The translations under genes were made by a program, and so were the position numbers. A stretch of 64,000 nt of DNA, taken from the sequence record PV662128.1. One strand, written 5' to 3'. The notes beneath the pieces are model-generated. The model saw only the letters and a program-made list of their open reading frames with translations. It had not been told where the DNA came from and ran no database searches. Within the stretch, counting starts at the first letter, position 1. Every line of letters starts with the position of its first letter. This document shows, in pieces, positions 1 through 64,000 of this stretch.

Positions 1-52
1 CTGCAGTAGGGATATTTTTACATATCGTCTGGCAACTCCTGAAATATAAAGG

Positions 53-409
53 ATGGAAATAATGGGAATATTCTACGCCGGATTAATCCTTATTACTGGC
101 CTTTTATTCGGGGTGGGATACTTGCTCTTTAAAAAGAGAAAAGACCCGCAGCTGGTATACTGGGACGACTGGATAAAACTTCATTGGAAGAAGTTTTTAA
201 TTGTCTTAATGATCTCGCTGGGTGTTTATACTCTAATTTGTATCAAGCCCCTTTACCACACAACCAAATGTTACTTCTACGGTAAAACGTATAAGACATA
301 CACCGAATACAGTTGGATTCTTGGTGAGTGTTTGTATAAAGGTAAGACTGGGGCGATGTTACCTTTGCAGATCACTCGGGATAATCCAGACGGAGACGTC
401 GAGGAGTAG
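53..409 (+). CDS. hypothetical membrane protein
   Basis: 118-aa ORF with upstream GGA; two hydrophobic segments (IFYAGLILITGLLFGVGYLLF; FLIVLMISLGVYTLICI). Confidence 0.7.
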   Translation: MEIMGIFYAGLILITGLLFGVGYLLFKKRKDPQLVYWDDWIKLHWKKFLIVLMISLGVYTLICIKPLYHTTKCYFYGKTYKTYTEYSWILGECLYKGKTGAMLPLQITRDNPDGDVEE

Positions 410-412
410 AAC

Positions 413-850
413 ATGATTTGGGTAAAACAAGCCTGTTCGTTATGGTACGAAAAAAGAACATTGAAGGACTGGGGGGAGATCCTTACTTTTATTAGTATGT
501 TCTGTCTGATTGTAACACTATGTGCAAGTTTTGCAACTAGTTCTGTTCTTTGGCTAACATTGTGTGCGATCAATATAGTACTGATGATTTCTTTAGGGCC
601 TTTGTTCGACTGGTTACACAAAAACAAATCCACGATCGTAATGAGGGTGGAGCGCGAAAGGATGTTAAAAGATCCTTTCGATAGCATGATCCACGCTTAT
701 TTAGAAACCGACGGCGCTGATATTGAAGAACTGTTGGACGTACTGCGAATGGATTCGTTTACGTTACACAATCAAATTAAAAACGCGGAGCTTAAAAGTA
801 GGGTATCTGACGCTATCGCCAAGATGCGGCAAAAACAAAGCTCAAATTAA
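413..850 (+). CDS. hypothetical membrane protein
   Basis: 145 aa, GAGGAG upstream, 3 nt after the previous stop; two hydrophobic segments then a helical C-terminus. Confidence 0.7.
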   Translation: MIWVKQACSLWYEKRTLKDWGEILTFISMFCLIVTLCASFATSSVLWLTLCAINIVLMISLGPLFDWLHKNKSTIVMRVERERMLKDPFDSMIHAYLETDGADIEELLDVLRMDSFTLHNQIKNAELKSRVSDAIAKMRQKQSSN

Positions 851-862
851 TTAGGAAAACAA

Positions 863-1726
863 ATGAAAACAGCAGAACAACAGTATTTGGATTTAGGGTC
901 TCGCATTGTCGAAGAAGGCGTGTGGGTAGAGAACAAACGAACCGGCGTTCGTTGTCTAACTGTGGCCAATGAAACTCTTCATTACGACGTGGAAAACGGA
1001 CGGACTCCTGTTCTCTCCACTCGCCCCGTCCCTTATAAAGGAGGGTTAGGGGAATTCATCGCTTACCTGCAAGGGAAAGGGAACGCTGCTGAATTCCGCG
1101 AACTGGGTTCCAACACCTGGAACTCTAATGCCAATGAGAACGAAGCCTGGTTGAAAAATCCTAACCGTAAAGGCGAGGATGACATGGGTCGAGTCTATGG
1201 TGTTCAAGGGCGGGATTGGACTAACCAATTCGGAGCGAAGCTGGACCAGCTGAAGAAAATCATTGACAACCTTAATCGGGGAATTGATGATCGCGGAGAG
1301 ATTCTGTCTTTCTGGAATCCCGGGGAATTTGATTATGGGTGTTTGCGTCCGTGTATGCATACACACCAGTTTACATTACTCGGTAATAAACTCCACCTTA
1401 CCTCAATTCAAAGATCGGCGGATTGGGCGTTAGGTTTAACATCAAATATGCTCCAGTGTTATTTCTTGCTACAACTGATGTCGCAGGTTACTGGATATAC
1501 CGCAGGTCAGGTCACTCATCATGTGATCAACGCGCATATCTACGAGAACCAACTGGAGTTGGCTAAAGAGCAACTCAAAAGGACCCCTCACCGAACAGAC
1601 ACTCAGTTCTGGGTTAATCCAAATATCCGCACCCTGGAAGATATCGATAAGATGACTAAGCATGACGTCAAACTCATCGGTTACTTCAGCGATTATGATC
1701 CGATTGTTTATCCGTTCACGGTGTAA
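863..1726 (+). CDS. thyA: thymidylate synthase
   Basis: ThyA motifs: GRVYGVQGR, catalytic LRPCMHTHQF, QRSADWALGLTSN (Asn typical of dUMP specificity), AHIYENQ. Confidence 0.95.
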   Translation: MKTAEQQYLDLGSRIVEEGVWVENKRTGVRCLTVANETLHYDVENGRTPVLSTRPVPYKGGLGEFIAYLQGKGNAAEFRELGSNTWNSNANENEAWLKNPNRKGEDDMGRVYGVQGRDWTNQFGAKLDQLKKIIDNLNRGIDDRGEILSFWNPGEFDYGCLRPCMHTHQFTLLGNKLHLTSIQRSADWALGLTSNMLQCYFLLQLMSQVTGYTAGQVTHHVINAHIYENQLELAKEQLKRTPHRTDTQFWVNPNIRTLEDIDKMTKHDVKLIGYFSDYDPIVYPFTV

Positions 1727-1787
1727 GGTAAACTTACTTTCCGGTTAGTTTATTTACAACTCATCGTCCTCCTATTGGTTAAACACT

Positions 1788-1821
1788 TTATTCTACTCGG
1801 GGAAATCCCCGAGTAGAATAA
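1788..1821 (+). terminator. intergenic hairpin, probable intrinsic terminator
   Basis: 15-bp perfect stem TTATTCTACTCGGGG / CCCCGAGTAGAATAA with AAAT loop, after thyA. Confidence 0.75.
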
Positions 1822-1888
1822 TTAACTTATAGAAAATATAACCTCTACATTATTAATTTGTAATCACCAACTGTTAAGGAAAGACATC

Positions 1889-2371
1889 ATGAAGCTAGTT
1901 AATCAAAAAGTTTATATCGTTAAGCCAGGCGATACGCTGTCGGAGATAGCAAACCATTTTTGTGGGGCTCCGGCCATCGGATACGATATAGCTGAGGACA
2001 ACGGTATAGTTAACGCCGGACTCATCTATCAAGGGCAAAGAATCTGGATAAGGGAGGAATTCCTAAAGGAAGAATTTAAGGGCGCTCCTAATGCCCAACC
2101 CAAAGAAGAACCTTTCAGAGAAGGGCAGCATGTTCAGATCACCCCATCGGGTAAATTAACAAGACTGGATCTTCATGACTTGTGTTGGAATACCGAACCA
2201 TTAGCTAAGGGTTTCTTCGTGATTGTCGAGATACATCCAAATAAGACAGAGCTTTTAGTGCAAGATAATAAGAACCATCATTATTACTTCAATCTAAATG
2301 AATTGAAGGAACTTGTTCGGGTTCGTGGGGCGATAGAAATTTCCCCTAATCGTTTTATGCCGTTTAGCTAA
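1889..2371 (+). CDS. LysM-domain protein
   Basis: N-terminal LysM signature YIVKPGDTLSEIA...IAEDNGIVNAGLIYQGQRIWI; C-terminal part unassigned. Confidence 0.85.
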   Translation: MKLVNQKVYIVKPGDTLSEIANHFCGAPAIGYDIAEDNGIVNAGLIYQGQRIWIREEFLKEEFKGAPNAQPKEEPFREGQHVQITPSGKLTRLDLHDLCWNTEPLAKGFFVIVEIHPNKTELLVQDNKNHHYYFNLNELKELVRVRGAIEISPNRFMPFS

Positions 2372-2386
2372 ATCCCCGAGGTTCAC

Positions 2387-2785
2387 ATGAAAAAGATTAT
2401 GATCTACACAGTCCCAAGGTCAAGCTTCTTAGGGGTTCCTCTAAAAGAAAAACTTTTAAAAGAGTTGGAAGTGACCTACGGTTATCTCTTTGATGTACAG
2501 GAAATAACCGAAATGGGGATTGAACTAACAGCGCACGAATTCCTCATCTCTGATGAAGGATTCAATATTCTCGCTAAGGAGTGGGAGGGTCAATTTGAGG
2601 ATCCGGAGATTCACAAGATGGAGGACGTTTATATGTTCCCGTCCGATCTACTTAAAGGTGCTTTAAATAAACTAAAAGAAGTCAAGGAGCTCTTTACTAT
2701 CAGAGTCGTGACTTTCCTTTTATGTTTGCCGGAAGAAACAGCAGTTTTAATCGAAGCTCAACCCGTCGAAGAAGAAGACGAATAA
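2387..2785 (+). CDS. hypothetical acidic protein
   Basis: 132-aa ORF with GAGG upstream, packed in the + strand run. Confidence 0.7.
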   Translation: MKKIMIYTVPRSSFLGVPLKEKLLKELEVTYGYLFDVQEITEMGIELTAHEFLISDEGFNILAKEWEGQFEDPEIHKMEDVYMFPSDLLKGALNKLKEVKELFTIRVVTFLLCLPEETAVLIEAQPVEEEDE

Positions 2786-2800
2786 CTTTAGGAGATAATC

Positions 2801-3211
2801 ATGGGAACAAGATTGTCTTTCAACAAAATTAAAAGGGTTCCTGAAGCGGATAAGGTGTATCCCTTTCCCGACAATAAGTTCGATGACATCCTTGACGAAC
2901 TTATTTGGTTACGGGTGTTTTCTCACGACAAGGAAGTTAGACCGGAGATCTTTCAATTCTCAGGAACGCCCAATATCGTTTATTGCCTTTTGGACTGGAT
3001 CGTCGATAAAAAACTTTGTTCTTCTATAAAGGATGTGGAAATCCCATTCTCCATGTGGTTTAGTGAAAATGATTTAATTGAATTCACCGATTTTTCTCGT
3101 ACTTGGTCCGGATGGGGAAGGGATGAAAAACAATTCGTTTTGAACACGTTATTTTCTGTAAGGGCTAAAATCAATTACTCCACCCACCATCTTGTCGTTC
3201 AATATGCTTAA
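2801..3211 (+). CDS. hypothetical protein
   Basis: 136-aa ORF, AGGAG Shine-Dalgarno. Confidence 0.75.
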   Translation: MGTRLSFNKIKRVPEADKVYPFPDNKFDDILDELIWLRVFSHDKEVRPEIFQFSGTPNIVYCLLDWIVDKKLCSSIKDVEIPFSMWFSENDLIEFTDFSRTWSGWGRDEKQFVLNTLFSVRAKINYSTHHLVVQYA

Positions 3212-3223
3212 AGGAAGTCTATC

Positions 3224-3601
3224 ATGTACGATGTTACCGTTTATCATTGTTCCAGACAAGAACTGGAAGAGAAAGATCAGGATTTCTTCGAGGACCTGAC
3301 CAAGAATGAAGGTTGGGTTGCCGACATCGAAGACATTGAAATGGCGCTAGGTTCCAGGGATGGTTGCATTGAAGGTCAAGAATTCAGATTACCCGTCTCT
3401 GCTTTGGATATCCTGGAAATGAAATGGGAAGAGCGTTTTGACAAAGGCATTTGTCTGGCGCCGGCTATTTACTATTTCTCGCCCGAATGCATTGAATCTG
3501 TATGTCGTGATCTTTCCGATCATGGTACTCGGCAGGCCGCTCTCTTAGCGGAGTACCTGCGGGACATCCCCGATACCGAAATTGTCGTTATCGAAATCTA
3601 A
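3224..3601 (+). CDS. hypothetical acidic protein
   Basis: 125-aa ORF, AAGGA upstream, followed by a hairpin. Confidence 0.75.
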   Translation: MYDVTVYHCSRQELEEKDQDFFEDLTKNEGWVADIEDIEMALGSRDGCIEGQEFRLPVSALDILEMKWEERFDKGICLAPAIYYFSPECIESVCRDLSDHGTRQAALLAEYLRDIPDTEIVVIEI

Positions 3602-3628
3602 TTGCTGTGTAGTTGTGGTAGTTCTTTT

Positions 3629-3646
3629 GGGGGCCTTCGGGCCCTC
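3629..3646 (+). terminator. C(UUCG)G hairpin, probable terminator
   Basis: GGGGGCC-TTCG-GGCCCTC followed by CTTTTT. Confidence 0.6.
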
Positions 3647-3663
3647 CTTTTTAAGGGGTTAAA

Positions 3664-4104
3664 ATGCACGACGACAAAAATATCTATAACCACACTGCAT
3701 ACATCAACGATAACTACGTTGAGAAAAATGGGTGTGTGGAGGTTACATTATTTTCTTACGAAACTTTCGAAATCTATCAGCAGGTTGTTTTCGATTGGGT
3801 TAAGAAAAACCATACAGTAAAGCTGGAACTTTATCGTGGGTTATCTGACCCAGAAACTCCGGTCAACGTTTGTGGGATCGTTTCTAACATTCGTATCAAT
3901 CCTCTCGACTTCACAGTAACGGGTACCATTAAACCAAGCGGAAGAATGCAGAGTACGCTGATCGACACCATTAAGCGTAAACATCCCATCACCACCAGAA
4001 TGCGTGGGATATTCACCGATGGACGCTCAGGCTATCGCTGTATAGAAATCAAAGGTCTCATCTTAATGGCCGGATTCAGTGCTTTCCGTAAGCGTATTTT
4101 TTAA
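3664..4104 (+). CDS. hypothetical protein
   Basis: 146-aa ORF, AAGGGG upstream. Confidence 0.7.
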   Translation: MHDDKNIYNHTAYINDNYVEKNGCVEVTLFSYETFEIYQQVVFDWVKKNHTVKLELYRGLSDPETPVNVCGIVSNIRINPLDFTVTGTIKPSGRMQSTLIDTIKRKHPITTRMRGIFTDGRSGYRCIEIKGLILMAGFSAFRKRIF

Positions 4105-4191
4105 CATGTAAAATATTTCAAATCGATATTACTACAGTGTCTCAAACAAATTATTTTAGGTTGTTTTAACATCACTTAGGAGTACGCCCGT

Positions 4192-4566
4192 ATGCGTTAT
4201 CAACATTTCTCTATCGTCTCTTCCAAAGAAGCATTTTCTATTCGCCTTTCTTACATCCTGCAACATCTGAACAAAACAGAAACTCAGCGCTCTATCGCGG
4301 AGTATTGCGGGGTGAGTACGAGTACCATCTCCGCCATCTGCAACGAGCACGTCCAGTACGTATCCCTCAATACGCTGATGAAAATCGCGGATAAACTGAA
4401 ACTTAACTACGAGGTTGTCTTTAAAGGCAATCGCGGTAAAGTCAGTAACTTTGTTACTGTTGAATCCGCCGTGGATTACATGAAGCTCGGGAAGTTGAAC
4501 CCCGTTCGTAAAAATGTGATGAAGGGTAGCTCTCCTGCATTTAAAGGCCGGGTGGCGACGCATTAA
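4192..4566 (+). CDS. XRE-family helix-turn-helix DNA-binding protein
   Basis: TQRSIAEYCGVSTSTISAICNEHVQYVSLNTLMKIADKL fits the XRE/Cro HTH pattern; AGGAG upstream. Confidence 0.8.
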   Translation: MRYQHFSIVSSKEAFSIRLSYILQHLNKTETQRSIAEYCGVSTSTISAICNEHVQYVSLNTLMKIADKLKLNYEVVFKGNRGKVSNFVTVESAVDYMKLGKLNPVRKNVMKGSSPAFKGRVATH

Positions 4567-4571
4567 TCATG

Positions 4572-4595
4572 GTGGGAGTCCGCAAGGGCTCCCAC
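4572..4595 (+). terminator. GNRA-loop hairpin terminator
   Basis: GTGGGAGTCC-GCAA-GGGCTCCCAC followed by a T-rich tract. Confidence 0.7.
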
Positions 4596-4627
4596 GCTAT
4601 TTATTGATTTATTTTTTAGGATAAAAT

Positions 4628-5185
4628 ATGACTATCATCGTAGGTGTTGTAAAAGAGAAGTCGTTAAGTGCGGACCGTTATATACTGGATTACAAGCAGA
4701 TCAACAAAACAGTATCTTCGGTTTCACGTTACACCGAGAGTAAACTAAAAATATCTCCGGACAATCATTTCTGTTATGTCTTCTGTGGCGAACAAAAAGA
4801 AGAGATCGTTCCATTGGTTCTTAACTATTTACTCAGATTCGAAAAAGGTCTAGTAAAGGAAGACGAGTTTATTCATTGTCCGCTCAAATCCTGTGACGCC
4901 CTCATTGTCATGTCCGCGAGACATTTTTATTCAATTCAGTTAAATGAAAAACAGGGTGTTTTAGAAGTTCAAATTCGTTTGGATGGTGCGGTCACCTATC
5001 CCTTTTTAAACAACCATATGGTCGCCGGTCTCGATCTCCCAGGGGAAGTAATTCTCCAAGCACTGATGGAAGCCAATCTCATTCTCCACACCGATGAAAA
5101 TGAAGTTGACGTGGTCCATCAAAAAGACCTCACTCTTATTAAGAAAGCCACCAAAAAGGAAATTAAAAATGCTCTTTTATCTTAA
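4628..5185 (+). CDS. hypothetical protein, possible Ntn-hydrolase (HslV/proteasome-beta-like) fold
   Basis: N-terminus M-TIIVGVVKEKSLSADR resembles the T-x-I-V-G...A-D-x start of Ntn peptidases; motif-level resemblance only. Confidence 0.4.
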   Translation: MTIIVGVVKEKSLSADRYILDYKQINKTVSSVSRYTESKLKISPDNHFCYVFCGEQKEEIVPLVLNYLLRFEKGLVKEDEFIHCPLKSCDALIVMSARHFYSIQLNEKQGVLEVQIRLDGAVTYPFLNNHMVAGLDLPGEVILQALMEANLILHTDENEVDVVHQKDLTLIKKATKKEIKNALLS

Positions 5186-5627
5186 CAAGCGGGTTATCGT
5201 CGACAGCGTAGCAAACATCTTTATGTTAGCGGACGATACCCCTCACGTCGAGTTCTTATTGGATGGTGACAAACGATGGGCCTTCATCCCCTATCATGAA
5301 AATAACGCCAGTTCGTTATCTGCGGTCATCTCAGTGAATGAACACGGTGTTTGTTATAACGCACATTTCAACTATAAAACGTTAAGTCTCGATCGTCGAA
5401 TCCCCCTGCCTTCTAATTTGTTAAAAGCCTTTCAAACGGGGGGAGACTCCGACTACTGTAACAACATGCACGTAGCTAAGGCCGCTTTCTATCACTATAA
5501 CTGCACCTTTGACGAATTCCAAGCATTGCTAAATAAATCAGGCAGACAGTACAAAATGTTTGATTTATTAACGGTCTCTAAAAGACTTAAGACGATGCAA
5601 CCGGAACAATTTAACTGGGTTATTTAA
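5169..5627 (+). CDS. hypothetical protein
   Basis: Start moved from 5094 to the ATG at 5169 (MLFYLNK), which overlaps the upstream stop and has AAGGA upstream. Confidence 0.65.
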   Translation: MLFYLNKRVIVDSVANIFMLADDTPHVEFLLDGDKRWAFIPYHENNASSLSAVISVNEHGVCYNAHFNYKTLSLDRRIPLPSNLLKAFQTGGDSDYCNNMHVAKAAFYHYNCTFDEFQALLNKSGRQYKMFDLLTVSKRLKTMQPEQFNWVI

Positions 5628-5718
5628 AACCAAGATTCCTATTATACGTTAAAGAATTTTGGATCTATATCACCTTCTTGATGCACTAACCATAATCTTT
5701 TTTAGGAGTATTAACATC

Positions 5719-7296
5719 GTGAACGTTCGTGGCGTGAAAGTAAAAGCAGAAACCCGTCAAATTATTGATAACACCGTAGAGCTCGTTGCAACCGCGGTAA
5801 CCTCGACCATGGGCCCTAACGGCAAACTGGTTGTTATTGACGAAACGGGCAATCCTAAAATGACAAAGGATGGAGTGACAGTCGCCCGGTCCATTCGTTT
5901 GGATGATCGGGCAATGGACATCATCGCCAAGATGATCACCGAAGCCTCAATCAAAACGGATGCCGAATGTGGCGATGGGACAACAACGACGGTATTCTTA
6001 ACAAGGGCGTTTTATAATGCCTTTAAGGATAAACTGGATTTCATGACCAAACGCCGGGTGGAAGAGTTAACCAAAGAAACGATCGAAATGCTCAAAGTAA
6101 TGACGAAGGTTATTTCTCTTGACAGCCCAGTGCTTCACAATCTGGCGTTAACAACCAGTAATAACGATCTGGATATCGTGGATAAACTCTACGGCATCTT
6201 TAAGACCATACCTGATCCCATGATTGATTATCGTCGGGGTGTAACAGGGATTGACGAGATCGAATACAGTAAGGGTAAGGAATTCACAGGCGGGTACGCG
6301 CACCCCACTTTCACTAAAGATGGAAGTGGAAGCCCGATTACGATCGAATCGGGTTATGCATGCATCTTTGAAGGGAAGTTCAGTATTCTGGATGACGAGT
6401 CGGAGTTCCTGAAACTCTTCGATGAAATCGCTGGAAGAGGGTATCGTCAGACTATCGTGATCGCGCGTGAATTCGACGAGCACACCCTGATGGTGATGAA
6501 CAAAATGAATCACGTTATGCTGACGCAGAAACTAGTGGAGGAACCGGTTTTCATTCCTGTGAGGGTTCAGGCTATCGGAACAGCGGGCGTGGGGATTATT
6601 GGTGATATCGCAACCGTACTGGGGTTAAGTCCTGATGTGGACTATTTAGGTTGGAAGTCTCGTGACTATGAGGTGCGCTATATTGAAAACATTACGGTAA
6701 AGGGCGCTGTATTCTTTGTGGGTAGTGTATCCGATGAAGTCTCGGAACGCACCGCAAAACGTATTGGACAGATTAAAGATCAAATCGAGAATCTGCCAGC
6801 TGCTCAGAAGCACACCCCTTTGGCTAAGATCCTAAGGCACCGTATCTCTACGTTGATGGGTAACCGAGTGACGGTAACTGTTGGAGGAGAAACCGCTTCC
6901 GATATCAAAGAGCGTCTGGATCGCTTTGAAGACGTTGGGCGTGCAATCGCTTCGGCTTTGACTAACGGCGTGCTTCCTGGGATCGGGTATTCCCTGGCTT
7001 ACGTTGGTAATGAGTTGGTGAAGAAATATCCTGGTGATTCTATAGTGAAACTGTACGCCGATGTATTGGGCGAACAGCTTCACATGCTGATGGGTCGGGA
7101 ATTTAATGATCCTGAATTAGTCTATGTTAATCTGGCTACTGGGGAAACCGGTAAGCACCCTCAGGACATCAATGTCTGGGATGCGCAGTTAGCCACAGTC
7201 ACCGCATTAAGGGCCGGTGTCAGCACCGCCATCTCTTTGGCAACTACTGATACGTTAATTATCGGTAGTCGTGCGGGTGGTGCGGATATTCCCTGA
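5719..7296 (+). CDS. groEL: phage GroEL-like chaperonin
   Basis: STMGPNGKLVVID, TKDGVTVARSI, ATP-binding GDGTTT, VTVGGETASDIKERLDRFED, GVLPGIG; GTG start at 5719 after AGGAG (track start 5659). Confidence 0.93.
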   Translation: MNVRGVKVKAETRQIIDNTVELVATAVTSTMGPNGKLVVIDETGNPKMTKDGVTVARSIRLDDRAMDIIAKMITEASIKTDAECGDGTTTTVFLTRAFYNAFKDKLDFMTKRRVEELTKETIEMLKVMTKVISLDSPVLHNLALTTSNNDLDIVDKLYGIFKTIPDPMIDYRRGVTGIDEIEYSKGKEFTGGYAHPTFTKDGSGSPITIESGYACIFEGKFSILDDESEFLKLFDEIAGRGYRQTIVIAREFDEHTLMVMNKMNHVMLTQKLVEEPVFIPVRVQAIGTAGVGIIGDIATVLGLSPDVDYLGWKSRDYEVRYIENITVKGAVFFVGSVSDEVSERTAKRIGQIKDQIENLPAAQKHTPLAKILRHRISTLMGNRVTVTVGGETASDIKERLDRFEDVGRAIASALTNGVLPGIGYSLAYVGNELVKKYPGDSIVKLYADVLGEQLHMLMGREFNDPELVYVNLATGETGKHPQDINVWDAQLATVTALRAGVSTAISLATTDTLIIGSRAGGADIP

Positions 7297-7305
7297 TGCA
7301 TTTTA

Positions 7306-7323
7306 GGGGAAGGAAACTTCCCC
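7306..7323 (+). terminator. short GAAA-loop hairpin
   Basis: GGGGAAG-GAAA-CTTCCCC just after the groEL stop. Confidence 0.55.
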
Positions 7324-7338
7324 ATTGGGAGAATTTTT

Positions 7339-7596
7339 ATGGGCGTTAGCACTTCGTCAATTAAAAATTCTAATAATAGACAACATAATAATTACAGCGA
7401 TTCATCCTCCGCTCCGATTCAATTGGATCGTTCGGGGGAAATTATCGACACCAGAACTAAACTAACGGTCACTGGTGAAATTCCTCTTCGAAAGTTACCC
7501 ACTTTCTCAAACCCACCGCAAAGAACAATAAGAGACGATAAAAAACCTTCATCACTCTGGGGGATGGTTAGAGCTCTGTTCTTTGTATTCATGTGA
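7339..7596 (+). CDS. hypothetical protein
   Basis: 85-aa ORF between two hairpins, GGGAG upstream, hydrophobic C-terminus. Confidence 0.55.
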   Translation: MGVSTSSIKNSNNRQHNNYSDSSSAPIQLDRSGEIIDTRTKLTVTGEIPLRKLPTFSNPPQRTIRDDKKPSSLWGMVRALFFVFM

Positions 7597-7599
7597 TAC

Positions 7600-7629
7600 T
7601 ATTCCTCTACCCACGTGGGTAGAGGAATA
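7600..7629. terminator. perfect 30-bp palindrome / terminator hairpin
   Basis: TATTCCTCTACCCAC|GTGGGTAGAGGAATA. Confidence 0.75.
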
Positions 7630-7728
7630 ATAACGCTTTTTTATTTTTTAAGGTTATCTCACTCATGGCTAAAATTTATTTCACTTACTCTTCTATTGTA
7701 TAGTAGAAACGCTTATGGGGAAATAGAA

Positions 7729-8697
7729 ATGCCGAAAATTAGTGGCTACAAAGAACATCCGGTAATAAAAAACCTTTTCATCCATCCTACGGAAGATAAT
7801 CACGTCCTGTATGTTAGGAAGAAAAAAGTATCTCGGATAAAGACCCATGTCGGTAAACGCGGATATGTGATTTTTACTATGTGGTTAAATGGGAAATCCA
7901 AGGGTTTTCGCTTCCACAAATTGAAAGCTGAAACGTATCTCAAGAAACCCAGTTCAGACCACACCCTAGTTGTCAATCATAAGGACCATGTTAAGATCAA
8001 TAACGATCTCGATAACCTAGAATGGGGGACTCAGAAAGAGAATGTCGATCATTCATTAAATATCCGTCAAAAACTTTTTCCCCTCTATCGGATAATGGAT
8101 TTGACTACGGGGAGATGGTGTACGGCCGGCAGTCGTAAAGGGGTGATAGAAATGCTAGCTTGCACCCACCGACAACTCTCTAACCATATTAAAGACCCTC
8201 GCTATCCATTGCTCTTCAAGTGGGAGGTAACAAGGAGTTCCACTTGGAATCTTTCAAAAGAGGATGTCGGTAGGTGTAATCCACGAGAGCTTCTTCCTTA
8301 CGTGGTAGAAAAGAATGGCGTCGTTTTTTACCTGGCTACATTAGTTGAAGTTGGTGAATTGACAAAGATTACTAAATACACGATTACAGTTGGTTTAAAA
8401 AATCAGCCGGTTCTGCATGCCAAGGGATTCAGTGTTCGGTTCATTAATTCCTATGAAGAATGGATGAAAACTGTTATTGAGAAATCTTATATTGATACCA
8501 TGTTGAATAGAAGTAAAGGAAATAAAAAACAGATTGAGGTAATAAACGCTCTTACGAAGGAAAAAACCACGCTGAACGGAATTATAGAGTTAATGGAGTT
8601 GACTAATTATTCACGATCTACCATCGACCGGGCAATGAAAAGTATGCGTGAAGACGGATGGGTGACTTTCAAAAATCTAAAGATAAGGTTTATATAA
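7729..8697 (+). CDS. free-standing HNH homing endonuclease
   Basis: VVNHKDHVKINNDLDNLEWGTQKENVDH (I-HmuI-like HNH); C-terminal NUMOD1-like HTH repeats; ATG 7729 with GGGG upstream; stop overlaps the tdk start (TAATG). Confidence 0.88.
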   Translation: MPKISGYKEHPVIKNLFIHPTEDNHVLYVRKKKVSRIKTHVGKRGYVIFTMWLNGKSKGFRFHKLKAETYLKKPSSDHTLVVNHKDHVKINNDLDNLEWGTQKENVDHSLNIRQKLFPLYRIMDLTTGRWCTAGSRKGVIEMLACTHRQLSNHIKDPRYPLLFKWEVTRSSTWNLSKEDVGRCNPRELLPYVVEKNGVVFYLATLVEVGELTKITKYTITVGLKNQPVLHAKGFSVRFINSYEEWMKTVIEKSYIDTMLNRSKGNKKQIEVINALTKEKTTLNGIIELMELTNYSRSTIDRAMKSMREDGWVTFKNLKIRFI

Positions 8698-9284
8698 TGG
8701 CTAAGGTATTTTTCACTTTCTCTTCGATGAATTCTGGGAAGACCACTGGATTACTGCAATCGGCCTATAATTACGTTGAAAGAGGAATGTCGGTCTTACT
8801 TCTTAAACCTAAACTCGATAATAGAGAAGGAACCGATCCACTAATTAAATCAAGAATAGGATTAGAAAGCAAGTGTGTTTTTATTCCTGATGATGGGGAT
8901 GAATTGGCCGATCTTATTTATAACAACAAAGGTGTTTCGGCAATATTCATCGACGAGGTTCAGTTTGTTTCAGTACAGGCGCTCACCGCCATTATGGTAA
9001 TATGCGACGCTATGGATATTCCTCTTCTCTGCTACGGTCTCCGTAACGCTTATGACGGTAAAGGATTCCCGGGATCTGATTTCTTATTACGTCACGCTGA
9101 TAAACTGGTCGAATGCAAATCCATTTGTTGGTGCGGTAAAAAGGCAACCCACAACATGATGGTCGTGGATGGACAAGTGGTAAGGGAAACCACGTCAGGG
9201 GGAAATATGGTAGTGGGCGGTAATGAACTTTATCACGCCGTATGTCGACAGCATTTCTTCGAGGGTAAATACAAAAACGATTAA
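8697..9284 (+). CDS. tdk: thymidine kinase
   Basis: SSMNSGKTTGLL P-loop, IFIDEVQF, CYGLR, and C-terminal Zn ligands CWCG...YHAVCRQH; true start MAKVFF at 8697. Confidence 0.95.
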   Translation: MAKVFFTFSSMNSGKTTGLLQSAYNYVERGMSVLLLKPKLDNREGTDPLIKSRIGLESKCVFIPDDGDELADLIYNNKGVSAIFIDEVQFVSVQALTAIMVICDAMDIPLLCYGLRNAYDGKGFPGSDFLLRHADKLVECKSICWCGKKATHNMMVVDGQVVRETTSGGNMVVGGNELYHAVCRQHFFEGKYKND

Positions 9285-9362
9285 CTTATATTTATTTTGA
9301 GGTCTACATTATCATGGTGTAAGCATAGTACGTTTTTATTTTCCTTTTTAGGAGTTAACATC

Positions 9363-9857
9363 ATGATGAGTCAACTTGTAAATATTCTGAGTGAACACAG
9401 ATCGGCGTTTATTTGGCCCACCAACATCCTTCAGTTAGAAGACGATTACTTTTATCTCTCGGTCAAAATTACGGAGAGTGGCGTGGTCAAATGTGTCTTC
9501 CGGAACAAGCTTACCAAAGACGTCCGTAAGTTAGACTTCTCTGATAGCATTTTTGATAAAGAGGGGCTATGGGATTATTTCAATGCGATCGGCAAAGAAG
9601 TCTACGCCATTGGGATTGACTACGGTAAAGGGTTCCAACTGAAAATGTTGTTTGAGCCGATTAAGGCGATGGCTACCGATCAGGCGCATAAGCCTTACAA
9701 CGGCCATCTTCCAAGGGACATAAGAACTCCGTTATTCTCTCCGGTCAATGCTCACAGCATTTATCTCGATGAAAACGGCGAGGTTACTCTAGATGGTTTC
9801 GAATGGGCGTCTCGTGGATTGCAATTAAAAATCATTGAAGAGCTCTTAATTAACTAA
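9363..9857 (+). CDS. hypothetical protein
   Basis: ATG at 9363 after AGGAG (track start 9297 is upstream of the SD). Confidence 0.7.
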   Translation: MMSQLVNILSEHRSAFIWPTNILQLEDDYFYLSVKITESGVVKCVFRNKLTKDVRKLDFSDSIFDKEGLWDYFNAIGKEVYAIGIDYGKGFQLKMLFEPIKAMATDQAHKPYNGHLPRDIRTPLFSPVNAHSIYLDENGEVTLDGFEWASRGLQLKIIEELLIN

Positions 9858-9900
9858 TTAATGTTATGCTAATTAGCTCATCACTGTAAAGAGGATTAAG

Positions 9901-10377
9901 ATGAAAAACCTGCTCAATTTAGTGCTCAAATTTTTTATTGAGCTTAACCCAGGCCTGGCCGTGCTGATGGAAGGTGGTTCGATCGTCAATGTGGTTGAAA
10001 AATCAGACATCGATCGTTACGCTGGTGATATCATGCGCCCAGACGGCACAACCAAGGTTCTGTCGGTAACCTGGAAACCGGGTACATTTAAAGGCGTGTT
10101 CGGTCTCGATCCAGCTTTCGCTCCTGTCACGCAGGATGAAGCCGGCACCACCGAAGGTATCTTCCTGAAGACCGACGGCACGCCTTACTTTGCGTTGACA
10201 GCTGAAAATGCCACCGAAGCCAAAATCGAAGAAATCCTCGGATATGCTTTCGAAGAAGGTACGGTCGCAGTAGACACCGAAACCAAAAAGGTTAGCTTCG
10301 CAACGTCTACCATCGTTGCTGAAGTCGATCTGGTCGTTATCGAAGCGGCTCCGGTGGCCGACGGCCAACTGCCGTAA
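9901..10377 (+). CDS. hypothetical protein, possibly virion-associated
   Basis: 158 aa, GAGGA upstream, Thr/Ala/Glu/Val-rich, codon usage resembling the structural genes. Confidence 0.65.
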   Translation: MKNLLNLVLKFFIELNPGLAVLMEGGSIVNVVEKSDIDRYAGDIMRPDGTTKVLSVTWKPGTFKGVFGLDPAFAPVTQDEAGTTEGIFLKTDGTPYFALTAENATEAKIEEILGYAFEEGTVAVDTETKKVSFATSTIVAEVDLVVIEAAPVADGQLP

Positions 10378-10385
10378 TAAGTAAC

Positions 10386-10419
10386 CTACTCCTACGTCCT
10401 TAACGGGGCGTAGGAGTAG
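10386..10419 (+). terminator. hairpin terminator (ACTCCTAC family)
   Basis: CTACTCCTACGTCC ... GGGCGTAGGAGTAG, 14-bp stem with one G-U pair. Confidence 0.75.
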
Positions 10420-10482
10420 TTCGTTAATTATAACTGACTTTTTTAATATATAACCACCAACGTTCATTTAGGACATAACACC

Positions 10483-10689
10483 ATGTTGTATAACGCAATT
10501 GAAGTATGTTTTATCGTAGCCTCTATTCTTTCCTTTATCTGGGTAATGAAGAAGAAAGGAACTGGGGCGATGTTAATTATTGCGTTTTCTATTGTTGTCG
10601 TGGCAGGATGTCGTTATCAAGATAACGCCGATACCGAACAAACTTTAGAACATCCAAAATATACCAAATCTAACTGCGGCTGCTTATAA
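10483..10689 (+). CDS. small membrane protein
   Basis: 68 aa, two hydrophobic segments, AGGA upstream. Confidence 0.6.
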   Translation: MLYNAIEVCFIVASILSFIWVMKKKGTGAMLIIAFSIVVVAGCRYQDNADTEQTLEHPKYTKSNCGCL

Positions 10690-10766
10690 GAGGAACTGAT
10701 TATGTTACCTTTAGAGTAAATAGAATGAAAAGCTCAAACTAGCCGTTATTCTTATCGGAGTTTAAT

Positions 10767-11906
10767 ATGTTTATTTCTAAGAAAGCTAAACTCCGACTCT
10801 ATAAAGAAGATGTGGAGTTAGTTAATAAGACCTTTGGTTGTCGGAGATTTGTGTGGAATCAGTTACTGGGTCTACATAAAGATCGTTATGAAAAATGGAA
10901 AGAGGATAGAAGCTTAGAGAAACCTAAAGTTTCTATTTCTATCTTTAGAGAGCAATTTAAACAGATTAGATTAGAATACCCTTGGTTAAATGAAGTAAGC
11001 TCTATTGCTTTATATGAGACTATTACCGATCTTTATAACGCCTTTCAAGGTTTCTTTAAGAACGGCAGGGGATATCCGAAATTTAAATCTAAACGAGGAA
11101 TACAGTCTTTTAGAATACCCTCTCGAGTCAACATGCAAATTTCAGATAATCGAGTTAGAATACCTAAGTCGAATTATTATGCGAGGTTCTCTAAAAATAC
11201 GGTTTTAAATGATCCTTCTTCCTATACGGTCACTCGGGATAACGTAGGGGATTATTTCATTTCTTTCGTAGACCAGATCGAAGAGATCGAACCCGAACCT
11301 GAAAGTAAAGGTAAGTTCGTAGGCATTGATTTAGGGATTAAATCCTTAGCGGTGATTAAACCGAATAAAGCGGAGCCCTGGGAGTTACAGAATCCCAAAA
11401 CGTATACCAAATATCAAAAAAGGAGAACGGCCCTACAACGTCGTTTAATGAAAAAGAAGGAAGGGAGTCAAAACAGAAATAAAGCCAGAATTAAATTAGC
11501 GAAGTTAGAACGTAAAGTTGCTAATATTCGTAAAGATCTTTTACACAAATTTACGACTACACTGATTAAAGAAAACCAAATGATCAGTATCGAAGATTTA
11601 AATGTAAAAGGGATGGTTAAAAATCATAGCTTAGCTAAACATATTCAAGATTGTTCTTTTGGTACGATTAGAACAATGCTGGAATATAAGGCTAAGCGTT
11701 ATACTCGAAATAAAACCATCACTATCGTTAATCGATTCTTTGCAAGCACCCAGCTCTGTTCTCAGTGCGGTGTTCTCCCTAAAGAACGTATCGGACTTAA
11801 AATCAGGAATTGGGTATGCTGGAACTGTGGGACTCATCACGATAGAGATATCAATGCAGCTACGAATATCCTTAACGAAGGAATTCGCTTAACTCAACCT
11901 TCCTAG
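10767..11906 (+). CDS. tnpB: TnpB (IS200/IS605 OrfB-family) RNA-guided endonuclease
   Basis: N-terminal KTFGCRRFVWN, GYPKFKSKR, RuvC-I VGIDLG, RuvC-II ISIEDL, Zn finger CSQC/CWNC, RuvC-III DRDINAATNI; all three catalytic acidic residues present. Confidence 0.95.
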   Translation: MFISKKAKLRLYKEDVELVNKTFGCRRFVWNQLLGLHKDRYEKWKEDRSLEKPKVSISIFREQFKQIRLEYPWLNEVSSIALYETITDLYNAFQGFFKNGRGYPKFKSKRGIQSFRIPSRVNMQISDNRVRIPKSNYYARFSKNTVLNDPSSYTVTRDNVGDYFISFVDQIEEIEPEPESKGKFVGIDLGIKSLAVIKPNKAEPWELQNPKTYTKYQKRRTALQRRLMKKKEGSQNRNKARIKLAKLERKVANIRKDLLHKFTTTLIKENQMISIEDLNVKGMVKNHSLAKHIQDCSFGTIRTMLEYKAKRYTRNKTITIVNRFFASTQLCSQCGVLPKERIGLKIRNWVCWNCGTHHDRDINAATNILNEGIRLTQPS

Positions 11907-12020
11907 GTTAAGGGTATTTACTTATCCCTACCCTTGGTCTGAGGGGAAGTTAAGCCTGCGGAGCCGGGTTGCAGTTAGAACCCCCTATGAAACAGGAAAT
12001 TGAAAAATATGCGACATTTT
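11860..12020 (+). ncRNA. putative TnpB omega-RNA (right-end RNA) scaffold plus candidate guide; boundaries approximate
   Basis: Directly 3' of tnpB: stems AAGGGTA/TACCCTT (11910-11935) and GGGTT/AACCC (11966-11983), and the GCCTGCGGAG...TGAAACAGGAA pattern with CCTG (11955-58) / CAGG (11993-96) complementarity typical of IS605 right-end RNA. Confidence 0.6.
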
Positions 12021-12308
12021 TATGATTTGCTCAAGGTTTGCAAAGAACTCGTATTCTCTCATACTTTCAACGAAAGCAATCCTGACAAGGGTTACTTCGA
12101 TACCTGGAAGTGGCGAAAGCTACTCATTAACGTGGTGAGCGTGACGTATAACACTCCTAAGCTTGCTGCGCTCACTCCACTCTTAAAGTCAATTTCTAGT
12201 AAAGAAGACGGGTTGACAATTTCCCCACAAACCGACAGCCAAGGACGGGTCACGCGAATCACTGTGACGCACAATAATAAATCAGTAGGTTTCAGATTCA
12301 AACGTTAA
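12009..12308 (+). CDS. hypothetical protein
   Basis: ATG 12009 (MRHFYDLL), in frame with the track's TTG at 12000; CAGGA upstream. Confidence 0.65.
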   Translation: MRHFYDLLKVCKELVFSHTFNESNPDKGYFDTWKWRKLLINVVSVTYNTPKLAALTPLLKSISSKEDGLTISPQTDSQGRVTRITVTHNNKSVGFRFKR

Positions 12309-12321
12309 AGGAATAAAGACC

Positions 12322-12894
12322 ATGGGATACATCGAGCTTAAACACGGAACTGATAAAGACTACGTTCCCTACCGCACCAACGACATCTACGAGTTAGATG
12401 AAGATATCGCCGTCTTAACCGACGACAGTCGGGTTATTGACGAAAATAAAGAAACCTACTTTTTTGCGCCAGGGGTAGACGCGGAAAATATCAAGGTTAA
12501 GGTCGGTGATATAAACCAGTTTTTACTCTTCTGGTCTGTAAAGGAAGGTGTCGAGGTTAGACTCGTTTCGTTTGGAACTGGGAGAAAAACTACAAAGGTG
12601 GTTGGGTTCCTCATGACCGAATTCCATCACCATTCCATTTACGCCAGCGTGTTCTCGTCTCTGTTACATCGAGAATCGAAAATGAATCTCCGTAGCAATA
12701 AGTTAGCGACGGGGATCATGTGTAAATTACTTCATCGTTGTCTCAAAAGTTTTAAGCTCCAGCATCCTTCACTTGGACGGATCTGTCTCGATATCGTATC
12801 TGATAATGGTGTTATCAAGTACGTTAACCAACACGGTAATTTTAGTGGATTGTATTATCGATTCAATCCAGGATTTAAACCAGAATTACGCTAG
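12322..12894 (+). CDS. hypothetical protein
   Basis: 190 aa, AAGGA upstream. Confidence 0.75.
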   Translation: MGYIELKHGTDKDYVPYRTNDIYELDEDIAVLTDDSRVIDENKETYFFAPGVDAENIKVKVGDINQFLLFWSVKEGVEVRLVSFGTGRKTTKVVGFLMTEFHHHSIYASVFSSLLHRESKMNLRSNKLATGIMCKLLHRCLKSFKLQHPSLGRICLDIVSDNGVIKYVNQHGNFSGLYYRFNPGFKPELR

Positions 12895-12902
12895 GAAAAA
12901 TC

Positions 12903-13445
12903 ATGTCTGATATCATCAGTTACAATAAAGCGCAGCTGGTTAATGGGTTCGAACTCGTTTGCCATCATCGCACCATTCACCTGTTTGAAGATGTTTTCGA
13001 AAAGGGCAGGTACAATAAAGAGTTCGTTGCTAAATTTGACGAGCTGGAAGTATTTTTGGATGTTCGTTACGCGATCATCTTAGGGAGAAAAGATAAAGAC
13101 CTCACACTGCATCTAATTCGCAGTAATGCGGCTCGTGAGATCGTCAGCTGGGACTATCATTACAAGTCCAATGATAACGGACTTGACAATTGGAAGATGG
13201 AAGCCATCGGCCAGTTTATCGTCAGTGACATGGAGCAGGGATATTTCTCCCTCTCCCCTGGTTATCGAAGCGATATCAACGACCTACTGACTTATATCGG
13301 TGGTCAAGAGAAAGAGGTCAATATTCGCAATACCGAAATCAGCGTCAGTGAAGGCAAATTTAACTTCGTCGGCCGTAACGGACAACTCGGCCCGGGTTTG
13401 TTGTCAGAGACCAAACCAGTTAACCTCATTAAGTTGTGGGCATAA
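12903..13445 (+). CDS. hypothetical protein
   Basis: 180 aa, AGGA upstream, ends at a convergent hairpin. Confidence 0.75.
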   Translation: MSDIISYNKAQLVNGFELVCHHRTIHLFEDVFEKGRYNKEFVAKFDELEVFLDVRYAIILGRKDKDLTLHLIRSNAAREIVSWDYHYKSNDNGLDNWKMEAIGQFIVSDMEQGYFSLSPGYRSDINDLLTYIGGQEKEVNIRNTEISVSEGKFNFVGRNGQLGPGLLSETKPVNLIKLWA

Positions 13446-13484
13446 TAATAACTCCTACTCCCTTATCGGGAGTAGGAGTTATTA
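13446..13484. terminator. bidirectional terminator hairpin (ACTCCTAC family)
   Basis: 17-bp perfect stem TAATAACTCCTACTCCC / GGGAGTAGGAGTTATTA between convergent genes. Confidence 0.85.
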
Positions 13485-13495
13485 GCTTTTTGTTT

Positions 13496-15550
13496 TTAGA
13501 ACAAATCTAAAACTGAGGATGTGGATTTTGGAAGCGGCATGGTAGGTAATTCGAAATCCATTAACTCCAATGCCTCTTCTCCACCGATAGCCCTCAATGA
13601 AGGATTATTCAGTGTACTCTGAGATAACAGCTCTTCAACGTTGTCCCTCGACCACTGTAGAATATCGATGGACCGGGTCATGATGTTGATTTCTTTACCG
13701 GTGTCCAGCTCTATCATCCAGAAGAAGCAAGGTTTATCCTGACCTTGTCTGAAGATACGCGCCTTGGTCTGTTTCAGCTCGTAATCCCTCCAAGGTGCGT
13801 CCATGAGGATCTCCTGGTTAGCCACGACCATGTGCGCGGATTCTCTCAAAGATCTGAAGGTGGTAACCGCTGGGTTCAGATCAGGTTCCGTATCAAACCG
13901 TTTGATCAGGACGTCTTTAGACTGATCAGCATCACCGTAAATCAATAACGGCTTAAAACCTTCCTTGTTAAGCACACTATAGACTTCATTCAGCACATCC
14001 ACATAAGACGTAAAGATCAATGTTTTCTTCTCTACGTTGTTTATCATAGATGGAAGTCCTGCGTGCGCAACAACGGCCCTTACGGCTTCTATACGAGCCT
14101 TACCCAACACATTACCTAAAGCCTCCCCTCTTATCTTCAAGCCAACGTACTTAACAGCCGATTTGATATTACGGAACTGTTTCAGCTGCTCTCCACGTAA
14201 TCGAGCTTCAATATCAATTTCGACGTTCTTAGCATACTGGGAATCGGCTGAGTCAGTAAAGTTATTATAACCGTGAGTTCTGAACCGATTCACGATCTGT
14301 TTGTATTTAACCAGTTCGCCCAACTTACCGTTGTCATCCTTAACGTAGCTTTCGTAATCGTCTAAAACGTGATTAAAGAAAGCCAAAAACATCGGCATGT
14401 TTTGTTCGTAGAACTTGACTCGGTTCTGTATGTAAGAAAGCATTTCGAGTCTAATGGCTTTCAACGTGAATCGTTCGCCATTAGGAACGGTCACCGGAAC
14501 CATTTCTACCGGTGGCTCCTCACCCATATCAAAGAGAGAATCAATGACGTAACGTGTCCTACCCAACCGATGGGCCAGAAGGGTGTTAAGTTTATCCCTG
14601 GATAGCCCGTAAGACTTCATGAAACGCTCTCTGGCGTTTCCTTTAAAGAAAGGATCTATCAGTGCAAAGATTGAATACGCTTCCCTTGCCATGGCTTTTA
14701 GCGGGGTTCCTGACATAGGAAGAGAATCATTGAAGGGATAATGATCAGCGGCTTTAATGATATTCTGGGTTTGTTTAGAACTCAGCTCGTTAAAGTTGTG
14801 GGACTCATCAACAACGAGTGACACTCCGCCTTTACCAGCCGCTTCAAAAACCTGATCGAGAATCTTAAAGAAATCAGGATTCCTCACGTAATCAATGTGG
14901 ATAAGGAAATACTCGCAAGATGGATCAAATGGTTTATTTTGACGGGTGCTCCAATACTTAGGAGGGTCAACAAAAACCTTTTCCTCCATGTGCAACTTCC
15001 AGACGGTATTGATCCCTGCGTCTGGGCAAATGATGATATGTTTTTTATTACCCGTTAATCTTGTCCACATCAAGCTAGTGTAGGTTTTTCCACTACCTGC
15101 TTTGGCGTCCAGCAAAAGCCCTTTAAGGTGGTGCGATTTCTTAACCATCTTGTAAGTGGATATAAAACCCCATTGAGTATCATAAGGTTTTATTTTAAAC
15201 TGCTTTAAAAAAGAAGCTTTGTCTATCGGATAAGCTGTAGGGGTAACAGTATCCTTTATCCAGGTATCCGTTCTGAGCTTTATTTGGAGTTCGTTAAGAC
15301 TCTTGCGACTACTCCAAGTATTTCTTGACTGGAGTATCTTTGTTATTAGATGATCCAACTCCAATAAGAAAAAGTTATCCGTAACGAACTTATTGGACCC
15401 AACACGTCTGAACATATAACGACCTGGCGTGCTTGTACCATACGCGGTCTGTATGTCGTCATTAAAGTTACGGAAGTTAACATGATTGATTTCCGTAATA
15501 GTCGGTCCTTGTTTAACATCAGGCCCAAAGATATAGTTTAACATCACCAA
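13496..15550 (-). CDS. SF2 (SNF2/DEAD-like) helicase
   Basis: Walker A LDAKAGSGKT, motif II VVDESHN, motif III SGTP, motif VI QTKARIFRQGQ; start may be the ATG at 15544. Confidence 0.9.
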   Translation of the reverse strand: MVMLNYIFGPDVKQGPTITEINHVNFRNFNDDIQTAYGTSTPGRYMFRRVGSNKFVTDNFFLLELDHLITKILQSRNTWSSRKSLNELQIKLRTDTWIKDTVTPTAYPIDKASFLKQFKIKPYDTQWGFISTYKMVKKSHHLKGLLLDAKAGSGKTYTSLMWTRLTGNKKHIIICPDAGINTVWKLHMEEKVFVDPPKYWSTRQNKPFDPSCEYFLIHIDYVRNPDFFKILDQVFEAAGKGGVSLVVDESHNFNELSSKQTQNIIKAADHYPFNDSLPMSGTPLKAMAREAYSIFALIDPFFKGNARERFMKSYGLSRDKLNTLLAHRLGRTRYVIDSLFDMGEEPPVEMVPVTVPNGERFTLKAIRLEMLSYIQNRVKFYEQNMPMFLAFFNHVLDDYESYVKDDNGKLGELVKYKQIVNRFRTHGYNNFTDSADSQYAKNVEIDIEARLRGEQLKQFRNIKSAVKYVGLKIRGEALGNVLGKARIEAVRAVVAHAGLPSMINNVEKKTLIFTSYVDVLNEVYSVLNKEGFKPLLIYGDADQSKDVLIKRFDTEPDLNPAVTTFRSLRESAHMVVANQEILMDAPWRDYELKQTKARIFRQGQDKPCFFWMIELDTGKEINIMTRSIDILQWSRDNVEELLSQSTLNNPSLRAIGGEEALELMDFELPTMPLPKSTSSVLDLF

Positions 15551-15574
15551 TCACCCGTTATTAGGAGTAGTAAA

Positions 15575-16852
15575 ATGAATTCTGTCGACATCAACACCTA
15601 TAAGAAATTCTTCTCTGCTGTTGCCGCTGAACTGTTCAGTAATCTGGAAGATCTCAAAATCGTTTCCCATCGTCATGCGCTGTTAAATATTCTGTTTATC
15701 GACGGGATCAAAATCAGTACGGGTGAGCGTCGTCGCTATGCTTTCCACGAAAAGCATTTGAAAGCGGTCAAAGAACGTATTAACCTGGGCGACTTCTCTT
15801 TCCTCGATGAGCAGGTTCGTGATAAAGATTTCCAGCCGCGACAGTATAAAGGCGTCGAACTCGATCACGCTTATGGCTATGTGGTCAGCGCAGTACCGGT
15901 CTTCACTTCCATGGAACAGCGCGGTACCGGCGATAAGGAATTCGACAACATGACCACCGGCCAATTGGCACGCGTTGATCAGTGGTTTACTGACTACGCT
16001 AAGAAAGAAACCGGCCAGCTGAAAACCATCGCTGATCTTACCGAAGCCTGGGGTAAATTCACCACGACGGTCAAGGATCACGATCTCTACTTCGGATTCG
16101 ACATCGAAGATCATAAAATCAGTCTGACACTGGATAAGGCACCTCCTGTCGCTGATGAGGTTAAGATCCTTCGTCAGCCGGTTACCCTGGAACAGCTCGC
16201 TGAGTTCTCTGAAGATGACCAGAAGCACATCGCTGGCGTTCAGGCCGCCATTGACAAGATGAATGAACTCACTTCAGAGTTCTTCGATATCGAGCTGGGT
16301 AACAAATACCTCACCCAATTCCGTGAGCGTATTTGGGAACAGAACTTCTCCATGCCGCTTCAGTACCAAGCCAACATCGTCTATGAGTTCACCGATAACA
16401 CGCCTGAAACTCGCGCCCTCGTAGAAGCAGAAGTCGAAAAGGTTATCAGTCTGCTGAAAGATAAAGAAGCTGAGCTGGGTAACCGTGTCTACCTCGACAC
16501 TAACTCGCTGGCGACCTTCGTTATTAACGAAGAAGGCGCTAACGAATACTACGAATACCCGGTGATCCGTGAAATGTGGTCGAAGTTCGTTCGTTCGTTC
16601 GGTAAAGCGATTCTCAACCTGATGAACCAGACCGAGTCGGTTTACTTCAAACCCTACATCTCTAAGGTAACCAAAGTGGAAACCGAAGAAACCGTAGCCG
16701 TACCGGCCCGTGGCGAAACTCCGCATCTGGTCGCAGTGGATGAACCGGCTTTTGTCGAAGGTGACGAAGAAGCAACGGTCGCTGACGATTCTGCTCAGGA
16801 CGAAACCTATGCTCTCGAAGGCAATGGCCAAGCTCCTGATCAAAACGTTTAA
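15575..16852 (+). CDS. hypothetical protein with acidic C-terminal tail
   Basis: 425 aa, AGGAG upstream, strong codon bias, low-complexity E/D/A tail. Confidence 0.85.
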   Translation: MNSVDINTYKKFFSAVAAELFSNLEDLKIVSHRHALLNILFIDGIKISTGERRRYAFHEKHLKAVKERINLGDFSFLDEQVRDKDFQPRQYKGVELDHAYGYVVSAVPVFTSMEQRGTGDKEFDNMTTGQLARVDQWFTDYAKKETGQLKTIADLTEAWGKFTTTVKDHDLYFGFDIEDHKISLTLDKAPPVADEVKILRQPVTLEQLAEFSEDDQKHIAGVQAAIDKMNELTSEFFDIELGNKYLTQFRERIWEQNFSMPLQYQANIVYEFTDNTPETRALVEAEVEKVISLLKDKEAELGNRVYLDTNSLATFVINEEGANEYYEYPVIREMWSKFVRSFGKAILNLMNQTESVYFKPYISKVTKVETEETVAVPARGETPHLVAVDEPAFVEGDEEATVADDSAQDETYALEGNGQAPDQNV

Positions 16853-16869
16853 TCGATAAATAAAGAAAC

Positions 16870-16901
16870 TATTCCTCCTACCCGTAAGGGTAGGAGGAAT
16901 A
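16870..16901. terminator. bidirectional terminator hairpin
   Basis: TATTCCTCCTACCC-GTAA-GGGTAGGAGGAATA between convergent genes. Confidence 0.85.
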
Positions 16902-16920
16902 TATTTCTGTTATTTTTTTT

Positions 16921-17580
16921 TTACGGCGTTTGTTCATTCTTAGCGGCTATTAACGCTGCCTCTAATTCCTGAATGTACAATTGTTGTTTGGTTATGGTTT
17001 CGGCTTGCTTAGCAAGTTTAATTTGATCCGTCTCTGCATTAGCAATAGCGTTAAGCCGGGTAGATTCAAATATTTCCGCGTCTTCTTTCGACACATAGGC
17101 CCTGGTAGGAATACTGCCGATGTAGCTCTTCGCGTTAGTAAGTCCGAAATTAGTTTTAGTGTAATCTTGGAAGTGATCGATCAACGTGTTAATTTTATCC
17201 GCCATCTGAGGAGGACACGCTCCCAGGTCGGTATAAACAACAAATCTTTCAAAGATCACCCCGTCGATTAGGGGAAAGGATTTAATATACGTACTGGGGA
17301 TATAAACCGGAGATCCGTTTTTAGAGGTCAGGGTGATGATCGCCCCGTTATTCTCTTCTACCAGATCTAAGATACTTTCATAAGCATCTTCTGATATCCC
17401 TACTGGTTCGAACATCAATCCCCAAACATCGATATTCCTGTTTCGAAACTGTGCCGCCGTACAGACGTCTTCTACTTTATAAAAGATGGACTCGTCGACC
17501 ACTGTTGTAAAAGGTGTGATCGCGGTAAATTGTCCCGCGGCATAGAGTGAAGGAATGACGTTTTTATCAGTGTCTGCCAT
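16921..17580 (-). CDS. hypothetical (probable virion) protein
   Basis: 219 aa, C-terminal coiled coil, co-oriented with the upstream 445-aa gene. Confidence 0.7.
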   Translation of the reverse strand: MADTDKNVIPSLYAAGQFTAITPFTTVVDESIFYKVEDVCTAAQFRNRNIDVWGLMFEPVGISEDAYESILDLVEENNGAIITLTSKNGSPVYIPSTYIKSFPLIDGVIFERFVVYTDLGACPPQMADKINTLIDHFQDYTKTNFGLTNAKSYIGSIPTRAYVSKEDAEIFESTRLNAIANAETDQIKLAKQAETITKQQLYIQELEAALIAAKNEQTP

Positions 17581-17590
17581 GGACTAACCT

Positions 17591-18928
17591 CTATTCGGTA
17601 ATAATCCCGTCTTTAATAAACTGGGCCTTGGTCACCATCTGGAACCGAGTTGATCCGACCTGAATGGTTGCGAAGAGAATATTGTCTTTTACCAAACGCT
17701 TAATACCCGTTGGTACCAACCCATCTTCGGTCAAGACTTCTGCTCCGCTGATCAATGTTTGCATAGCGGTAATGAAGTTTGTTGTGGACGTAGACATCCA
17801 CGCAAATTGGGAATCGGTAGAGGGTATGAGCTGATAGTCAGGGTAGAGTTCTTTGATTTTAGTAACCCCGTTAAAGTTGGTTGGTTTACCAGCAAAGCAT
17901 ACTTTAGCGGATTTATAAAGGAAAGGAACGACCTGAGCTGATTTTATGATATTATCGGATGTAAAGCCTATGAGGTATTTCGTCGGATTGGTTAGGAGCT
18001 TTTCGTAGCTCGCGATTGGAGAATACAGTGAACTTCCGTCGGTTTTATTCTCCAGACCTAGTTCGTCCCAATAGGGGATCGCTATGAACTGGGTGGGATT
18101 AAAAAGATCAGGGATGGCGTTCTCCCAATCCTCTTCGGTTTTAGAGGTTAACGCTAAAATAGCGTTAGCTATTTCGGTATAGATTTGATCTTCTTGATCG
18201 TCAGCGTTACCGTAAACCAATACGGTGAAATAAACAGTATTGTGGTTAGCTGTGTTCACCAAGTCGTAGACTTTGAAAGAATAGATGAAGCGAGAACTGT
18301 ACCGATATTCCCCGTTATTCGTTGCTGCCAAAACGCGTTTTTCAATCTCGCTGGGGGTTTCTTGAGCGAGTCGGGTGGCGAGCTGTTGATAATTAAGCGT
18401 GACGAGTTTATCGATTTCGTCGTCCGGGAGTACGAGGATCGGAACAATTTCGCAGTAAGGGTATTCTGCTTCAAAGTAAGCGTTAGCAAACCAGATCTTA
18501 AAATAGACGGTGTCCCCGTTAGTCAGCGTCTGGGTACCCTCAATATGAGAAGGAAGATAAATGACACTATTCGTGACCATCGTTCCTACACCGCTAAATA
18601 CCACTCCAGCGGTAAAATGCGCTTGCACTAACTGCAAGCATGCTGTACTATCGTTAGTTAATACCCCGGCCACCGCCTGTTGATATAGCCACTGAGCGAT
18701 GTCCAGCTGTTTGTTTTTTGTTTCGTCCGGCATGATTTCTGCAACATCATCCTTCACGCCATAAAAATTAATTAAGGTGGGGATGCGATCATCGCTGCGA
18801 TAGAAACCCGGATCTTTCGAATACGCTCTCGTTTTGCTAGACAGCTCCCCTAACGGGGAAACCACTTTCTCGTGGTTATCACTTAGCGCTGCAATAGCAC
18901 TAAATGAAAGGTATGAATATTTGCTCAT
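17591..18928 (-). CDS. probable virion structural protein (phiKZ-like core)
   Basis: 445 aa; position in the RecA / RNAP beta-C block matches remembered phiKZ-type synteny (inference). Confidence 0.6.
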   Translation of the reverse strand: MSKYSYLSFSAIAALSDNHEKVVSPLGELSSKTRAYSKDPGFYRSDDRIPTLINFYGVKDDVAEIMPDETKNKQLDIAQWLYQQAVAGVLTNDSTACLQLVQAHFTAGVVFSGVGTMVTNSVIYLPSHIEGTQTLTNGDTVYFKIWFANAYFEAEYPYCEIVPILVLPDDEIDKLVTLNYQQLATRLAQETPSEIEKRVLAATNNGEYRYSSRFIYSFKVYDLVNTANHNTVYFTVLVYGNADDQEDQIYTEIANAILALTSKTEEDWENAIPDLFNPTQFIAIPYWDELGLENKTDGSSLYSPIASYEKLLTNPTKYLIGFTSDNIIKSAQVVPFLYKSAKVCFAGKPTNFNGVTKIKELYPDYQLIPSTDSQFAWMSTSTTNFITAMQTLISGAEVLTEDGLVPTGIKRLVKDNILFATIQVGSTRFQMVTKAQFIKDGIITE

Positions 18929-18948
18929 AATGTCGTCCGTTAAGGAAA

Positions 18949-19359
18949 GTGAAAATGTTTCCCATAGCCAAAGAACTGGTGGATAGGTTCATAGAATGGC
19001 TCCTCAGGCGAGCGTCTGGGGAGACTTTAGAAGAAAAACAGAACTCGGCTATTCGGCATATTTCCTACGTCGCCGGGGGATTGTTGTGGGCGGTTTTGAC
19101 CCTCGTCGTCATTGATATTAACTTATCTTTACGTATACACGCCACCGAAGGTGCGGCTGCTGCGGTTAACAAAATGTTCTCTACGGATAAGAACCCTATA
19201 GACGAGCTGATTAAAATCAACCGCACATTAAGCGATAGAGTGGAATCTCTGCGAGAAGAAAATATTCTTTTGATTAAGGACAATTTACACCTGTTGGATC
19301 AAACCAAAATCATGGAAGATGTTATAAAAACCTGCAAGAAACCATCATCCAGAAAATAG
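18949..19359 (+). CDS. membrane-anchored coiled-coil protein
   Basis: One TM segment (YVAGGLLWAVLTLVVIDI) followed by heptad-rich helix; ATG at 18955 is an alternative start. Confidence 0.65.
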   Translation: MKMFPIAKELVDRFIEWLLRRASGETLEEKQNSAIRHISYVAGGLLWAVLTLVVIDINLSLRIHATEGAAAAVNKMFSTDKNPIDELIKINRTLSDRVESLREENILLIKDNLHLLDQTKIMEDVIKTCKKPSSRK

Positions 19360-19369
19360 CAATATTTTT

Positions 19370-19403
19370 ATACTAGGGATCCCAAATATGGGATCCCTAG
19401 TAT
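19370..19403 (+). terminator. perfect hairpin
   Basis: ATACTAGGGATCCCA-AATA-TGGGATCCCTAGTAT, 15-bp stem. Confidence 0.7.
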
Positions 19404-19428
19404 TACACCATGACAAAGGCCTTGAACT

Positions 19429-20919
19429 ATGTCTGAGATTAATCTCGTTTATTATTTAGTGAGTCGAAAAGTAGAAGGTAAGAAAACAGAAAGGGCTTGC
19501 GCGGGCGCTTTCGGTTACTCTTACGACGTATCCGTGGTAGGTAAGAAAAAGTTACAAAAAGACGTCCCGACTACCGTAGGGTTTTATGTCGGAAATACGA
19601 CGAACAATGGAACTGTGGTAGAACCGATTGATTCCCTCTCTGTGGTTGTTTCAGATAGAGCTCTGGAAATAGAAGCCCAGCTGGACTTGCTCAAAGTTAT
19701 TCTGGAAGACGCTGTAGAACATGAGGATGTTAAGAACATCGGGTTAATTGGGAAATACCCGATGCTCGAAAAGCTTCTTACAGTGGACCCTTCCAAAATC
19801 GTAGAAAAGGAATATAAGTTAGGTAAAACGGAATTTAATAAAGAGGCGGTTAAATCTCTTACAGATATCCAAGCTCTTATGGATAAACTAAAGGGAAGAA
19901 GTAAACTCATCTTTAACTTTACACTAAGTGTTGAAGGCGGGATGGGTCCTAAGATGGCGTGGCAGTCGGCTGGTATCGCCGAGGTAGAAACAGTTTGGGG
20001 AATGGAGCCCATAGCGGCTTTATACCGTCAACCGATGAAAACTTTCCTTAATCCGGAGAGTGACTTTAACCGTATCATTTGTGGCAGTCGATGGTATTTT
20101 AACACTGGCGAAGGTAATGACTTCTATGAGCTAAAAGAAGGCTACCGCCGGTATGGTTTCGGTAAAGTCGAGAAAGATAAGAAGTATTACGGTAAGCTCA
20201 CTCCAGATGTGACTTATTCCTCTTTCTACACACAGACCCCGATAGCGCTGTTGGACAAGCTTTATGATTATACCGAGAAAAGAACACATAACCCTAAAGG
20301 CTTGATGCTAGCCGGGAACATGCAATTCGTCAAATCTAAGGAAATAGCCAGGCTTATCGATAACTGCCCTGGGGTAGTGAGAGAAAAGGACTTGATAGTT
20401 CCGTTTAGGATGGGTTCTCAGGACGAACCTACTTTGGTAGAGTTAATTGACCCACCTGGACTCACTTACCGTATTTCTGACGTCATGGAAGAACACGACA
20501 TTATCTTACATAGTTTCTTAAATAAAGATGAGTTCAATAAATTCGGGGAATATCAAAAGTTCTACGATATAACGAATATCATTTTTGAGAAACTCCCAAA
20601 TAAAAAAGGGGAGATAAAGTTAAAGCTTCAGCCAGACTTCACTCAAAACACGCAAACGTTTAAAGTCAACGTAGAGCACCGAAAAGCAGTTAAAGCGGTG
20701 CCTGTGACGTTAAGCGTCGGATTTGATTTACCAGAGCGGAACGCGCTTAACTCAGTAAAAGATCCCGACGTTCAAGTTTGGGTTAACATTGACGAAGCCA
20801 ACGACGGATGTTTGATCTACCGCATCATTGTTAAAGCGGAAGACTGGATTTACGTACATGCGTCTGGGTGCGCCAATGTAAGGGTGTTGAATAAAGCCGA
20901 GCTAGGCAGAAAAGATTAA
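19429..20919 (+). CDS. conserved phiKZ-like core protein, syntenic with the annotated RNase H-like gene
   Basis: 496 aa in the expected position; canonical RNase HI acidic motifs not visible, so function is uncertain. Confidence 0.45.
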   Translation: MSEINLVYYLVSRKVEGKKTERACAGAFGYSYDVSVVGKKKLQKDVPTTVGFYVGNTTNNGTVVEPIDSLSVVVSDRALEIEAQLDLLKVILEDAVEHEDVKNIGLIGKYPMLEKLLTVDPSKIVEKEYKLGKTEFNKEAVKSLTDIQALMDKLKGRSKLIFNFTLSVEGGMGPKMAWQSAGIAEVETVWGMEPIAALYRQPMKTFLNPESDFNRIICGSRWYFNTGEGNDFYELKEGYRRYGFGKVEKDKKYYGKLTPDVTYSSFYTQTPIALLDKLYDYTEKRTHNPKGLMLAGNMQFVKSKEIARLIDNCPGVVREKDLIVPFRMGSQDEPTLVELIDPPGLTYRISDVMEEHDIILHSFLNKDEFNKFGEYQKFYDITNIIFEKLPNKKGEIKLKLQPDFTQNTQTFKVNVEHRKAVKAVPVTLSVGFDLPERNALNSVKDPDVQVWVNIDEANDGCLIYRIIVKAEDWIYVHASGCANVRVLNKAELGRKD

Positions 20920-20927
20920 CTTGGTTG

Positions 20928-20967
20928 AATATAACAGTTAGGGTCGTGAGACCCTAACTGTTATATT
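20928..20967. terminator. bidirectional terminator hairpin
   Basis: 18-bp perfect stem AATATAACAGTTAGGGTC / GACCCTAACTGTTATATT, GTGA loop, between convergent genes. Confidence 0.85.
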
Positions 20968-20969
20968 AT

Positions 20970-21767
20970 TTATTTTAATTTACCCAGTTCTGCTGTTTGA
21001 GATTCAAAAACAGCAGTCAACTCATTTAAGAGAACCAATCCAGCTCCAGTAACATTAATCAACGTGTTGTACGTATTAATGGTATCTTGGAGTGTTTTTA
21101 AACTATCTTTGTCGAAGATCAACTGAGACGTTTTGATCTTGTCAACGATGATGTTTCCCAGGTGATAAACTTCGTCAATCCGATCAGCGAGAGAACGGAT
21201 ATCTGAGGACTTAATACCTGACACCGCCCCGTTGAAATGCTCTACGGTATCGTAGAACGATTTGAACGAATCGTAAAACTGATTAAGACGATGGTGGGTA
21301 TTACGAGAAGACTGAATCCCTTCCATAAAGGACTGCAGGTCGTTGGCCAGTGTATCCGTCTTACTGACACTGAACCAGAACGAAGAACCGACAGTACCTG
21401 TCTTAGCAACATCTTTCAGCCACTTGTAAATTCGGCCGGATTCTGTTAAGGCGGTAGAAAGCAGCAGAGCGGTGGAAGAAACCATTTTAACGTAATAGCC
21501 CCATTCAGTCTTCTCCGGGTTAAAATAAGCCGGGCCGGTCAAAGGAACCATTGTATGTTTAAAGTAATTTACTGCGGCGAGGTGTTTGGCTGTCTTGCCG
21601 TAATCGATGGTGTGGGCCGATGATTTAAGTTGACGAAACGCCTCTTTAAATCCACGTGATATTTCGGTCATTTTAAGTGAAAGAGACTCACCGACTGAAA
21701 GTTTTTCAGAACCGTCTATACCGAAAATAACAGGTTGCTTAACCTGTTCGATAAAACTGTTATTCAT
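20970..21767 (-). CDS. probable virion structural protein
   Basis: 265-aa helical protein divergent from the RecA-like gene, as in phiKZ-type genomes (synteny inference). Confidence 0.55.
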   Translation of the reverse strand: MNNSFIEQVKQPVIFGIDGSEKLSVGESLSLKMTEISRGFKEAFRQLKSSAHTIDYGKTAKHLAAVNYFKHTMVPLTGPAYFNPEKTEWGYYVKMVSSTALLLSTALTESGRIYKWLKDVAKTGTVGSSFWFSVSKTDTLANDLQSFMEGIQSSRNTHHRLNQFYDSFKSFYDTVEHFNGAVSGIKSSDIRSLADRIDEVYHLGNIIVDKIKTSQLIFDKDSLKTLQDTINTYNTLINVTGAGLVLLNELTAVFESQTAELGKLK

Positions 21768-21826
21768 TACTGGCGCTCCGTATTATTAGGTCAATAGCGT
21801 TTTTCATAGAATCCAAGAGGTAAACG

Positions 21827-23281
21827 ATGAGTACCCCTTTTCAATTTTTACAAAATGTAAAAAGCAGCCCGATGGTTCACATCGGCTTTAATTATAGTCC
21901 GCTTTTTGACATGATCAATGGCCGATTCTTTAAGGGATACGACGAACAGTATTACCTGAACGGCGGGATCATGGACAACAACGCCACGGTAGGAGGAAGC
22001 AACACACAGAAAACCGGACAGTTGGTATTCGCCTGCCGTCGTTTCCTGCAACGTTTCCCTATGGGGGTAATCATCTATGTTGACAGCGAGTCCACATTAG
22101 ATATTGGTCGACTGGCCGATGCTGTCGATGCCGATTTCGGTGTTCCTGGATACTTCTACGATGAGATCTTCGACAAACGGTTCATCTATAAAACGAGCAA
22201 AGATGAATTCGATGGTACCGCTTTCCACAATCTCATCAAAGACGCTTACGCTAACTTCAAGGATAACAAAGATAACCCGGACATGTATGTCCAGACTCCA
22301 TTCCTGGATAAAGAAAATAAACGGATCAAATGCATTGCACCGATCATGGTTATCTGTGATTCTTTAAGCGATCTTCGTTTCACCGAAGCTTCTGCCAAAT
22401 TCACCGAAGGTGATGTGGATGAAGGTGGTAAGAAACGTACTCGTGATATGGAGTTCGGTAACCTCAAACGCGTCGTCTTTGAAGACTCCAGCAACCTGGG
22501 TGGTATCGCCGGGCTCAGACTATGGTGGGTGGGTCAGATCGCCGACATGATTAACATGGACGGTAAGCCGATGGAGAAACAGTCCACCTTCATTCGTCCG
22601 GGTAAGAAGATCGCTAAGTGCCCTAAAGCGATTCTCCAGTTACCGAGTATCGGCTATGAGATCATTAAGGGCAGTGGGCTGAAAGTCGATCAAGAATGGA
22701 TGTACCCGAACCCATTCGGTCGCGACGTTGTTATTGATGCTGATGCACGGGAAAACCCGGACCTCTTACTTTACAGTTTCACAATGTATCGTAATAAGGG
22801 CGGGAGTTCCGGACTGCAATGTTCTTTCATTGGTTCTCAGTCAGACGGAATTCAGGAAGGACTGAGTATGTATCACACCATTAAAACCGACGGCTATTTC
22901 GGTTTAAGTGTGGGTAGTAAAGTCAGTCACGCCTGTGACCTCATACCGGACCTTAAGGTTGGTCGAACCACCATTCGTAAGATCGTCAACGAGAACCACC
23001 AATTCTACAGGGCGATTACTATCTGTTACCAGATGTGGTTCATGCAGAACTATTGGATGCGTCTGGATCACAAATACCGCATGACGCCTGCCGAATTATA
23101 TGCGAAGGTGGCTGAAGCCGGTTATGACTGGGCGGAGTTATTGGAAAACTCCGTTGATTACTGGCATCTCAACCCGGACATCAAGAAACATACTCTGACC
23201 ACTATGCAGCTGTTGGCTGTTGCGTGTGGCGAAGGTTCTATTCCGTGGGCTTCTAATCGTTTATTAAAGCAAGCGGCATAA
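21827..23281 (+). CDS. RecA/UvsX-like recombinase
   Basis: Variant Walker A GGSNTQKT, IYVDSEST, Walker B IMVICDSLS, and the later MYRNKGG strand; GAGG upstream. Confidence 0.75.
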   Translation: MSTPFQFLQNVKSSPMVHIGFNYSPLFDMINGRFFKGYDEQYYLNGGIMDNNATVGGSNTQKTGQLVFACRRFLQRFPMGVIIYVDSESTLDIGRLADAVDADFGVPGYFYDEIFDKRFIYKTSKDEFDGTAFHNLIKDAYANFKDNKDNPDMYVQTPFLDKENKRIKCIAPIMVICDSLSDLRFTEASAKFTEGDVDEGGKKRTRDMEFGNLKRVVFEDSSNLGGIAGLRLWWVGQIADMINMDGKPMEKQSTFIRPGKKIAKCPKAILQLPSIGYEIIKGSGLKVDQEWMYPNPFGRDVVIDADARENPDLLLYSFTMYRNKGGSSGLQCSFIGSQSDGIQEGLSMYHTIKTDGYFGLSVGSKVSHACDLIPDLKVGRTTIRKIVNENHQFYRAITICYQMWFMQNYWMRLDHKYRMTPAELYAKVAEAGYDWAELLENSVDYWHLNPDIKKHTLTTMQLLAVACGEGSIPWASNRLLKQAA

Positions 23282-23287
23282 TTTGAA

Positions 23288-23305
23288 GGGGAGGGAGACC
23301 TCCCC
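23288..23305 (+). terminator. short hairpin terminator
   Basis: GGGGAGG-GAGA-CCTCCCC followed by CTACTTTT. Confidence 0.6.
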
Positions 23306-23336
23306 CTACTTTTATTATTTAAGGATTATTAGGGTT

Positions 23337-23705
23337 ATGATTAAACCAGAACTAACCATTTTGATTGTCTCGGATTCTAACTTTAAGAATCTTTGTGATG
23401 ACCCGACGAGTTATGTCGAAAAGCTCTACGGGATCTTAAACAATCGGTATAAGGTTCCTATCAAGATCATTACGGTCAGTGGTCGTTACGGACTCAGCGC
23501 AATCGATAGTAACATTGAGACGCTCGATGTTGAGGATCGCAATAAGACGCTGTTCACCCAAACTATCGAGAACCACGCTGCGGTATTTGACGAACTGCAG
23601 ATCATTTCTTTAAGTAACATCGTGGATCCCTTTATCGAAGGTGTAGCGGATACCATGAGTGCGTTACAAAAGAACATTACTCGTTATTCGTACAAACGTA
23701 AGTAG
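23337..23705 (+). CDS. hypothetical protein
   Basis: ATG 23337 (MIKPEL) after AGGG; track start 23283 runs through the hairpin. Confidence 0.7.
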   Translation: MIKPELTILIVSDSNFKNLCDDPTSYVEKLYGILNNRYKVPIKIITVSGRYGLSAIDSNIETLDVEDRNKTLFTQTIENHAAVFDELQIISLSNIVDPFIEGVADTMSALQKNITRYSYKRK

Positions 23706-23711
23706 GTTAAC

Positions 23712-24386
23712 ATGGGTAACAGAAAAGCTGCCGAAGACGTTATTTTGGATTTCGTGGGTAAACTCACTAAAGGTGGGTTTAACCTGAAGGTCTATACCGA
23801 CCTTTTTAAAAACATGAACGACGCTCAGTTTGAACAGTTCATCGATAAGATCGATAAACAAGGCGGTATGCCGCTATGGACATCCAACTGGGATAAGAAC
23901 GAGCACATCGAATACGACGCCGTCCTCGGCCTCGCCAAAGAATACGGAGTAGAACTCGAGACCCAGCTCATTATCACCGATGAAGATACTGGGGTTGAGC
24001 TCATTACCCCAGAAACGTATTTGGTTGGGATAGCCGAGATCCGTAAACAGCGTCAGATGCTCGTTAAAAAGTTTGGTGCCGCTAAAGACGATACCAGCAC
24101 CGACGACTTAACGGGTCAGGTCGTTGGGGATAGCCGAGGAACAGGTATTTCCTCTCCGGAAATTAAGATCCTTATGGCGCTCGGACTCAACACCGTCGCA
24201 AAAGAAATCTACGATGTCAAAGGCGGTGATGAAAAGGCATTGGAAGTTTATAGAACAGAGCTCATGGAGACTGGATCGACTAACGTCAATAATGCCTTGA
24301 AGCGGGGCAGTGGTGTCAAATCCCTTCAGACCACCCACTATCTGTTTAACGCCAGACACATCGAAAACAATATCGATAAGAGGTAA
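23712..24386 (+). CDS. virion RNA polymerase beta subunit, C-terminal part (phiKZ gp149-like)
   Basis: RQMLVKK...DDLTGQVVGDSRGTGISSPEIKILMALGLNTVAKEIYDVKGGD aligns by eye with RpoB C-terminus HLVDDK...[44 protein letters not shown]. Confidence 0.82.
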   Translation: MGNRKAAEDVILDFVGKLTKGGFNLKVYTDLFKNMNDAQFEQFIDKIDKQGGMPLWTSNWDKNEHIEYDAVLGLAKEYGVELETQLIITDEDTGVELITPETYLVGIAEIRKQRQMLVKKFGAAKDDTSTDDLTGQVVGDSRGTGISSPEIKILMALGLNTVAKEIYDVKGGDEKALEVYRTELMETGSTNVNNALKRGSGVKSLQTTHYLFNARHIENNIDKR

Positions 24387-24388
24387 CG

Positions 24389-24817
24389 ATGGAACACATC
24401 AATCGAGCCGTAGAGGTCTGGGCTCAAGAATTTGCAACGCTGGCAGAAATCGACGAGCTCAAAGTTCTCCAAGATGCGATCAGTAATGCGATCATTACGA
24501 AGAGCATCCTTTCTTTTGACGAAGGCGTTTCTGAGCTCGAGCAAAGTTTATCCTCCCAGCCGGAGTACTACGATCAAATCCATGGTGTGATCTTCCGGCT
24601 ATTGGCTGAGGTTCCTTTGGATAAGCTTAAAGCTGAACTTAACGAGATCGTTACGGAAATGAATGAAACCGGGTATTTCAAACACTTACGCCCCACTCTG
24701 GATACGCCGATGGATGTTTTCTGTTTCGTTTTAAAGATCTATTACAAACAGATCGTTGCAGAGCTGGGCCGACACATTCAAATCCCTACGAAGAAAACTC
24801 GCCCAACCAACGTGTAA
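24389..24817 (+). CDS. hypothetical protein
   Basis: 142 aa, GAGG upstream, 2 nt after the previous stop. Confidence 0.75.
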   Translation: MEHINRAVEVWAQEFATLAEIDELKVLQDAISNAIITKSILSFDEGVSELEQSLSSQPEYYDQIHGVIFRLLAEVPLDKLKAELNEIVTEMNETGYFKHLRPTLDTPMDVFCFVLKIYYKQIVAELGRHIQIPTKKTRPTNV

Positions 24818-24826
24818 AGGATTCTC

Positions 24827-25525
24827 ATGAACACGCTTAACGTTTACACCGAACTTGATTCACTTTTTGATTCCCGGCGTGCGACTTTGGAATCGCTCCT
24901 CCCTAGCAATGAAACCTGGGAAGGTGTTTACGCCAAGCAGTATAAAGAACGTAAGCTGGATCTATTCGAACGAAAAGAACTCGGGATAACCCAATCCATT
25001 TACGAACAGGCTTACAATAATCGAGACCTGTCTTTATTCACCAACATCAAACCGACGCAAGTACTGAGCAAACTCCTGCTGTTGATACTGGATAGTGAAC
25101 AACTGGTCGGGAAACCCATCGCCTTAAACGTCGTCAACATCACCATCAATCTTTATCCCTATGATCTCGACGAAGATTTGGTTAACGAGCTAGAAAAGAA
25201 TATCAAACAAGCTTTGGTTTTCAAAAATGAACTCACTTTTGTTTCCAAATCTCCCACCGATCTCGACGCAAGGTATTTCAAAAACTTCGATAATGTTTTT
25301 AAATATGACATCTTGATCGGTAAGGACTCTAAAACGTTCATGGAATCCTTAGCGAGTTGCCCTATTAAAGATACGAAGTTCTTCGTCCCGGATCTTTACG
25401 TTAAGCAACCGGACAATGGGATTGTTTGTTCTCCTGAAGAACTCGTTGAAAGTTTTAGTGTGGTGCTCGCGCCGGCGCTTACGTTACTTTGCATACGACA
25501 CAGCGTCTATGATTACATGGAATAA
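24827..25525 (+). CDS. hypothetical protein (phiKZ-like core)
   Basis: 232 aa, AAGGA upstream. Confidence 0.75.
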   Translation: MNTLNVYTELDSLFDSRRATLESLLPSNETWEGVYAKQYKERKLDLFERKELGITQSIYEQAYNNRDLSLFTNIKPTQVLSKLLLLILDSEQLVGKPIALNVVNITINLYPYDLDEDLVNELEKNIKQALVFKNELTFVSKSPTDLDARYFKNFDNVFKYDILIGKDSKTFMESLASCPIKDTKFFVPDLYVKQPDNGIVCSPEELVESFSVVLAPALTLLCIRHSVYDYME

Positions 25526-25528
25526 CAG

Positions 25529-25551
25529 GAGAGAGGGCATTGCCCTCTCTC
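25529..25551. terminator. bidirectional terminator hairpin
   Basis: GAGAGAGGGCA-T-TGCCCTCTCTC between convergent genes. Confidence 0.7.
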
Positions 25552-25558
25552 TCATTTT

Positions 25559-26053
25559 TTATACTGAGGGTTTTACAATTTCACCTTCAAAGTCAACCGA
25601 TATGGCGCCCATATCGAGTTCTTTATCTTTAATCCTGCCGATATCAGCAAGTTGAGAAAGCGGGACGTTAGGATCGAGAAAGGTCGGTTGTCCTGGTGCG
25701 AAACTAGGAAGTTTTAGTTCACCAGTACTTAACGACTGGAGTGCGTCGACCATTTGTTTGAATGAAACTTTATTGTCTTCATTCTCTTTTTTCTTCGCGC
25801 GTTCTTTTCTGTCATCTCGAACTGATTTTTCCAACTGAGTTAACAAAGAAGAAATCGCTTCCAGTAGTTTAGGATCGCCGGGTTTATTGGAGTAGGCCAT
25901 AGAGGCAATATCCAGTATCATACTACGGTGTGACTGCACCGCCTGAATGAGCTGGGTCTGTTCAATATCTTCGTCAGTCGGATGGAGAGCGGCATTGATT
26001 GCAGACATCACCTTTTCTATCCGTATCTGAACGGGTGCTTTTTCGTCCATCAT
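25559..26053 (-). CDS. hypothetical helical protein
   Basis: 164 aa with a charged coiled-coil segment. Confidence 0.7.
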   Translation of the reverse strand: MMDEKAPVQIRIEKVMSAINAALHPTDEDIEQTQLIQAVQSHRSMILDIASMAYSNKPGDPKLLEAISSLLTQLEKSVRDDRKERAKKKENEDNKVSFKQMVDALQSLSTGELKLPSFAPGQPTFLDPNVPLSQLADIGRIKDKELDMGAISVDFEGEIVKPSV

Positions 26054-26123
26054 AATTTTTTAAACCTACATTATTAAAGTAGTGGAATAAATAAAATGTT
26101 TTTAGCCCTTAGGGAACGTTAAC

Positions 26124-26717
26124 ATGCTTAAGAAATTTTTCAACTGGCTGGGGTTTAAAAGCAAATCGATAGGTAAGGCAGATACCCCGTTAGACGTCAT
26201 AGAACGCATCAGGGAAGGCTTTCTTCCTAAGAACATGCGAAGCTTAGATAAACCTTTGTCTCTTCTATACGATTTAATTAAGACGCTTCCTGAGCTGGAA
26301 TACAATGATTATAAAAAGTTACAGCGTAACACAGTTAAGGTTAGATCGCTGAGTTCGTTAGACATGTTCCATCTTTTAAAATCATCGGTTTTATCCAACC
26401 AAGCAGAATATATGGATGCTGTGCAACGTTTAAATAGCGTGGGTACTGAAAGGCCCTTTCTTCATTGGTACTCTGGAGAGGAAAGCGCTATCGCACTTAA
26501 CGAATTGTTTTTAAAACTTCTACCTAAAATAATCCTTTTCCACCAACTTAACAACCAGAGTACATTTCAACAGAATGAAGATATAACCGGATTTACGAAT
26601 ATCGAGATCCGGTTCTTTAGTTCTGTTCAGCTAAGGTATATGGTCGAAGACTATATCAGCATGTTGGAAGTGCTACTCTCACATCATTTTGGAGGCTCGG
26701 TTGAAGAAGCCCATTAA
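26124..26717 (+). CDS. hypothetical protein
   Basis: 197 aa, AGGGA upstream. Confidence 0.75.
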   Translation: MLKKFFNWLGFKSKSIGKADTPLDVIERIREGFLPKNMRSLDKPLSLLYDLIKTLPELEYNDYKKLQRNTVKVRSLSSLDMFHLLKSSVLSNQAEYMDAVQRLNSVGTERPFLHWYSGEESAIALNELFLKLLPKIILFHQLNNQSTFQQNEDITGFTNIEIRFFSSVQLRYMVEDYISMLEVLLSHHFGGSVEEAH

Positions 26718-27117
26718 ACATCCCGTAGAACTTGAAATCTCTAAGCTGTCCAATAACTCATGCGCCGACAGTGATTTAGCTGACGAACCCGCAAGGTTAT
26801 TCCGTAAGCTTTTACGTAAACTCAACATGAATGTTGACAAGCTCTGCTTGCTTATGAACGAGTATGTCAAGTGGACCGTCACTGGCGAAGACGAGGCGGA
26901 GATTAAGAAAAGACGATCTTACACGATGGGGAATATTAAAGACACTTACTTTAAGAACCCCACGTTAACCTTCAGTAAACTCATCGAGGGATTAAGTATT
27001 ATCCGGATGAGTAAAGTGGAGGTCATCCTACGAGTCTATGATAAGAAAGGTAATGTGACCGAGGTCTCAGAAACAGTGAGAATCATCAGTAGCCCCGACG
27101 ATAAAAAAGACGATTAA
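26689..27117 (+). CDS. hypothetical protein
   Basis: 142-aa ORF overlapping the previous gene; start codon uncertain (TTG). Confidence 0.6.
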   Translation: MEARLKKPIKHPVELEISKLSNNSCADSDLADEPARLFRKLLRKLNMNVDKLCLLMNEYVKWTVTGEDEAEIKKRRSYTMGNIKDTYFKNPTLTFSKLIEGLSIIRMSKVEVILRVYDKKGNVTEVSETVRIISSPDDKKDD

Positions 27118-27129
27118 TCTTATAGCCCG

Positions 27130-27157
27130 AATACTCCTACCTTAGGGTAGGAGTATT
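27130..27157 (+). terminator. hairpin terminator (ACTCCTAC family)
   Basis: AATACTCCTACC-TTAG-GGTAGGAGTATT. Confidence 0.8.
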
Positions 27158-27189
27158 TAACCCTATTATTTATTTTTTAGGATATCGCC

Positions 27190-28308
27190 ATGGATTTAAA
27201 TCCTAGTAGTATTTTTGACAACATCGATTTTAATTCTCCCGTATCCGACATCAAAAAAGAAGCGGATACTAAACTCGCCGATTTAAAAGGTAGCGTCCTT
27301 AACCCAATCAGTTCTAGTACCGCAAGGATTAAAGACGGCATCGCCCTATTAAACAACATGGACACTAAGTTTAACCAAGCGGTGACAGGATTTAAATCTG
27401 ACGTCATGGGTGTCGCTAACAGTATTATCGGCACCCTTCAAGATGGATACTTCACCATTAATGAATTAGTAAGTATGGTCATAGGTGCTTACACCAGCCT
27501 GACTAATCTTGCTAACATTGGCGACGATCTCAAATCTATACTGGGGACTAACGTCAGCAATATCGACGGGTTCTTAGATCGGTTCAGCAACATCTTCGTC
27601 AGTAGCATTAACTCGAAGGTAAGGGCGAGTGGATATAAATCTAACACAGTTAGTAGTGGTGGAGAATTTCTCACTATCACTCAGAGTAATAACAATCCAT
27701 CTTCCCAGGCTATCATCGCAGCGTTGGGTAAACTGTCCGTAGGTGATCTTCAGGATTCTTACGATAGTTCAGTTTCCACCGCGGTGTACAGCACTCTCTT
27801 ATCACAAGCCGTTTCCAGTGGTTTGACTTCCTCCTACGCCGATCTTTATAACAAGATCACTGATAAAACCGAAGCCGATAAAGCAGTCGTCTCAGCAATA
27901 GGTAACGCCCTTGCTAACGGCGATCTAACTTCAATCGTAAATCTCTTAGCGTTGATCACTAACAGCGGGACGAAACTCACTATTGGTTCTACCTACCCTA
28001 ACGCAGCTGAAACACTGTTAAGCAAATACAAACCTCTGGATTCTCAAGATGTTTCGGATTACCCGGCTATCTCCGAACAGCTGAAAACCATCTTGGTTCT
28101 CTTTGGGGGAGTGAATTGGTGGAAAGTTTACACCTCTTTAGGCTGGGTTCCTAATTTACTTATTGCTTCTAAGCTCTCAAGTAGTGTCAGAGATATTTGG
28201 ATGGAAGATGCCGAGCTCTTTGCATTAGTGGCTTGCAAAGGTTTCTTTAAAGAGATGACCGCGCGTAAAGCTTTCTTAACCAACTTTCCACAAACCCCGA
28301 TAAGTTAA
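27190..28308 (+). CDS. probable virion structural (tail/baseplate) protein
   Basis: 372 aa, Ser/Asn/Ala-rich, AGGA upstream; function inferred from context only. Confidence 0.5.
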   Translation: MDLNPSSIFDNIDFNSPVSDIKKEADTKLADLKGSVLNPISSSTARIKDGIALLNNMDTKFNQAVTGFKSDVMGVANSIIGTLQDGYFTINELVSMVIGAYTSLTNLANIGDDLKSILGTNVSNIDGFLDRFSNIFVSSINSKVRASGYKSNTVSSGGEFLTITQSNNNPSSQAIIAALGKLSVGDLQDSYDSSVSTAVYSTLLSQAVSSGLTSSYADLYNKITDKTEADKAVVSAIGNALANGDLTSIVNLLALITNSGTKLTIGSTYPNAAETLLSKYKPLDSQDVSDYPAISEQLKTILVLFGGVNWWKVYTSLGWVPNLLIASKLSSSVRDIWMEDAELFALVACKGFFKEMTARKAFLTNFPQTPIS

Positions 28309-28343
28309 ATAACTACCGTCTCCCAAAGGGAGACGGTAGTTAT
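28309..28343. terminator. bidirectional terminator hairpin
   Basis: ATAACTACCGTCTCCC-AAA-GGGAGACGGTAGTTAT, 16-bp stem between convergent genes. Confidence 0.85.
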
Positions 28344-28357
28344 AATTAGGTTATTTT

Positions 28358-29422
28358 TTATCTTGGAAATTGTTCTGGTTCAATTTTTTTGATGAAGTAG
28401 TTTTTATACATTCCGTTGTTTTTATAAGACCGGTTCATGTTAGCCGAATTAGTTCCGAAATTGGCCAGTTCAATTGTTCCAGTCAGTCGAGTGACACACT
28501 TCGTGCGTTTGTGTGTTAACTCCCAGGTTACCCTATCCGATCTATTTGACTTCCTACCAGTTCTATCATAAGCGTAGTTTCTGATCGCGTTTATCAAATC
28601 CTGATCGGGCTCTTTATAATACTTAGTGTATTCTTCCTTGCTCACTTCCTCCCACTTACATCCTTTGTGAGTTTTAATTTTACCAATCCTTATGGCGTGA
28701 AGGTGGCGATTATCTAAACCGAATTTCTCACACTGATCTTTACCGCAAACATATATCACCCTTTTCTTAAATCCTGGGATATCAATCACGGTACCTCTCA
28801 TAGGGATAACGAAAGGATGTGACAAATGCTTGTGGGAAACAAGGAGATTATTCTCTTTAGCATGTTGCTTGTTTTGGGCGGGGGTAACCCACTCTAATGA
28901 TTCAGTATCGTTACAATGCTTTCCTTTTAAGTGGTTTACTTCAAGTTCGGAATAATCGTAAAGATTAAGTTCTTCTGGTTTTGGTATCCAAGACGAACCC
29001 ACCATCCTGTGAATCATCATTGTGTATCCATTCATCATATACACTTTATAACCGTAATGATTAAGCGTACCCTTGACTAATTTGTATGTTCTTAGATTAA
29101 AGACCCTACCTTTGTTGCTAACCCAAATATAGGAAAATGCTCTTGGGTTTTTCTTATTGATATTAAAGTTTTTCGGGCTATAAGGGAAATAACTTGCCGG
29201 CACCCAGTACTCTGATTCTGGGTCCTCTCGTAATAATTTCGTTAACTTGGTATAATAAGCTTTTTTACGTTCTTCATCCGATAAGAGATTCAATAAGGCA
29301 TTGGCTCTTTTGCCCATTGCGTCAATAATGGATTTATATTCTTTAACAAATAATGGGAGGTTTTTCCTAGCGATTTCGTCCCATTCTTCTTCGGTTCTTA
29401 TTCTCGGAGGTCTGATTTTCAT
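28358..29422 (-). CDS. free-standing NUMOD4/HNH homing endonuclease
   Basis: YIWVSNKGRVFN (NUMOD4-like), MMIHRMVGSSWI, LEVNHLKGKHCNDTESLEWVTPAQNKQHA; ATG 29422 after GGAG. Confidence 0.88.
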   Translation of the reverse strand: MKIRPPRIRTEEEWDEIARKNLPLFVKEYKSIIDAMGKRANALLNLLSDEERKKAYYTKLTKLLREDPESEYWVPASYFPYSPKNFNINKKNPRAFSYIWVSNKGRVFNLRTYKLVKGTLNHYGYKVYMMNGYTMMIHRMVGSSWIPKPEELNLYDYSELEVNHLKGKHCNDTESLEWVTPAQNKQHAKENNLLVSHKHLSHPFVIPMRGTVIDIPGFKKRVIYVCGKDQCEKFGLDNRHLHAIRIGKIKTHKGCKWEEVSKEEYTKYYKEPDQDLINAIRNYAYDRTGRKSNRSDRVTWELTHKRTKCVTRLTGTIELANFGTNSANMNRSYKNNGMYKNYFIKKIEPEQFPR

Positions 29423-29509
29423 GGTTACACTACTCCAAATTACATTATCTCTCATATAATAAGGAGTAGTGGTATTTCATTAAAAGGATAAAGCCTTTAA
29501 TTTCAAGGG

Positions 29510-31690
29510 CTACCTAGGAAATTGCTGATTAAAAAGACGTCCAACATCATTTAGGATCGAGTCGTTCACAATACCCGCGATGTTACCTGCAGAAACGGAC
29601 TGACTTATCGAGTTCTTAGCCGAGGTTAATCTCCTTGAGAGTTTGTTCCATCTTAAAACGGTATCAAGGTAATCCGACCCGGATAATCTCGTAACGTAGT
29701 CCGTGTATTTCCCGGTATCGACCAACATCCTGTTAACCGCTTCAGCAGGGTTCGTCATATCGAGTAAAGAGACTGCCCTGGAAATGGGAAGCGAGACGTG
29801 CTTTTCTAAATCGACAAAGGAAATGTCGACGGTGCAATTCAACGGTTTACGGTCTTTCTTCCAACCGCCAACACCTTGACCAAAGGAGATCGTTGCGGAA
29901 TCGACCATACATGTTCTCATAATGGCCCGACTCTTAGAAAAGATCTTACACAGGAAGGGGGAGGTGTGAGCTGAAGGACCGGCGCTTAACGGCAGAATGA
30001 TCGGCATCAATAATGATAACGGCACCCAGATATTCATCAGTTGTGAATAAGGGTGAGCGTAAGTTGCCTCAAAATAGAAACGATACGTTTCTTTATGTAA
30101 GCTTGCTGACGATTCCGCCCAGTGATCCGGAATGTTGATATAAGAGTTGTTCATTAACGCCATGGGAATGTTAGCGATCCCTATAGAGTTAATCCCGCCC
30201 ATAGCAACTTCTTTCAGTCCACTAATAACGCCGTCAACAACACCTACGCCTGTCATTCCTCCGGCTAAATCAAAACGAAGATCATTAGCTGCCTTCGACA
30301 TACTGTTGAATTTATCCGCTACAGCGGACTGAGTGGCAGAGTTAGAGAAGTTATCCGTTACCTCACCTAAATGTTCCACTCGCCAGGTGATGGCATCTAG
30401 ACCACCGTACCAAGACGTTTTAACGAGATCGGCAACTTGTCCGGCCCACGAAGAGTCAGTGACATTATCCGTAGCAGCAGTTAATCTTGCGGTAACGGAA
30501 TCCAAACTTTCCGAAGCAGAAGAAAAGACACCTTGGCCGGATGCAGCCGTGGTCGTCGTCCCGCTTCCGTCGGTATTCATTGACGAGGCGTCTGAGGGTG
30601 CGGTAGTCGCCGTTCCTGTTCCGGTTGTATCCGTAGTGATTGCTTGCGGGAGGATGCTCGTGTAAGCATCTTGGTCGGTAAAGGCCGAAGCTTTCTCAGG
30701 ATAGTACCCTTCTTCTTTGGCACGATATTTACCCGTGGTATTCAATTCCTTTTGCATCAGCTCATTGACACCATACTGCTTCCCGGAGAGGGTTTCAGTA
30801 TTGAACTGGATGTTTTTGGCGATATCCGCCATGGCGTCGTATTTTTCTTGGGCTGAGTTAATGGTTCGTTCGTTGAGCTTCTCGATTTCGGATAAGAACT
30901 TACGATACTTTCTTGTCCCTAGCGAGACCAGTCGAATAACGTCAATTGTTCCATCGTCATTGATGCAGTCGGGGAATAAAGCGTTTAACCGCGCTATTTC
31001 ATTATAGTAATTCCCGGCGTCTTCTGGGTCAACACCGTTGATTGGCGCTCCTGGCGGTTTCTTAATAGCAAGAACGGGTTTGATGAACCCTTGAGCGGTC
31101 GCAACGTCGTTTAAGAAGTTATTAGCTGCAGTCAGGTACATCCCCATGCTAGGCTTCACGTAATAGTACTGATTACGCGGGGTATCCATGAGGAAGTCTA
31201 AGAACGTCATCCCGATACTGATCAGCTGGATGGGCCAGAATGCCAAAGTCCCTAACCCCTGACCGAAATAAAACGCCAGGCTGGGGCTACGACCTTTATT
31301 AGCCTGAATAGCCGCTACTGGGTCGAACATGCGTTCTAAGAAAGTCAGTATCCCTGTGAATTCTGGAACACCAACAGTGATGGTAAGAAGAGACGCATTA
31401 TCGTCATAGATCTTCTTATACTGTGTTCCCATCCCGCCGTATGAGGAAGACAAAAATTGGGAATAACGGGGGTCTGTTGCCGGCCCAAATTGAGGGACTG
31501 GGTTGATGTACCGGTTATCCCCAATCGCACTACTGAAAAAGTTGTAATAAAGGTCTTTGTTAAGGTGATCTCGGATAGTGACGTTATCTATCCCAGTGCA
31601 CATTAATTTGAAAGACTTAGCGATGAGATTTCTATCTCGTAAAGATATGCTGTTAGCCACGCCGTGTCTCCTGATTGGTGGGGCTTTCAC
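29510..31690 (-). CDS. virion tail/baseplate protein (phiKZ gp182-like position)
   Basis: 726 aa directly downstream of the giant tail lysozyme protein; internal Thr/Ser/Gly linker; assignment by synteny. Confidence 0.6.
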   Translation of the reverse strand: MKAPPIRRHGVANSISLRDRNLIAKSFKLMCTGIDNVTIRDHLNKDLYYNFFSSAIGDNRYINPVPQFGPATDPRYSQFLSSSYGGMGTQYKKIYDDNASLLTITVGVPEFTGILTFLERMFDPVAAIQANKGRSPSLAFYFGQGLGTLAFWPIQLISIGMTFLDFLMDTPRNQYYYVKPSMGMYLTAANNFLNDVATAQGFIKPVLAIKKPPGAPINGVDPEDAGNYYNEIARLNALFPDCINDDGTIDVIRLVSLGTRKYRKFLSEIEKLNERTINSAQEKYDAMADIAKNIQFNTETLSGKQYGVNELMQKELNTTGKYRAKEEGYYPEKASAFTDQDAYTSILPQAITTDTTGTGTATTAPSDASSMNTDGSGTTTTAASGQGVFSSASESLDSVTARLTAATDNVTDSSWAGQVADLVKTSWYGGLDAITWRVEHLGEVTDNFSNSATQSAVADKFNSMSKAANDLRFDLAGGMTGVGVVDGVISGLKEVAMGGINSIGIANIPMALMNNSYINIPDHWAESSASLHKETYRFYFEATYAHPYSQLMNIWVPLSLLMPIILPLSAGPSAHTSPFLCKIFSKSRAIMRTCMVDSATISFGQGVGGWKKDRKPLNCTVDISFVDLEKHVSLPISRAVSLLDMTNPAEAVNRMLVDTGKYTDYVTRLSGSDYLDTVLRWNKLSRRLTSAKNSISQSVSAGNIAGIVNDSILNDVGRLFNQQFPR

Positions 31691-31702
31691 CCCACCGTAT
31701 GG

Positions 31703-34700
31703 TTATTTGCTCGTATACCCCATCCTAGGATCTGGAGCTTTCTGGTTCTGGATTTCTTTAAGCAATTGAGCGAGTAAATCGTTAGTTCTTCCTTGGGCTT
31801 GGACTTGAGCTATTGTACCCGGATCGGGTTGTTGAACCGGCTTAGCCAACGGGGTTGGTGGAGCAGAAGTACTTTGCTCAGTAGGAACCTTAACACGATT
31901 AAGTGGATTAGCCGGGTCTGATTTGTACGCGACTGTTCCCTCGCTCACCGGGGTAGAAGGTACCGCACCAATAGGCTTAGGTCCTTGGTTAACCGATGGA
32001 GAAGTAACCGCTGAAACTGCTGCGACGCTGTTAGCTGTTCCTACGTTTTCCGATTTCATCGTAGGCGGTTTGGCATCAGGACTGACAGAGGAAACCGAAC
32101 TCGGAACACTTTCCCCAGAAGAGGAAGGTTCTGTCCCGGCATTAGGATCTACTGTCAACTCATTGGAAGTCAAACGTTTCATATACTGCTGATAAAGTCT
32201 TGTCCTCGCTGGCATATCAGGTAAGCCATTGGGGTTAAGTCCTTGCGCCGCATATTCAAACGAGTTGTTCTTCACAATGGACTGAAGCCGTTTACCAGTC
32301 CCGCCGTTGGAGAGATACCAGATCAAGGTTTTCGCCATGACTTCTGGATCAGTGGAAACCAACTCTGGATTCTTAACGAGGTCTTTCCCCGCATACTGAG
32401 AGGCAGCTCTGAAGTTATCCTTACCCGTAAGCTGAATGAACCCACGGCCTCTGTAGAGCCATCCATCGTTAGGACCACTGTTACCCATCCTACCACCATA
32501 AACCGCGTTAGCGATGGCCTGAGGCCCTCCAGCTACGATCTGCTGGGCTTGACCCATAGACTTCACTCTACCTGGGAAAATTTCCAACAACCGACCTGGC
32601 TTGTAGTTCATGTTTTCCGCGGTATTTTTAAATCCTCCGCTTTCAAAGTTAGCCAAAGCCAACATTTCGGCAATAAGACGAGGATCTGTGAAACCGGCCT
32701 TAATCATCTCCTTCATGATTAATTGCTCTGCGGCTTTCTGGGGGACACTGACGCCTTTGTCTCCGCCTCCCGATCCACCTACCGGAGCGACACCAGAAAG
32801 ATCAACTGTTGACGTATCGGTATTACCCGTAATAGGTTTATAGTTGATAACTGGCTGGCCGCCCGCGATGACGTTATCGCTCGTTGCCGCAGTCGCAACA
32901 GCCTGATTTAATCCACCCTCACCCATTGAGTGAGCCGAAGTATACGGAACGACTTCTTTGGGTCCAGAAGCTTTAACTTCTTTGTCCCCATAATTCAATT
33001 TCGCATATTTCGCAGCGGTATCAAGGTTGTTAATGATTGCTTTGACTTGAGGTGTAATCGAGCCAGAAGTTGTATTAGGGAACGGAGACCATTTAACCTC
33101 CCAAACGGAAGTCGGGGTTTTACCGATATTCACTTTGAGCCCTAAAAGCTCTTTTGCGAAATCAAAAGCGTTAGTGGCTGTCATAGACTTCCAACCCGCG
33201 CTAGGTTTCACCCCCCTCATGATCCTCACGTATTTCACCCATGCCATACAGACTGGGAGGAAACGATCCCTGAACCATGTACACCATTGGTTAGCTTGGT
33301 CGTCGGTTATTCTGAATGAGTTCTTAAAGAGGTTATATACCGCACCTGTGGTAGAAGTAAATCTTGCATCGTTACCGATTACGCTGATGTAATCCTCACA
33401 ATACCGTTCTAACTTCAACACAGCTTCAACACGCCATGGGATGTGTTCCGTGTCACCGTAGGCCGCTAATCTCAATGCGGTTATCCCGGCCAGAGGCTTA
33501 TCGCCCCCTGGTAAAAGATCGGTGATGTTGATTTCCATGACCGATTTTGTTACCGGATAACGTTTATTGATCTCTTCAATATCAGAACGATCCTCGTACG
33601 TCCCACCCACTCTCATTTTAAGACTAGACCACCAACCTGCCTTCTCAGATTTTTCAACCTGTTCAGCGGAGGTCTTCATGGTCACGACGCCTTCTTTCTC
33701 TATCCCCTCAGCCGTTCTTCCGTGTCTTTCGTTAAAGCTTTTCAGTTCGTCCAAATACAACCTAACCTGATTAATGGTTTGGTCTTTACCCATTATAGGC
33801 GTGGCTTCATCGAACTGAGCGGCTATCTGATAAGGATAAGGATTGATGGTACCTATTCTGTCATTGATGGTGGAGACAGTAGAGTACAATTTAGCGTCGG
33901 TCGATTTATCGAACGTCTCAAAATCCCTATACCCAGCGGTATCGATCGCAGAAGCATAAGTCAGGAAAATAGGTTTGAAACGAAGATTAAACCACGTAAA
34001 GTAAGCCTGCTGTTGACCCTTGTCATTGGCTTGAGGTATGAAGCTTTGGAATATCTGTTCGAGAGGAGCTGATTTGGCTATTGAAGCCACCCCAGCGGTT
34101 ACGACGACATATTCACGTAAAGCTTCTTCGGCAGATCTCACCTTAGCGGCTAAATCTGACTCGACGTCCTTGATACCATATTGAGCCATACGAAGTTTGA
34201 ACTGCGACCCTTTCCCTTTGGCGTAATACTTATAGACCAAATACCCGGCACCTGCAACCGCCCCAATCCCCAACGTTACTGGATTAAATAACAGAGGAGC
34301 GACGGCGGTAGCCAAAGCACCTGTGCCAGATACAATAGCTGACCCGGCAGCACTCGCACCAGAAGCAATGGCCGATCCGATACCGAGGTTAATCCCCATA
34401 GCTGACATGGCGCTAGAACCTAAAGATACCGCCGAAGCTGCAGTAAGCGTGTTGCTCGCTACATCCTTCCAGTTAGTGCCTTCGTGCTCTTCATTGGTAG
34501 AGTCGAGGTACATTCCTAATCCAGCGGTAGCCAAACCCGCTAAGCCGAATTTAAATGCTCTTCCTCTACCTACCCTACCGCCTCTGGTTCTTCTTCCTCT
34601 ACGTCCCCCTGAAGCTCCTCCTGCGGCATCAACGATATCATCAACACCATCGGACGCCCTACGGCCTAACAGACCAACAGTGAGGATCTTAGCTAACGAC

Positions 34701-37700
34701 GTTAATCCACCTACAATAGCTGGCAAAGTAGTAATGCCGAGGGTTAAGAATTTGGAGAGTTTAACACCAAGTCCGGCGACCCCACCCAAAATAGTTCCCA
34801 TGGGGTTCTTAACGAAACCCAAGAGACCATTAAGGAATCCGCCACCTTTCTTCTCTTCATCGGGAGAACCGGAACCTCTCTCTCCTTCTCCACGGCCGGC
34901 AAGATCGATGATGGCGTCTTGATAACGAGATTCACGTTCGGCTTTCGCTTTACGTTCCTTATCTTCTAAGGAGTTTAAACGAACGTCGTCTGTGTTTCCC
35001 ATTCGACTTGTTTCGTTAACAATATCCGCCTTGATATCCGGCATGTCGTTAATGTCATAACCAAACTTACGGCAAAGCAGAGCGTAAATACGATCGACCG
35101 AATTGGTAATAGGCGTATAGTCCGCGGTTACAAGATCATTGATCTTATCCCCAGCTCGCTTACCATAGCCTTTAGCTCGATCACCCAGTTTCCTACCCAG
35201 GTCAAGAAGTTTACCACCCATTACTCCCGTCATACGTTTGAGGGATTCTATTTTCATTCCCCCGGATGTAATGAGCCCATCCTCGTATTCGGCTTGGGTA
35301 ATAATAACGTCGCCGTTCTCATCATACACCGGTCCGTCGATATCTCTCCAACCCTTTACAGGAACGACGCTACCGTTCAAACGTTTGAAGTATTTACCGT
35401 TCTCAAAACCCTTCCTTGTCAGAACAGGGGAATCCTCTCCAACTCGATAAACATCCATTTGGGTTATTCGATTGGTAATACCCTGACCTATGCCTTTCAA
35501 TCGGTTAAGAGGATCTAACCAGTTAAAAAGTTTTAATCCGGCCGATTTCACCGCGTTTAAGCCACGAAGCACGACCGCTTTGCCTTCGGCACTGAACAGT
35601 TTGCCCGAAAGACGTTTAGCGGAGATCACGACCTTGGTTCCGAGATCAACGATCGATCCTTTGATCTCTTTCCAACTGGTGATAATTTTCTTTAACACTT
35701 TGTCGTAATACTGACGGGCTCTGAGTTTACGCGCTTCGAGTATCGGATCTTCACTCTCCCCATCGTAAATGTCTTCATCGTCACTGACGTCTCTGGCGTC
35801 CGCCATACTACGAACTTTGGTATATAACGCCCAGGCTGCAGCGCCGCCACCGATCAACGCTGCCGTTTTGGGATCGTGGATCGCCAATCCCGCTAACCCA
35901 CCTAACATCCCACCCAGCATCAGTGGTTCGTGAGCCAGCAGTTTATCCATGCCCGCACTGAAAATATCTTTAATCCCACCAAGACTTTTAATGCGGTCGA
36001 GGATGGTTTTCTTCTGTGCGGTATCAGCGGCATCTTCAGCATCAGTTTTGGGCTTATTCACCTCGGCTGGCTGACGAGAAAGGATTTGTTTTAGGACTTC
36101 CAATTGCTCCTGATTAATATCCCTTATTCCCATTACAGAATCCGTTAAAGATTTAACTTGCTCTGGGCTTAATCCATTTCCGTCTTGTCTACCAGGAATC
36201 CCGAGTTTAAGCTGCTCGGTGAGTTCCGATAGGGCGGTAACCAGTTTGCCGGAATCCTTCCCGGACAACCCGCGACGGTTATTGATAATGGTTTTCGAAT
36301 TACCCCCACCCATTCCACCACGAGTAGGGAGAGGACCTACGTCATCCTCTTCGATAAGCCCTTCGTTACCATTAAGCTCTGATTTTAATCGATCCCATAT
36401 CGCATCGGTGTTAAAGAAATCTGACCCGTTTTCACTATTAATCAAATTCATTTCTCTTAATAGTGGATCGTAACCAGCGTTTCGTAACAAATCGATTTGC
36501 TGAGAAATATTAGGGAGGTAACCTTTGAGGTTTTTGGCTCGCAGGCTAAGATCGGCCGCCAAACGTTTACTTTTAGCAGTGGGCATAATCAGCTGAGCTT
36601 TAATGCCAGTCACCCCGGATTGTTTAGCCGCTTCAATATGCTGATCAGTTAGTCTGAATGATCCCCGCATCACCTGTTCAATTTCTTTACGAACAGAGGG
36701 GGTTAATCCTTCTTCGTCTTCCATCCCGAAATAGTTGAACGGGTTAAACCCTTTATCTTGGTCGACGTCCCTCGCCAAACGATAGGATAAGAAACGTTTA
36801 GCTTCTGGTGACAACGTTCCATTTTTGTCAATAGCGGAAACCATGTCGGACGTACCTGAGGCCAGTCCACTAAATTCTCTGCCGTTCAACAGATTACGCT
36901 TAACGGCGTTTTGGGTTTGTTTATGGCTTAAGAACTTCCCACTGTGGTAATCGAAACGTTCTTCTTTCAGGTTATCGTTACCCGTACGAATTTTTTCCAG
37001 ACTTAGATGAAGCTTAGCGAACCACCCAGGAATGATCTCATTTAACGTACGATCGGATTGACCGCTCCAGTAGCTGGGCTGAGTCAAATCCATCAAGTTA
37101 CGTTTCTTGAGTTCGTACTGTTTACCACGGGAATCGTTGATATTAAAAGAAAGATCGTTTAATCTATTTCCCAGGAAATTTTTACCTGTTTGTTTTAAAC
37201 GCCACGCACTTTCACTTAATGGTTTTTCACCGGGAGCAAGTGAGTCAAGGTAATCGTCGTAGGTAGAAAAGTCTTCTTCGTAGTTAGCGTTATTGCGGAG
37301 AATCGTTCCTGCTAAACCAGCCGCGTTAGTTCCGGCGTATGACAGAACGCTACCCAGCTGTTCCAACTTGCGGTATTGCCGACGGATATTCTTGGCTTCT
37401 TTTGGATAGAGGGTCTCGAGTTTGTTAATAAGCTTAGCACCCTGCCCGGATTTAAAGAAAGCTGGGCCGTTCTCGATGACCTCGTTAGCTAGCATCTGCC
37501 CGATAATGGTTCCCATATTGAGACCCATTCCCTCGGACATCTCCATCCCCATTCTACCAGCGCCAACCATTCCGCTTAAACCAGAAAGCATCCCTTCTCT
37601 GGCTTCTTTACCGAAAGTCTCGGACAGATAACCCATCACCCCGCCGGACCTATGTCCAATTGTGGAGAAGATGGAATCGCGTAATCTGCCTTTAGCCGCC

Positions 37701-38509
37701 ATGGCCAGGGAAGTTTTCTCGTAATCACTCTTACCTGAATTAAGGGTGATCTTTTTAAGCTCGTCAATCTGACGATGCATCGAGGCTTCCATGAACTTGT
37801 AATATTTAGCGTTGGTTAAATGCATCCTGGCCAATAAGTTGATTTTAACCGCATCGTTCTTAGCCTGGATTTTATTCTGGTAACGCAAAATACCTTGAAG
37901 AGTGGTCGAGATTCCGCCTAACAGGGAATTGGTTGCTTGCTGCTGGGCTAATTGACGACCGCCAACTACCGCAGTCATGCTGTTGATAGCCCGCCCAATA
38001 CCCACCATCGTTCCTGTCTGTTGAGCTGTGACCCCGGTAATAAACTCACTCAACCCTTCGTCATCAACATCACCCATGCTTGGATCAGAAGGAGTGTATC
38101 CCCCTTGATCCCAATGGCTAAAGTCCTTATTACTGAAGGTCTCCAACCCCTGGGCAATTTTATTAGGAACCTTGTCGCCGTGGCGGTCTAAGGTCATCTG
38201 AGCAATTGCCTGGAGATCTTCCACCATATCTTTTGATCCGGCTTTAACCTCACTTAGGATCTCCTGCTTCTTCCAATCAAACTCTCTTTTTAAATCAAAG
38301 ACAGTCCCAAATGATTTTGGGAGGAGCATTTTAGCCGTTCTCAACCTACCTTCTGAACTTCCTATCGTACCGCTGTGGAGCTCACTGAGAAAACCACTCC
38401 CCATGCTCGCAAAGAAACCTTTTTTAGGTGCGTTATCGAAGTCGAAGTCGAAATCTATATCGCCGGCGAACGGGTCGTCTCCCCAATCGTCGAAATCATC
38501 TTTAGCCAT
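31703..38509 (-). CDS. giant tail protein with C-terminal GH19 (chitinase-class) peptidoglycan hydrolase (phiKZ gp181 / tape-measure-like)
   Basis: 2268 aa; GH19 motifs LANFESGGF...ENMNY and NDGWLYRGRGFIQLTGKDNF; central hydrophobic Gly/Ala-rich segments; divergent from RNAP beta'. Confidence 0.85.
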   Translation of the reverse strand: MAKDDFDDWGDDPFAGDIDFDFDFDNAPKKGFFASMGSGFLSELHSGTIGSSEGRLRTAKMLLPKSFGTVFDLKREFDWKKQEILSEVKAGSKDMVEDLQAIAQMTLDRHGDKVPNKIAQGLETFSNKDFSHWDQGGYTPSDPSMGDVDDEGLSEFITGVTAQQTGTMVGIGRAINSMTAVVGGRQLAQQQATNSLLGGISTTLQGILRYQNKIQAKNDAVKINLLARMHLTNAKYYKFMEASMHRQIDELKKITLNSGKSDYEKTSLAMAAKGRLRDSIFSTIGHRSGGVMGYLSETFGKEAREGMLSGLSGMVGAGRMGMEMSEGMGLNMGTIIGQMLANEVIENGPAFFKSGQGAKLINKLETLYPKEAKNIRRQYRKLEQLGSVLSYAGTNAAGLAGTILRNNANYEEDFSTYDDYLDSLAPGEKPLSESAWRLKQTGKNFLGNRLNDLSFNINDSRGKQYELKKRNLMDLTQPSYWSGQSDRTLNEIIPGWFAKLHLSLEKIRTGNDNLKEERFDYHSGKFLSHKQTQNAVKRNLLNGREFSGLASGTSDMVSAIDKNGTLSPEAKRFLSYRLARDVDQDKGFNPFNYFGMEDEEGLTPSVRKEIEQVMRGSFRLTDQHIEAAKQSGVTGIKAQLIMPTAKSKRLAADLSLRAKNLKGYLPNISQQIDLLRNAGYDPLLREMNLINSENGSDFFNTDAIWDRLKSELNGNEGLIEEDDVGPLPTRGGMGGGNSKTIINNRRGLSGKDSGKLVTALSELTEQLKLGIPGRQDGNGLSPEQVKSLTDSVMGIRDINQEQLEVLKQILSRQPAEVNKPKTDAEDAADTAQKKTILDRIKSLGGIKDIFSAGMDKLLAHEPLMLGGMLGGLAGLAIHDPKTAALIGGGAAAWALYTKVRSMADARDVSDDEDIYDGESEDPILEARKLRARQYYDKVLKKIITSWKEIKGSIVDLGTKVVISAKRLSGKLFSAEGKAVVLRGLNAVKSAGLKLFNWLDPLNRLKGIGQGITNRITQMDVYRVGEDSPVLTRKGFENGKYFKRLNGSVVPVKGWRDIDGPVYDENGDVIITQAEYEDGLITSGGMKIESLKRMTGVMGGKLLDLGRKLGDRAKGYGKRAGDKINDLVTADYTPITNSVDRIYALLCRKFGYDINDMPDIKADIVNETSRMGNTDDVRLNSLEDKERKAKAERESRYQDAIIDLAGRGEGERGSGSPDEEKKGGGFLNGLLGFVKNPMGTILGGVAGLGVKLSKFLTLGITTLPAIVGGLTSLAKILTVGLLGRRASDGVDDIVDAAGGASGGRRGRRTRGGRVGRGRAFKFGLAGLATAGLGMYLDSTNEEHEGTNWKDVASNTLTAASAVSLGSSAMSAMGINLGIGSAIASGASAAGSAIVSGTGALATAVAPLLFNPVTLGIGAVAGAGYLVYKYYAKGKGSQFKLRMAQYGIKDVESDLAAKVRSAEEALREYVVVTAGVASIAKSAPLEQIFQSFIPQANDKGQQQAYFTWFNLRFKPIFLTYASAIDTAGYRDFETFDKSTDAKLYSTVSTINDRIGTINPYPYQIAAQFDEATPIMGKDQTINQVRLYLDELKSFNERHGRTAEGIEKEGVVTMKTSAEQVEKSEKAGWWSSLKMRVGGTYEDRSDIEEINKRYPVTKSVMEINITDLLPGGDKPLAGITALRLAAYGDTEHIPWRVEAVLKLERYCEDYISVIGNDARFTSTTGAVYNLFKNSFRITDDQANQWCTWFRDRFLPVCMAWVKYVRIMRGVKPSAGWKSMTATNAFDFAKELLGLKVNIGKTPTSVWEVKWSPFPNTTSGSITPQVKAIINNLDTAAKYAKLNYGDKEVKASGPKEVVPYTSAHSMGEGGLNQAVATAATSDNVIAGGQPVINYKPITGNTDTSTVDLSGVAPVGGSGGGDKGVSVPQKAAEQLIMKEMIKAGFTDPRLIAEMLALANFESGGFKNTAENMNYKPGRLLEIFPGRVKSMGQAQQIVAGGPQAIANAVYGGRMGNSGPNDGWLYRGRGFIQLTGKDNFRAASQYAGKDLVKNPELVSTDPEVMAKTLIWYLSNGGTGKRLQSIVKNNSFEYAAQGLNPNGLPDMPARTRLYQQYMKRLTSNELTVDPNAGTEPSSSGESVPSSVSSVSPDAKPPTMKSENVGTANSVAAVSAVTSPSVNQGPKPIGAVPSTPVSEGTVAYKSDPANPLNRVKVPTEQSTSAPPTPLAKPVQQPDPGTIAQVQAQGRTNDLLAQLLKEIQNQKAPDPRMGYTSK

Positions 38510-38529
38510 TTTAACCTCGTGGTGCGAAT

Positions 38530-39975
38530 ATGCAACCTACTAATATTACGTTATTGAACCCAAACAAAGTGGCTTGGGCTCTCATGAAAGCCGTGACGTC
38601 AACAGACGTCCATGAGGGGATGACCAACAACCTTCATGAAGATGGTTTATACTCTCCAACAATCTTCGGTCGTGTCGGTACCGACCAACGAGATAAAACT
38701 CAATCTTACATCAATGTTAAGATTCCTGTCTTCAACCCGACTTATTTTAAGGCTTTGATTGGGTTAAAGGGTTTATATCTCGGAATAATCAAAGGGACGG
38801 AATACGCCCTTTGGGACGCATCAGAACGCGACTTCATAAAATCAAACCTCCTGGAAGGAGAAACCGGCTACGGTTTCTTTATGCGTCACTTTTACGACTT
38901 AGAACCTAAGTTAAACGAAAGTTATAAACGCAAACAGCGCGTAGAACTCTTTAATAAATTTAAAGACATCGCGTTGACTAAAAACATTATTGTGCTGCCG
39001 GCCGGTATTCGTGATATCCAGGTTGAACCCAACGGCCAGATCGTGGAACCTGAAATAAATGATTTCTATCGTAAACTGATCTTCCGTAGCCGCAGCGTGG
39101 TTATCCAGGAAGGTGAAGAAGACAACCCGATTTACGATAACATCCGTTGGGCGATTCAAAGCGTGTTCAACGACATCGACGATTATATCTTCCGGCTGAT
39201 GGAAGGTAAGCGCGGATTCTTACAGCGCCGAGTCTCAACTCGTGGTGTTGTCGGGGGTACTCGTAACGTTATTACCGCTCGTAAAGTTTCTGTTGCTGAT
39301 GCGGATGATGATAATGGGGTTGACGTCAACACCACAGATATCGGGATGTATCAAGCGTTGCTGGGTTTCCAATACGTCGCGCGATATGCGTTACTTAAAG
39401 GCTTCTTAAGCCGCGTGTTTACGGTAGGGTCAAGTACAGCTAAACTCGTCGACCCCAGAACGTTTGAATATCAGTACGTGGAAGTCGAGAGCAACATTGT
39501 TGACAAATGGTTGTCAGCCGATGGACTCACCGCTTTGTTCAACGGATTCGGTACCAGGCACTTGCGGCATAAACCGATCAAAATCAACGGCTATTACATG
39601 GGCCTGACCTATGATGACGGTAAATATGTCAAGTTACTCGGTGACGTAACCGAACTTCCTCCTGGGTTTGATAAGAAGTTCTGTAAGCCGTTAACTTACA
39701 TGGAACTCTTCTATTTAAGTTGTGTCGAAGAAATAGAAAAGAGGATGCTTCAGGTTACCCGTTATCCGATTACTGGGATGGGGTCCATCTATCCTAGCTT
39801 CATCAAAATCAAAACAACGACTAACGCCCAAAAAAGAATTATTTTAGATGATTACTGGGAAGAAGGTTATCGTTGCACATACTACCCAGTCCGAGAAACT
39901 AAACCAGATTATTTCGACGCCATGAGTGTCGATGGCAGTCGGTTAGGTTTATTGGGTGGGGACTTCGATGGCGAT
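38530..39975 (+). CDS. rpoC: virion RNA polymerase beta' subunit (phiKZ gp180-like), exon 1
   Basis: DGLYSPTIFG, VLPAGIRD, GKRGFLQ, VTRYP, and ends in GGDFDGD (catalytic DxDGD); joins exon 2 at 41713; spliced product 537 aa. Confidence 0.9.
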
Positions 39976-41712
39976 TTTTGAAAGTATGTGTTTTGATTAA
40001 TGCAAGAGTGAATGGACCGTCTAAATCTCTATTATATGTGGATTTATAATAGGGGGTTTTGATGGAACGTTTTATTAAGTTTCAAGGCAAATCTTTGGTT
40101 GTGTCGGACCAAGAAATTTTTGATATTCATAAGAAGAGACGCATTCCTATTTTTCAAAAAAGCAACACTGAAAAATATTTCTTTCTTGATCTAAAAGACG
40201 GAATTAAGAAAGTCGACTATGGTTTATTCTTACTTTTCATGGACAAAAGGTTTTTTCTGCCATTTGATCTTTGGGAGAAAGTAAAAGTCGATTTACTTAA
40301 TGACAAAGACGGATTTACGCGATCTAATTTGTATTTGGTTTATCCGGAAGAAACGATTGAATATCCAGATAAACCCGGTTACAGTTACATACCCGGGTAT
40401 GAGCTAAACGTTATTAACCGCTCAGGAACCGTTTACCGGATCCCCGATGGGAAAGAGTACTTACCGTCCGTTTCTGATAAGAAAAAGAAAGAGAATAAAG
40501 AATACGTTTATACTTTGGTGAGAGTTAACGAGGGTAAAGTCACAGCTAGAGTACTTCATAGACTTCTAGCGATAACTTTTAAAAACCCTCCTAAGAAATA
40601 CCCTAAGTTGGTAGTCGATCATTTAAATGGTAAAAAGTGGGATTACAGACTCTTAAATTTGGAATGGGTTTCTTCCGCAATAAACAATTTAAGGGCTGTT
40701 AAAAATGGATTGAGGGAAGACGGGTTTCCTATTCTAGTTAAGGATAAGAAAACCGGTAATATTTCTGAGTATTTCAGTCTGACTGAATTCGCCAGGTGTC
40801 TTAAAACACACCCCCAATGTGTGGTGAACGGTAAAAATAACCCAAACCAAACAATGATAGGGCGATACATCATCAAAGATGTCGATGATGATAGACCTTG
40901 GGAATACTTCGAAAATATCCCTCTTAATCGAGAATCGGTTAAACTTAAAGCCAAACATGTTATCACCGACGAGATTTCGTTTTACCCCAGTTTTAAATCG
41001 GCCTCTAGACTCACCAACACGACCCAAAGTATGATTATGAATTACTTTAAGGCTAAATCCGAACCCGCAATTATCAACGGGTACGAGTGGAAGCTAGAAA
41101 CCGACGACTCCCCATGGTTCTCGTTTTCCCCATATCAAATTGAAATTTATAAGCGTGGGTTACATCGTCACACACGCGTTTATAAAGTAAGTAATCTGAT
41201 AACCGGGGAGAAATGGGTCGAGTACGGTTGGAAAGGCATATCGGCTATTTCCGGTGCGAATAAAAGGACCGTAATCAATGCCGGGATCAACTCCACAATC
41301 CTTAAAGATAAATTTAAACTTGAAATATTGCATTAATAAACACATCTCAATAGTCCCACCAGACGAGAAATCTCTGGTGCGTATCTCTACAAAGTGCTGG
41401 TAAACCCACAAAAGTTCTACGCCTAGAGATAGGAGCCGATAAGGCAGAAACAAGGTAGAACCTGGTCTATGCGAAACAATATAGCTAAGGACCGTTAACA
41501 AGGGGCGCTCAGCAGCCAGGCTTTCTTAATAAAAGAAAGTAAGGTTCAACGACTAAGACCTAGCCAGTCTGTACTCTTACTAAGGAAGTGAGGGGAAACG
41601 AAGAGAGACCTAAGTCGGGCACTAGTCCGATACGGTTATGATATAGTCTGCTCCCTAATAGCACTAGGGCGGGTGTCTTAGCACACCGGGTACTGGAGTA
41701 CCGGACAACAGG
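39976..41712 (+). mobile_element. group I intron (1737 nt) in RNAP beta', encoding an HNH endonuclease
   Basis: 5' exon ends in U (GAT|), intron ends in G (ACAACAGG|); core elements AAAGTGCTGGTAAA (P), CTCAGCAGCCA (Q), GTTCAACGACTA (R, 41544-41555), ATGATATAGTCT (S, 41638-41649); removal gives in-frame DFDGD|QLNSNS. Confidence 0.9.
40062..41336 (+). CDS. intron-encoded HNH homing endonuclease
   Basis: RVLHRLLAITF, VVDHLNGKKWDYRLLNLEWVSSAINN; NUMOD1-like repeats (YFSLTEFARCL, YPSFKSASRLT); ATG 40062 after AGGGGG. Confidence 0.88.
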   Translation: MERFIKFQGKSLVVSDQEIFDIHKKRRIPIFQKSNTEKYFFLDLKDGIKKVDYGLFLLFMDKRFFLPFDLWEKVKVDLLNDKDGFTRSNLYLVYPEETIEYPDKPGYSYIPGYELNVINRSGTVYRIPDGKEYLPSVSDKKKKENKEYVYTLVRVNEGKVTARVLHRLLAITFKNPPKKYPKLVVDHLNGKKWDYRLLNLEWVSSAINNLRAVKNGLREDGFPILVKDKKTGNISEYFSLTEFARCLKTHPQCVVNGKNNPNQTMIGRYIIKDVDDDRPWEYFENIPLNRESVKLKAKHVITDEISFYPSFKSASRLTNTTQSMIMNYFKAKSEPAIINGYEWKLETDDSPWFSFSPYQIEIYKRGLHRHTRVYKVSNLITGEKWVEYGWKGISAISGANKRTVINAGINSTILKDKFKLEILH

Positions 41713-41880
41713 CAACTTAACAGTAACTCCATCAACGGAGAGGATGCTATTGCTGAAGCTAAAGCTTTAATGGGCAGACGCGATTACTACATCACCGGCA
41801 CAGGACAATTCCTTTATAGTCCAACGGTGGAACCTCACGAATTCTTATTCCGAAATCTCAGTAACGGACTCAACCTATGA
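41713..41880 (+). CDS. rpoC: virion RNA polymerase beta' subunit, exon 2 (missing from ORF track)
   Basis: QLNSNSINGEDAIAEAKALMGRRDYYITGTGQFLYSPTVEPHEFLFRNLSNGLNL*, 56 codons; its TGA overlaps the beta ATG (ATGA at 41877-41880). Confidence 0.88.
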   Translation, partial: QLNSNSINGEDAIAEAKALMGRRDYYITGTGQFLYSPTVEPHEFLFRNLSNGLNL

Positions 41881-44800
41881 GCGTATTATACCAACAGTTC
41901 TTCCGTAATTTTGTTCTTAGGAAAAAACAAGAAATTACAAATCCTAAGTTTCACCATCTGACGGATATGGTGTTGCCGAGAGAATCGGTAATGATGTATC
42001 TACCGAAGACGCAAGAAGATATCGGCCCAAGTACCGAGGAGCCCTTAATAGGGACTTACCCTGATGGGGTTAACATTTATTTCAACAGTCTTTATATAAC
42101 CCCCATCGGAAGAACTCGACCCGTTCCCTTTAACGAAAAGCAATCTATACAGCTTTATCGTAAAAGCCATTTCAAATACAACTGGGCGAGGACGCTGTCC
42201 AACTACCTGAGCCGTCGTCAGGAACTATTGGTAAACAACATAGCGATGGGGCCTCATCGTCACCGTTATGTCTTCACTCGTTTTGTTCAGTTTGAACGAG
42301 CTTATAACCAACTGGCTTCCGGGATCGAAGCGGTTAAACAAATGAGTAAGGAAACGACCCGATATCAGTACTGGCGAATAGAACTTCCTCCAAGCGTCCC
42401 CGATTATCGTCAGCTACTGGTAGCGGTCGATCATTATAAGAAGGCGTTCAAAGACGGTGTTTATACTACCACTGACAATCAGGCGGTACTCCCATTTAAG
42501 GGTTACGGGTCTTATTGGATTATGGACTGGTATCTCTTCTTGATAGGCGAAAAGAACTACAGTCTGTTTAATCGCTTAGATAAAGAAGAAATGGATAAAC
42601 TCCACATCATCTTTAGTCATAATGGGCTCAGCTGGGTAGTTAATCTCGGCATCGTCTCTCAATGGATGGAAGAACTTAACGACAAGCACGGCAATCCCAC
42701 CAGTATGCGTGTTAACGCGGCTAAACGGTTCCTGCTTGGATTTAGGGCTCTGATAGCGGGCGGCACGCTAAGTGAAACCATAGAGGAGAAACCTCATGCC
42801 GCAGAGAATGTCGGATTGGGTACTGGAACGCCAGAAGAGGAAAGAAGAAGCCAGGAAGTTAATAAGGAATCAGAAGAAGAACCGCTGGATCTCGATGAGT
42901 CTGAAGAGATTACTGATCAGTCTGTTACTATGCTTGATCTTTTCATGGGCAGCAAAAAGGCTGATACAGAATCTGATGATGACCAAGGAGGAGAGGATCC
43001 AGGAGGAGCTGATGAGAATCACGGAGAAGAGTGGGCAGCAGCGGTCGACGATGAATTACTTTATAACGCCGAAACGGAAGGATTAGGGGAAACCAAGAAA
43101 GTTATTTTCAGTACCCCGGAATCCGGCATCCTGAGAGCCTTAGAGCAAAGAGCCAAGGCCGGGACATTAACTGTTGCGGAACAACGTTATTACACTAATC
43201 TCGCGCAATCATACAAAACGATCAAAATGCCTAACGGTGAAAGTCTTGAAAGTTTTGTTAAGATTGATCAGGCCAAACTCCGCCACCTTCCTGCTAAAAT
43301 TGCTCCTGAGATGAGAGGGATCATCGACCCTTCTCAGCTACAAAGTAGAGCGACGAATCTTAAAACGAAATACTCTGAAGAATTCCTTAACCGGGATATC
43401 GCTGGGATGATTCTTAACGTTCAGAACGCCGGTATCGTTTTAACCGATCTGAAACGTGAACGTATTGTCAATGCGGAATCAGCTTACGACGTTTATACAA
43501 TGAACGTTCATCCGGTTGGTGGATCGCCTAAGACCGCGATGTTCCGTATCCCCAAAATTGACAAAGACGGAACCTTCACTGTCGATGGGGTAAAACAGCA
43601 TCTTCAACTTCAGCGTATGGAAATACCGATTCGTAAGATAAACTCGGAGCAGGTTGCTTTGACGAGTTATTATGACCGCAAGATCATGATGTCTCGTTCT
43701 ACCAAGGTCGCCGACGATTACGGATTGTGGCTGAACAAGCAGCTTATTCTGTTGGGTGAAGCCGGTAAAGTATCTGGGGTGTTGGGCGATGTCTATAATC
43801 GTAGTTACGCTGTTCCTCGTACTTATTCTGCGTTAGCCAAACGGTATCGGTCATTAAAGGCGGGCGGGATTGAATTCAACTTCGATCTTTCTAGTCTTGT
43901 TGGATCAGAGAAAGAAATCAATAAGCTGATTTCTCCTAACTGGGTTCCGGTGGCTAAAGAAGGTGACGACTTCATCTTTATGGATGATGGCGGTAACCTT
44001 TATAAAGATAAGACGCACATTGGTTCTTTCGAAAGCCGCTGTGGAATTGACACGACGAAGGCCCCAGTCGATATCGTTACGGTGAATGTAAACGGATACG
44101 CTTTCCCTATCGGGGTAGTGCTCGCTTACTACTTCGGATTCGACGAACTTCTTAAAGCACTCAATGCTGACTATCGGACCGTTCCGGCCGGTGAGAAAGT
44201 TCGGATGGGTCAGGACGAATACGCGATAACCTTTAACGATGAAACGCTCATTTTCAACAGACGAGATAGTTTAACCGCACTCATTATGGGTGGGTTCCGG
44301 AAGTTAGCGAATTTGAGTAACTTCTCTCGCTATGACCTAAACACGAAAGGCGTGTGGGTGCCGGCTATCGGGGATAAGAAAGTCAAACCAGGTCATTTTG
44401 ATGAAATGCGTTTGATGTTCGAAATGTTCATCGATCCTATCACCAAATCCGAACTGGTTAAAAGGGGTTATCCGACCGAGCTTCATTATCTCATGATCGA
44501 AGGCGTCAAAATGCTGAACACCGATCGGACTGCTCACGAGATAGAATTAACTGAGCAACGTTTCGTTGGGTATGAACGTTTCGCCGGACGGGTCTATAAC
44601 GAAATTGTTAAGTCGACTCGTCAATTCAGGAATAAAGGTAATGACAAACGTTTCACCTTCGATATGAACCCTGAAGCGGTTATCATGAGTATCATCACCG
44701 ATACGAGTGTAAACCTAGTTGAAGAGGTTAACCCCATCCACGAAATCAAAGAACAGGAAGTTGTTACCTTTGGTGGCACTGGTGGGCGAAGTGAAACGAC

Positions 44801-45024
44801 AATGGTCAGACGTACACGTGGTCAGCAAGAGAACTATGCTGGGGTTATCTCCGAGGCTGGTAAAGACTCCGGTAAAGTTGGGTTCGTGAGTTACTTAACG
44901 AGCAACCCTAAGATCGCCGATTTCCGTGGTAACGTCGACCTAAGCATGCCTGACACTCTGAGCGGCAGACTGTCGGTAACATCCAACCTTTTAGCTCACT
45001 CGACCTCCGATGACCCCAAACGGT
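41877..45024 (+). CDS. rpoB: virion RNA polymerase beta subunit, N-terminal/middle part (phiKZ gp178-like), exon 1
   Basis: RIPKIDKDGTFTVDGVKQHLQLQ, EEVNPIHEIK, VTFGGTGGR, SEAGKDSGKVG, HSTSDDPKR; spliced product 1418 aa. Confidence 0.9.
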
Positions 45025-46458
45025 TAACTGTAATATTTTCCTGAGTACAATATTATGTTGAGACTCAGGAGCAAATTAAGATGAAACCAATTGAGTGTAA
45101 AGATTTTCCAGGGTATTACGAGATACCCAATTTTTCCAAGTACTGCATTAATAAAAAATCAGATATTATTCATAAACGCAAAAACAAAAAAATCAGACAG
45201 TACGACGTTAAATCTTCTGTGACGTCCAGGCCAGAAACCGGGTGTTATAAAAGAGTGACGATGTATTCTGATGATAAAAAACTCCACGCCTTTTCGGTCC
45301 ATCGGTTAATGGGCTTGGTGTTTAAACATCCTGGTGCCGGGTTTCACTCTCTACAGGTCCACCACGGAGATGGGATAAAATTTCATAACGACATCGATAA
45401 CTTAGAATGGGTTACACCCAAGACCAATATTGTTTTAGCAAACGATTATTACATGGGTAAAGCTAAAATACCCGTCCAAGCTAGGTCTAAAAACGGTGAA
45501 GTTCTAAATTTTTCTAATCTAAGTGATTGTGCTAAATTACTCGGGATCCATAGGACAACCCTTATCTCCAGATTAAGTACGTTTGGAGAAAAGTTTGTTC
45601 ACCCAGAGGGCTATCAACTGAGGTACGGAAATTCCGATAAGCCATGGGTTGCACCAGACGAAGAATCAGCTAAGGACTTAGATGAGTTTTACTCGTCACC
45701 CATTTTGGTAAAAAATCTCAACACTGGCGAAGTGAGGGAATTTAAAACAGCCAAAGGCGTGATGGAATTAATAGTAAGATCTCCGTCAAGCATAAGTACT
45801 TTGAGTAATGATTCGACTCAACCCATTGTGATGGGTAAAGATAACGTACCGTACATTCTCATAAAAAAATATTCTGGGGTCGATTTCAGGAGAGTTGACG
45901 ATCCAATGAATGATTTTGTCGAACAACAGACCAATACCAGAACGGTAGTTGCGACGAATGTTACGACTAATGAGAAGAGAGTTTATACGACCGCGCAGGC
46001 GTGCGCATCTGATTTTGGAATAGGGAAAACTACACTTAATTGGCGTCTTAAGAAACCCATCCCTGGTGTTTTCGACGGATGGATTTTTAGATATTACGAG
46101 GCCCGTATGGGAGGAAACACCCATACGCAATAATCTTTAATTGTTCTGGGACGATCTCGAAGACTCTCATACCAAAGCGGAATACGAAAGTATAGACGTC
46201 ATGGTTTTAAAAGTTGAGAAGAGAGACGATCTAGCAGCGAAGCACCTACGTATCTTCGAGAGAAGAGATAGGGTGAACGTTCAACGACTATGGGTGAAAC
46301 TCCCAGTAGAGAGTACATGATGTAATCTCGAAACAGGATTCCCTTCGAGTGTGCTGTAGAAGCACAATACTCATGGGTGAAATATAGTCTGCTCCCTACG
46401 GCGACGTAGCGGCGGGTGTCATAGCACACCGGGTTGATGGAAGCAACTGGACAATAGG
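45025..46458 (+). mobile_element. group I intron (1434 nt) in RNAP beta, encoding an HNH endonuclease
   Basis: 5' exon ends in U (CGGT|), intron ends in G (ACAATAGG|); P AATTGTTCTGGGA, Q CTAGCAGCGAA, R GTTCAACGACTA (46279-46290), S GAAATATAGTCT (46379-46390); splice gives DDPKR-S-LFSGVQQSQ, matching RpoB DDANRALMGANMQRQ. Confidence 0.88.
45081..46133 (+). CDS. intron-encoded NUMOD4/HNH homing endonuclease
   Basis: DFPGYYEIPNFSKYCIN (NUMOD4-like), SVHRLMGLVF, QVHHGDGIKFHNDIDNLEWVTPKTN; NUMOD1-like repeats; AGGAG upstream. Confidence 0.9.
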   Translation: MKPIECKDFPGYYEIPNFSKYCINKKSDIIHKRKNKKIRQYDVKSSVTSRPETGCYKRVTMYSDDKKLHAFSVHRLMGLVFKHPGAGFHSLQVHHGDGIKFHNDIDNLEWVTPKTNIVLANDYYMGKAKIPVQARSKNGEVLNFSNLSDCAKLLGIHRTTLISRLSTFGEKFVHPEGYQLRYGNSDKPWVAPDEESAKDLDEFYSSPILVKNLNTGEVREFKTAKGVMELIVRSPSSISTLSNDSTQPIVMGKDNVPYILIKKYSGVDFRRVDDPMNDFVEQQTNTRTVVATNVTTNEKRVYTTAQACASDFGIGKTTLNWRLKKPIPGVFDGWIFRYYEARMGGNTHTQ

Positions 46459-47567
46459 CACTTTTCTCAGGGGTTCAGCAAAGTCAGGGGGTGTCTGCGA
46501 CTAACTATCAGACCAACTGGTTACGTACCGGGGATGAATTGGTTATCGCACACCGGACATCCGAGCTTTATTCTAAACCTGCTAAGCTCGATGGTAAAGT
46601 TATAAAGCTTACTAAAGAAGGTTTAGTGGTCGAATACAAGGATGGAACGACGGACAGTTACCCATTGGGCTTAACCATCGGTAGTGCGTCTGGTGAATTC
46701 CACAGACACACAAGAGTCACTGATTTAAAAGTCGGTGATAGTTTCAATGCCGGAGATATCATCGGTTGGGACGAAATGTACTTTGAAAGGGATTTGGCTA
46801 ACCCTAATCAGGTGGCGTGGAAATGCGGGGTAATGGTGAGGATTGCCTTTGTTGAGAATCAGTTCACGTTTGAAGACTCCATTGAGGTTTCTAAAGACTT
46901 CGCTGAGCAGACGAAAACGCCTTATTTGAAGTTGAAAGAATTCTCTTTAGACTTCGAACAAACTCTCGTCCCTCACGTAGAAGTCGGGTCGGAAGTCGAC
47001 ATGGACGCGATTTTATGCTCGATAGAGGATCCCCACGTAAGTGGTCTGGACGATTCTGATGACACTTTCTCAGGATTAGAGCGTTTAGGGGTTAAACAAA
47101 TTCGGTCTAACCATCATGGCCGTGTTGTTAAAATTGAGTGTGTTTATAACGGTTCAATTGAAGACATGTCAGATAGCCTGAAAGGGTTTGTGACTAAGTT
47201 AGATAAAGAACGTCAGCAGCTCAATAAGGTCACTCATACCGGGATCGTTAACGGTAACGTTGGGGGAAACACGTATGTTAAGAAAGCCAGTGTTGAACCT
47301 AATCGGGTTACGGTTAAAATCTTTATTGAGGATCTCAATAGCTCCGAAACCGCCGATAAATTTGTGGTCGGTAACCAGATGAAAGGTACCGTGGGGAATA
47401 TCGTGAACTACACAATGCGTACACTGGATGGTCGTATTGTCAAGATTCGATTCTCATTTAAATCGATGTTCAACCGCATGGTTCTGAGCTTACGAGATAA
47501 AATGGGTATCAATGAAGTTAACGCCAACCGCACTTCGGCAGCAGTTAAAGCTTTCAGAGGAAAATAA
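46459..47567 (+). CDS. rpoB: virion RNA polymerase beta subunit, exon 2
   Basis: In frame with track ORF 46491; WLRTG, FEDSIEVS, and TADKFVVGNQMKGTV corresponding to RpoB GDKMAGRHGNKGV. Confidence 0.88.
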
Positions 47568-47568
47568 A

Positions 47569-48429
47569 ATGTCTATCGCCCTAACCAAAGCGATTAAAGA
47601 TATCCAGGTATCTTTAAAAGAGGTGGGGCTTTATCCTTCTAAGATCGATGGTGTATGGGGGGATGGAAGTTCGACTGGCTTCCTTACCCTCATCAACTAT
47701 TATGCGTCTAAAGAAGGTAAAGCGTCTCAAGTTAAAATCGGTCCTAAAGTCGGCAACGAAGTAGCCTTTAAAACAGTTCAGCAACAACTCCAAAACATCG
47801 GGCTTTACACCGGCACGATCGACGGACTTTGGGGTAACGGAACCAAAACCGCTTTGGCAACTCTGAACAGCGCCTTCCGTTTAGGTTATCAACTGCCTAA
47901 ATACAGCGCATGCTGGAGTAAGAAGGTTGAACCGGCATTCGTTGCCCGTTGTAAGAAATGGGTGGACGACGAAGCTCTGGTTCCTGAATGCCTTGATTTC
48001 GTCATGGCGATTATGTGCTTCGAATCGGGCGGTACTTTCCGACCAGATATTCAGAATGGTGCCGGTGCCAACTATTGGGGTTTAATCCAATTCGGTACTG
48101 CGGCCGCAACCGATCTGGGTACTACTCTTGACAAACTCAAGAAGATGACTCAGATGGAGCAACTGGAGTATGTGTTTAAATACTTCAAGATGCGGATGAG
48201 ATCGTATAAACTGAAAAGTCTGGAAGATTTCTATATGTCAGTATTTTACCCGGCCGCAATAGGTAAATCTCCTGACACCATGATCTTCGCCAATGGTTCC
48301 GTTGGCTATCGTCAGAACATCGGTCTGGACGTTGACAAAGACGGTAAGATTACCGTTGGAGAAATCAGCGTTAAAATCTATCAAACTTACTACGACGGGA
48401 TGCTACCCGTTAATCGGAGAATTGTCTAA
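47569..48429 (+). CDS. peptidoglycan-binding domain plus lysozyme-like/lytic transglycosylase (endolysin-like)
   Basis: Two PG-binding repeats (LYPSKIDGVWG; LYTGTIDGLWG), catalytic-type MCFESGGTF and WGLIQF; ATG 47569 after GAGGA. Confidence 0.85.
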   Translation: MSIALTKAIKDIQVSLKEVGLYPSKIDGVWGDGSSTGFLTLINYYASKEGKASQVKIGPKVGNEVAFKTVQQQLQNIGLYTGTIDGLWGNGTKTALATLNSAFRLGYQLPKYSACWSKKVEPAFVARCKKWVDDEALVPECLDFVMAIMCFESGGTFRPDIQNGAGANYWGLIQFGTAAATDLGTTLDKLKKMTQMEQLEYVFKYFKMRMRSYKLKSLEDFYMSVFYPAAIGKSPDTMIFANGSVGYRQNIGLDVDKDGKITVGEISVKIYQTYYDGMLPVNRRIV

Positions 48430-48590
48430 TGGACGATACCATTAAAGAAGCGGTCGCTATCGCCAATTTGTTTGAATTGGTTAAAGCAACGACCGGGAAA
48501 GTTGGACTTGAATATATGGCCCCCATTGATGATTCTCGTGCCGACGAAATTATCAGCGGTGCTATCAACGCGGCAGTAAAAGGACAATAA
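48429..48590 (+). CDS. small hypothetical protein, 53 aa (missing from ORF track)
   Basis: MDDTIKEAVAIANLFELVKATTGKVGLEYMAPIDDSRADEIISGAINAAVKGQ*; start overlaps upstream stop (TAATG) and fills the gap to 48593 exactly. Confidence 0.7.
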   Translation: MDDTIKEAVAIANLFELVKATTGKVGLEYMAPIDDSRADEIISGAINAAVKGQ

Positions 48591-48592
48591 CA

Positions 48593-50092
48593 ATGATCAA
48601 GCAATCTTCCGTTTTCATTGCGTTGCCTATCGCAGAAAGTTTGGTTGGTGTTAACAAAACCTTTGCTGATAAAAGCCATCCGCTCATTAAAGGCCTAAGC
48701 GATTGCAGCTATGGTCTGGTTCCTTATACCCTCGATAACCTTCCTTTGACTTTACCGGAAGTTACTCACGAGGAAATGGAACACGGCTTGCTGCTGGATG
48801 AAGCCAGTACAACGCTCGCCGAATCTGTCCGTAAAAGTTTCCAGCAGATCAGCCATTACCTCAAGCCTTTCGCGAAAAATCTCATCGAAGAAATCTACAA
48901 GGCCACGGATATCGATGAAGACGCCACACGTCAGATTTTTGACCGTCTTCAGATTGAATACCGTAAGCTCGATTACGGTTTCTTCGACAGCCCGTTTTAC
49001 CCGAAAGAGATCGACTCCACTATCGACTACAGCAAGATCCCTCTGAAAGATCTGATGTTGCCGGATAACACAGTCGATAAAGACTTCACTGGGTTCGCTG
49101 AGTATATCCAGGCGCCTAACGCAGAGATCAAAGAGATCTTCGAAGCATATCAGCCAGGCTGGGCGTTCGATAAATTTATTGGGAACAACAACTGGGCTGA
49201 CGTCTTCAATATTTTCAACGGCAATGTTGATCTGACAACGGCCGGTTACAAAGACCCAGCTCCTCTGTTCAGCCTGTACGTACTGTTTACGAAAATGAAA
49301 GCGGATGAAAATCCGGCTCCGTTCGTAAAAAATATCGAACTCCATCAGTATCGTGGTTACGTCAACCGGATGCACAACTTCCTGACTGTAGCGCTTGTTT
49401 TTTGTTCTCGCTACTATCAGGGTTTGAAACTCACCCCAATGCCTGTTTTGTCTTTGGTGGGCAAAATGGAAATGGATCGTGGGATTAACCTTCTGCGCGG
49501 TAAAATTGTCGTAGGTCTTACTAAAAAAGGTCTCGATCTTTACGCAGCAGCAGCACCCGACGGTTCTGTGAGTGAAGCACTGGCTGGTAAGGCCGTCGCC
49601 ATGATCGCAACCAAGTCTGATAAAGCTGGTTTGAACATCATCGCTGGCGCAGAGTACTTCCAAGAAGTATTCCGTAATTACCTGGCTGGGGTAACGGGAT
49701 CTCTGAACGCTAAGATCACTGAATCCTGCCGGGATGCCGTTGAAAACGCACTGATCAAGTTCCAGAACGAACACGCGGAACTCAAAGATACCGTGATGGG
49801 TCTCAATGACAAAATTGAATTCCGTCGTCTGAGCCACGCTCTGCAGTCTGACGTGGATTCGTTTGTCGGTGGTTATAAATCGCAAGTTGTCGCTAACGGT
49901 GTTCCGTTACCTAAATACGTTATGGGATCTGATCTCGTTGCGTCTCTGGGTAACCTGATGGGTATGACGTTCGCGGCAGATGTACTGCGCACCAGTTCTC
50001 GTTTGATCGGTTCAGGCGAAATCACCGACGTTCAGAAACGCGAAGCACTGACTGAAGCGGTTGTAAAATCTTTAGTTAAACATCTTGTCTAA
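48593..50092 (+). CDS. virion (head/ejection) protein
   Basis: 499 aa between the muramidase and the protease block; synteny with SPN3US gp243 / phiKZ gp177 region (inference). Confidence 0.6.
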   Translation: MIKQSSVFIALPIAESLVGVNKTFADKSHPLIKGLSDCSYGLVPYTLDNLPLTLPEVTHEEMEHGLLLDEASTTLAESVRKSFQQISHYLKPFAKNLIEEIYKATDIDEDATRQIFDRLQIEYRKLDYGFFDSPFYPKEIDSTIDYSKIPLKDLMLPDNTVDKDFTGFAEYIQAPNAEIKEIFEAYQPGWAFDKFIGNNNWADVFNIFNGNVDLTTAGYKDPAPLFSLYVLFTKMKADENPAPFVKNIELHQYRGYVNRMHNFLTVALVFCSRYYQGLKLTPMPVLSLVGKMEMDRGINLLRGKIVVGLTKKGLDLYAAAAPDGSVSEALAGKAVAMIATKSDKAGLNIIAGAEYFQEVFRNYLAGVTGSLNAKITESCRDAVENALIKFQNEHAELKDTVMGLNDKIEFRRLSHALQSDVDSFVGGYKSQVVANGVPLPKYVMGSDLVASLGNLMGMTFAADVLRTSSRLIGSGEITDVQKREALTEAVVKSLVKHLV

Positions 50093-50107
50093 TCGGGAAT
50101 TTAATCC

Positions 50108-50833
50108 ATGAACTATTCGGCTCTAACGAGAAATAAGGATCGGGTCTTTAAAGCATTAAAAGAGTTAGAGGACCATTCGGTTATCGCTCTGGAGCCGTTA
50201 GAGGTTCATATCCCCAAACGCTTTATCGAGCGATCATTAGCCGATATCGGTGATAAGGTTGAAACGATCGGCGTTCTGGGGATCGTGATTCCCGATGTCG
50301 CTTATTGCTGCATGTATCGCGTCGCTACGGTGACGCTGTCGCCAAGTAACATCCGGGAAATCACATTAGACGGAGTGAGATATGTCGTGTTGGATTTCGA
50401 GAAAGGGGACACGGTCTTTAACAACATCGAAGTCGTTAAAGACGAACATCTCAACTACTCTTACTACATGGAGTTTGGGTATTTCGCAAGGATCCCTTGG
50501 TACGTCGACGTAACGATGGCGCCTAAGCTTTTCGATTACGCAGGACTGATCACTGGTAAGAAAGTAGGGACGAGTCCTCAGGTATTCAGGGTGCTTTACG
50601 GATTGTCCTATCGAGATCCCGATAACTACGAAATCGCTTATCGCTACGGTCCAGGAATTAAGGCCGGGAAGAAACCTCACCTGGTGGGGCTCAATAACGG
50701 CAGCATGTTGATAGATGGAACATTCAACCGCCTCATGGGCGGATATCTGGCCGACAACACCATTGCGGCTATTCTTAATCCTGATACCAAAGTCACTGAT
50801 TCAGAAAAAGTGATGAAGGGATCGCCAGAATAA
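50108..50833 (+). CDS. probable virion RNA polymerase beta' C-terminal subunit (SPN3US gp244-like)
   Basis: C-terminal GTFNRLMGGYLADNTIAAI...SEKVMKG resembles RpoC [20 protein letters not shown]...KENVIVG; sits immediately before the prohead protease as remembered for SPN3US. Confidence 0.55.
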   Translation: MNYSALTRNKDRVFKALKELEDHSVIALEPLEVHIPKRFIERSLADIGDKVETIGVLGIVIPDVAYCCMYRVATVTLSPSNIREITLDGVRYVVLDFEKGDTVFNNIEVVKDEHLNYSYYMEFGYFARIPWYVDVTMAPKLFDYAGLITGKKVGTSPQVFRVLYGLSYRDPDNYEIAYRYGPGIKAGKKPHLVGLNNGSMLIDGTFNRLMGGYLADNTIAAILNPDTKVTDSEKVMKGSPE

Positions 50834-50847
50834 AATAAGGGTAAACC

Positions 50848-51711
50848 GTGAGTCAGTTTTCTTTCGGCAACATTATTCTTGCCAGCAATGGTAAGAAAGG
50901 ACTACTAAAGCCGATCGATGATTCTGGTTACTATCTGCTTAACGCGGGGGGATTCAACGTCCCTAACCGTAACAGGATTAAATATACTGCCAATCAGTAT
51001 ATTCAAGAGTGTATGTCCGAGGACTCCGATCTCATGCGTCGCATTAAACGCGGTGAGGTTTATGGGGAATGCGGGCATCCTCCTATGTTCTTTTACGAAC
51101 GCGTCAACGGTGTGATAGTAAGAACCAAGATCACCGATCTTTATCAATGGATCATGCGTCTTAAAACTATCGACATGGACAGGGCGGCTTTCCACATTCG
51201 CAATATCCATTTTGATACCGACGCATGGACCCCTAACAACAACGGCCCGATCTATAACAGTATCGAAGTTAAACCTTACCTCTCAACCGTGTTTGGTAAG
51301 ATGTTTGAAGAGAACCTGTTAACACCTGATATGAACACCTCTGTTTCTATCAGGACGGTCACCGCTCCTCAGCAATTCGGTCATAAGACTCGTGAGGTCG
51401 AATACTTCACTGGTTACGATTGGGTTTATGAAGCAGGCATGGATTGGGCTAACAAACACATGACTGCAGGATGCGAAGCATTCCTACAAGAAATGGTGTT
51501 TGATGAAAAACAATCCATGACGCTGGATACCGATACAGCCATTCAGCTGATCGAAGCAGGACTGGAGAAGGTGGACAATATTCGTAGCGTTGAGGGTGTC
51601 GAAGCCTTTGAATCTATCAAAGGACTGCTCGGGTCTCTTAAACGTCACAACGAAGATCGTAAACAGAAACACACCATTTCTTACGCTTCTAACTGCCTGG
51701 ATTTATTCTGA
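50848..51711 (+). CDS. prohead (head maturation) protease, phiKZ gp175-like
   Basis: GYYLLNAGGFN, VYGECGHPP (His), SVSIRT (Ser), GYDWV (Asp); GTG start. Confidence 0.85.
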   Translation: MSQFSFGNIILASNGKKGLLKPIDDSGYYLLNAGGFNVPNRNRIKYTANQYIQECMSEDSDLMRRIKRGEVYGECGHPPMFFYERVNGVIVRTKITDLYQWIMRLKTIDMDRAAFHIRNIHFDTDAWTPNNNGPIYNSIEVKPYLSTVFGKMFEENLLTPDMNTSVSIRTVTAPQQFGHKTREVEYFTGYDWVYEAGMDWANKHMTAGCEAFLQEMVFDEKQSMTLDTDTAIQLIEAGLEKVDNIRSVEGVEAFESIKGLLGSLKRHNEDRKQKHTISYASNCLDLF

Positions 51712-51713
51712 TG

Positions 51714-51743
51714 ATAACTGGAGAGGGAAACCTCTCCAGTTAT
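51714..51743 (+). terminator. hairpin terminator
   Basis: ATAACTGGAGAGG-GAAA-CCTCTCCAGTTAT followed by a T run. Confidence 0.85.
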
Positions 51744-51797
51744 TTTTTACTCACATCCTATTTTTATGTCGACATAACACAATAAGCGAGTTTAACC

Positions 51798-52448
51798 ATG
51801 TTTAAGAAAGATCTCTCACTCACTCAACTTAACGATCTGGCAGCAATCAATTTTCTGGTAACCACCCCTCTGGAAGTTAAATTGATCACCAACCTTTACG
51901 GCGAGATGGAACGTATTTGGAGTCAGATGCGCGATCAATATGGCGAGCATCTCATCGAACGCAATCTCGGCGGCGGGGTTAAATCTGACGGTGTAAGAGA
52001 TTATGCCGAGAAACTCACTGTTCTCGTTTTTAACTCCATCGGGTCATTCCAGCGCGGTCTGTCAAAGAAAACCATCGGTGATAAAAATGATGAAGCGACG
52101 ACGCTCATTCGCCGCGTACCGGCATACACTGATCTGTCAAACGAAAAACTTTTCAAGATCTTCATGATCAACCTCTTCGGTTACGACGAAGATCTTATCG
52201 CAATCTCTTTTGCGACTAACGATAAAGATCGTAGCAAGCTGCTCTTCCGCTACATCCTCAATCGTTTTGACATCGTTCGTAACAATCCTGAGTCCGAAGA
52301 ACTTATGGAAGGTTTCTATCCTGATAACTTCTTCGAGATCGTTGCCGAAAGGCCAAGCGACGTTTATCAGGAATGTTTCGCGTACATCGTGGAACAGGGT
52401 TATCCAGTCATGAAAGCGCTGCAGTACTACGCGTCCTCATTACGCTAA
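51798..52448 (+). CDS. hypothetical protein
   Basis: 216 aa with phage-typical codon usage. Confidence 0.8.
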   Translation: MFKKDLSLTQLNDLAAINFLVTTPLEVKLITNLYGEMERIWSQMRDQYGEHLIERNLGGGVKSDGVRDYAEKLTVLVFNSIGSFQRGLSKKTIGDKNDEATTLIRRVPAYTDLSNEKLFKIFMINLFGYDEDLIAISFATNDKDRSKLLFRYILNRFDIVRNNPESEELMEGFYPDNFFEIVAERPSDVYQECFAYIVEQGYPVMKALQYYASSLR

Positions 52449-52470
52449 AAGTTTTAAGACCTATATAACT

Positions 52471-52539
52471 AAGGTGAGGCAAACACAGACAAAACAGTCT
52501 GGGTGATGTTGTAACATCATCTTTTTGTTTCCTCATCTT
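52471..52539 (+). promoter_or_regulatory. predicted three-way-junction structured RNA leader
   Basis: Outer stem AAGGTGAGG-C-AAACA / TGTTT-CCTCATCTT enclosing hairpins CAGAC/GTCTG and GGTGATG/CATCATC; paired by eye. Confidence 0.5.
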
Positions 52540-52578
52540 TCTTATTTTAACATCCAATTTATTATCGAGGACCGAAGA

Positions 52579-53022
52579 GTGAGCAAACTTAACAAAACTT
52601 ATGCTGAATCCCAAACTGCCGCTATTGCCAATCTGACCGAACACGCGAGCTACGACAAAGCAACGGCACACACTACCTTTTCAGCAGAAAAGTTTTCTTT
52701 GCCTGAAGGGGTAACTCCTGAAAGTATTAAGACGCACAAAGATCTCTTCATTGACATCACCGGTGCAATTGAAGAAGCTACCGCGCAACAAACGCTGGCT
52801 GCTCATAAAGCCGATGAAAAAATTCTCACCACCACGGGTTCTCTGGAACTGGGCGGGGTTGTCTTTACCTCTCAACACCACCTGAAACAAAAAGTAGGGG
52901 AACACGAACTGTTCGGCGGGAGTGTAACCAGCGTCGATTACATCTATTCTCCTGAAGCGACCGAATGGGCGGCAAGCATGCGCGCCAATAACGCGAGTAT
53001 CGCCGAAGATCTTTTTAAATAA
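52579..53022 (+). CDS. hypothetical protein
   Basis: GTG at 52579 (MSKLNKTY) after GAGGA; strong codon bias. Confidence 0.8.
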   Translation: MSKLNKTYAESQTAAIANLTEHASYDKATAHTTFSAEKFSLPEGVTPESIKTHKDLFIDITGAIEEATAQQTLAAHKADEKILTTTGSLELGGVVFTSQHHLKQKVGEHELFGGSVTSVDYIYSPEATEWAASMRANNASIAEDLFK

Positions 53023-53029
53023 GGCATTC

Positions 53030-53056
53030 TTACTCCTGCCCTTAGGGCAGGAGTAA
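53030..53056 (+). terminator. hairpin terminator (ACTCCT family)
   Basis: TTACTCCTGCCC-TTA-GGGCAGGAGTAA. Confidence 0.8.
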
Positions 53057-53092
53057 ACAAGACGTTTTTATTTTTTAGGGGAAGAGAGTCGA

Positions 53093-53371
53093 ATGGCTTC
53101 TAAGTCAACCACAAGAATCTACGAACTCGCAGATGGTGGAGTTAGGATTGGATTTGTGAGAAGTGAAAAATCGATAAAGGTGAAAGTGGAGCAGTTTGAT
53201 CGAGAGCGTAAACTCATGAATTTGTATGGGGCAACCATTCATATTTTAGAAAAAGGCGGCGCCATCACCGAACTAAGAAAAGTATTAGGTAAGCAATTTC
53301 CGCGTTGGGGGTTCGATATGAATCCTGAAGCAAAAGAAGACATCGTACTTACTTTTATCAAATTGTTCTAG
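53093..53371 (+). CDS. hypothetical protein
   Basis: 92 aa, AGGGG upstream. Confidence 0.7.
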   Translation: MASKSTTRIYELADGGVRIGFVRSEKSIKVKVEQFDRERKLMNLYGATIHILEKGGAITELRKVLGKQFPRWGFDMNPEAKEDIVLTFIKLF

Positions 53372-53490
53372 TATTTTATGGTAGGGGTGCTTTAGGCACT
53401 CCTGCCGGACTCATCATGCATTTTAATTCAACACACAAAAAGAATGAGACCTGTACTATTAAAGTAAGAACAATGATAGGAGTTGTTTTC

Positions 53491-54174
53491 ATGGATTCAT
53501 TAAGCTGGTACGAAAAATTTAAAGCGGTAACCGGGGATTTGATTCCGGTTGATCTTTTACGGCACTGCTTATGGTCGATCACCTTTAATGATAAAGCGCA
53601 TGATTTGAATCACGTTTATCATGTTTGTAGACAAGGAAACGATCTTGCACTATTACAAGATTACGATGACCACTGGCGAAGCCTAGTATTGGCCGGTTGC
53701 CTGCTTCACGACATTGGGTGTCGTTACGATCGTAAAACCCATCATCTCATAGCGTATGGGTTGGTCTTCGACTTAACCCATCGTTATTGCACCGGACACT
53801 ATTCGCCAGAAGAGACATTGATCATTGCGAAAAGTTGCCTGGAGCACAGAGCAAGCTGGGAAGGTGATTTCAGTCATCCTATTTCAGAAACGGTTGCTCT
53901 GGCCGACAGGGGTATTCCTGATTTCGAGTTGTATTGTAAAAGAGCTGTTCAGTTCAGGTTAGATAACAACTTGACTGAAGATGTTTTGGTTGAAGAAGTT
54001 CGCGTTCACATGTTAGACAAGTTCCTACCTAAGACTGGTTACGTTTGGAAAAACTATCCCGAATTAGGGTTGTCTTTATATGAACAAGAATGGAAAGTGT
54101 TCCACGATAAACTTAAAGATGAAGTTGTCTTTAGAGAGGCTGTATTAGAAGCGTACCGTAAATTAAAATCTTAA
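53491..54174 (+). CDS. HD-domain phosphohydrolase
   Basis: HDLNHVYHV ... CLLHDIG ... EHR ... ALADRG metal-ligand pattern; ATG 53491 after AGGAG. Confidence 0.85.
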   Translation: MDSLSWYEKFKAVTGDLIPVDLLRHCLWSITFNDKAHDLNHVYHVCRQGNDLALLQDYDDHWRSLVLAGCLLHDIGCRYDRKTHHLIAYGLVFDLTHRYCTGHYSPEETLIIAKSCLEHRASWEGDFSHPISETVALADRGIPDFELYCKRAVQFRLDNNLTEDVLVEEVRVHMLDKFLPKTGYVWKNYPELGLSLYEQEWKVFHDKLKDEVVFREAVLEAYRKLKS

Positions 54175-54180
54175 TCTATA

Positions 54181-54211
54181 TTGTTAACGTCCTCATAAGG
54201 GGCGTTAACAA
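54181..54211 (+). terminator. hairpin terminator
   Basis: TTGTTAACGTCCT ... GGGGCGTTAACAA with G-U pairs. Confidence 0.65.
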
Positions 54212-54231
54212 TAACCTACAAGGAAATCACT

Positions 54232-54726
54232 ATGATTATTTTATTTGCTGTTTTTGCTATTATCCTTTGTATTGGTTTTTGTTATAAAAAGATCAATATC
54301 AAAAACGACATCGGAATCAAGGTTAATAATGCCACAAAAATGGTTATCGATATTAACCTTGGTAAAATTAAAGGTGAGTTCAAGATAGTTAAACACAGTC
54401 GGTGTTTCAAACCCAGGGTCTCGCCTGGATTAAACGGATTGGTTTACACCGTTCCTGTGTTTTGTACGTTATCCGAATTCATCACTGGTCTATATTCCGA
54501 AGAAATAAGGCCTTACGACAAACAGAAAGATAAACACCTCTTAGACGTCGTCAGAGCCATCGTAGGGGCCGAATTAAAGGACGACGGTATGATTGCCTTA
54601 TTCGACGACACGACCCTTTGTGAGACCGTAGAGAGAGCCAGAGAGTCATTTGTTATGAATAAGGATTATTTCTTCTCCGAGAAGGGATGGAACCGAGGTA
54701 ATGTTATTGCACCTATCAACCTTTAA
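54232..54726 (+). CDS. N-terminally membrane-anchored protein
   Basis: MIILFAVFAIILCIGFCY signal/TM segment; AAGGA upstream. Confidence 0.75.
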   Translation: MIILFAVFAIILCIGFCYKKINIKNDIGIKVNNATKMVIDINLGKIKGEFKIVKHSRCFKPRVSPGLNGLVYTVPVFCTLSEFITGLYSEEIRPYDKQKDKHLLDVVRAIVGAELKDDGMIALFDDTTLCETVERARESFVMNKDYFFSEKGWNRGNVIAPINL

Positions 54727-54740
54727 TTAAGGATTTTAAA

Positions 54741-54881
54741 ATGTCTGACATGTTTGACGTGGATCAACTCAACAACCTGAACCTGGAAGCTGTTGAAGAG
54801 AAAGTGGAATCTCTTCGTGATGGCGGTGGCGAGGTTGTCGAGGCTTCCGATGAATGTGAAGGCGGCGCCTGCAAAATTTAA
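54741..54881 (+). CDS. 46-aa acidic peptide ending in a ribonucleotide-reductase-alpha-like redox tail (missing from ORF track)
   Basis: MSDMFDVDQLNNLNLEAVEEKVESLRDGGGEVVEASDECEGGACKI*; TAAGGA upstream, terminator downstream; CEGGACKI versus E. coli NrdA C-terminus CESGACKI. Confidence 0.85.
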   Translation: MSDMFDVDQLNNLNLEAVEEKVESLRDGGGEVVEASDECEGGACKI

Positions 54882-54890
54882 AACGCATAA

Positions 54891-54924
54891 TAACTCCTAC
54901 TCCCCATATGGGGAGTAGGAGTTA
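54891..54924. terminator. perfect 34-bp palindrome, bidirectional terminator (ACTCCTAC family)
   Basis: TAACTCCTACTCCCCAT|ATGGGGAGTAGGAGTTA between convergent genes. Confidence 0.85.
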
Positions 54925-54944
54925 GATATACTTATTTTTTTTTC

Positions 54945-55841
54945 TTACAGCATGTATTCAGGAGCGGTAACTTTAGCCGCTTCACGAGTCATCGCAGCAA
55001 GAGTACCAGAATCGGTGAGACTCTGGAGAATCGCCGTAGGCTGCAGGAATCCAGATTCAGCACCGCGACCAGCTGGGTTATACATCGGGAGTTTGCTCAG
55101 GAAAGAACGAGCAATCTCTTTAGCGGCCTGGGTATCGAAATCGATAAGGCCGGTGTATTCCATGTTGATATCACGCATCTGACCGGCTTCGTCTTTGTTA
55201 CGACGCATCTGGATTTCAACGGTGTTACGCGGCATGATACCTACTGCAAGAGCAGCGTGGGCAACATCACGCATATTACGCGTCGGTTCCAGATAAATGT
55301 TCGCACAGGAGATTTGGTCGATCAGGAGATCGCCTGGATCATCGAGGATGACTGCACGAGGATGACCCAGATCCGGATCATTCAAACCATACAGAGACCA
55401 GGAGCGATGGAGGTTAGTATAAACCTCACCTTCGATATCCACGCCAGCATGGTTGATAACACCGAGGGTACGAGTACCGCCCGACGGCACGGAGAATACA
55501 CGGCCAGAGAAACGCTGTTCTGCGAATTCGGTCTCAATACGTTCAGAGAGACCGGTGATTTCACGACTACGCGTTTCAAACCAGGATTTCGCCAGTGAGT
55601 GAAGGATGTTACCTGCCGGCATACGGCTAAACAACGCAGGGGTACTGATACAGAAGCACCAGGTCTGCTGTTGGATATGCGGATGCTCGGAGACCATGTT
55701 GGCGATATTGGGAGCCCAGCCATACTGGCCCCCTTGAGGGCCATTCAGAACGGGACGATCACCTACGCCGAACGCAGAGTACCATTCAGAACTCCCAGGT
55801 ACCAGCGTGGTTGTGTTCCTAAACGGAGTGTTGCTTGACAT
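54945..55841 (-). CDS. tail tube protein
   Basis: 298 aa directly downstream of the sheath; GPQGGQYGW and related motifs as remembered for phiKZ gp30-type tubes. Confidence 0.8.
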   Translation of the reverse strand: MSSNTPFRNTTTLVPGSSEWYSAFGVGDRPVLNGPQGGQYGWAPNIANMVSEHPHIQQQTWCFCISTPALFSRMPAGNILHSLAKSWFETRSREITGLSERIETEFAEQRFSGRVFSVPSGGTRTLGVINHAGVDIEGEVYTNLHRSWSLYGLNDPDLGHPRAVILDDPGDLLIDQISCANIYLEPTRNMRDVAHAALAVGIMPRNTVEIQMRRNKDEAGQMRDINMEYTGLIDFDTQAAKEIARSFLSKLPMYNPAGRGAESGFLQPTAILQSLTDSGTLAAMTREAAKVTAPEYML

Positions 55842-55856
55842 TTAGAGTCACCTTAC

Positions 55857-58016
55857 TTAGGAGTTAGTGGTATCGAGATCTTCTTCGTTATACGCAGCAA
55901 GACTCATGTTCATCATATACTTACCTTTACGGAACCAGACGTTACCAACGCTGTTCAGGACAGCTCGGCTACCGGCGCCAGTTTCGTTGTAAGTGCAATC
56001 AACCCGAAGGTCTTTGAACATGGTACCCATGCGACGGCGGATAGCCGCTTCAGAAGTATCTTTGACGGTTGACGCATAAGTAGTAGCATCAATGGTCGTA
56101 TCACCGGATACCAGTGTCCACGCATCAGCTATAACCTTCTCGATACAAACCGCAGTGAAGTTAGTGATCAGATCCTTCAACACAGCGTCGTTATCGTCAT
56201 ACACTGTTGGAAGTGCAGGACGGTAATACTGAGACGTGTTGTACGGACGAAGACTGATACCGCCTTCATCGAAGTTATTCGCCGCAGCGTCATCACCTTC
56301 GAAGTCCATGGTCGGAGAATGCATCTGGGTCAGAATGCGGTTATCGCCATGATCCGGAGAATTCACCGAGCTCAGGTTACCAGAGCTGTTACCGCCAAGA
56401 CGAGCGAAGAAGTAAGCCAGGTCCAGCGTTTGCGGGAATTCAAGGCCGGTGCTTTCGTCGATGATCTTAGCATCCCACAGGGAGATAGCTGCACGGGACG
56501 CCGGAGTGCCGTAAAGCGAAGATTCCGGATACAGACGAATCTTAGTCGCCAGAGACTGCATCATGGAATAACGCTGGGCGATGGTGTTGTTTTCCAGCCA
56601 TTCGGAAGCCTGCAGGATCAGAATCTGATCTTTGCGGGTGTTCCAGAGTTCGATCAACGCGTTCTTAATATCCAGGTTATAACCCACATCCCAGATAACG
56701 GATTGACGGTTACGTGTCCAATCGTTAACAGTAGATGATTGAGCATAAGCCTGAATATCGGACAGATACAGAGACTGAGCTACGGTCCAAGCGTCTTTGG
56801 TGCTCAGCTGGTCGATGTGACCGTTGTTAGTCGCCGGATCGAAGTTGTAAGTCCCTTCAACCGGAACTGGCGTAGTCCGATCTGCTTTCAGGAACGGAGA
56901 GATACCGCCAGCAGCGTCGATATAGCCGGAGTTAGCGAACGGGTTAGCGTCATCCACCAACATACACGCATAATACGGAACGTTGGTATGGTTGGTCAGA
57001 GTGAACGGGTTCATCTGACGAATTGGGTTGACGCCCGTTACGTTAACAAGCGCTGATTTACCAGCAGCCAATTCCGCCGCATACAAAGCCGCACAAACTT
57101 TCTGGATGTTCTGATCGTAGACCTTGACTTCGTAGAACGGAGCAGGGCGCAGAGTCACCTGACGGTTGACGTTAGCGTTGGTGAAGTCACCTACTGCGGT
57201 CGCCAGGCTGTAACGAACATCGTACTTGTCTTTGGTGTTGAACAGCGTGTACGTTGCCGATTCACCGCCATTAACGTTGGAGAAGAAAGTCGGGACGCCC
57301 GTAGAAGATTTTACGTACATTCTCATTGAGAACGGGAACACGCCGTATTCTTCAACGAAATCTGACACCGAATCCCAATCCGTGGAAGCATTGAGGCCCA
57401 TGGTCAAACCGTGCAGGTTATACGCGTCACCAACACCAGCCGGAAGTTCGAAGAACGGATACTGAGTAAACGTAACTTCTTCCTCGTTCACCGTTTCGGT
57501 GAACGTCGATTTTACGAGCTTGCCGTATTCTGGAGTGGTCGGCGCGGTAACGTCGAGCTTAACCAGTTTAACGTAAACGCCCGGCACCGCGGTACCACCG
57601 GTAACAGGGATCAGCTCACCCTTGTCATCGAAAAGATAGCTGCCATCAGTCGCACGCCGATACTGAGGAATAGATGTACCGGTCCCGATAGCGATAGCGT
57701 AAGCAACACGAGCTACTACGGTGTTAGCAGAAACACGGCGTACGCCAAAACCACCCTGACCGCCGGAGGTGATCATCGAGATCAGCTGAGATACCGCGGA
57801 GTAGTAAGGGGTATCGACATCCAGGATATCACCGTAAAGATTGGTAAAGTCTCTTGAGTTTATGAAACTCTGTCCGAGCTCACCCTTAGGGGTGACCACG
57901 GAAATAACCGGGTAATGACAAGGATACGTAGGCAGAGACGTTACCGGGTTTAAGCGGCTCTTATCGTCCATACCGTTATTGATGACTTGTCCCGGAATGA
58001 TTTTTGTAAAGCTCAT
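55857..58016 (-). CDS. contractile tail sheath protein
   Basis: 719 aa; N-terminal IPGQVINNGMDDKS, VTPKG, C-terminal sheath-like region; phiKZ gp29-type position. Confidence 0.85.
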   Translation of the reverse strand: MSFTKIIPGQVINNGMDDKSRLNPVTSLPTYPCHYPVISVVTPKGELGQSFINSRDFTNLYGDILDVDTPYYSAVSQLISMITSGGQGGFGVRRVSANTVVARVAYAIAIGTGTSIPQYRRATDGSYLFDDKGELIPVTGGTAVPGVYVKLVKLDVTAPTTPEYGKLVKSTFTETVNEEEVTFTQYPFFELPAGVGDAYNLHGLTMGLNASTDWDSVSDFVEEYGVFPFSMRMYVKSSTGVPTFFSNVNGGESATYTLFNTKDKYDVRYSLATAVGDFTNANVNRQVTLRPAPFYEVKVYDQNIQKVCAALYAAELAAGKSALVNVTGVNPIRQMNPFTLTNHTNVPYYACMLVDDANPFANSGYIDAAGGISPFLKADRTTPVPVEGTYNFDPATNNGHIDQLSTKDAWTVAQSLYLSDIQAYAQSSTVNDWTRNRQSVIWDVGYNLDIKNALIELWNTRKDQILILQASEWLENNTIAQRYSMMQSLATKIRLYPESSLYGTPASRAAISLWDAKIIDESTGLEFPQTLDLAYFFARLGGNSSGNLSSVNSPDHGDNRILTQMHSPTMDFEGDDAAANNFDEGGISLRPYNTSQYYRPALPTVYDDNDAVLKDLITNFTAVCIEKVIADAWTLVSGDTTIDATTYASTVKDTSEAAIRRRMGTMFKDLRVDCTYNETGAGSRAVLNSVGNVWFRKGKYMMNMSLAAYNEEDLDTTNS

Positions 58017-58052
58017 GCTCTAAGCCTCATATTCGGAAAACGTTTTATTAAG

Positions 58053-58076
58053 ATATTTTTTTGATCAAAAAAATAT
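58053..58076. promoter_or_regulatory. perfect 24-bp AT-rich palindrome in a divergent intergenic region
   Basis: ATATTTTTTTGATCAAAAAAATAT between sheath (-) and 58175 (+). Confidence 0.5.
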
Positions 58077-58174
58077 AGATGGCCGGCAATCGTATGTCTA
58101 GAGTCACCATAAGTTACTCTCGTTTAATTTAACCGAACCCGGCACATAACATTCAACATAAGGAGCGGGGAGTC

Positions 58175-59053
58175 ATGCTTCTCAACGCGTACGAAACCAC
58201 AGTTGGCAAACCCTTTGCGATCATGGATAAAGTCCAGGGCGTCCTAAAATCGTTAGCGACGATGGATGACTTAGACCATTCCAGTAAAGAAGGGGTTTAT
58301 TTCATTACTTATGAAAACGGTAGCCAGCTTCCTCTTTTCATTTTCCCTTTGAGTTTATTGGATCATCAGCGTCGTAAAATCACCGTTGTTGATAAACGCC
58401 CCTTCTCCAATAAAAAAGATATCATTATTAGTCCGGTGGAATTTATCGGGCAATTCACTGCGGCGTGCGTTCAGCAAGATGCGTTTGAAGGTAACTTAAA
58501 CACCATCAAAAATTCTCGCTATCTAACGACTCGCGGATATGCCAAATCTCTCAGCAATCGCATTGGTCGTCAGAGCGGGTTAGACCCAAGAGAAATGATT
58601 GAACTTGCTATCATTCTCGGTCACTTCTTTGTGTGTCTCACAGAGAAGCAAAACGACGATTACCAGTTTGTTAGCGCCAACGTACTGAAAAATGCGTTGC
58701 AATTAGATCAGAGTATGACCCAACCTATTATCGAAGAGATGGGGTTCATTTCAACCATCCCTGAGCTCACCAAATATATCGCTGATCGTCCGGGCTTTTT
58801 CAAACTGAAGAATTTCACCCAAAAAGATTTTATCGGGTTGGGCAGCAACATCATCTTCAGTAACCTCGGCAAACAGGTTGTCGGAGCAGCTCTGGAACAC
58901 CCTCCGCTATTTACAGGATTGTGTTTTATGGCGCTGAAGAACAGAATGTACCTTCAGACTGTTTTGGGTCAGCAAATCGATCCTAAGTACAACGAAAGAT
59001 TAACCGATAGTTTTGTTAAAATGATCAACGGGAATTATCCCGTCCAACTTTAA
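58175..59053 (+). CDS. virion structural protein (phiKZ gp28-like position)
   Basis: 292 aa starting MLLNAYETTVG; synteny sheath / three virion genes / terminase. Confidence 0.65.
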   Translation: MLLNAYETTVGKPFAIMDKVQGVLKSLATMDDLDHSSKEGVYFITYENGSQLPLFIFPLSLLDHQRRKITVVDKRPFSNKKDIIISPVEFIGQFTAACVQQDAFEGNLNTIKNSRYLTTRGYAKSLSNRIGRQSGLDPREMIELAIILGHFFVCLTEKQNDDYQFVSANVLKNALQLDQSMTQPIIEEMGFISTIPELTKYIADRPGFFKLKNFTQKDFIGLGSNIIFSNLGKQVVGAALEHPPLFTGLCFMALKNRMYLQTVLGQQIDPKYNERLTDSFVKMINGNYPVQL

Positions 59054-59058
59054 AAGGA

Positions 59059-61662
59059 ATGGACATGAGTGTGTCGTTGGTTCAACCAAGAACTGACTTG
59101 ATACGTTACGCCGAGTCCAATATGTGGTCGTCTCCCTATAACGATCAACAATTCAGGCTGGAGCTACAACGTATCAGTCCCCCAGTAGGGTTGGTCAATA
59201 CCTTTACGTATATGGGTAAAGGGAGAGGATTACCTGATTCTACTACCCCTCATCACGTCTATACTCTTAGTGGTACCTCGCTAGGGTACTGGAACTTCAT
59301 CAACAAAAATATAAAAACTAATCCAGTCGATACCTGGGTGAGAGTTGATTGGCTCAGCCATCAGCGTGGGGTTTATATTGAACTTTATCGTCCCGACGGC
59401 AGAATCTATCCGAGGGATTGCGCGTGGATAATGCGGACTTATGACGGAGCACACCTTCTTTGTGTGGAACGTTTGACCAATTACCCACTCCCATTAAACG
59501 ATAACTTCTATCTACGGTGTTATACCCCTGATTGGGATATTTATCGTGGGGTGGAAGGAACCGACGAAAATAACGGGTTTCAGTATACCAGTTTCGTTGG
59601 TCCAACTCAGGCTAATCTCACGGCGCTCCAAACCCAACTCAATACGTGGAGTGGATTAGGTGGATTATCGTCCATTTATGTCGATGGAATAAAATGTCCA
59701 TCTCTTCCTACGGTGTCGGCTGTTACGCTGAACACTATCGTAGAGATTTTCTACGATCCGACTGTTTATAGAGTCGATAACTACGACTTGAAAACTCTGC
59801 CGGACTTCTATTCTGATTTGGATGGCAAGCGTAAATACATCGTTCACCCTCCTAAGGTTGAAGGTGACTGGACGTTCCGGTACTTCGACGATTGCGACAT
59901 CTACATCACGACCCCAACCGGGAAAGGGTTATATTTCAATATCAACAGTCCGGATGCATTGCGTCAACTCACTCACGCCGACTATAGCGTGAGCAGCGAT
60001 TACGTCGCGACCCTTATTGACAGCTTGACGGATCTTAAGAATCGAGATGATCTGAAATTGCAGGTGATTTATCGCAGCACGAACTGGAGTCACGATCTCG
60101 TATGGGAAGCCAATCGAATCAGGTACCTTTACCGTCTTGATGATAATGGAATAATCAACGCAATGACTGCGGTCCACTCCACGCTACCTGAATGGACAGC
60201 CAGTGGTTTGGAAAATTCTTATTCCATGCTAATCAACAGACAGAAATGGGGAGAGCTGACCGATGAGAACATCGTTAAAGCATTGGGGTTCAATGCCCTG
60301 ACCCAAGCTTTAGCATCGTCACCAGTTTCAATGCCCTACGTGGAAGGATACGCCGGTTATGACGTTCCGGTTAGTTTCCAGGAAGCTTGCGTGGCTTTTG
60401 AGTACGATGCGGACGGTCTACTCATTAATAACTACCCATTGACTAATGCGCTGAAGTATGCTCCGACCAATCCGACCTGCACTATGGTGGAGTTCATCGC
60501 TGGTAGTCCGGCAATCACCAGACATCAAGTGATTGGGAGTGATCCGGTTACGCTGTTGAGTAACTGGTCTTATTTAGCATTGCAATCCGGTCGGTTAGTT
60601 TCCACTGGGGAATCTGACGGGAAATGGGTACCTGCGGTATTGGGTACTGACTATACCGTTACCAATGGTGTTCTTACCTGGATCCACGACTCAACGAACC
60701 GGATAGGTAGAGTTATCTTTAACGATGTTTTCCTTTACAAGGATTTCACGTTATCGCATCTCGACAACTCTATTTATTTCGCCATTACCGAGATATGGGA
60801 AGGCGGAGGGATAGCCGCGGATATCGCACCGGCTAACATCTACATTTGGATGAACGGTCATCCTCTCATTCTTAACGTCGATTACGTGATGGATTACCCT
60901 AGAGTGTTCATCAATAACAAGATGTATTTGAATGAGAGTGGGGAAAATGATTTTGTCGTGGCTGCGTTCGGGATAAGTACGAGTTTAACTCAGCCGGTAG
61001 AAGAATCTGAATTAGGTTATATCGTCGGTGGGACCATCGGGGTTAACGGACGTTACAATATTCGAGATGGAAGGGACACGAGACTTATTGCTGCGGGTCG
61101 GTTATTCCCATCTGATGGTATTGACGATTCAGAGCAACACGCTCCTCAGAACGCCGGTTATTCTCTCAACGGTTACCCGTATCAGGTTAAGCACGTTTAT
61201 CAGACCGTTCAAAAAGCGGTGGATTTTAATAACTATCCTCGGTACGCCGAAGACAGGGATTTGGATAATCGTATCTGCACTTACCTGACGACGTATTGTG
61301 AGAAACCAGGACCTATTGTTTGGCCTAACATCTCCGACAAATACAGATTGTTTAGTCCTTTCCTGAATCAGATCGTAAATGCAATATTGCTGAAAATCAT
61401 TACCATCCCTGCACCAACCACAGGTGGGGTATTCAGCAAACAGGTAATCAATGAGCTAACCAAAGATTATCAATGGTTGCTTAATTACGATCCGGCTTTC
61501 TTGAAATACGACTTGCGGTATTACACGATCAATCCGTTTTCCATGGCGGGTATGCAAACTGTAACAACCGCGCAGTTACTCTTCATCACTCAGGTTAACG
61601 AAATCTATCTCAATAGCGCGTGCGGCATAGAGGGATATTTTGAGGTAAATAATAATGTTTGA
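59059..61662 (+). CDS. baseplate/virion structural protein (phiKZ gp27-like position)
   Basis: 867 aa, aromatic and Asp/Asn-rich; ATG 59065 is an alternative start; synteny. Confidence 0.65.
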   Translation: MDMSVSLVQPRTDLIRYAESNMWSSPYNDQQFRLELQRISPPVGLVNTFTYMGKGRGLPDSTTPHHVYTLSGTSLGYWNFINKNIKTNPVDTWVRVDWLSHQRGVYIELYRPDGRIYPRDCAWIMRTYDGAHLLCVERLTNYPLPLNDNFYLRCYTPDWDIYRGVEGTDENNGFQYTSFVGPTQANLTALQTQLNTWSGLGGLSSIYVDGIKCPSLPTVSAVTLNTIVEIFYDPTVYRVDNYDLKTLPDFYSDLDGKRKYIVHPPKVEGDWTFRYFDDCDIYITTPTGKGLYFNINSPDALRQLTHADYSVSSDYVATLIDSLTDLKNRDDLKLQVIYRSTNWSHDLVWEANRIRYLYRLDDNGIINAMTAVHSTLPEWTASGLENSYSMLINRQKWGELTDENIVKALGFNALTQALASSPVSMPYVEGYAGYDVPVSFQEACVAFEYDADGLLINNYPLTNALKYAPTNPTCTMVEFIAGSPAITRHQVIGSDPVTLLSNWSYLALQSGRLVSTGESDGKWVPAVLGTDYTVTNGVLTWIHDSTNRIGRVIFNDVFLYKDFTLSHLDNSIYFAITEIWEGGGIAADIAPANIYIWMNGHPLILNVDYVMDYPRVFINNKMYLNESGENDFVVAAFGISTSLTQPVEESELGYIVGGTIGVNGRYNIRDGRDTRLIAAGRLFPSDGIDDSEQHAPQNAGYSLNGYPYQVKHVYQTVQKAVDFNNYPRYAEDRDLDNRICTYLTTYCEKPGPIVWPNISDKYRLFSPFLNQIVNAILLKIITIPAPTTGGVFSKQVINELTKDYQWLLNYDPAFLKYDLRYYTINPFSMAGMQTVTTAQLLFITQVNEIYLNSACGIEGYFEVNNNV

Positions 61663-63370
61663 TACCAGCACCACATCGACCACATCAAGTACGAGTGTTG
61701 CGGCGACGGGTCCTCAGTTACCTAACTCGAATGATCTACTCACCCCACTCGATATTTCCAACCTTTACGATCCGGATACGGTAGCTGATTCTGATGCGTC
61801 CAAATACATCGTTGGTCGTGAAGGTCAAACGGTCATAGACGGATTGAACCAACGAGCTTACGTTATTACTCACGTTGGGACCGAAGATGCGAAATACAAA
61901 TCGACGTTAAAACGGATAGGGTTTGTTACGGATAGCGACGACAACTCCAGTGACATCATTGGTTTACCGGGACGTTTTGCCGGCAATGGTGTTTTGGGAA
62001 TCGACTACAGTGTCAGGCCTCCTCGGGCCGTCATCGATGGTCGTGTATGGGCTCCCGATGCAGCTTATGGTTTGCTTTATAAAGGCGTAGTTATCGGCGA
62101 TACCGGTCAGGTCATTTCTGTTCAATATGCAACTAACGGTGATTTGATTTCTAATCATGTCCCGACTAAATTAGCTGCGGTTAACAACATGACCAACCAC
62201 AGCATCTTCACCACTACTGCGTTTTCGGTGACTCAAACGGCTGATGAACTCCCGGATGGAAGTTTGTGTACGCTGGTGTTCTTCGATGCTGCCGGTAACA
62301 TGATTCCTGAACCTTATGAACTGGGCGTGATGCACACTGCGTTGCTGAGAGATCATCAGATCGGGATCAAGTATGTTTCGGCTATTGAACTGATTTCTCC
62401 TTGGTTCACTGATACGACCGATCCTACTACGCTGAACATTCCTATCAACGTTGCGATGAGTTCGGTTCAATTCTCTGCGCGCATCCATTATAACGATGGG
62501 TCTACCAAAGAGCAATTGATTGACGGGACCAAATGTGCGATCATCGGGCTCAATGAATACAAACCTACTACGGTGGGTCAGCGAGCTTCGATCGTACTTC
62601 GTTATTCGTTCGATGAGGGCGAACAGGCTTTAATTGCTACGCCTAATTATCCCGACATGATCACCCAGGCTTATCAGATCGTTTGTACTCAGGTTAACGG
62701 TGCTTACTCTCCAAAACTCTACACTTATCCAGTGTGGAACGGAACAGGGTATTCGCTCAAACATTACCTGTACGATCTTACCCGCCGATATGCAACTGAC
62801 GTCACTCAGCACGTTACGCTCAACGACACGTCGCCAGCCTTCCAGCCGGCCAACTATGGCGTTCAGCAAGACATGGTGTTTAACCTGACGCTGTCAGACG
62901 TATCTTCGACGTTTAAAGCGTGGACGCTGGTACAGCATACTTCTATTACGTTGTATAAAGCAAATACCGGGACGGGTCGTCGTTGGGGCATTCGGTACTC
63001 TTCTGCGAATAACCCTTACGTCGCTTATAACGTCGGGTATACTGAAAAGAATGGGGTTCAGTCTATTAACCTGGCGGGCTCTATCCTCACGATTTCTGAT
63101 TGGCTGAATCGACTCTACTACCCAGTAGAGCCGCTGATCGATACCACGAAAGAATCGGCTGCTTTGGTTCCTAACTATATCCGGTTGGTTGACACCAATG
63201 GCGCGACTCACGATCTTGAAATCAACGATTGGAATAAACCTCAAGCTCTCACTTCTCCTGTTGCAAGTGGTCAAACGCTCTTCCTGCAATGGATTCAGAA
63301 ATCAGAGAACGGGGCTGAACTCCAATTGGCGACCACAGGTGTTGTCGTAGATTCTGCTCCAACAAACTAA
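61655..63370 (+). CDS. virion structural protein (phiKZ gp26-like position)
   Basis: 571 aa, overlaps upstream stop, beta-rich, precedes terminase. Confidence 0.65.
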   Translation: MFDTSTTSTTSSTSVAATGPQLPNSNDLLTPLDISNLYDPDTVADSDASKYIVGREGQTVIDGLNQRAYVITHVGTEDAKYKSTLKRIGFVTDSDDNSSDIIGLPGRFAGNGVLGIDYSVRPPRAVIDGRVWAPDAAYGLLYKGVVIGDTGQVISVQYATNGDLISNHVPTKLAAVNNMTNHSIFTTTAFSVTQTADELPDGSLCTLVFFDAAGNMIPEPYELGVMHTALLRDHQIGIKYVSAIELISPWFTDTTDPTTLNIPINVAMSSVQFSARIHYNDGSTKEQLIDGTKCAIIGLNEYKPTTVGQRASIVLRYSFDEGEQALIATPNYPDMITQAYQIVCTQVNGAYSPKLYTYPVWNGTGYSLKHYLYDLTRRYATDVTQHVTLNDTSPAFQPANYGVQQDMVFNLTLSDVSSTFKAWTLVQHTSITLYKANTGTGRRWGIRYSSANNPYVAYNVGYTEKNGVQSINLAGSILTISDWLNRLYYPVEPLIDTTKESAALVPNYIRLVDTNGATHDLEINDWNKPQALTSPVASGQTLFLQWIQKSENGAELQLATTGVVVDSAPTN

Positions 63371-63382
63371 TATCTGTTATAT

Positions 63383-63412
63383 TAACTACCGGTCTTTTCA
63401 GACCGGTAGTTA
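63383..63412 (+). terminator. hairpin terminator
   Basis: TAACTACCGGTCT-TTTC-AGACCGGTAGTTA. Confidence 0.75.
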
Positions 63413-63453
63413 TATTTTATATCGAGACCGAGACAAACCGACAGGATAAAAAT

Positions 63454-64000
63454 ATGTTTGCAAGTAAAGACGAATTAGAATTACATCTTGCAAGAGAAAA
63501 ACTTGCCATGATAGGAGCAACAGAAAGTCAGCTCCCCGAATATCTGCTCGATGACGACACAGAAGCACTTCCTATCAGGACTCCAGAAGAATTGCTTCTA
63601 GCCCATTATCGAGAAGATACGTTAAGTGCGATCAAAACGGTCAGGTTCTTAAAGGACTTCGAACGGTATAACGCTAAACCGGATCTGACAACGAAGAACA
63701 TCTCTTTCTTAAAGGTTGCCGAGATCTTTAGACTGATGGGGATACGGAATTACTATTTCTGTCTCCAACTCAATAACCCGTTATTAATGGGCGTAGATCC
63801 TTACGACCCCAATCTGACCGATGAACAAAAATTCATGATCCTCCAGGAGTGCCGTGAGAACTTCTGGTATTTCCTTCGTGAAGTGCTTCATCTGAGTGGG
63901 GGGATCCAGTTCCAAGCAAACAGAGCAAACATCTGTTTCTTATGGTGTTATTTGTGCCACGTCAACACCATGCTTATCATTCCAAGGCAATTTGGTAAGC
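63454..64000 (+). CDS. terL: terminase large subunit, 5' part (runs off the window; missing from ORF track)
   Basis: Open from ATG 63454 (AGGA upstream): ...ECRENFWYFLREV...ANRANICF...TMLIIPRQFGK, the terminase Walker A at the window edge. Confidence 0.88.
   Translation, partial: MFASKDELELHLAREKLAMIGATESQLPEYLLDDDTEALPIRTPEELLLAHYREDTLSAIKTVRFLKDFERYNAKPDLTTKNISFLKVAEIFRLMGIRNYYFCLQLNNPLLMGVDPYDPNLTDEQKFMILQECRENFWYFLREVLHLSGGIQFQANRANICFLWCYLCHVNTMLIIPRQFGK

Follow-up and report, generated by a model that had tools for sequence, protein, structure and literature searches.

Raoultella phage VB_ZK_P1 carries, at positions 10705-12017 of the stretch analyzed here (64,000 nt of sequence record PV662128.1, hereafter the window), an inserted cassette that, judged from its sequence, is probably a TnpA-independent TnpB-omega-RNA unit behaving like a free-standing homing endonuclease gene. 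The known role of TnpB is auxiliary, namely, to restore an insertion sequence (IS) that TnpA has excised. A stand-alone RNA-guided role in homing or competition among lytic phages has so far been proposed in principle only; no natural device of this kind was found described in the literature searched, and TnpB is absent from two recent reviews of nucleus-forming and jumbo phages.

VB_ZK_P1 (Miamivirus, family Chimalliviridae) is a nucleus-forming jumbo phage with a 257-kb genome, and the backbones of related phages differ by about 5%. GenBank labels the tnpB product only as a hypothetical protein, an annotation that the present analysis corrects. An HNH_3 endonuclease gene lies close by at 7729-8697, in agreement with the HNH nucleases that the initial annotation placed nearby, and is absent from phage Miami. 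The locus has the following features.

10700-10704, + strand: left flank TTATG, candidate TAM (TTAT or TTATG), adjoining the target in empty alleles
10705-12017, + strand: whole inserted cassette, 1,313 bp, from alignment to empty sites; boundary ambiguous by 2 nt (TT repeat)
10705-10766, + strand: 62-nt left part of the cassette, of which the closest copy (L012) shares only the last ~22 nt
10755-10796, + strand: perfect inverted repeat of 10 bp, TCGGAGTTTA / TAAACTCCGA, with the tnpB ribosome-binding site and ATG between its arms
10767-11906, + strand: tnpB, RNA-guided endonuclease gene of 379 aa, catalytically intact by sequence
11868-12016, + strand: omega-RNA (reRNA) scaffold, 149 nt, overlapping the last 39 nt of tnpB and ending in ...GACA
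11966-11983, + strand: variable scaffold hairpin, GGGTT / AACCC around a conserved TGCAGT-containing loop, with compensatory changes
12009-12308, + strand: downstream gene, homologue of Miami gp211; start ATG at 12009-12011, within the cassette right end, and AGGAA at 11994-11998
12017-12036, + strand: predicted guide template, the first ~16-20 nt of the right flank, T followed by TTTTATGATTTGCTCAAGG
12029-12030, + strand: guide-target mismatches at positions 12-13, GC in VB_ZK_P1 and AG in all six empty alleles

TnpB protein

The tnpB product has the HTH, RuvC, and zinc-ribbon TNB architecture of TnpB, with HTH_OrfB_IS605, OrfB_IS605, and Cas12f1-like_TNB (PF12323, PF01385, and PF07282) all above their Pfam cut-offs. 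Among NCBIfam models, guided_TnpB scored 301 bits (cut-off, 100), and the top model was IS200_TnpB at 337 bits, an "exception" model with a cut-off of 425; IS607_TnpB scored lower. The ISDra2 TnpB structures 8H1J and 8EXA align end to end with the protein (E, 1e-57). The RuvC triad D188, E276, and D361 (codons at 11328-11330, 11592-11594, and 11847-11849) matches D191, E278, and D361 of ISDra2, and the zinc cysteines C331, C334, C351, and C354 (CxxC...CxxC) are present; triad and cysteines are invariant in 26 clade sequences. The protein is thus the catalytically intact TnpB that had been claimed, and TAM- and guide-dependent DNA cleavage is predicted from its target geometry. Compared with other family copies, tnpB has a dN/dS of 0.09-0.23 at a dS of 0.5-1.4, by which it is under strong purifying selection; on backbones only ~5% apart, these values indicate that the copies are old and functional.

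Omega-RNA and guide

The scaffold contains 38 base pairs that are 98.2% paired over 12 copies, compared with 36-61% when the partners are slid, and one helix includes three compensatory pairs. Its covariance model has a single match in the window (167.8 bits) and also matches the same relative position at phage EL and other phage TnpB loci. Scaffold conservation exceeds that of the tnpB coding sequence. The motifs GCCTGCGGAG (from 11954) and TGAAACAGGAA (11988-11998), first noticed as a right-end RNA pattern downstream of tnpB, lie inside a noncoding stretch common to all family copies. Rfam matched no family in 10000-13000 at an E of ≤1; with no match there, an IStron (group I intron plus TnpB) was rejected. 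No hairpin was found 3′ of the scaffold, which, as initially reported, passes directly into the start of ORF 12009.

All family copies diverge exactly after GACA, the scaffold end (12016 here), and the insert ends at 12017; the guide was therefore placed from 12017/12018 (TTTTATGATTTGCTC...), with 12017 counting as the final base of the cassette or as guide position 1. The RNA of ISDra2 likewise takes its last ~16 nt from the flank (PMC8612924). A structured RNA that spans the tnpB 3′ end and the right end and is followed by a flank-derived guide, as is typical of TnpB, is thereby supported at the sequence level, including the earlier proposal that the right flank supplies the guide. The guide then put forward, TTGAAAAATATGCGACATTT (12000-12019), is almost wholly conserved scaffold 3′ end, with ...GACA at 12016 in every copy, and was placed ~17 nt too far left, the flank beginning at 12017/12018. 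The guide has no other near-match anywhere in the VB_ZK_P1 genome.

The scaffold would be cut from a longer transcript by RNA processing. The sole RNA-labeled run found to contain cassette sequence behaves like DNA. Scans of 10300-12400 for sigma-70 promoters and intrinsic terminators gave nothing above chance, a result of limited meaning in a phage that has RNA polymerases of its own. The 9-mer CTAYATTAT occurs three times in the window versus 1.17 expected, an enrichment that is not significant, and the case for a candidate promoter is made by its extended AT-rich context and not by the 9-mer alone. Of 14 genome-wide matches, 11 are on the + strand, and 10 of these 11 lie 25-80 nt upstream of annotated starts.

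Empty alleles and target

Alignment with insert-free relatives, a check suggested in the initial annotation, set the insertion ends at 10705 and 12017, and metagenome contigs contain the exact joint 10704 to 12018 (skip, 1,313; TT ambiguity, 2). All six empty alleles read ...GATTATG followed immediately by TTTTATGATTTAG, and this ATG is annotated as the gene start; in VB_ZK_P1, the insert has cut the downstream gene off from this original start codon, which lies at 10702-10704. The predicted recognition site is intact in the empty allele only, where the motif adjoins the target; in VB_ZK_P1, the two are 1,313 bp apart. The register between motif and guide is uncertain by 1 nt, since the base after GACA is T in VB_ZK_P1 and G in the empty allele; across copies, this base is T or C in eight and G in four.

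That the guide would target the empty locus of relatives, as first suggested, holds insofar as the flank is intact after TTAT(G) in six genomes and is weakened by the mismatches at positions 12-13 in all six. ISDra2 TnpB no longer cleaves targets with double mismatches at positions 1-12, whereas double mismatches at 13-16 merely lower its activity (PMC10097598). The mismatches here sit at the border of the ~12-nt seed, and the six known relatives may or may not be cleavable.

Copies and distribution

VB_ZK_P1 carries three diverged copies of the family. The "orphan" TnpB of the initial annotation is therefore alone inside the window and accompanied by two others in the genome, at record positions 174309 and 82177. 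Related phages carry 0-2 copies (range over all genomes, 0-3). On one near-identical phage backbone, 12 distinct sites are occupied, with all cassettes co-oriented with the genes and a different guide at every site. The site at 10705 is empty in six sequenced relatives, and wastewater metagenome X2 contains both its empty form (exact joint) and its occupied form (junction contigs); by run (X1-X3, wastewater and surface samples), it is occupied in X1 and X2 and empty in X2 and X3. A locus that is occupied in some close relatives and empty in others is characteristic of homing genes, and the earlier description of the nuclease as "immobilised" does not fit the 12 sites, the 0-3 copies per genome, and the polymorphism in metagenomes.

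X1 contigs on the cassette are 98.7-100% identical to the VB_ZK_P1 copy, and the X1 contig that spans the right junction shows 11 differences over 226 nt; a cassette more conserved than its flank is thus read from one bridging contig, metagenome contigs being mixtures. Over 3 kb around the site, the differences private to VB_ZK_P1 formed no co-conversion tract hugging the insert. A metagenome scan with the target sequence returned one contig, carrying the empty allele. An IMG/VR scan with a single TnpB protein found no relative, and one with the clade alignment found phage EL alone to be close (54%), the rest being ~40% TnpBs. Among 185,579 bacterial and archaeal species genomes, the nearest TnpB is ≤44% identical, the sole closer match being a 1.7-kb phage-like contig. 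By these comparisons, the cassette belongs to a phage-restricted TnpB lineage.

Transposase and junctions

No Y1 TnpA was found when the complete genome, including the window, was translated in six frames and searched (best E, 0.14) with an HMM built from seven phage TnpAs, three of which were tested and confirmed as Pfam Y1_Tnp. The absence of TnpA first noted in the window thus extends to all 257 kb, and the search for a tnpA with IS605 ends elsewhere, the ordinary explanation then named, likewise yielded no tnpA genome-wide. A phmmer search of the genome found no IS607-type serine recombinase (best E, 1.7), with sensitivity limited by its single Pfam-confirmed query. The similar subterminal imperfect palindromes that mark both ends of canonical IS200/IS605 elements were not found among the copies compared. 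The left parts are heterogeneous, extending from 4 to about 150 nt ahead of the tnpB ATG, and no IS605-type hairpin common to them was found. A canonical IS200/IS605 insertion sequence was rejected on the missing Y1 TnpA and end palindromes, and an IS607-type element on the lack of a serine-recombinase TnpA match in this single-query search and the rank of the IS607_TnpB model below IS200_TnpB.

Right junctions are exact in all copies. Left junctions are untidy: the target is repeated over 2-9 nt (over 122 bp in L098) or 20-215 bp are deleted, and flank is carried over; in the copy at 10705-12017, the target repeat is merely TT. The 2-9 nt of target start kept at left junctions fall short of the 15-21 bp at which ISDra2 TnpB cuts (PMC8612924) and were counted in favor of repair after a TAM-distal cut. 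Left junctions often fall in microhomology with the cassette's own Shine-Dalgarno sequence or promoter, and the L098 cassette brings a recoded replacement end for the gene that it interrupts. A TA-containing motif stands 5′ of the guide match at 8 of 10 empty sites (TTAT at four, CTAT or CTAC at three, and ATAC), with two exceptions. Most targets are preceded by a YTAY-like motif, yet the left junctions show repeats or deletions, and peel-and-paste transposition duplicates no target (PMC8612924). On sequence, exact right and untidy left junctions together speak against peel-and-paste by TnpA and are what repair of a TAM-distal cut would be expected to leave.

Proposed mechanism and alternatives

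As a homing unit, the cassette would be transcribed together with the surrounding phage genes. The 3′ part of the transcript (about 11868-12016) would fold and bind TnpB, and the next ~16-20 nt of flank (12017/12018 onward) would serve as the guide. In a co-infecting insert-free relative, TTAT(G) immediately precedes this flank, and TnpB would cleave there, 15-21 bp inside the target; repair of the break from the occupied genome would copy the cassette in, a non-restorative homing. The occupied genome would be spared by the 1.3 kb between its motif and target, and the right end of the cassette would supply a new in-frame ATG to the gene that lost its start codon. Homing of this kind accounts for spread at one site and not for the origin of new sites with an exact right junction, and in a nucleus-forming phage the nuclease would need to be imported into the phage nucleus.

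An ordinary nonautonomous IS200/IS605 element of the IS1341 type, moved in trans by a Y1 TnpA of the host or of another element and using TnpB only for restorative homing after excision, would share with the cassette the IS200_TnpB top model, the exact right end of all copies, and a T/A-rich 4-nt motif 5′ of the target (compare TTAC of IS608 and TTGAT of ISDra2; PMC8612924); moreover, a canonical tnpA lies directly upstream of tnpB at 7 of 80 more distant phage loci. We nevertheless consider this origin unlikely: the phage has no TnpA, the lack of a close bacterial relative of TnpB leaves no cognate host IS in sight, the left parts differ in length without a common hairpin, and the target repeats and deletions do not fit a peel-and-paste insertion. 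We also give a low probability to the cassette being a weapon more than a drive, with TnpB cutting insert-free competitors and lowering their yield, as interference competition or marker exclusion, and with cassette copying a side effect or absent. The targeting geometry is identical to that of homing, occupied and empty alleles occur together in one sample, and chimallivirus PhiPA3 gains an advantage of this sort over PhiKZ from a homing endonuclease encoded in an intron (PMC11620839; PMC12908238). Weapon and homing are not separable by sequence, and the mismatches at positions 12-13 weaken both equally; the X1 cassette beside a diverged flank suggests actual transfer and so speaks against a weapon.

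That the cassette is a relic, inert or in decay, or a nuclease-dead TnpB turned into a regulator of the TldR type, in either case with no present nuclease function, is highly improbable. In one relative (SKEH01000004), the tnpB copy is split into 124 and 254 aa, and the label hypothetical protein would also suit a relic. Against this stand the intact, invariant triad and zinc finger, the strong purifying selection on tnpB, and a scaffold kept with compensatory changes. The guide differs from site to site, unlike that of a domesticated fixed-guide regulator, and a TldR-type regulator was rejected on the intact triad and site-specific guides.

The homing reading can tentatively be widened, though we hold this less firmly: Miamivirus, and probably Elvirus, may host their own transposase-free tnpB-omega-RNA homing cassettes, which would spread between co-infecting genomes by cutting empty alleles and re-aim themselves wherever the right end comes to lie beside YTAY, the left junctions (short target repeats, microhomology, carried-over flank, and recoded gene ends) being repair scars of TAM-distal TnpB cuts. 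If so, the cassettes would document RNA-guided gene drive as it occurs naturally in viruses, and, on this model, the phage nucleus would import TnpB. With a dozen sites in near-identical, culturable Klebsiella and Raoultella phages and with matched empty alleles, the cassette family is a tractable natural system and makes transposase-free TnpB spread, the origin of new guides, and nuclease entry into the phage nucleus testable.

Comparison with known systems

ISDra2 TnpB with its reRNA (PDB 8H1J, 8EXA, and 8BF8) shares with the cassette the domain order (residues 7-373 aligned; E, 1e-57), the D-E-D RuvC triad and zinc ribbon, and a ~150-nt scaffold over the gene 3′ end and right end with a flank-read guide (PMC8612924). 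The proteins are only about 40% identical, however, and the cassette lacks an overlapping tnpA and left- and right-end hairpins, has TTAT(G) as its candidate motif in place of TTGAT, and resides in a lytic jumbo phage with junctions that are not peel-and-paste. As in IS1341-type IS200/IS605 elements, TnpB is the sole encoded protein (PMC13565253); those elements are insertion sequences with defined ends, presumed to be mobilized in trans, whereas the cassette has a variable left boundary with target bases repeated or deleted, and no TnpA-bearing cognate relative of it was found.

Like T4 Seg/Mob ("intronless homing") and the PhiPA3 intron endonuclease, the cassette is a small gene for a nuclease that has settled between conserved phage genes or inside them (PMC13565253; PMC11620839). 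With free-standing homing endonuclease genes, it also shares its presence or absence among close relatives, its co-orientation with neighbors, the expected cutting of the insert-free allele only, and, in L098, the co-transport of a target-gene segment that is recoded and resistant. Unlike theirs, its nuclease is of the RuvC and not the HNH or GIY-YIG type, and recognition would be by a flank-read RNA, so that a new insertion beside a suitable motif would re-aim it without protein evolution. "Transposon non-restorative homing" has been proposed for IS605 on plasmids, and co-infecting phages are mentioned as a possible setting for it in a 2026 review (PMC13565253). It too is a TnpB-dependent, TnpA-independent spread of an insertion, to a homologous replicon whose orthologous site is empty (PMC13565253); the plasmid case is experimental or theoretical and concerns a complete IS, whereas in the phage cassette it would be the natural sole mode after loss of the IS machinery.

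Left part and downstream gene

The inverted repeat at 10755-10796 may act as a translational brake on tnpB. It is the sole hairpin on the left side, does not resemble the right-end hairpin, and is specific to its subfamily, the upstream arm being confined to A-type copies. The downstream protein starts MRH-FYD... instead of the M-FYD... of the empty allele. The ATATG supplying this start is a trait of the A-type right end, and a site-specific adaptation was rejected, as the same ATATG is present out of frame in the Miami and L012 copies.

Judged from its sequence, the tnpB cassette of Raoultella phage VB_ZK_P1 (PV662128.1, 257,087 bp; subtract 193,087 from a record position to obtain the window position) resembles, in its behavior, a free-standing homing endonuclease gene in which recognition by protein is replaced by putative recognition by RNA. 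The 4-kb cassette region is identical (100%) to this record and shares 93-95% identity with Klebsiella phages Miami, KPN8, YC1, and phiKp_32 and with "Stenotrophomonas" phage BUCTxx100. Miamivirus (type, Miami) was placed in the nucleus-forming Chimalliviridae by the ICTV in 2025 (PMC12451628). All genes of the region are "hypothetical protein" in the GenBank record. The cassette features are as follows.

10705-12017: cassette (copy A), 1,313 bp
10767-11906, + strand: tnpB, 379 aa; Pfam HTH_OrfB_IS605, OrfB_IS605, and Cas12f1-like TNB zinc ribbon
11868-12016: predicted omega-RNA scaffold

TnpB matches the NCBIfam model "guided_TnpB" at 301 bits (cut-off, 100), and the solved ISDra2 TnpB aligns with residues 7-373 (E = 1e-57). 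The intact catalytic protein described in the initial annotation was borne out: RuvC residues D188, E276, and D361 and the four zinc cysteines are all present, and none of the seven varies among 26 aligned clade members. Because pairwise comparisons of family copies gave dN/dS values of 0.09-0.23 at dS values of 0.5-1.4, the tnpB copies are old and have been kept functional. A perfect 10-bp inverted repeat at 10755-10796 spans the Shine-Dalgarno sequence and ATG of tnpB; its upstream arm is found only in A-type copies (the subfamily of this copy), and it is reminiscent of IS200 translational occlusion.

About 110 nt past the tnpB stop are common to all copies, non-coding, and better conserved than coding sequence. 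A proposed five-helix RNA structure covers the right end together with the final 39 nt of tnpB; pairing across 12 copies is 98.2%, versus 36-61% with partners slid by 1-3 columns, and one helix has three compensatory pairs (GGGTT/AACCC here; AAGCT/GGCTT or GTAC/GTAC in other copies). The derived covariance model has a single match in the window (11868-12016, 167.8 bits) and also matches phage EL at the corresponding position (45 bits) and two dozen more phage TnpB loci; Rfam has no family corresponding to this RNA. These results support the omega-RNA scaffold noted initially. It agrees in size and position with the ISDra2 reRNA, which is ~150 nt long with the final ~16 nt derived from the flank (PMC8612924). 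Both protein and RNA belong to the TnpB/omega-RNA family.

Six relatives have an empty site reading ...GATTATG and then TTTTATGATTTAGTCAAGG, and the downstream gene (Miami gp211) starts at this ATG. In this phage, the left flank finishes ...GATTATG(TT) at 10704-10706 and the right flank restarts at 12018; metagenome contigs carry the exact empty joint from 10704 to 12018, skipping 1,313 bases with 2 nt ambiguous. The scaffold ends in ...GACA in every copy (here, 12013-12016). Because the copies part at the next base, the guide previously placed at 12000-12019 is instead the scaffold's own 3′ end, and the guide template is predicted to begin at 12017/12018. The only match to this guide in the genome is its own flank, which follows GACA instead of the motif described below. 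ATATG is part of the A-type right end. In this copy, its ATG (12009) follows AGGAA (11994-11998) in frame with the downstream gene, so this gene, severed from its start, is predicted to be still translatable, as MRH-FYD.... That this ATG is a tailored feature was rejected because it is out of frame in the copies of Miami and contig L012; its use is opportunistic.

In empty alleles, the counterpart of the sequence found after GACA in occupied alleles is immediately preceded on its 5′ side by a short candidate target motif: TTAT at four sites (including this one), CTAT/CTAC at three, and ATAC at one. At the two exceptions, CCAT and AAAT, a deletion further distinguishes the available "empty" allele. 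By our estimate, NTAY would occur by chance at any one position with a probability of about 0.04, or 0.08 with a 1-nt shift, and 8/10 is far above this. The register is uncertain by one base, as, at three TTAT sites, the T or C next to GACA in the occupied allele corresponds to G in the empty one. Positions 12029-12030, target positions 12-13, are AG in all six empty alleles and GC in this phage. In ISDra2, double mismatches at 1-12 abolish cutting and those at 13-16 reduce it (PMC10097598); by analogy, TnpB might cut the six relatives poorly or not at all. The difference could also be due to ordinary drift, given private differences at ~3% across the whole region.

The initial description of this TnpB as an orphan did not hold, as VB_ZK_P1 has three copies and 12 occupied sites are known once metagenomic contigs are included. 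The other two VB_ZK_P1 copies, at record positions 174309 (copy B) and 82177 (copy C), share 86.5% and 63% amino acid identity with this copy.

TnpB copies per genome
VB_ZK_P1: 3
phiKp_32: 2
Miami: 1
BUCTxx100: 1
SKEH01000004: 1, frameshifted
KPN8: 0
YC1: 0

Occupied sites in genomes and metagenomic contigs, mapped on the VB_ZK_P1 backbone (kb)
28.1, 82.1, 88.6, 118.8, 130.4, 130.6, 131.6, 154.4, 167.9, 174.3, 198.7, 203.8

All 12 copies have the same orientation relative to this backbone. Since copies are 10-30% divergent in DNA and phage backbones only ~5%, an old lineage of its own seems to occupy each site and to vary in presence across the population, as with phage homing endonuclease genes and unlike recent jumps within one genome.

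Copy B (PV662128.1 174102-175716; L006 24102-25716) interrupts a gene whose YC1 counterpart is a single 177-aa ORF, leaving 64-aa and 62-aa fragments with about 215 bp of the YC1 gene missing. In SKEH01000004.1, a 252.8-kb assembled relative, TnpB (L108 2112-3265) lies upstream of the chaperonin gene, is split (124 + 254 aa), and is a decaying copy; two other samples (L012 and L013) have an intact copy at this site.

Contigs from public metagenomes (Logan) were placed on window positions 9600-13200. The occupied left junction is bridged in runs X1 (surface) and X2 (wastewater), and the exact empty joint was found in X2 and X3, so X2 contains both alleles. In X1, contigs on the cassette differ at 0-6 positions (98.7-100% identity). 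Across the right junction, the bridging contig differs at 11 of 226 nt, and divergence in the adjoining flank contigs is 3-8%. These values suggest the same cassette in a diverged background, based on one bridging contig from a mixture.

An HMM derived from seven phage Y1 transposases (three tested and confirmed by Pfam) detected no Y1 transposase in the complete genome translated in six frames (best E = 0.14), and an IS607-type serine recombinase query did not match the genome (best E = 1.7), in agreement with the reported absence of TnpA. The left junction lies 62 nt from the tnpB ATG here and 4 to about 150 nt away in other copies, alignable only in part. No hairpin common to the left sides of copies was found, the sole inverted repeat here being that at 10755-10796. 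The element lacks two defining features of canonical IS200/IS605 elements, TnpA and paired end hairpins. As to a third, a motif lies 5′ of most targets, yet left junctions carry target repeats or deletions that vary between copies. Among 185,579 bacterial and archaeal species (one genome each), the nearest TnpB is from Brevibacillus (≤44% identity), except for a 1.7-kb "Spirochaetia MAG" contig flanked by Miamivirus DNA. A search of 5.8 billion proteins gave about 26 clusters at 91% down to 46% identity, with phage-like surroundings in every context inspected.

Right junctions are exact in all copies. At left junctions, motif and cassette are separated by a repeat of the first 2-9 target nt, and further sites lack 20-215 bp of target.

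Target bases repeated at the left junction
This copy (A): TT
phiKp_32 copy (Kp32_1): CT
Copy C: TATTAT
L097: CAATATT
L014: GAGGAAAT
L101: CATTATCT
L012: GTTAAAGAA

TnpA peel-and-paste gives no target duplication (PMC8612924), and all repeats are shorter than the ISDra2 TnpB cut distance of 15-21 bp. Several left junctions have microhomology with the cassette, in the Shine-Dalgarno sequence GAGGAAA (L014) or a CTAYATTAT core (copy C and L101). This core, with an upstream AT-rich tract (TAAATTTTTT-like), occurs at window positions 1845, 9304, and 26066 (+ strand) and genome-wide. Of the 14 matches in the genome, 11 are on the + strand, and 10 of these precede gene starts by 25-80 nt. This sequence is probably a Miamivirus promoter. 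Many cassettes carry it before tnpB, and two lie inside a resident copy. Kp32_1 and L109 have a common left part of ~96 nt at two sites 250 bp apart, and Kp32_1 includes 8 nt from the left flank of the L109 site. The L098 cassette (1791-3900) lies within a 214-aa gene and brings a diverged substitute for the final ~43 codons (about 70% DNA identity), recoded across the target; the original 47-codon gene end remains past the right end as guide template.

In the mechanism we propose, the target would be cut TAM-distally. The right end of the break would then invade the donor beside the cassette's right end and copy leftwards, while the left break end would retain the first target bases and be captured via homology, sometimes microhomology; exact right and scarred left junctions would thus result. 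For new sites, the exact right junction might reflect survivorship, as only insertions with the flank right after the scaffold and behind a motif would be able to home. TnpB is not mentioned in two recent reviews of nucleus-forming phages. A 2026 review considered RNA-guided homing of this kind, under the name "transposon non-restorative homing", possible in co-infecting phages (PMC13565253), and nucleus-forming phages use an intron-encoded endonuclease in competition (PMC11620839).

BUCTxx100 (OR529409.1) has Stenotrophomonas maltophilia as its recorded host, yet shares ~95% DNA identity with the Klebsiella/Raoultella phages over the cassette region; either the host label or the host range is worth verifying. 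VB_ZK_P1 encodes a Cpn60/GroEL-like chaperonin (window 5700-7300; L012 5345-6922), as does phage EL, and one TnpB site (L012/L108) is directly upstream of this gene. Between thymidine kinase and a small gene after the chaperonin lies the following feature.

7729-8697, + strand: 322-aa protein with HNH_3 endonuclease domain and C-terminal HTH

Miami has only a terminator at this position, so a further nuclease gene of variable presence lies about 2 kb away from the TnpB cassette.

Follow-up and report, generated by a model that had tools for sequence, protein, structure and literature searches.

The window, a 64,000-nt stretch of Raoultella phage VB_ZK_P1 (record PV662128.1), was found to contain a split gene of the virion RNA polymerase, in which two coding pieces were separated by a block carrying an endonuclease ORF and a group I ribozyme. 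The gene order around the block was that of phiKZ gp181-gp180-gp179-gp178. The GenBank record contained the polymerase pieces as separate hypothetical proteins together with a hypothetical ORF, and the intron was unannotated. The features of the locus, all on the plus strand (+), are as follows.

38530..39975 (+), exon 1, beta' N-terminal subunit of the virion RNA polymerase, homologous to phiKZ gp180, 482 codons ending in GGDFDGD
39975..39976 (+), 5' splice site U39975/U39976, placed by the intronless Miami allele; the exon-1 frame meets TGA two codons into the intron
40029..40057 (+), 8-bp hairpin (40029-40036/40045-40052), then a GGGGG Shine-Dalgarno-like run (40053-40057), from sequence reading
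40062..41336 (+), intron HNH endonuclease gene, 424 aa from ATG, with a TTG at 40059
41712 (+), terminal G (omega G), the 3' boundary fixed by the intronless allele
41713..41880 (+), exon 2, 55 codons (QLNSNSING...GLNL) and stop

Exon 1 was found to be 99.6% identical to gp232 of Klebsiella phage Miami and matched PHROG 2986 'RNA polymerase beta subunit' (E 9e-200). These similarities support the assignment of the interrupted gene as a homologue of phiKZ gp180, the beta' N-terminal virion RNA polymerase subunit that bears DFDGD. In phiKZ, gp180 is present in the virions, and the virion RNA polymerase is an essential virion enzyme (PMC10612078). The exon 2 frame from 41713 contained QLNSNSINGEDAIAEAK... 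over 55 codons followed by TGA at 41878-41880, which overlapped the start codon (ATG, 41877) of the polymerase gene that follows. On inspection of the sequence 5' of 41713, no ATG, GTG or TTG was found in this frame after the last stop, so the exon 2 piece is not translatable alone.

The unspliced ORF 38530..39981 was found to end in ...LGLLGGDFDGD-F-stop, as the sequence-only reading had described, with GAT at 39973-39975 followed by TTT at 39976-39978 and TGA at 39979-39981. In Miami the same gene was uninterrupted over 537 aa and contained ...GGCGAC followed by CAACTTAACAGT at the corresponding position. By megablast, a 3471-nt query from the window spanned 1734 bp in each of Miami, KPN8, YC1 and BUCTxx100, a difference of 1737 nt; this difference and the Miami junction together define the inserted block as 39976..41712, bounded by U39975 and G41712. 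The 5' exon ended in U and the intron in G, in agreement with the group I boundary rule. Removal of the block restored the frame (482 + 55 = 537 codons, the length of Miami gp232, with which the product was colinear). The earlier proposal that excision of 39976-41712 rejoins the frame at GAT/CAA (...GGCGAT-CAACTT...) was thus exact by the intronless Miami allele, and the position of the junction was confirmed by the comparison with the four uninterrupted relatives. An intein was ruled out by stops throughout the frame and a group II intron by the lack of any match.

The four Klebsiella-type relatives (Miami, KPN8, YC1 and BUCTxx100) were found to contain exons 96.5-97.2% identical to those of the window, with the intron absent, the target site intact and GGCGAC/CAACTT where the intron would sit. 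Within positions -133 to +78, only -70 and -1 differed between the window and Miami, the codon at -1 being GAT in the window vs GAC in Miami, and no co-conversion tract was found beyond position -1 in this comparison. In phiKp_32, the exons next to its own intron contained a cluster of 13 changes between -40 and +18, and those in exon 2 kept the QLNSNS peptide. The codon before the intron was GAT in 12 of 13 related introns, and uninterrupted alleles mostly contained GAC, with GAT in 3/67, 23/67 and 19/67 of them at the first (D1), second (D2) and third (D3) Asp codon, respectively. The enrichment of GAT before introns gave Fisher p = 5e-7 at site A (after D1) and 0.03 at site C (after D3), relatedness being ignored in both values.

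The group I ribozyme occupied the 3' 370 nt of the intron. Rfam family RF00028 matched 41306-41669 with 34.5 bits; the E-value was 1.3e-6 in a local search of 1.9 kb and 4.3e-5 when the whole window was scanned. This score falls short of the gathering threshold of 50 bits, and for that reason a default Rfam scan of the whole window at gathering thresholds returned no match; both introns of the window surfaced only with E-value thresholds. RF00028 does not contain P7.1/P7.2 and the P5 extension, and about 130 nt of the window intron were therefore scored as insertions. Homologous introns in the same gene all exceeded this threshold, with 92 (phiKZ), 85.5 (L073), 79 (L055), 60.5 (L082), 53.9 (FishSpeaker), 51.7 (2 TSL-2019), 51.2 (VP4B) and 51.1 bits (EL). 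A leave-one-out profile HMM (nhmmer), built from 12 related intron cores including that of phiKZ and none from the window, matched 41352-41707 with E 7e-47 over model positions 2-354 of 365, and its sole other match within the 64 kb was the second intron described below. The elements of the core were placed as follows.

41357..41379 (+), P2 hairpin with GAAA tetraloop (RNAalifold, compensatory changes in 4 pairs)
41384..41648 (+), catalytic core (Rfam alignment, hand-built helices, RNAalifold)
41384-88/41602-06 (+), P3, core helix
41395-400/41509-14 (+), P4 (P/Q), core helix
41405-07/41503-05 (+), P5, with a P5 extension of about 80 nt at 41414-41494
41516-44 (+), P6/P6a, core helix
41551-55/41644-48 (+), P7 (R/S), core helix
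41557-69 (+), P7.1, compensatory changes
41574-94 (+), P7.2, compensatory changes
41607-37 (+), P8, core helix
41638-43 (+), J8/7, joining segment
41653..41712 (+), P9 (41653-69), P9.1 (41672-87) and P9.2 (41689-41702) (alignment, helix table, RNAalifold)
41702-05 (+), GGAC complementary to the guide, from sequence

RNAalifold on six homologues predicted 82 pairs, 39 of them with compensatory changes, and recovered P3, P4, P5, P6a, P7.1, P7.2, P8, P9, P9.1 and P9.2. P7 was missing from this prediction because it forms a pseudoknot; its strands GACUA/UAGUC were found to be invariant in the 6-sequence alignment. In the hand-built helix table, all helices from P2 to P9.2 could be placed and were intact on the window sequence, and the P, Q, R and S elements claimed beforehand were recovered as P4 (P/Q) and P7 (R/S). 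The presence of P7.1/P7.2, placed after P7 and before the second (3') strand of P3, which we take to be the hallmark of subgroup IA, is the reason for calling the window intron IA-like. The J8/7 segment contained AUGAUA in the window vs AAGAUA in the other five aligned introns and in the Rfam consensus, U41639 replacing a conserved A, and this A-to-U change might weaken substrate docking. RNAalifold also drew a closing GUCC/GGAC helix with 41702-05, which was not adopted as a core helix because GGAC becomes GAAC in phiKZ, 2 TSL-2019 and L082.

The P1 of the window intron is modelled as a long-range pairing across the endonuclease ORF with an internal guide GUCC, and its predicted elements are as follows.

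39970..39981 (+), P1, 5' strand, last exon nucleotides including GAU and first intron nucleotides (cofold)
39984..40009 (+), P1 extension, 5' strand, pairing across the ORF with 41318-41345
41318..41357 (+), P1 extension 3' strand (41318-41345) and P1 3' strand (41346-41357) (cofold, comparison)
41353-41356 (+), internal guide GUCC, invariant

In the predicted minimum-energy cofold structure, U39975 paired with G41353 of GUCC. Unconstrained minimum-energy folding predicted the same pairing of U(-1) with the G of GUCC for 8 of the 10 related introns tested; FishSpeaker and VP4B, the other two introns at site C, gave a minimum-energy fold without the GUCC pairing. The guide was invariant in the 6-sequence alignment and present in 13 of 13 introns, each of which also contained a long-range complementarity equivalent to the P1 extension in differing sequences. 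In the window this extension gave -24.6 kcal/mol by cofold and a duplex z of -3.4 vs shuffles. The exon pairing of P1 contained three nucleotides paired cleanly (GAU) and two more past a bulged C. In relatives without the ORF, the whole stretch between the splice site and GUCC folded as one hairpin.

The stem 39984-40009/41318-41345 had also been considered as P2, which was dropped since it is continuous with P1. The sequence-only reading had drawn a plausible local P1 (GCGAU-UU/AA-GU(A)UGU), which did not hold as the main model: its sequence was not conserved, unlike GUCC, RNAfold left 39970-39995 as an open chain (0.0 kcal/mol), and the fold picked the long-range GUCC pairing when both were offered. 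No convincing P10 could be drawn on the window intron, and a 3-bp option (UUG/CAA) conflicted with the long-range P1.

The HNH ORF lay 5' of the ribozyme core, as had been read from the sequence, in what would be the loop at the far end of the extended P1, leaving the core undisturbed. It scored 28.6 bits against Pfam HNH_3 (cut-off 24.8), matched PHROG 59 and was full length (424 aa, relatives 416-440 aa), and its H187, N199 and N208 were invariant among 7 relatives. Identity to the HNH ORFs that EL and FishSpeaker carry in this gene was 33-37%. The GGGGG run at 40053-40057 was located directly upstream of the endonuclease start codon, and the hairpin at 40029-40052 may limit translation of the endonuclease.

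The sole solved structure with detectable sequence similarity to this ORF was I-HmuI (1U3E), at a weak E of 0.0034. The match extended over the DNA-binding sheet at the N-terminus and over the HNH motif with its VVDH...NL.WV...N signature. I-HmuI is likewise a phage intron-encoded HNH enzyme, but its host gene is the SPO1 DNA polymerase and it contains 174 aa, whereas the window protein contains 424 aa with about 100 additional N-terminal and about 200 additional C-terminal residues. I-HmuI nicks one strand close to the insertion site. Judged by similarity, 40062-41336 encodes an intact I-HmuI-like HNH endonuclease and, by analogy, the enzyme probably nicks DNA.

The novelty ascribed to an intron at the polymerase DFDGD motif was overstated, because an intron at this motif of the same gene, that of phiKZ gp180/gp179, is already recorded in PMC11512511, where Ceyssens 2014 and Mesyanzhinov 2002 are cited for it. 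It is the closest precedent for the window intron, which is an unannotated further example of a kind already known at this motif. The phiKZ locus shares the host gene and the order of elements (gp181-like giant protein, beta' N-terminal exon 1, HNH ORF, ribozyme, exon 2 and gp178-like gene), an exon 2 of 50-60 codons, the ribozyme family, the GUCC guide and the predicted long-range P1. Its HNH ORF is homologous to that of the window (26.7% identity, with 67% of the query covered). However, the phiKZ intron follows the first Asp codon (LGAD/FDGD), 12 nt upstream of the window site, and the identity between the two ribozyme cores is only about 47%.

Introns at the exact site of the window (after D3, GAT/CAA) were found in FishSpeaker and VP4B. 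The introns of phiKp_32 and EL were found after D2, 6 nt upstream of the window site, and that of 2 TSL-2019 after D1, 12 nt upstream. The ribozyme of phiKp_32 was closest to that of the window (80% by blastn), the two being sister taxa with support of 0.996. The introns of EL, FishSpeaker, VP4B, 2 TSL-2019 and phiKp_32 were unannotated in their records. The distinct related introns numbered 8 at site A, 2 at site B (after D2) and 3 at site C, and the same HNH family accompanied introns at all three sites. Close relatives occupied different codons (window at C vs phiKp_32 at B; 2 TSL-2019 at A vs EL at B). The endonuclease ORF was absent from the members in phiKp_32, VP4B, L073 and L082, and endonuclease loss is therefore common in the family.

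The chances are about even that a single GUCC-guide ribozyme lineage colonised all three Asp codons of DxDGD in jumbo-phage virion polymerases, which would make the motif a codon-hopping hot spot. Retargeting would need no change in the ribozyme because the guide requires only GAU. One occupied codon may also destroy the endonuclease targets at the neighbouring codons, which would amount to competition among introns over a 15-nt site. No description of a three-codon colonisation of DxDGD was found in the literature searched, a set that lay apart from the key phiKZ papers.

A second intron was found in the neighbouring polymerase gene of the window, with the following features.

about 45025-46458, second intron in the RpoB-like (gp178-like) gene, after SDDPKR (also matched by the leave-one-out HMM)
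45081-46133, HNH ORF of the second intron, homologue of PhiPA3 gp210 (28.7% identity, E 8e-27)

The two HNH ORFs of the window were only 22% identical, and PhiPA3 was not among the best 40 matches listed for the ORF at 40062-41336. In PhiPA3, gp210 is an HNH enzyme in a group I intron of the RpoB-like gp178 homologue, next to the DD motif, and mediates interference with a co-infecting phage, an effect that depended on about 60% allele divergence and on separated phage nuclei (PMC11620839). The precedent invoked in the sequence-only reading therefore stands in so far as an intron HNH in an RNA polymerase gene is reported (PMC11620839), but the gene is the neighbouring beta-like one and the site corresponds to the second intron. 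The gp210 intron and the intron at 39976-41712 have in common the group I and HNH composition, a phiKZ-like phage genome, a host gene for the virion RNA polymerase and a location at catalytic acidic residues; their host gene (RpoB-like, not beta' DFDGD), insertion site and endonuclease lineage all differ.

The boundaries, the ribozyme homology and the covariation agree with the original placement of a group I intron directly 3' of the DFDGD codons. We give a probability of about 0.85 to the reading that 39976-41712 is a mobile IA-like group I intron that interrupts the beta' N-terminal gene directly behind D3 of the Mg-binding DFDGD motif. In the pre-mRNA, the GAU at the exon end would pair with the invariant GUCC 1.4 kb downstream, with a U-G wobble at the cleavage site, and a long irregular P1 stem would close around the endonuclease ORF. 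The core from P3 to P9 (41384-41712) would then catalyse both transesterifications, and exon ligation would give ...GGCGAU-CAACUU... and a 537-aa protein colinear with the uninterrupted gene of Miami.

In a mixed infection, the HNH homing endonuclease would cut the DFDGD-coding DNA of intronless relatives, and repair from intron-bearing genomes would copy the intron in (homing); where repair failed, the competitor would lose an essential virion enzyme. Splicing itself, the P1 model, the target and activity of the enzyme and any competitive effect are inferred. That the nuclease attacks the active-site codons of competitors is a reasonable inference, and it is plausible that the element homes into competitor phages or interferes with them.

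That the intron serves chiefly as an interference weapon of the PhiPA3 gp210 type and not as a selfish homing element, the HNH enzyme damaging the DFDGD DNA of co-infecting relatives and thereby cutting the yield of infectious virions, is the strongest competing explanation and is considered unlikely. A precedent is known in the related phage family (PMC11620839), a near-identical intact target is found in four sequenced relatives and the product of the target gene is an essential virion enzyme (PMC10612078). However, the precedent concerns another gene and another endonuclease lineage, and the gp210 homologue here is the ORF of the second intron. The alleles here are about 97% identical, unlike the divergent PhiPA3 pair, and ordinary repair and homing are therefore favoured.

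It is less likely still that either part of the element, ribozyme or endonuclease, is a relic in decay, with poor or helper-dependent splicing or an inactive HNH enzyme and vertical inheritance only. The sub-threshold Rfam score, the A-to-U change in J8/7 and the ORF-less derivatives in four phages of the family would agree with decay, but the helices from P2 to P9.2 are intact with invariant P7 strands, the ORF retains its full length and its catalytic residues, and U is maintained at -1, vs GAC in the closest relatives. The phage is moreover viable as an isolate, and the gene at stake is essential. Highly improbable is a gene split by a free-standing endonuclease cassette without splicing, whose 483-aa and 55-aa polypeptides assemble unjoined: jumbo phages naturally have their polymerase genes divided among several subunits (PMC7598289) and the GenBank record keeps the pieces apart, but a complete group I core lies between them, the 55-codon piece lacks a start codon downstream of the last stop before it, the catalytic loop itself is interrupted by the break, and the U...G rule and the exact frame are preserved.

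With the mobile IA-like intron as the preferred reading, the two hypothetical proteins of the GenBank record would become one 537-aa catalytic subunit made by RNA splicing, and the same correction would apply to the records of EL, FishSpeaker, VP4B, 2 TSL-2019 and phiKp_32. VB_ZK_P1 was found to contain two introns with endonuclease ORFs, one in each of two neighbouring virion-polymerase genes and both located at catalytic acidic residues, whereas its near-identical relatives contained no introns or an ORF-less copy. These phages provide a natural Klebsiella/Raoultella system with 97%-identical alleles for homing vs interference, the question opened by the PhiPA3 study. The three-codon distribution and the fixed GAU-reading guide provide a concrete testable model of group I intron movement to new sites. 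Intronless alleles with an identical target were found in four sequenced relatives.

The interruption of the virion RNA polymerase beta' gene at 39976-41712 was found to be a real mobile group I intron containing an intact HNH homing endonuclease. The splicing mechanism was inferred with high confidence and homing is likely, whereas the predicted interference with competitor phages is possible. The intron was absent from the annotation of its database record, but its kind is already known. The region was found to contain the following open reading frames:

31703-38509, minus strand, ORF of 2268 aa preceding the intron-bearing region
38530-39981, plus strand, exon-1 ORF opening the region
40062-41336, plus strand, HNH endonuclease ORF of 424 aa (Pfam HNH_3 passed; PHROG 59 match)

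The window matched Raoultella phage VB_ZK_P1 (PV662128.1, 257 kb) at 100% identity; this phage is related to Klebsiella phage Miami. Across 97% of its length, the product of 38530-39981 showed homology to annotated virion-associated RNA polymerase beta' subunits of many jumbo phages, and it matched PHROG 2986 (E 9e-200). The gene order was that of phiKZ gp181-gp180-gp179-gp178, with a giant protein followed by beta'N, HNH, ~0.5 kb of apparently non-coding DNA and a large beta-like gene. The DFDGD-bearing gp180 of phiKZ, a subunit of the virion polymerase, is present in particles (PMC10612078), so the homology and the gene order together supported the host gene named in the sequence-only reading, virion RNAP beta'. 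In the PV662128.1 record, the label 'hypothetical protein' was given to the two polymerase exon pieces as well as the two HNH ORFs at window 38530-46133 (positions 8001-15604 of the extracted locus L003); no intron feature was annotated over that interval, and exon 2 of beta' had no annotated CDS.

The exon-1 ORF terminated as GGDFDGD-F-stop (GAT 39973-39975, TGA 39979-39981), and the frame from 41713 read QLNSNSING... for 55 codons. The 537-aa gene of Miami was unbroken and contained GGCGAC|CAACTT at the insertion point, and Miami, KPN8, YC1 and BUCTxx100, Klebsiella-type relatives with the same gene uninterrupted, each matched 1734 bp of a 3471-nt query, a deficit of exactly 1737 nt. The inserted block was therefore delimited as 39976-41712, with U and G at its bounds, and its excision restored the frame; by the intronless alleles, the coordinates and junction predicted from sequence alone were exact. 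Exon ligation would give a protein with the junction peptide LGLLGGDFDGDQLNSNSINGEDAIAEAK. The exon-1 frame was found to reach a stop 0-4 codons past the 5′ splice site in all 13 introns (39976-39981 in the window), mostly as an immediate TAA, TAG or TGA, and such an early stop would keep ribosomes off P1.

The default Rfam scan of the window returned no group I match at the curated cut-off of 50 bits, because the match to RF00028 (the Rfam group I model) at 41306-41669 scored 34.5 bits (E 1.3e-6 locally, 4.3e-5 over the whole window). The low score was due to large insertions relative to the model, namely the P5 extension, P7.1 and P7.2. In other phages, the homologous introns of this gene scored 51-92 bits. 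A profile HMM built from 12 related cores, the window excluded, matched 41352-41707 (E 7e-47), and its sole other match in the 64 kb was a second intron. The helices P2 through P9.2 could all be placed on the window sequence, and RNAalifold on a six-sequence alignment recovered the same helices independently except for the pseudoknotted P7, with compensatory changes in 39 of the 82 pairs. Both strands of P7 (GACUA/UAGUC) and of P4 were conserved; the P, Q, R and S elements named in the sequence-only reading were present. The presence of P7.1 and P7.2 indicates subgroup IA.

The P2 loop was an invariant GAAA. The motifs CCUAAG...UA(C/U)GG in P8 and UAUGC...GCUAAG in the P5 extension, compared with the 11-nt receptor, both seem to resemble GAAA-tetraloop receptors. 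J8/7 of the window contained AUGAUA (U at 41639), whereas AAGAUA was found in the five relatives of the alignment and in the Rfam consensus; this U could affect P1 docking.

The P1 drawn in the sequence-only reading, a local hairpin, was rejected at a predicted stability of 0.0 kcal/mol, and a long-range pairing with GUCC was predicted instead. GUCC just 5′ of P2 was found to be invariant in 13 of 13 related introns, and in each of them the stretch 5′ of it was complementary to the 5′ end of the same intron. Folds were made from both intron ends, or from the whole segment for ORF-less introns, and in 8 of 10 unconstrained folds, the window included, the last exon U had the G of GUCC as its partner. 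The predicted pairings were as follows:

39970-39981 with 41346-41357, plus strand, P1
39984-40009 with 41318-41345, plus strand, P1 extension, carrying the stem on from P1

The endonuclease ORF was placed in the distal loop of the predicted extension. In this model the exon share of P1 would be essentially the codon GAU, and the excess of GAT before the introns fits it: the preceding Asp codon was GAT in 12 of 13 introns, and 67 distinct uninterrupted alleles contained GAT 3 times at D1, 23 times at D2 and 19 times at D3. The window contained GAT where its closest intronless relatives carry GAC.

GGAC at 41702-41705, 7 nt before the terminal G, was a perfect complement of the GUCC guide, and RNAalifold paired the two. 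For introns inserted after D2, an equivalent pairing would reach across the 3′ splice site (G|GGC). In phiKZ, 2 TSL-2019 and locus L082 the motif was not conserved and GAAC stood in its place. The motif may help to position the 3′ splice site or may mimic the exon.

Among gp180 homologues from IMG/VR and GenBank, 72 loci were uninterrupted and 13 distinct loci were interrupted. All 13 interruptions were found within the 15 nt coding DxDGD, each directly 3′ of an Asp codon:

Site A, after D1: phiKZ, 2 TSL-2019, PDCC-1 (5′ end) and loci L055, L062, L066, L073 and L082
Site B, after D2: EL and phiKp_32
Site C, after D3: the window, FishSpeaker and VP4B

A group I core was found in all 12 interrupted loci scanned with Rfam; the core of L062, outside that scan, was 90% identical to that of L055. 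The sites were interleaved on the core tree, with the window (C) sister to phiKp_32 (B) at support 0.996 and 2 TSL-2019 (A) grouped with EL (B), and the PDCC-1 core was 92% identical to that of VP4B (C). This interleaving indicates that repeated site changes have occurred, as a guide requiring GAU only would explain. Among the by-products, this distribution over three codons, with an invariant guide that reads GAU, is the one of most interest and merits a wider survey.

Klebsiella phage phiKp_32, which belongs to one phage group with the window, was found to contain an ORF-less 380-nt intron copy whose insertion point is 6 nt upstream of the one in the window (locus L002, 2900-3345). Compared with the window and with Miami alike, its flanks carried a cluster of 13 substitutions (-40 to +18), and the exon-2 changes left the QLNSNS peptide unaltered. 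The cluster resembles a co-conversion tract left by a donor of greater divergence; no such tract was seen at the flanks of the window's own intron, where SNPs relative to Miami lay at -70, +78 and +90. The intron of Photobacterium phage PDCC-1 (locus L006, 3423-5160) looks chimeric. In its 5′ end and HNH ORF it matched the intron that Vibrio phage 2 TSL-2019 carries at site A, whereas its core resembled that of VP4B (92%, above) and its 3′ splice site lay at site C. The locus did not contain the 12 nt coding YDGD and its exon ended in GAC; two catalytic aspartates would therefore be missing from the joined product. This could come from misassembly, from a defective gene or from unusual splicing.

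The sole solved relative of the 424-aa endonuclease was I-HmuI (1U3E, E 0.0034), the match covering the N-terminal sheet and the HNH motif. H187, N199 and N208 were kept and were invariant among seven relatives. Its identity to the HNH ORFs in the corresponding place was 33-37% for EL and FishSpeaker and 32.5% for PDCC-1 and 2 TSL-2019; with phiKZ gp179 it was 26.7%. An 8-bp hairpin adjoined the Shine-Dalgarno-like GGGGG of the ORF.

The neighbouring polymerase gene was also found to be interrupted:

41877 onward, RpoB-like polymerase gene interrupted by the second intron; the Miami allele is continuous
~45025-46458, second intron, after ...SDDPKR of the RpoB-like gene (RF00028 49.9 bits at 46075-46411)
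45081-46133, HNH+NUMOD1 ORF of the second intron

The probable junction was U45024|...G46458|C46459, giving KR-S-LFSG vs KR-A-LFSG in Miami. The HNH+NUMOD1 ORF was 100% identical in phiKp_32 and homologous to PhiPA3 gp210 (28.7% identity, E 8e-27), which was studied in an RpoB-like gene at a DD motif (PMC11620839); relative to the insertion point in PhiPA3, the second intron lay 9-10 nt further downstream. The PhiPA3 precedent invoked earlier for the beta' intron therefore belongs to this neighbour. The closest precedent of the beta' intron was phiKZ gp180/gp179; PMC11512511, which cites Ceyssens 2014 and Mesyanzhinov 2002, reports introns associated with both of these genes. Two site-A metagenomic jumbo-phage contigs, L055 (8885-9306, 55.3 bits) and L073 (8509-8924, 46.7 bits), were found to contain another group I ribozyme ~2-3 kb downstream, in what appears to be the adjacent beta-like gene. 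The pairing of introns in the two polymerase genes thus recurs.

Follow-up and report, generated by a model that had tools for sequence, protein, structure and literature searches.

The small open reading frame at positions 54741 to 54881 encodes a free-standing peptide of 46 residues, and comparison with reductase sequences supports the view that the C-terminal part of this peptide is homologous to the redox tail of NrdA, the alpha subunit of class Ia ribonucleotide reductase (RNR), in a protein that is not itself a reductase subunit. The gene belongs to Raoultella phage VB_ZK_P1 (PV662128.1), a Miami-like phage with a genome of 257 kb; the window, that is, the whole stretch of 64,000 nucleotides analysed here, is the last 64 kb of it. 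The window shares about 96% identity with Klebsiella phage Miami (genus Miamivirus), in which this frame is gp244, a 'hypothetical protein'; Miami itself is mentioned in a study of the core genome of the nucleus-forming phages, the family that encodes chimallin. The peptide is a member of a widespread phage family that most likely acts on the DNA-precursor supply of the host. Our preferred reading, to which we tentatively give a little less than an even chance, is that it serves as a trans-acting tail for the host RNR system, an extra electron shuttle that would raise the output of dNTPs. The gene, the parts of its product and the surrounding elements are located in the window as follows.

54741..54881, plus strand: gene of the 46-aa peptide, stop codon included (ORF from ATG to TAA; NrdA-tail-like family, best PHROG match phrog_10239)

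54759..54818, plus strand: acidic N-terminal part of the peptide, residues 7-26, predicted helical (AlphaFold2)

54816..54878, plus strand: NrdA-tail-like part, residues 26-46 (RDG ... CEGGACKI), predicted unstructured (tail comparison, profiles, AlphaFold2)

54855..54872, plus strand: cysteine pair Cys39 ... Cys44 (CxxxxC), followed by K and I only (family alignment)

54729..54733, plus strand: Shine-Dalgarno-like AAGGA, read from the sequence, with the ATG 7 nt downstream

54891..54924, no strand assigned: 15-bp perfect hairpin between the convergent peptide and tail tube genes

54232..54726, plus strand: 164-aa upstream neighbour with a hydrophobic N-terminus; sole match PHROG 35362, function unknown

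53416..54174, plus strand: HD-domain-like phosphohydrolase, two genes upstream of the peptide gene (PHROG 3921; weak Pfam HD match)

54945..55841, minus strand: tail tube protein, convergent downstream neighbour (Pfam Phage_TTP_14, E 1e-102)

The original prediction described this frame as a 46-aa ORF with a Shine-Dalgarno sequence and its own terminator, acidic, and with no reductase body upstream, and the sequence agrees on each point. The AAGGA motif precedes the start codon by 7 nt, and a ribosome-binding site is annotated at the equivalent place in the Miami record; the product has 13 D/E against 3 K/R residues and ends in SDECEGGACKI; and no reductase lies upstream, where the 164-aa neighbour has a hydrophobic N-terminus and a single PHROG match. 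The hairpin beyond the stop codon has a predicted energy of -28.4 kcal/mol (z = -7.65; none of 200 shuffles was as stable), is flanked on both sides by T-rich sequence with a T-run at 54932-54943 beyond it, and is equivalent to an annotated terminator in the Miami record. A simple scan for consensus terminators did not list it; we regard it as a likely bidirectional terminator, and the tail tube gene on its other side is not part of the peptide system. The HD-like gene carries in the Miami record the note 'putative metal-dependent phosphohydrolase'. We also considered, and discarded, a conserved two-gene module of the peptide and the 164-aa ORF, since the genes that precede the peptide in five phages fail to align with one another and the 164-aa neighbour is not kept beside the peptide elsewhere.

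The resemblance to the tail of NrdA lies at the C-terminal end of the peptide. Its C-terminus reads ...RDGGGEVVEASDECEGGACKI, to be compared with ...RDGAEDAQDDLVPSIQDDGCESGACKI in NrdA of E. coli, ...DDLAPSIQDDGCESGACKI in NrdA of Raoultella and Klebsiella, and ...EVVEVEDESCSGGACKI in NrdA of Pseudoalteromonas phage PH357. All 80 Enterobacterales NrdA proteins that were fetched, including those of Raoultella, Klebsiella, Erwinia and Pantoea, end in ...DDGCESGACKI, so that CEGGACKI of the peptide and CESGACKI of these enzymes are identical at seven of the last eight residues. The geometry is also the same, CxxxxC followed by two residues and the stop codon in the peptide and in NrdA of E. coli, Raoultella, Klebsiella and PH357, and the tail starts with RDG both in the peptide and in NrdA of E. 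coli, Raoultella, Klebsiella and Erwinia. A profile of the C-terminal half of the family gives 23.5 bits for the tail of Raoultella NrdA and 20.6 bits for that of E. coli, the latter a score attained by none of 20,000 composition-preserving shuffles; in a search of proteome size (Z = 4300) the match of this profile to the NrdA tail has E = 2.8e-4. When the family profile was compared with the PDB, the best ten matches were all residues 751-761 of E. coli NrdA, aligned end to end, at E values of only 0.3-0.5. Thus the original prediction of a free-standing mimic of the NrdA tail is supported by the tails, the profiles and the shuffles, and what had been called a mimic appears in fact to be a homologue.

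The extent of this homology should be kept in mind. A whole-peptide profile run against 1.84 billion proteins at E <= 0.001 did not recover full-length NrdA, a long-form profile had no matches in the PDB, and a single-sequence PDB search with the peptide gave nothing significant, with NrdA absent from the results. Taken together with the modest E values of the family profile in the PDB, these searches mean that homology to NrdA rests on the last 11 to 21 residues or so, which is the span over which the similarity is seen. From RDG to the cysteines the peptide has six residues fewer than the host enzyme, and the central part of the tail is better conserved among the peptides than among host NrdA proteins. 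A shorter middle that is conserved in its own way suggests, as far as sequence can tell, an interface specific to some partner, which need not be NrdA. At the DNA level, an origin from enterobacterial nrdA was tried and rejected, as blastn against E. coli genomes gave no similarity. In the phage collection, the only annotated reductases matched by the peptide are the NrdA proteins of the Pseudoalteromonas phages PH357 and J2-1, and this match is weak (E = 6). These proteins share with the peptide an EVVE-type middle and a ...GGACKI end, whereas their tail terminates a full-length alpha subunit of 1162 aa that is encoded beside nrdB.

The original prediction had proposed to look for homologues by tblastn and to see whether the cysteines are conserved, and both proved to be the case. 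A tblastn search with the peptide returned 86 phage records, nearly always with a small free-standing 'hypothetical protein', from phages of Erwinia, Klebsiella, Serratia, Dickeya, Salmonella, Yersinia and Proteus. Two very large protein collections were searched with profiles, which gave 66 clusters in one and, at a cut-off of E <= 0.001, 49 representatives in the other, of 1.84 billion proteins; the family set comprises at least 97 distinct proteins in all. Every one of these 97 has the cysteine pair followed by exactly two C-terminal residues; four residues separate the cysteines in 85 of them, the chain ends with I in 90 and with L in the other seven, the residue before it is K in 72, and a further cysteine within the module was found in none. 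Both cysteines are likewise invariant in a 63-sequence alignment (A4). The acidity is a family trait as well, with a median net charge of -10 over the last 46 residues of the 97 members, and in nine of the first 66 clusters the last eight residues are identical to those of E. coli NrdA. The jumbo phages to which the prediction had looked for conservation are indeed carriers; the restriction to them is too narrow, since family members are also present in T7-like and roughly 100-140-kb phage contigs. Separately, the P0044 contigs have neither a match in the phage collection nor PHROG matches, and RND efflux genes are found close by.

Existing classifications contain this family without saying what it does. 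In PHROG, residues 4-46 of the peptide align with positions 6-47 of the 47-position profile of phrog_10239 (function unknown) at E 2e-4, and weaker matches were found to phrog_24014, phrog_38753 and phrog_14561; no Pfam or NCBIfam family was matched by the peptide. The practically full-length match to phrog_10239 gives the peptide a membership and no meaning, as that family bears neither a name nor a function and nothing has been published on it.

Could such a short frame simply be the 3' remnant of an nrdA gene, or a chance ORF? Beyond its length, the one observation in favor of this explanation comes from the only transcriptome that was found, in which the homologue g117 of φR1-37 has RNA-seq values of 3.9, 1.5 and 1.2 and the genes around it range from about 100 to 34,000 (PMC4848604, supplement); in the condition sampled this homologue is nearly silent, which also speaks against the preferred reading. 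On the other hand, a remnant or chance frame does not agree with the 86 phage records and the 97 or more distinct proteins, with an own start codon, with invariant cysteines, or with the lack of anything nrdA-like upstream. Moreover, when the last 22 codons are compared with those of gp040 of Erwinia phage pEa_SNUABM_7, a genome otherwise unrelated to this one, all eight base differences are synonymous, which is direct evidence for purifying selection at the protein level and hence for a translated gene. The original prediction held that this is not a simple gene fragment, and the own start, the conserved N-terminal part that is not derived from NrdA and the exclusively synonymous changes in the tail uphold it; we consider the remnant or chance ORF hardly tenable.

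Another feature of the family invites a different explanation, in which the likeness to NrdA would be convergent. A glycine triplet occurs inside the last 26 residues, before the cysteine stretch, in 79 of the 97 members, and one may imagine the precursor form of a peptide that is secreted or modified, with a leader ending in glycines and a core of 16-17 residues closed into a disulfide loop; the size of the gene and the two-part build are similar to those of such precursors. However, genes for a maturation enzyme, a peptidase-transporter or immunity are absent beside the peptide gene in this window and in the other neighbourhoods inspected, about ten in all, the gene context varies, and the core is strongly acidic. 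In addition, convergence would leave the match of the last 8-11 residues to NrdA, at the exact C-terminus, without an explanation. We therefore find the peptide precursor very improbable.

In some relatives the same module ends a larger protein. The search of 1.84 billion proteins yielded 12 representatives of 115-360 aa that have the module at the exact C-terminus; fusion members, too, match phrog_10239. Eight of these 12 fall into two groups defined by a conserved N-terminal domain, F1 of about 110 aa (for example in Salmonella phage SA002) and F2 of about 180 aa. In a PCH45-like contig, a 259-aa F2 fusion stands in place of the 49-aa peptide of PCH45, the gene order being the same. Conserved cysteines are absent from both domains, and neither of them is matched by Pfam or PHROG. 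The model of the F2 domain is a confident fold (pLDDT 80-96 over residues 1-180), and a structure search of PDB and BFVD with it gave nothing meaningful, the top match being an uncharacterised phage protein (E 3e-3, TM 0.25-0.40). Judging from the sequences, the family combines a front that varies with a tail that does not. Given fused domains without conserved cysteines or a recognisable fold, the module could also be a tag that serves some other purpose. As regards the present phage, profiles of F1 and F2 found no match in its genome, and a by-eye likeness of the upstream 164-aa ORF to the F2 domain was not confirmed.

The two halves of the peptide differ in predicted structure as well as in sequence. 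AlphaFold2 places helices at residues 7-11 and 15-26 (pLDDT about 70) and predicts no secondary structure for residues 27-46 (pLDDT about 57), in a model of modest overall quality (mean pLDDT 64). A profile of the N-terminal half matches other members of the family and neither NrdA nor NrdB. The N-terminal part, residues 7-26, is family-specific and a possible docking element. A by-eye likeness of this half to the end of E. coli NrdB had suggested a mimic of the NrdB C-terminal tail; the profiles did not support this candidate, as the N-half profile matched neither the E. coli nor the PH357 NrdB.

One reading offered by the original prediction was a split RNR, in which the peptide would supply the tail to a tail-less reductase encoded by the phage, and it was proposed to see whether the nrdA of this genome lacks the terminal CxxxxC. 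There proved to be no nrdA to inspect. Neither class Ia NrdA and NrdB (from E. coli and PH357) nor class III NrdD and NrdG (from locus L018) gave any tblastn match at E <= 0.1 across the 257-kb genome, while the positive controls returned full scores, and when the 48 ORFs of at least 450 aa were all scanned against Pfam, 17 families were identified, none of them RNR; as far as these searches reach, the phage lacks an RNR of any of the classes I to III. Without a phage reductase the split-RNR reading fails for this phage. The same picture was obtained for Erwinia phage Alexandra, a peptide carrier unrelated to this phage, where the same class Ia and class III tblastn searches of the whole genome were negative and no reductase, whatever the class, appears in the RefSeq annotation. 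Phages with split reductase genes are known, and some carriers of the family do encode a nearby reductase; however, it is NrdD/NrdG of class III, the only reductase found beside a family member, and this class uses no such tail. Furthermore, the phage NrdA that the peptide weakly matches, that of PH357, has a tail of its own. A split RNR is therefore scarcely credible to us, and the absence of a phage reductase means that the peptide must act on a component of the host or on a target other than a reductase. As to redox partners encoded by the phage itself, a crude CxxC motif search for a thioredoxin or glutaredoxin returned noise ORFs only.

The genomic setting in other phages is informative in this respect. 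The immediate neighbours of the peptide gene vary between phages, and the wider setting is repeatedly that of DNA replication and nucleotide metabolism. A dCMP deaminase is encoded three genes from the peptide gene in Alexandra and in pEa_SNUABM_7, and both dCMP deaminase and thymidylate synthase are encoded near it in locus L110; thymidine kinase is found near it in a 142-kb contig; in contigs of roughly 105 kb it adjoins PolA, with NrdD, NrdG and ThyX close; and in a T7-like contig it lies between the helicase-primase and DNA polymerase genes. This setting points to a role in the supply of DNA precursors.

The polymerase genes in these lists also bear on an explanation directed at the redoxins, according to which the peptide, a copy of the best-known redoxin substrate, would bind or titrate host thioredoxin 1 or glutaredoxin 1 and so alter their availability or redox state or, in a variant, would recruit a redoxin to the partner of its N-terminal helix or of a fused domain. 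Polymerases of the T7 type use host thioredoxin as a processivity factor, and a family A DNA polymerase gene adjoins the peptide gene in two contigs; the occurrence of the module as a C-terminal tag on unrelated domains would also suit this explanation. The part of NrdA that has been copied is, moreover, exactly the part that redoxins recognise (PMC11903788). Yet a dithiol substrate would merely be turned over unless something re-oxidised the peptide, and most carriers are jumbo phages with another type of polymerase, which in this phage, according to the Pfam scan, is a divergent one of family B. On balance, we consider an action directed at the redoxins to be rather improbable.

In class Ia enzymes, the cysteines of the alpha tail take electrons from thioredoxin or glutaredoxin and then reduce the active-site pair (PMC11903788, PMC9669993), and it is this re-reduction that varies most and is understood least within the RNR cycle (PMC11903788). 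As this phage has no reductase of its own, we infer that the peptide acts on the enzyme system of the host, as a tail given in trans to the host class Ia RNR. Host thioredoxin or glutaredoxin would reduce the two cysteines of the peptide, and the reduced peptide would enter the active-site pocket of NrdA, docked by its N-terminal helix or, in relatives, by the larger N-terminal domain. The outcome would be an increased host output of dNTPs for a phage with a very large demand for DNA. In its most specific form, namely that RNR-less phages hijack the host enzyme by a diffusible, docked dithiol tail that is recharged by host thioredoxin or glutaredoxin and that speeds re-reduction or re-tunes it in another way, this scheme is possible and more doubtful than the general reading of a trans-acting tail. 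The target, the redox cycling, the role in docking and the direction of the effect are what we infer only.

The homology to the NrdA tail would serve equally well an effect in the opposite direction, that is, an inhibitor or decoy. The free tail would then fill the pocket of NrdA or the surface on which the tail docks and slow re-reduction or the binding of substrate; the sequel would be lowered dNTP synthesis in the host, for example as a host shut-off by phages that live on degraded host DNA. T7-like phages draw most of their nucleotides from host DNA, and a T7-like contig is among the carriers. Precedent is given by the Sml1-type proteins of yeast, small and disordered proteins that inhibit eukaryotic RNR via the C-terminal tail of its large subunit. 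It is also known that the alpha tail and nucleotides compete for one active-site pocket (PMC11903788), a competition that equally suits the preferred reading, as it shows the pocket to be open to a tail. However, two RNR-less jumbo phages carry the peptide, and since the DNA demand of such a phage in each burst would exceed what one host chromosome can supply, blocking the only reductase of the cell looks self-defeating. A steric blocker, in addition, has no need of the cysteines that all 97 members have retained, and the keeping of both fits better with a dithiol/disulfide role than with plain steric blocking. Thus we consider an inhibitor or decoy unlikely and favour the extra electron shuttle over it, because both cysteines are always kept, because the RNR-less jumbo carriers need the host enzyme, and because a shuttle suits every type of carrier. 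The results are compatible with either direction of the effect, and an extra free tail may add little, as the host enzyme has its own tethered tail.

Comparison with known systems places the peptide closest to the class Ia NrdA tail itself, with which it shares the RDG start, an acidic stretch that in the peptide is predicted to be flexible, the CxxxxC pair and the K-I end. It differs from that tail in being unattached, with its own start codon and a predicted N-terminal helix specific to the family, and in being encoded by phages without a reductase. To the Sml1-like regulators, which are likewise small and act where the C-terminal tail of the large subunit regenerates the active site, it has no sequence relation (no Pfam match), and these are host-encoded inhibitors and not copies of a tail. 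Peptides corresponding to the C-terminus of the RNR small subunit inhibit the enzyme by binding the large subunit; the principle of a free copy of a subunit tail is the same, whereas those peptides copy the tail of beta. Phage redoxins such as T4 NrdC have a thioredoxin fold and serve the reductase of the phage. Like NrdC, the peptide would be a phage gene product for the electron supply of a reductase; in contrast to NrdC, it has no redoxin fold, and the phage reductase that accompanies NrdC has no counterpart in this phage. The original prediction did not recognise a described system here, and our literature search concurs, as no paper was found on a free-standing reductase-tail gene. What we describe is a homologue of a well-known tail element, in a genetic form and a setting that are new.

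RNR governs the supply of the building blocks of DNA, and the peptides of this family copy nothing of it but the tail that carries electrons, in phages without the enzyme. If the proposed role is true, viruses control the nucleotide metabolism of their hosts by a previously unseen route, and have in a peptide of 40-60 residues a new and very cheap handle on the supply of DNA precursors. Nature would thereby have shown that the RNR tail is able to function when detached from the enzyme, and the members of the family would offer natural tools to study the contacts between tail, redoxins and active site. Should the peptide be a blocker rather than a booster, it would still be a natural peptide against a validated antibacterial target. 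Overall, if the proposed role holds, a function would be assigned to small 'hypothetical' genes that are often missed by gene callers.

Between the convergent peptide and tail-tube genes, 3' of the peptide gene, lies a hairpin accompanied by T-rich sequence on both strands:

Window 54891-54943, both strands: hairpin with T-rich sequence.

This hairpin is probably a shared terminator of the peptide operon and the tail-tube/sheath operon. It was overlooked by the consensus terminator scan of the window, because on the + strand the T-run begins 7 nt past the stem. The family member g117 of Yersinia phage phiR1-37 is annotated in its record with its own predicted sigma-70-type promoter, ribosome-binding site and terminator:

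L013:3959-4114: g117, peptide family member of phiR1-37.

Despite these annotated signals, the published RNA-seq table shows hardly any reads for g117.

Some members of the peptide family carry additional N-terminal extensions, which are cysteine-rich in P0046 and collagen-like, rich in Gly, Pro and Glu, in P0055, P0059 and P0062. In Serratia phage PCH45 the gene directly downstream of the peptide gene encodes a Kelch-repeat beta-propeller protein, and such a gene also directly follows the F2 fusion gene (an N-terminal domain joined to the tail module) in a related contig:

L010:4234-5169: Kelch-repeat protein gene, PCH45.
L027:4936-5865: Kelch-repeat protein gene, PCH45-related contig.

Outside the window, LAGLIDADG-type homing-endonuclease domains were observed in three large ORFs of the VB_ZK_P1 genome. 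In one of the three, which encodes an AAA ATPase, the ATPase domain is split by what looks like an intein. In addition, E. coli NrdA aligns with NrdA of Pseudoalteromonas phage PH357 in two blocks, between which the phage protein has an insertion of about 320 residues, probably an intein.

L008:39818-42136: LAGLIDADG-type ORF (VBZKP1_218).
L005:21-2849: LAGLIDADG-type ORF.
L003:96-3584: nrdA of PH357, product of 1162 aa.

Over 2 kb, window 54000-56000 of this Raoultella phage and Klebsiella phage Miami are each about 96% identical to the record OR529409.1, labeled 'Stenotrophomonas phage BUCTxx100'; Stenotrophomonas seems doubtful as its host. Finally, the family member P0044 is frequent in metagenomes (53 index blocks), on contigs of up to 581 kb. 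In the carrier contigs L015-L017 its gene is directly preceded by a gene for a MYG1-like hydrolase, and RND efflux genes lie nearby. Since these contigs gave no match in the phage collection and no hits in the PHROG search, the carrier of P0044 may be something other than a phage.
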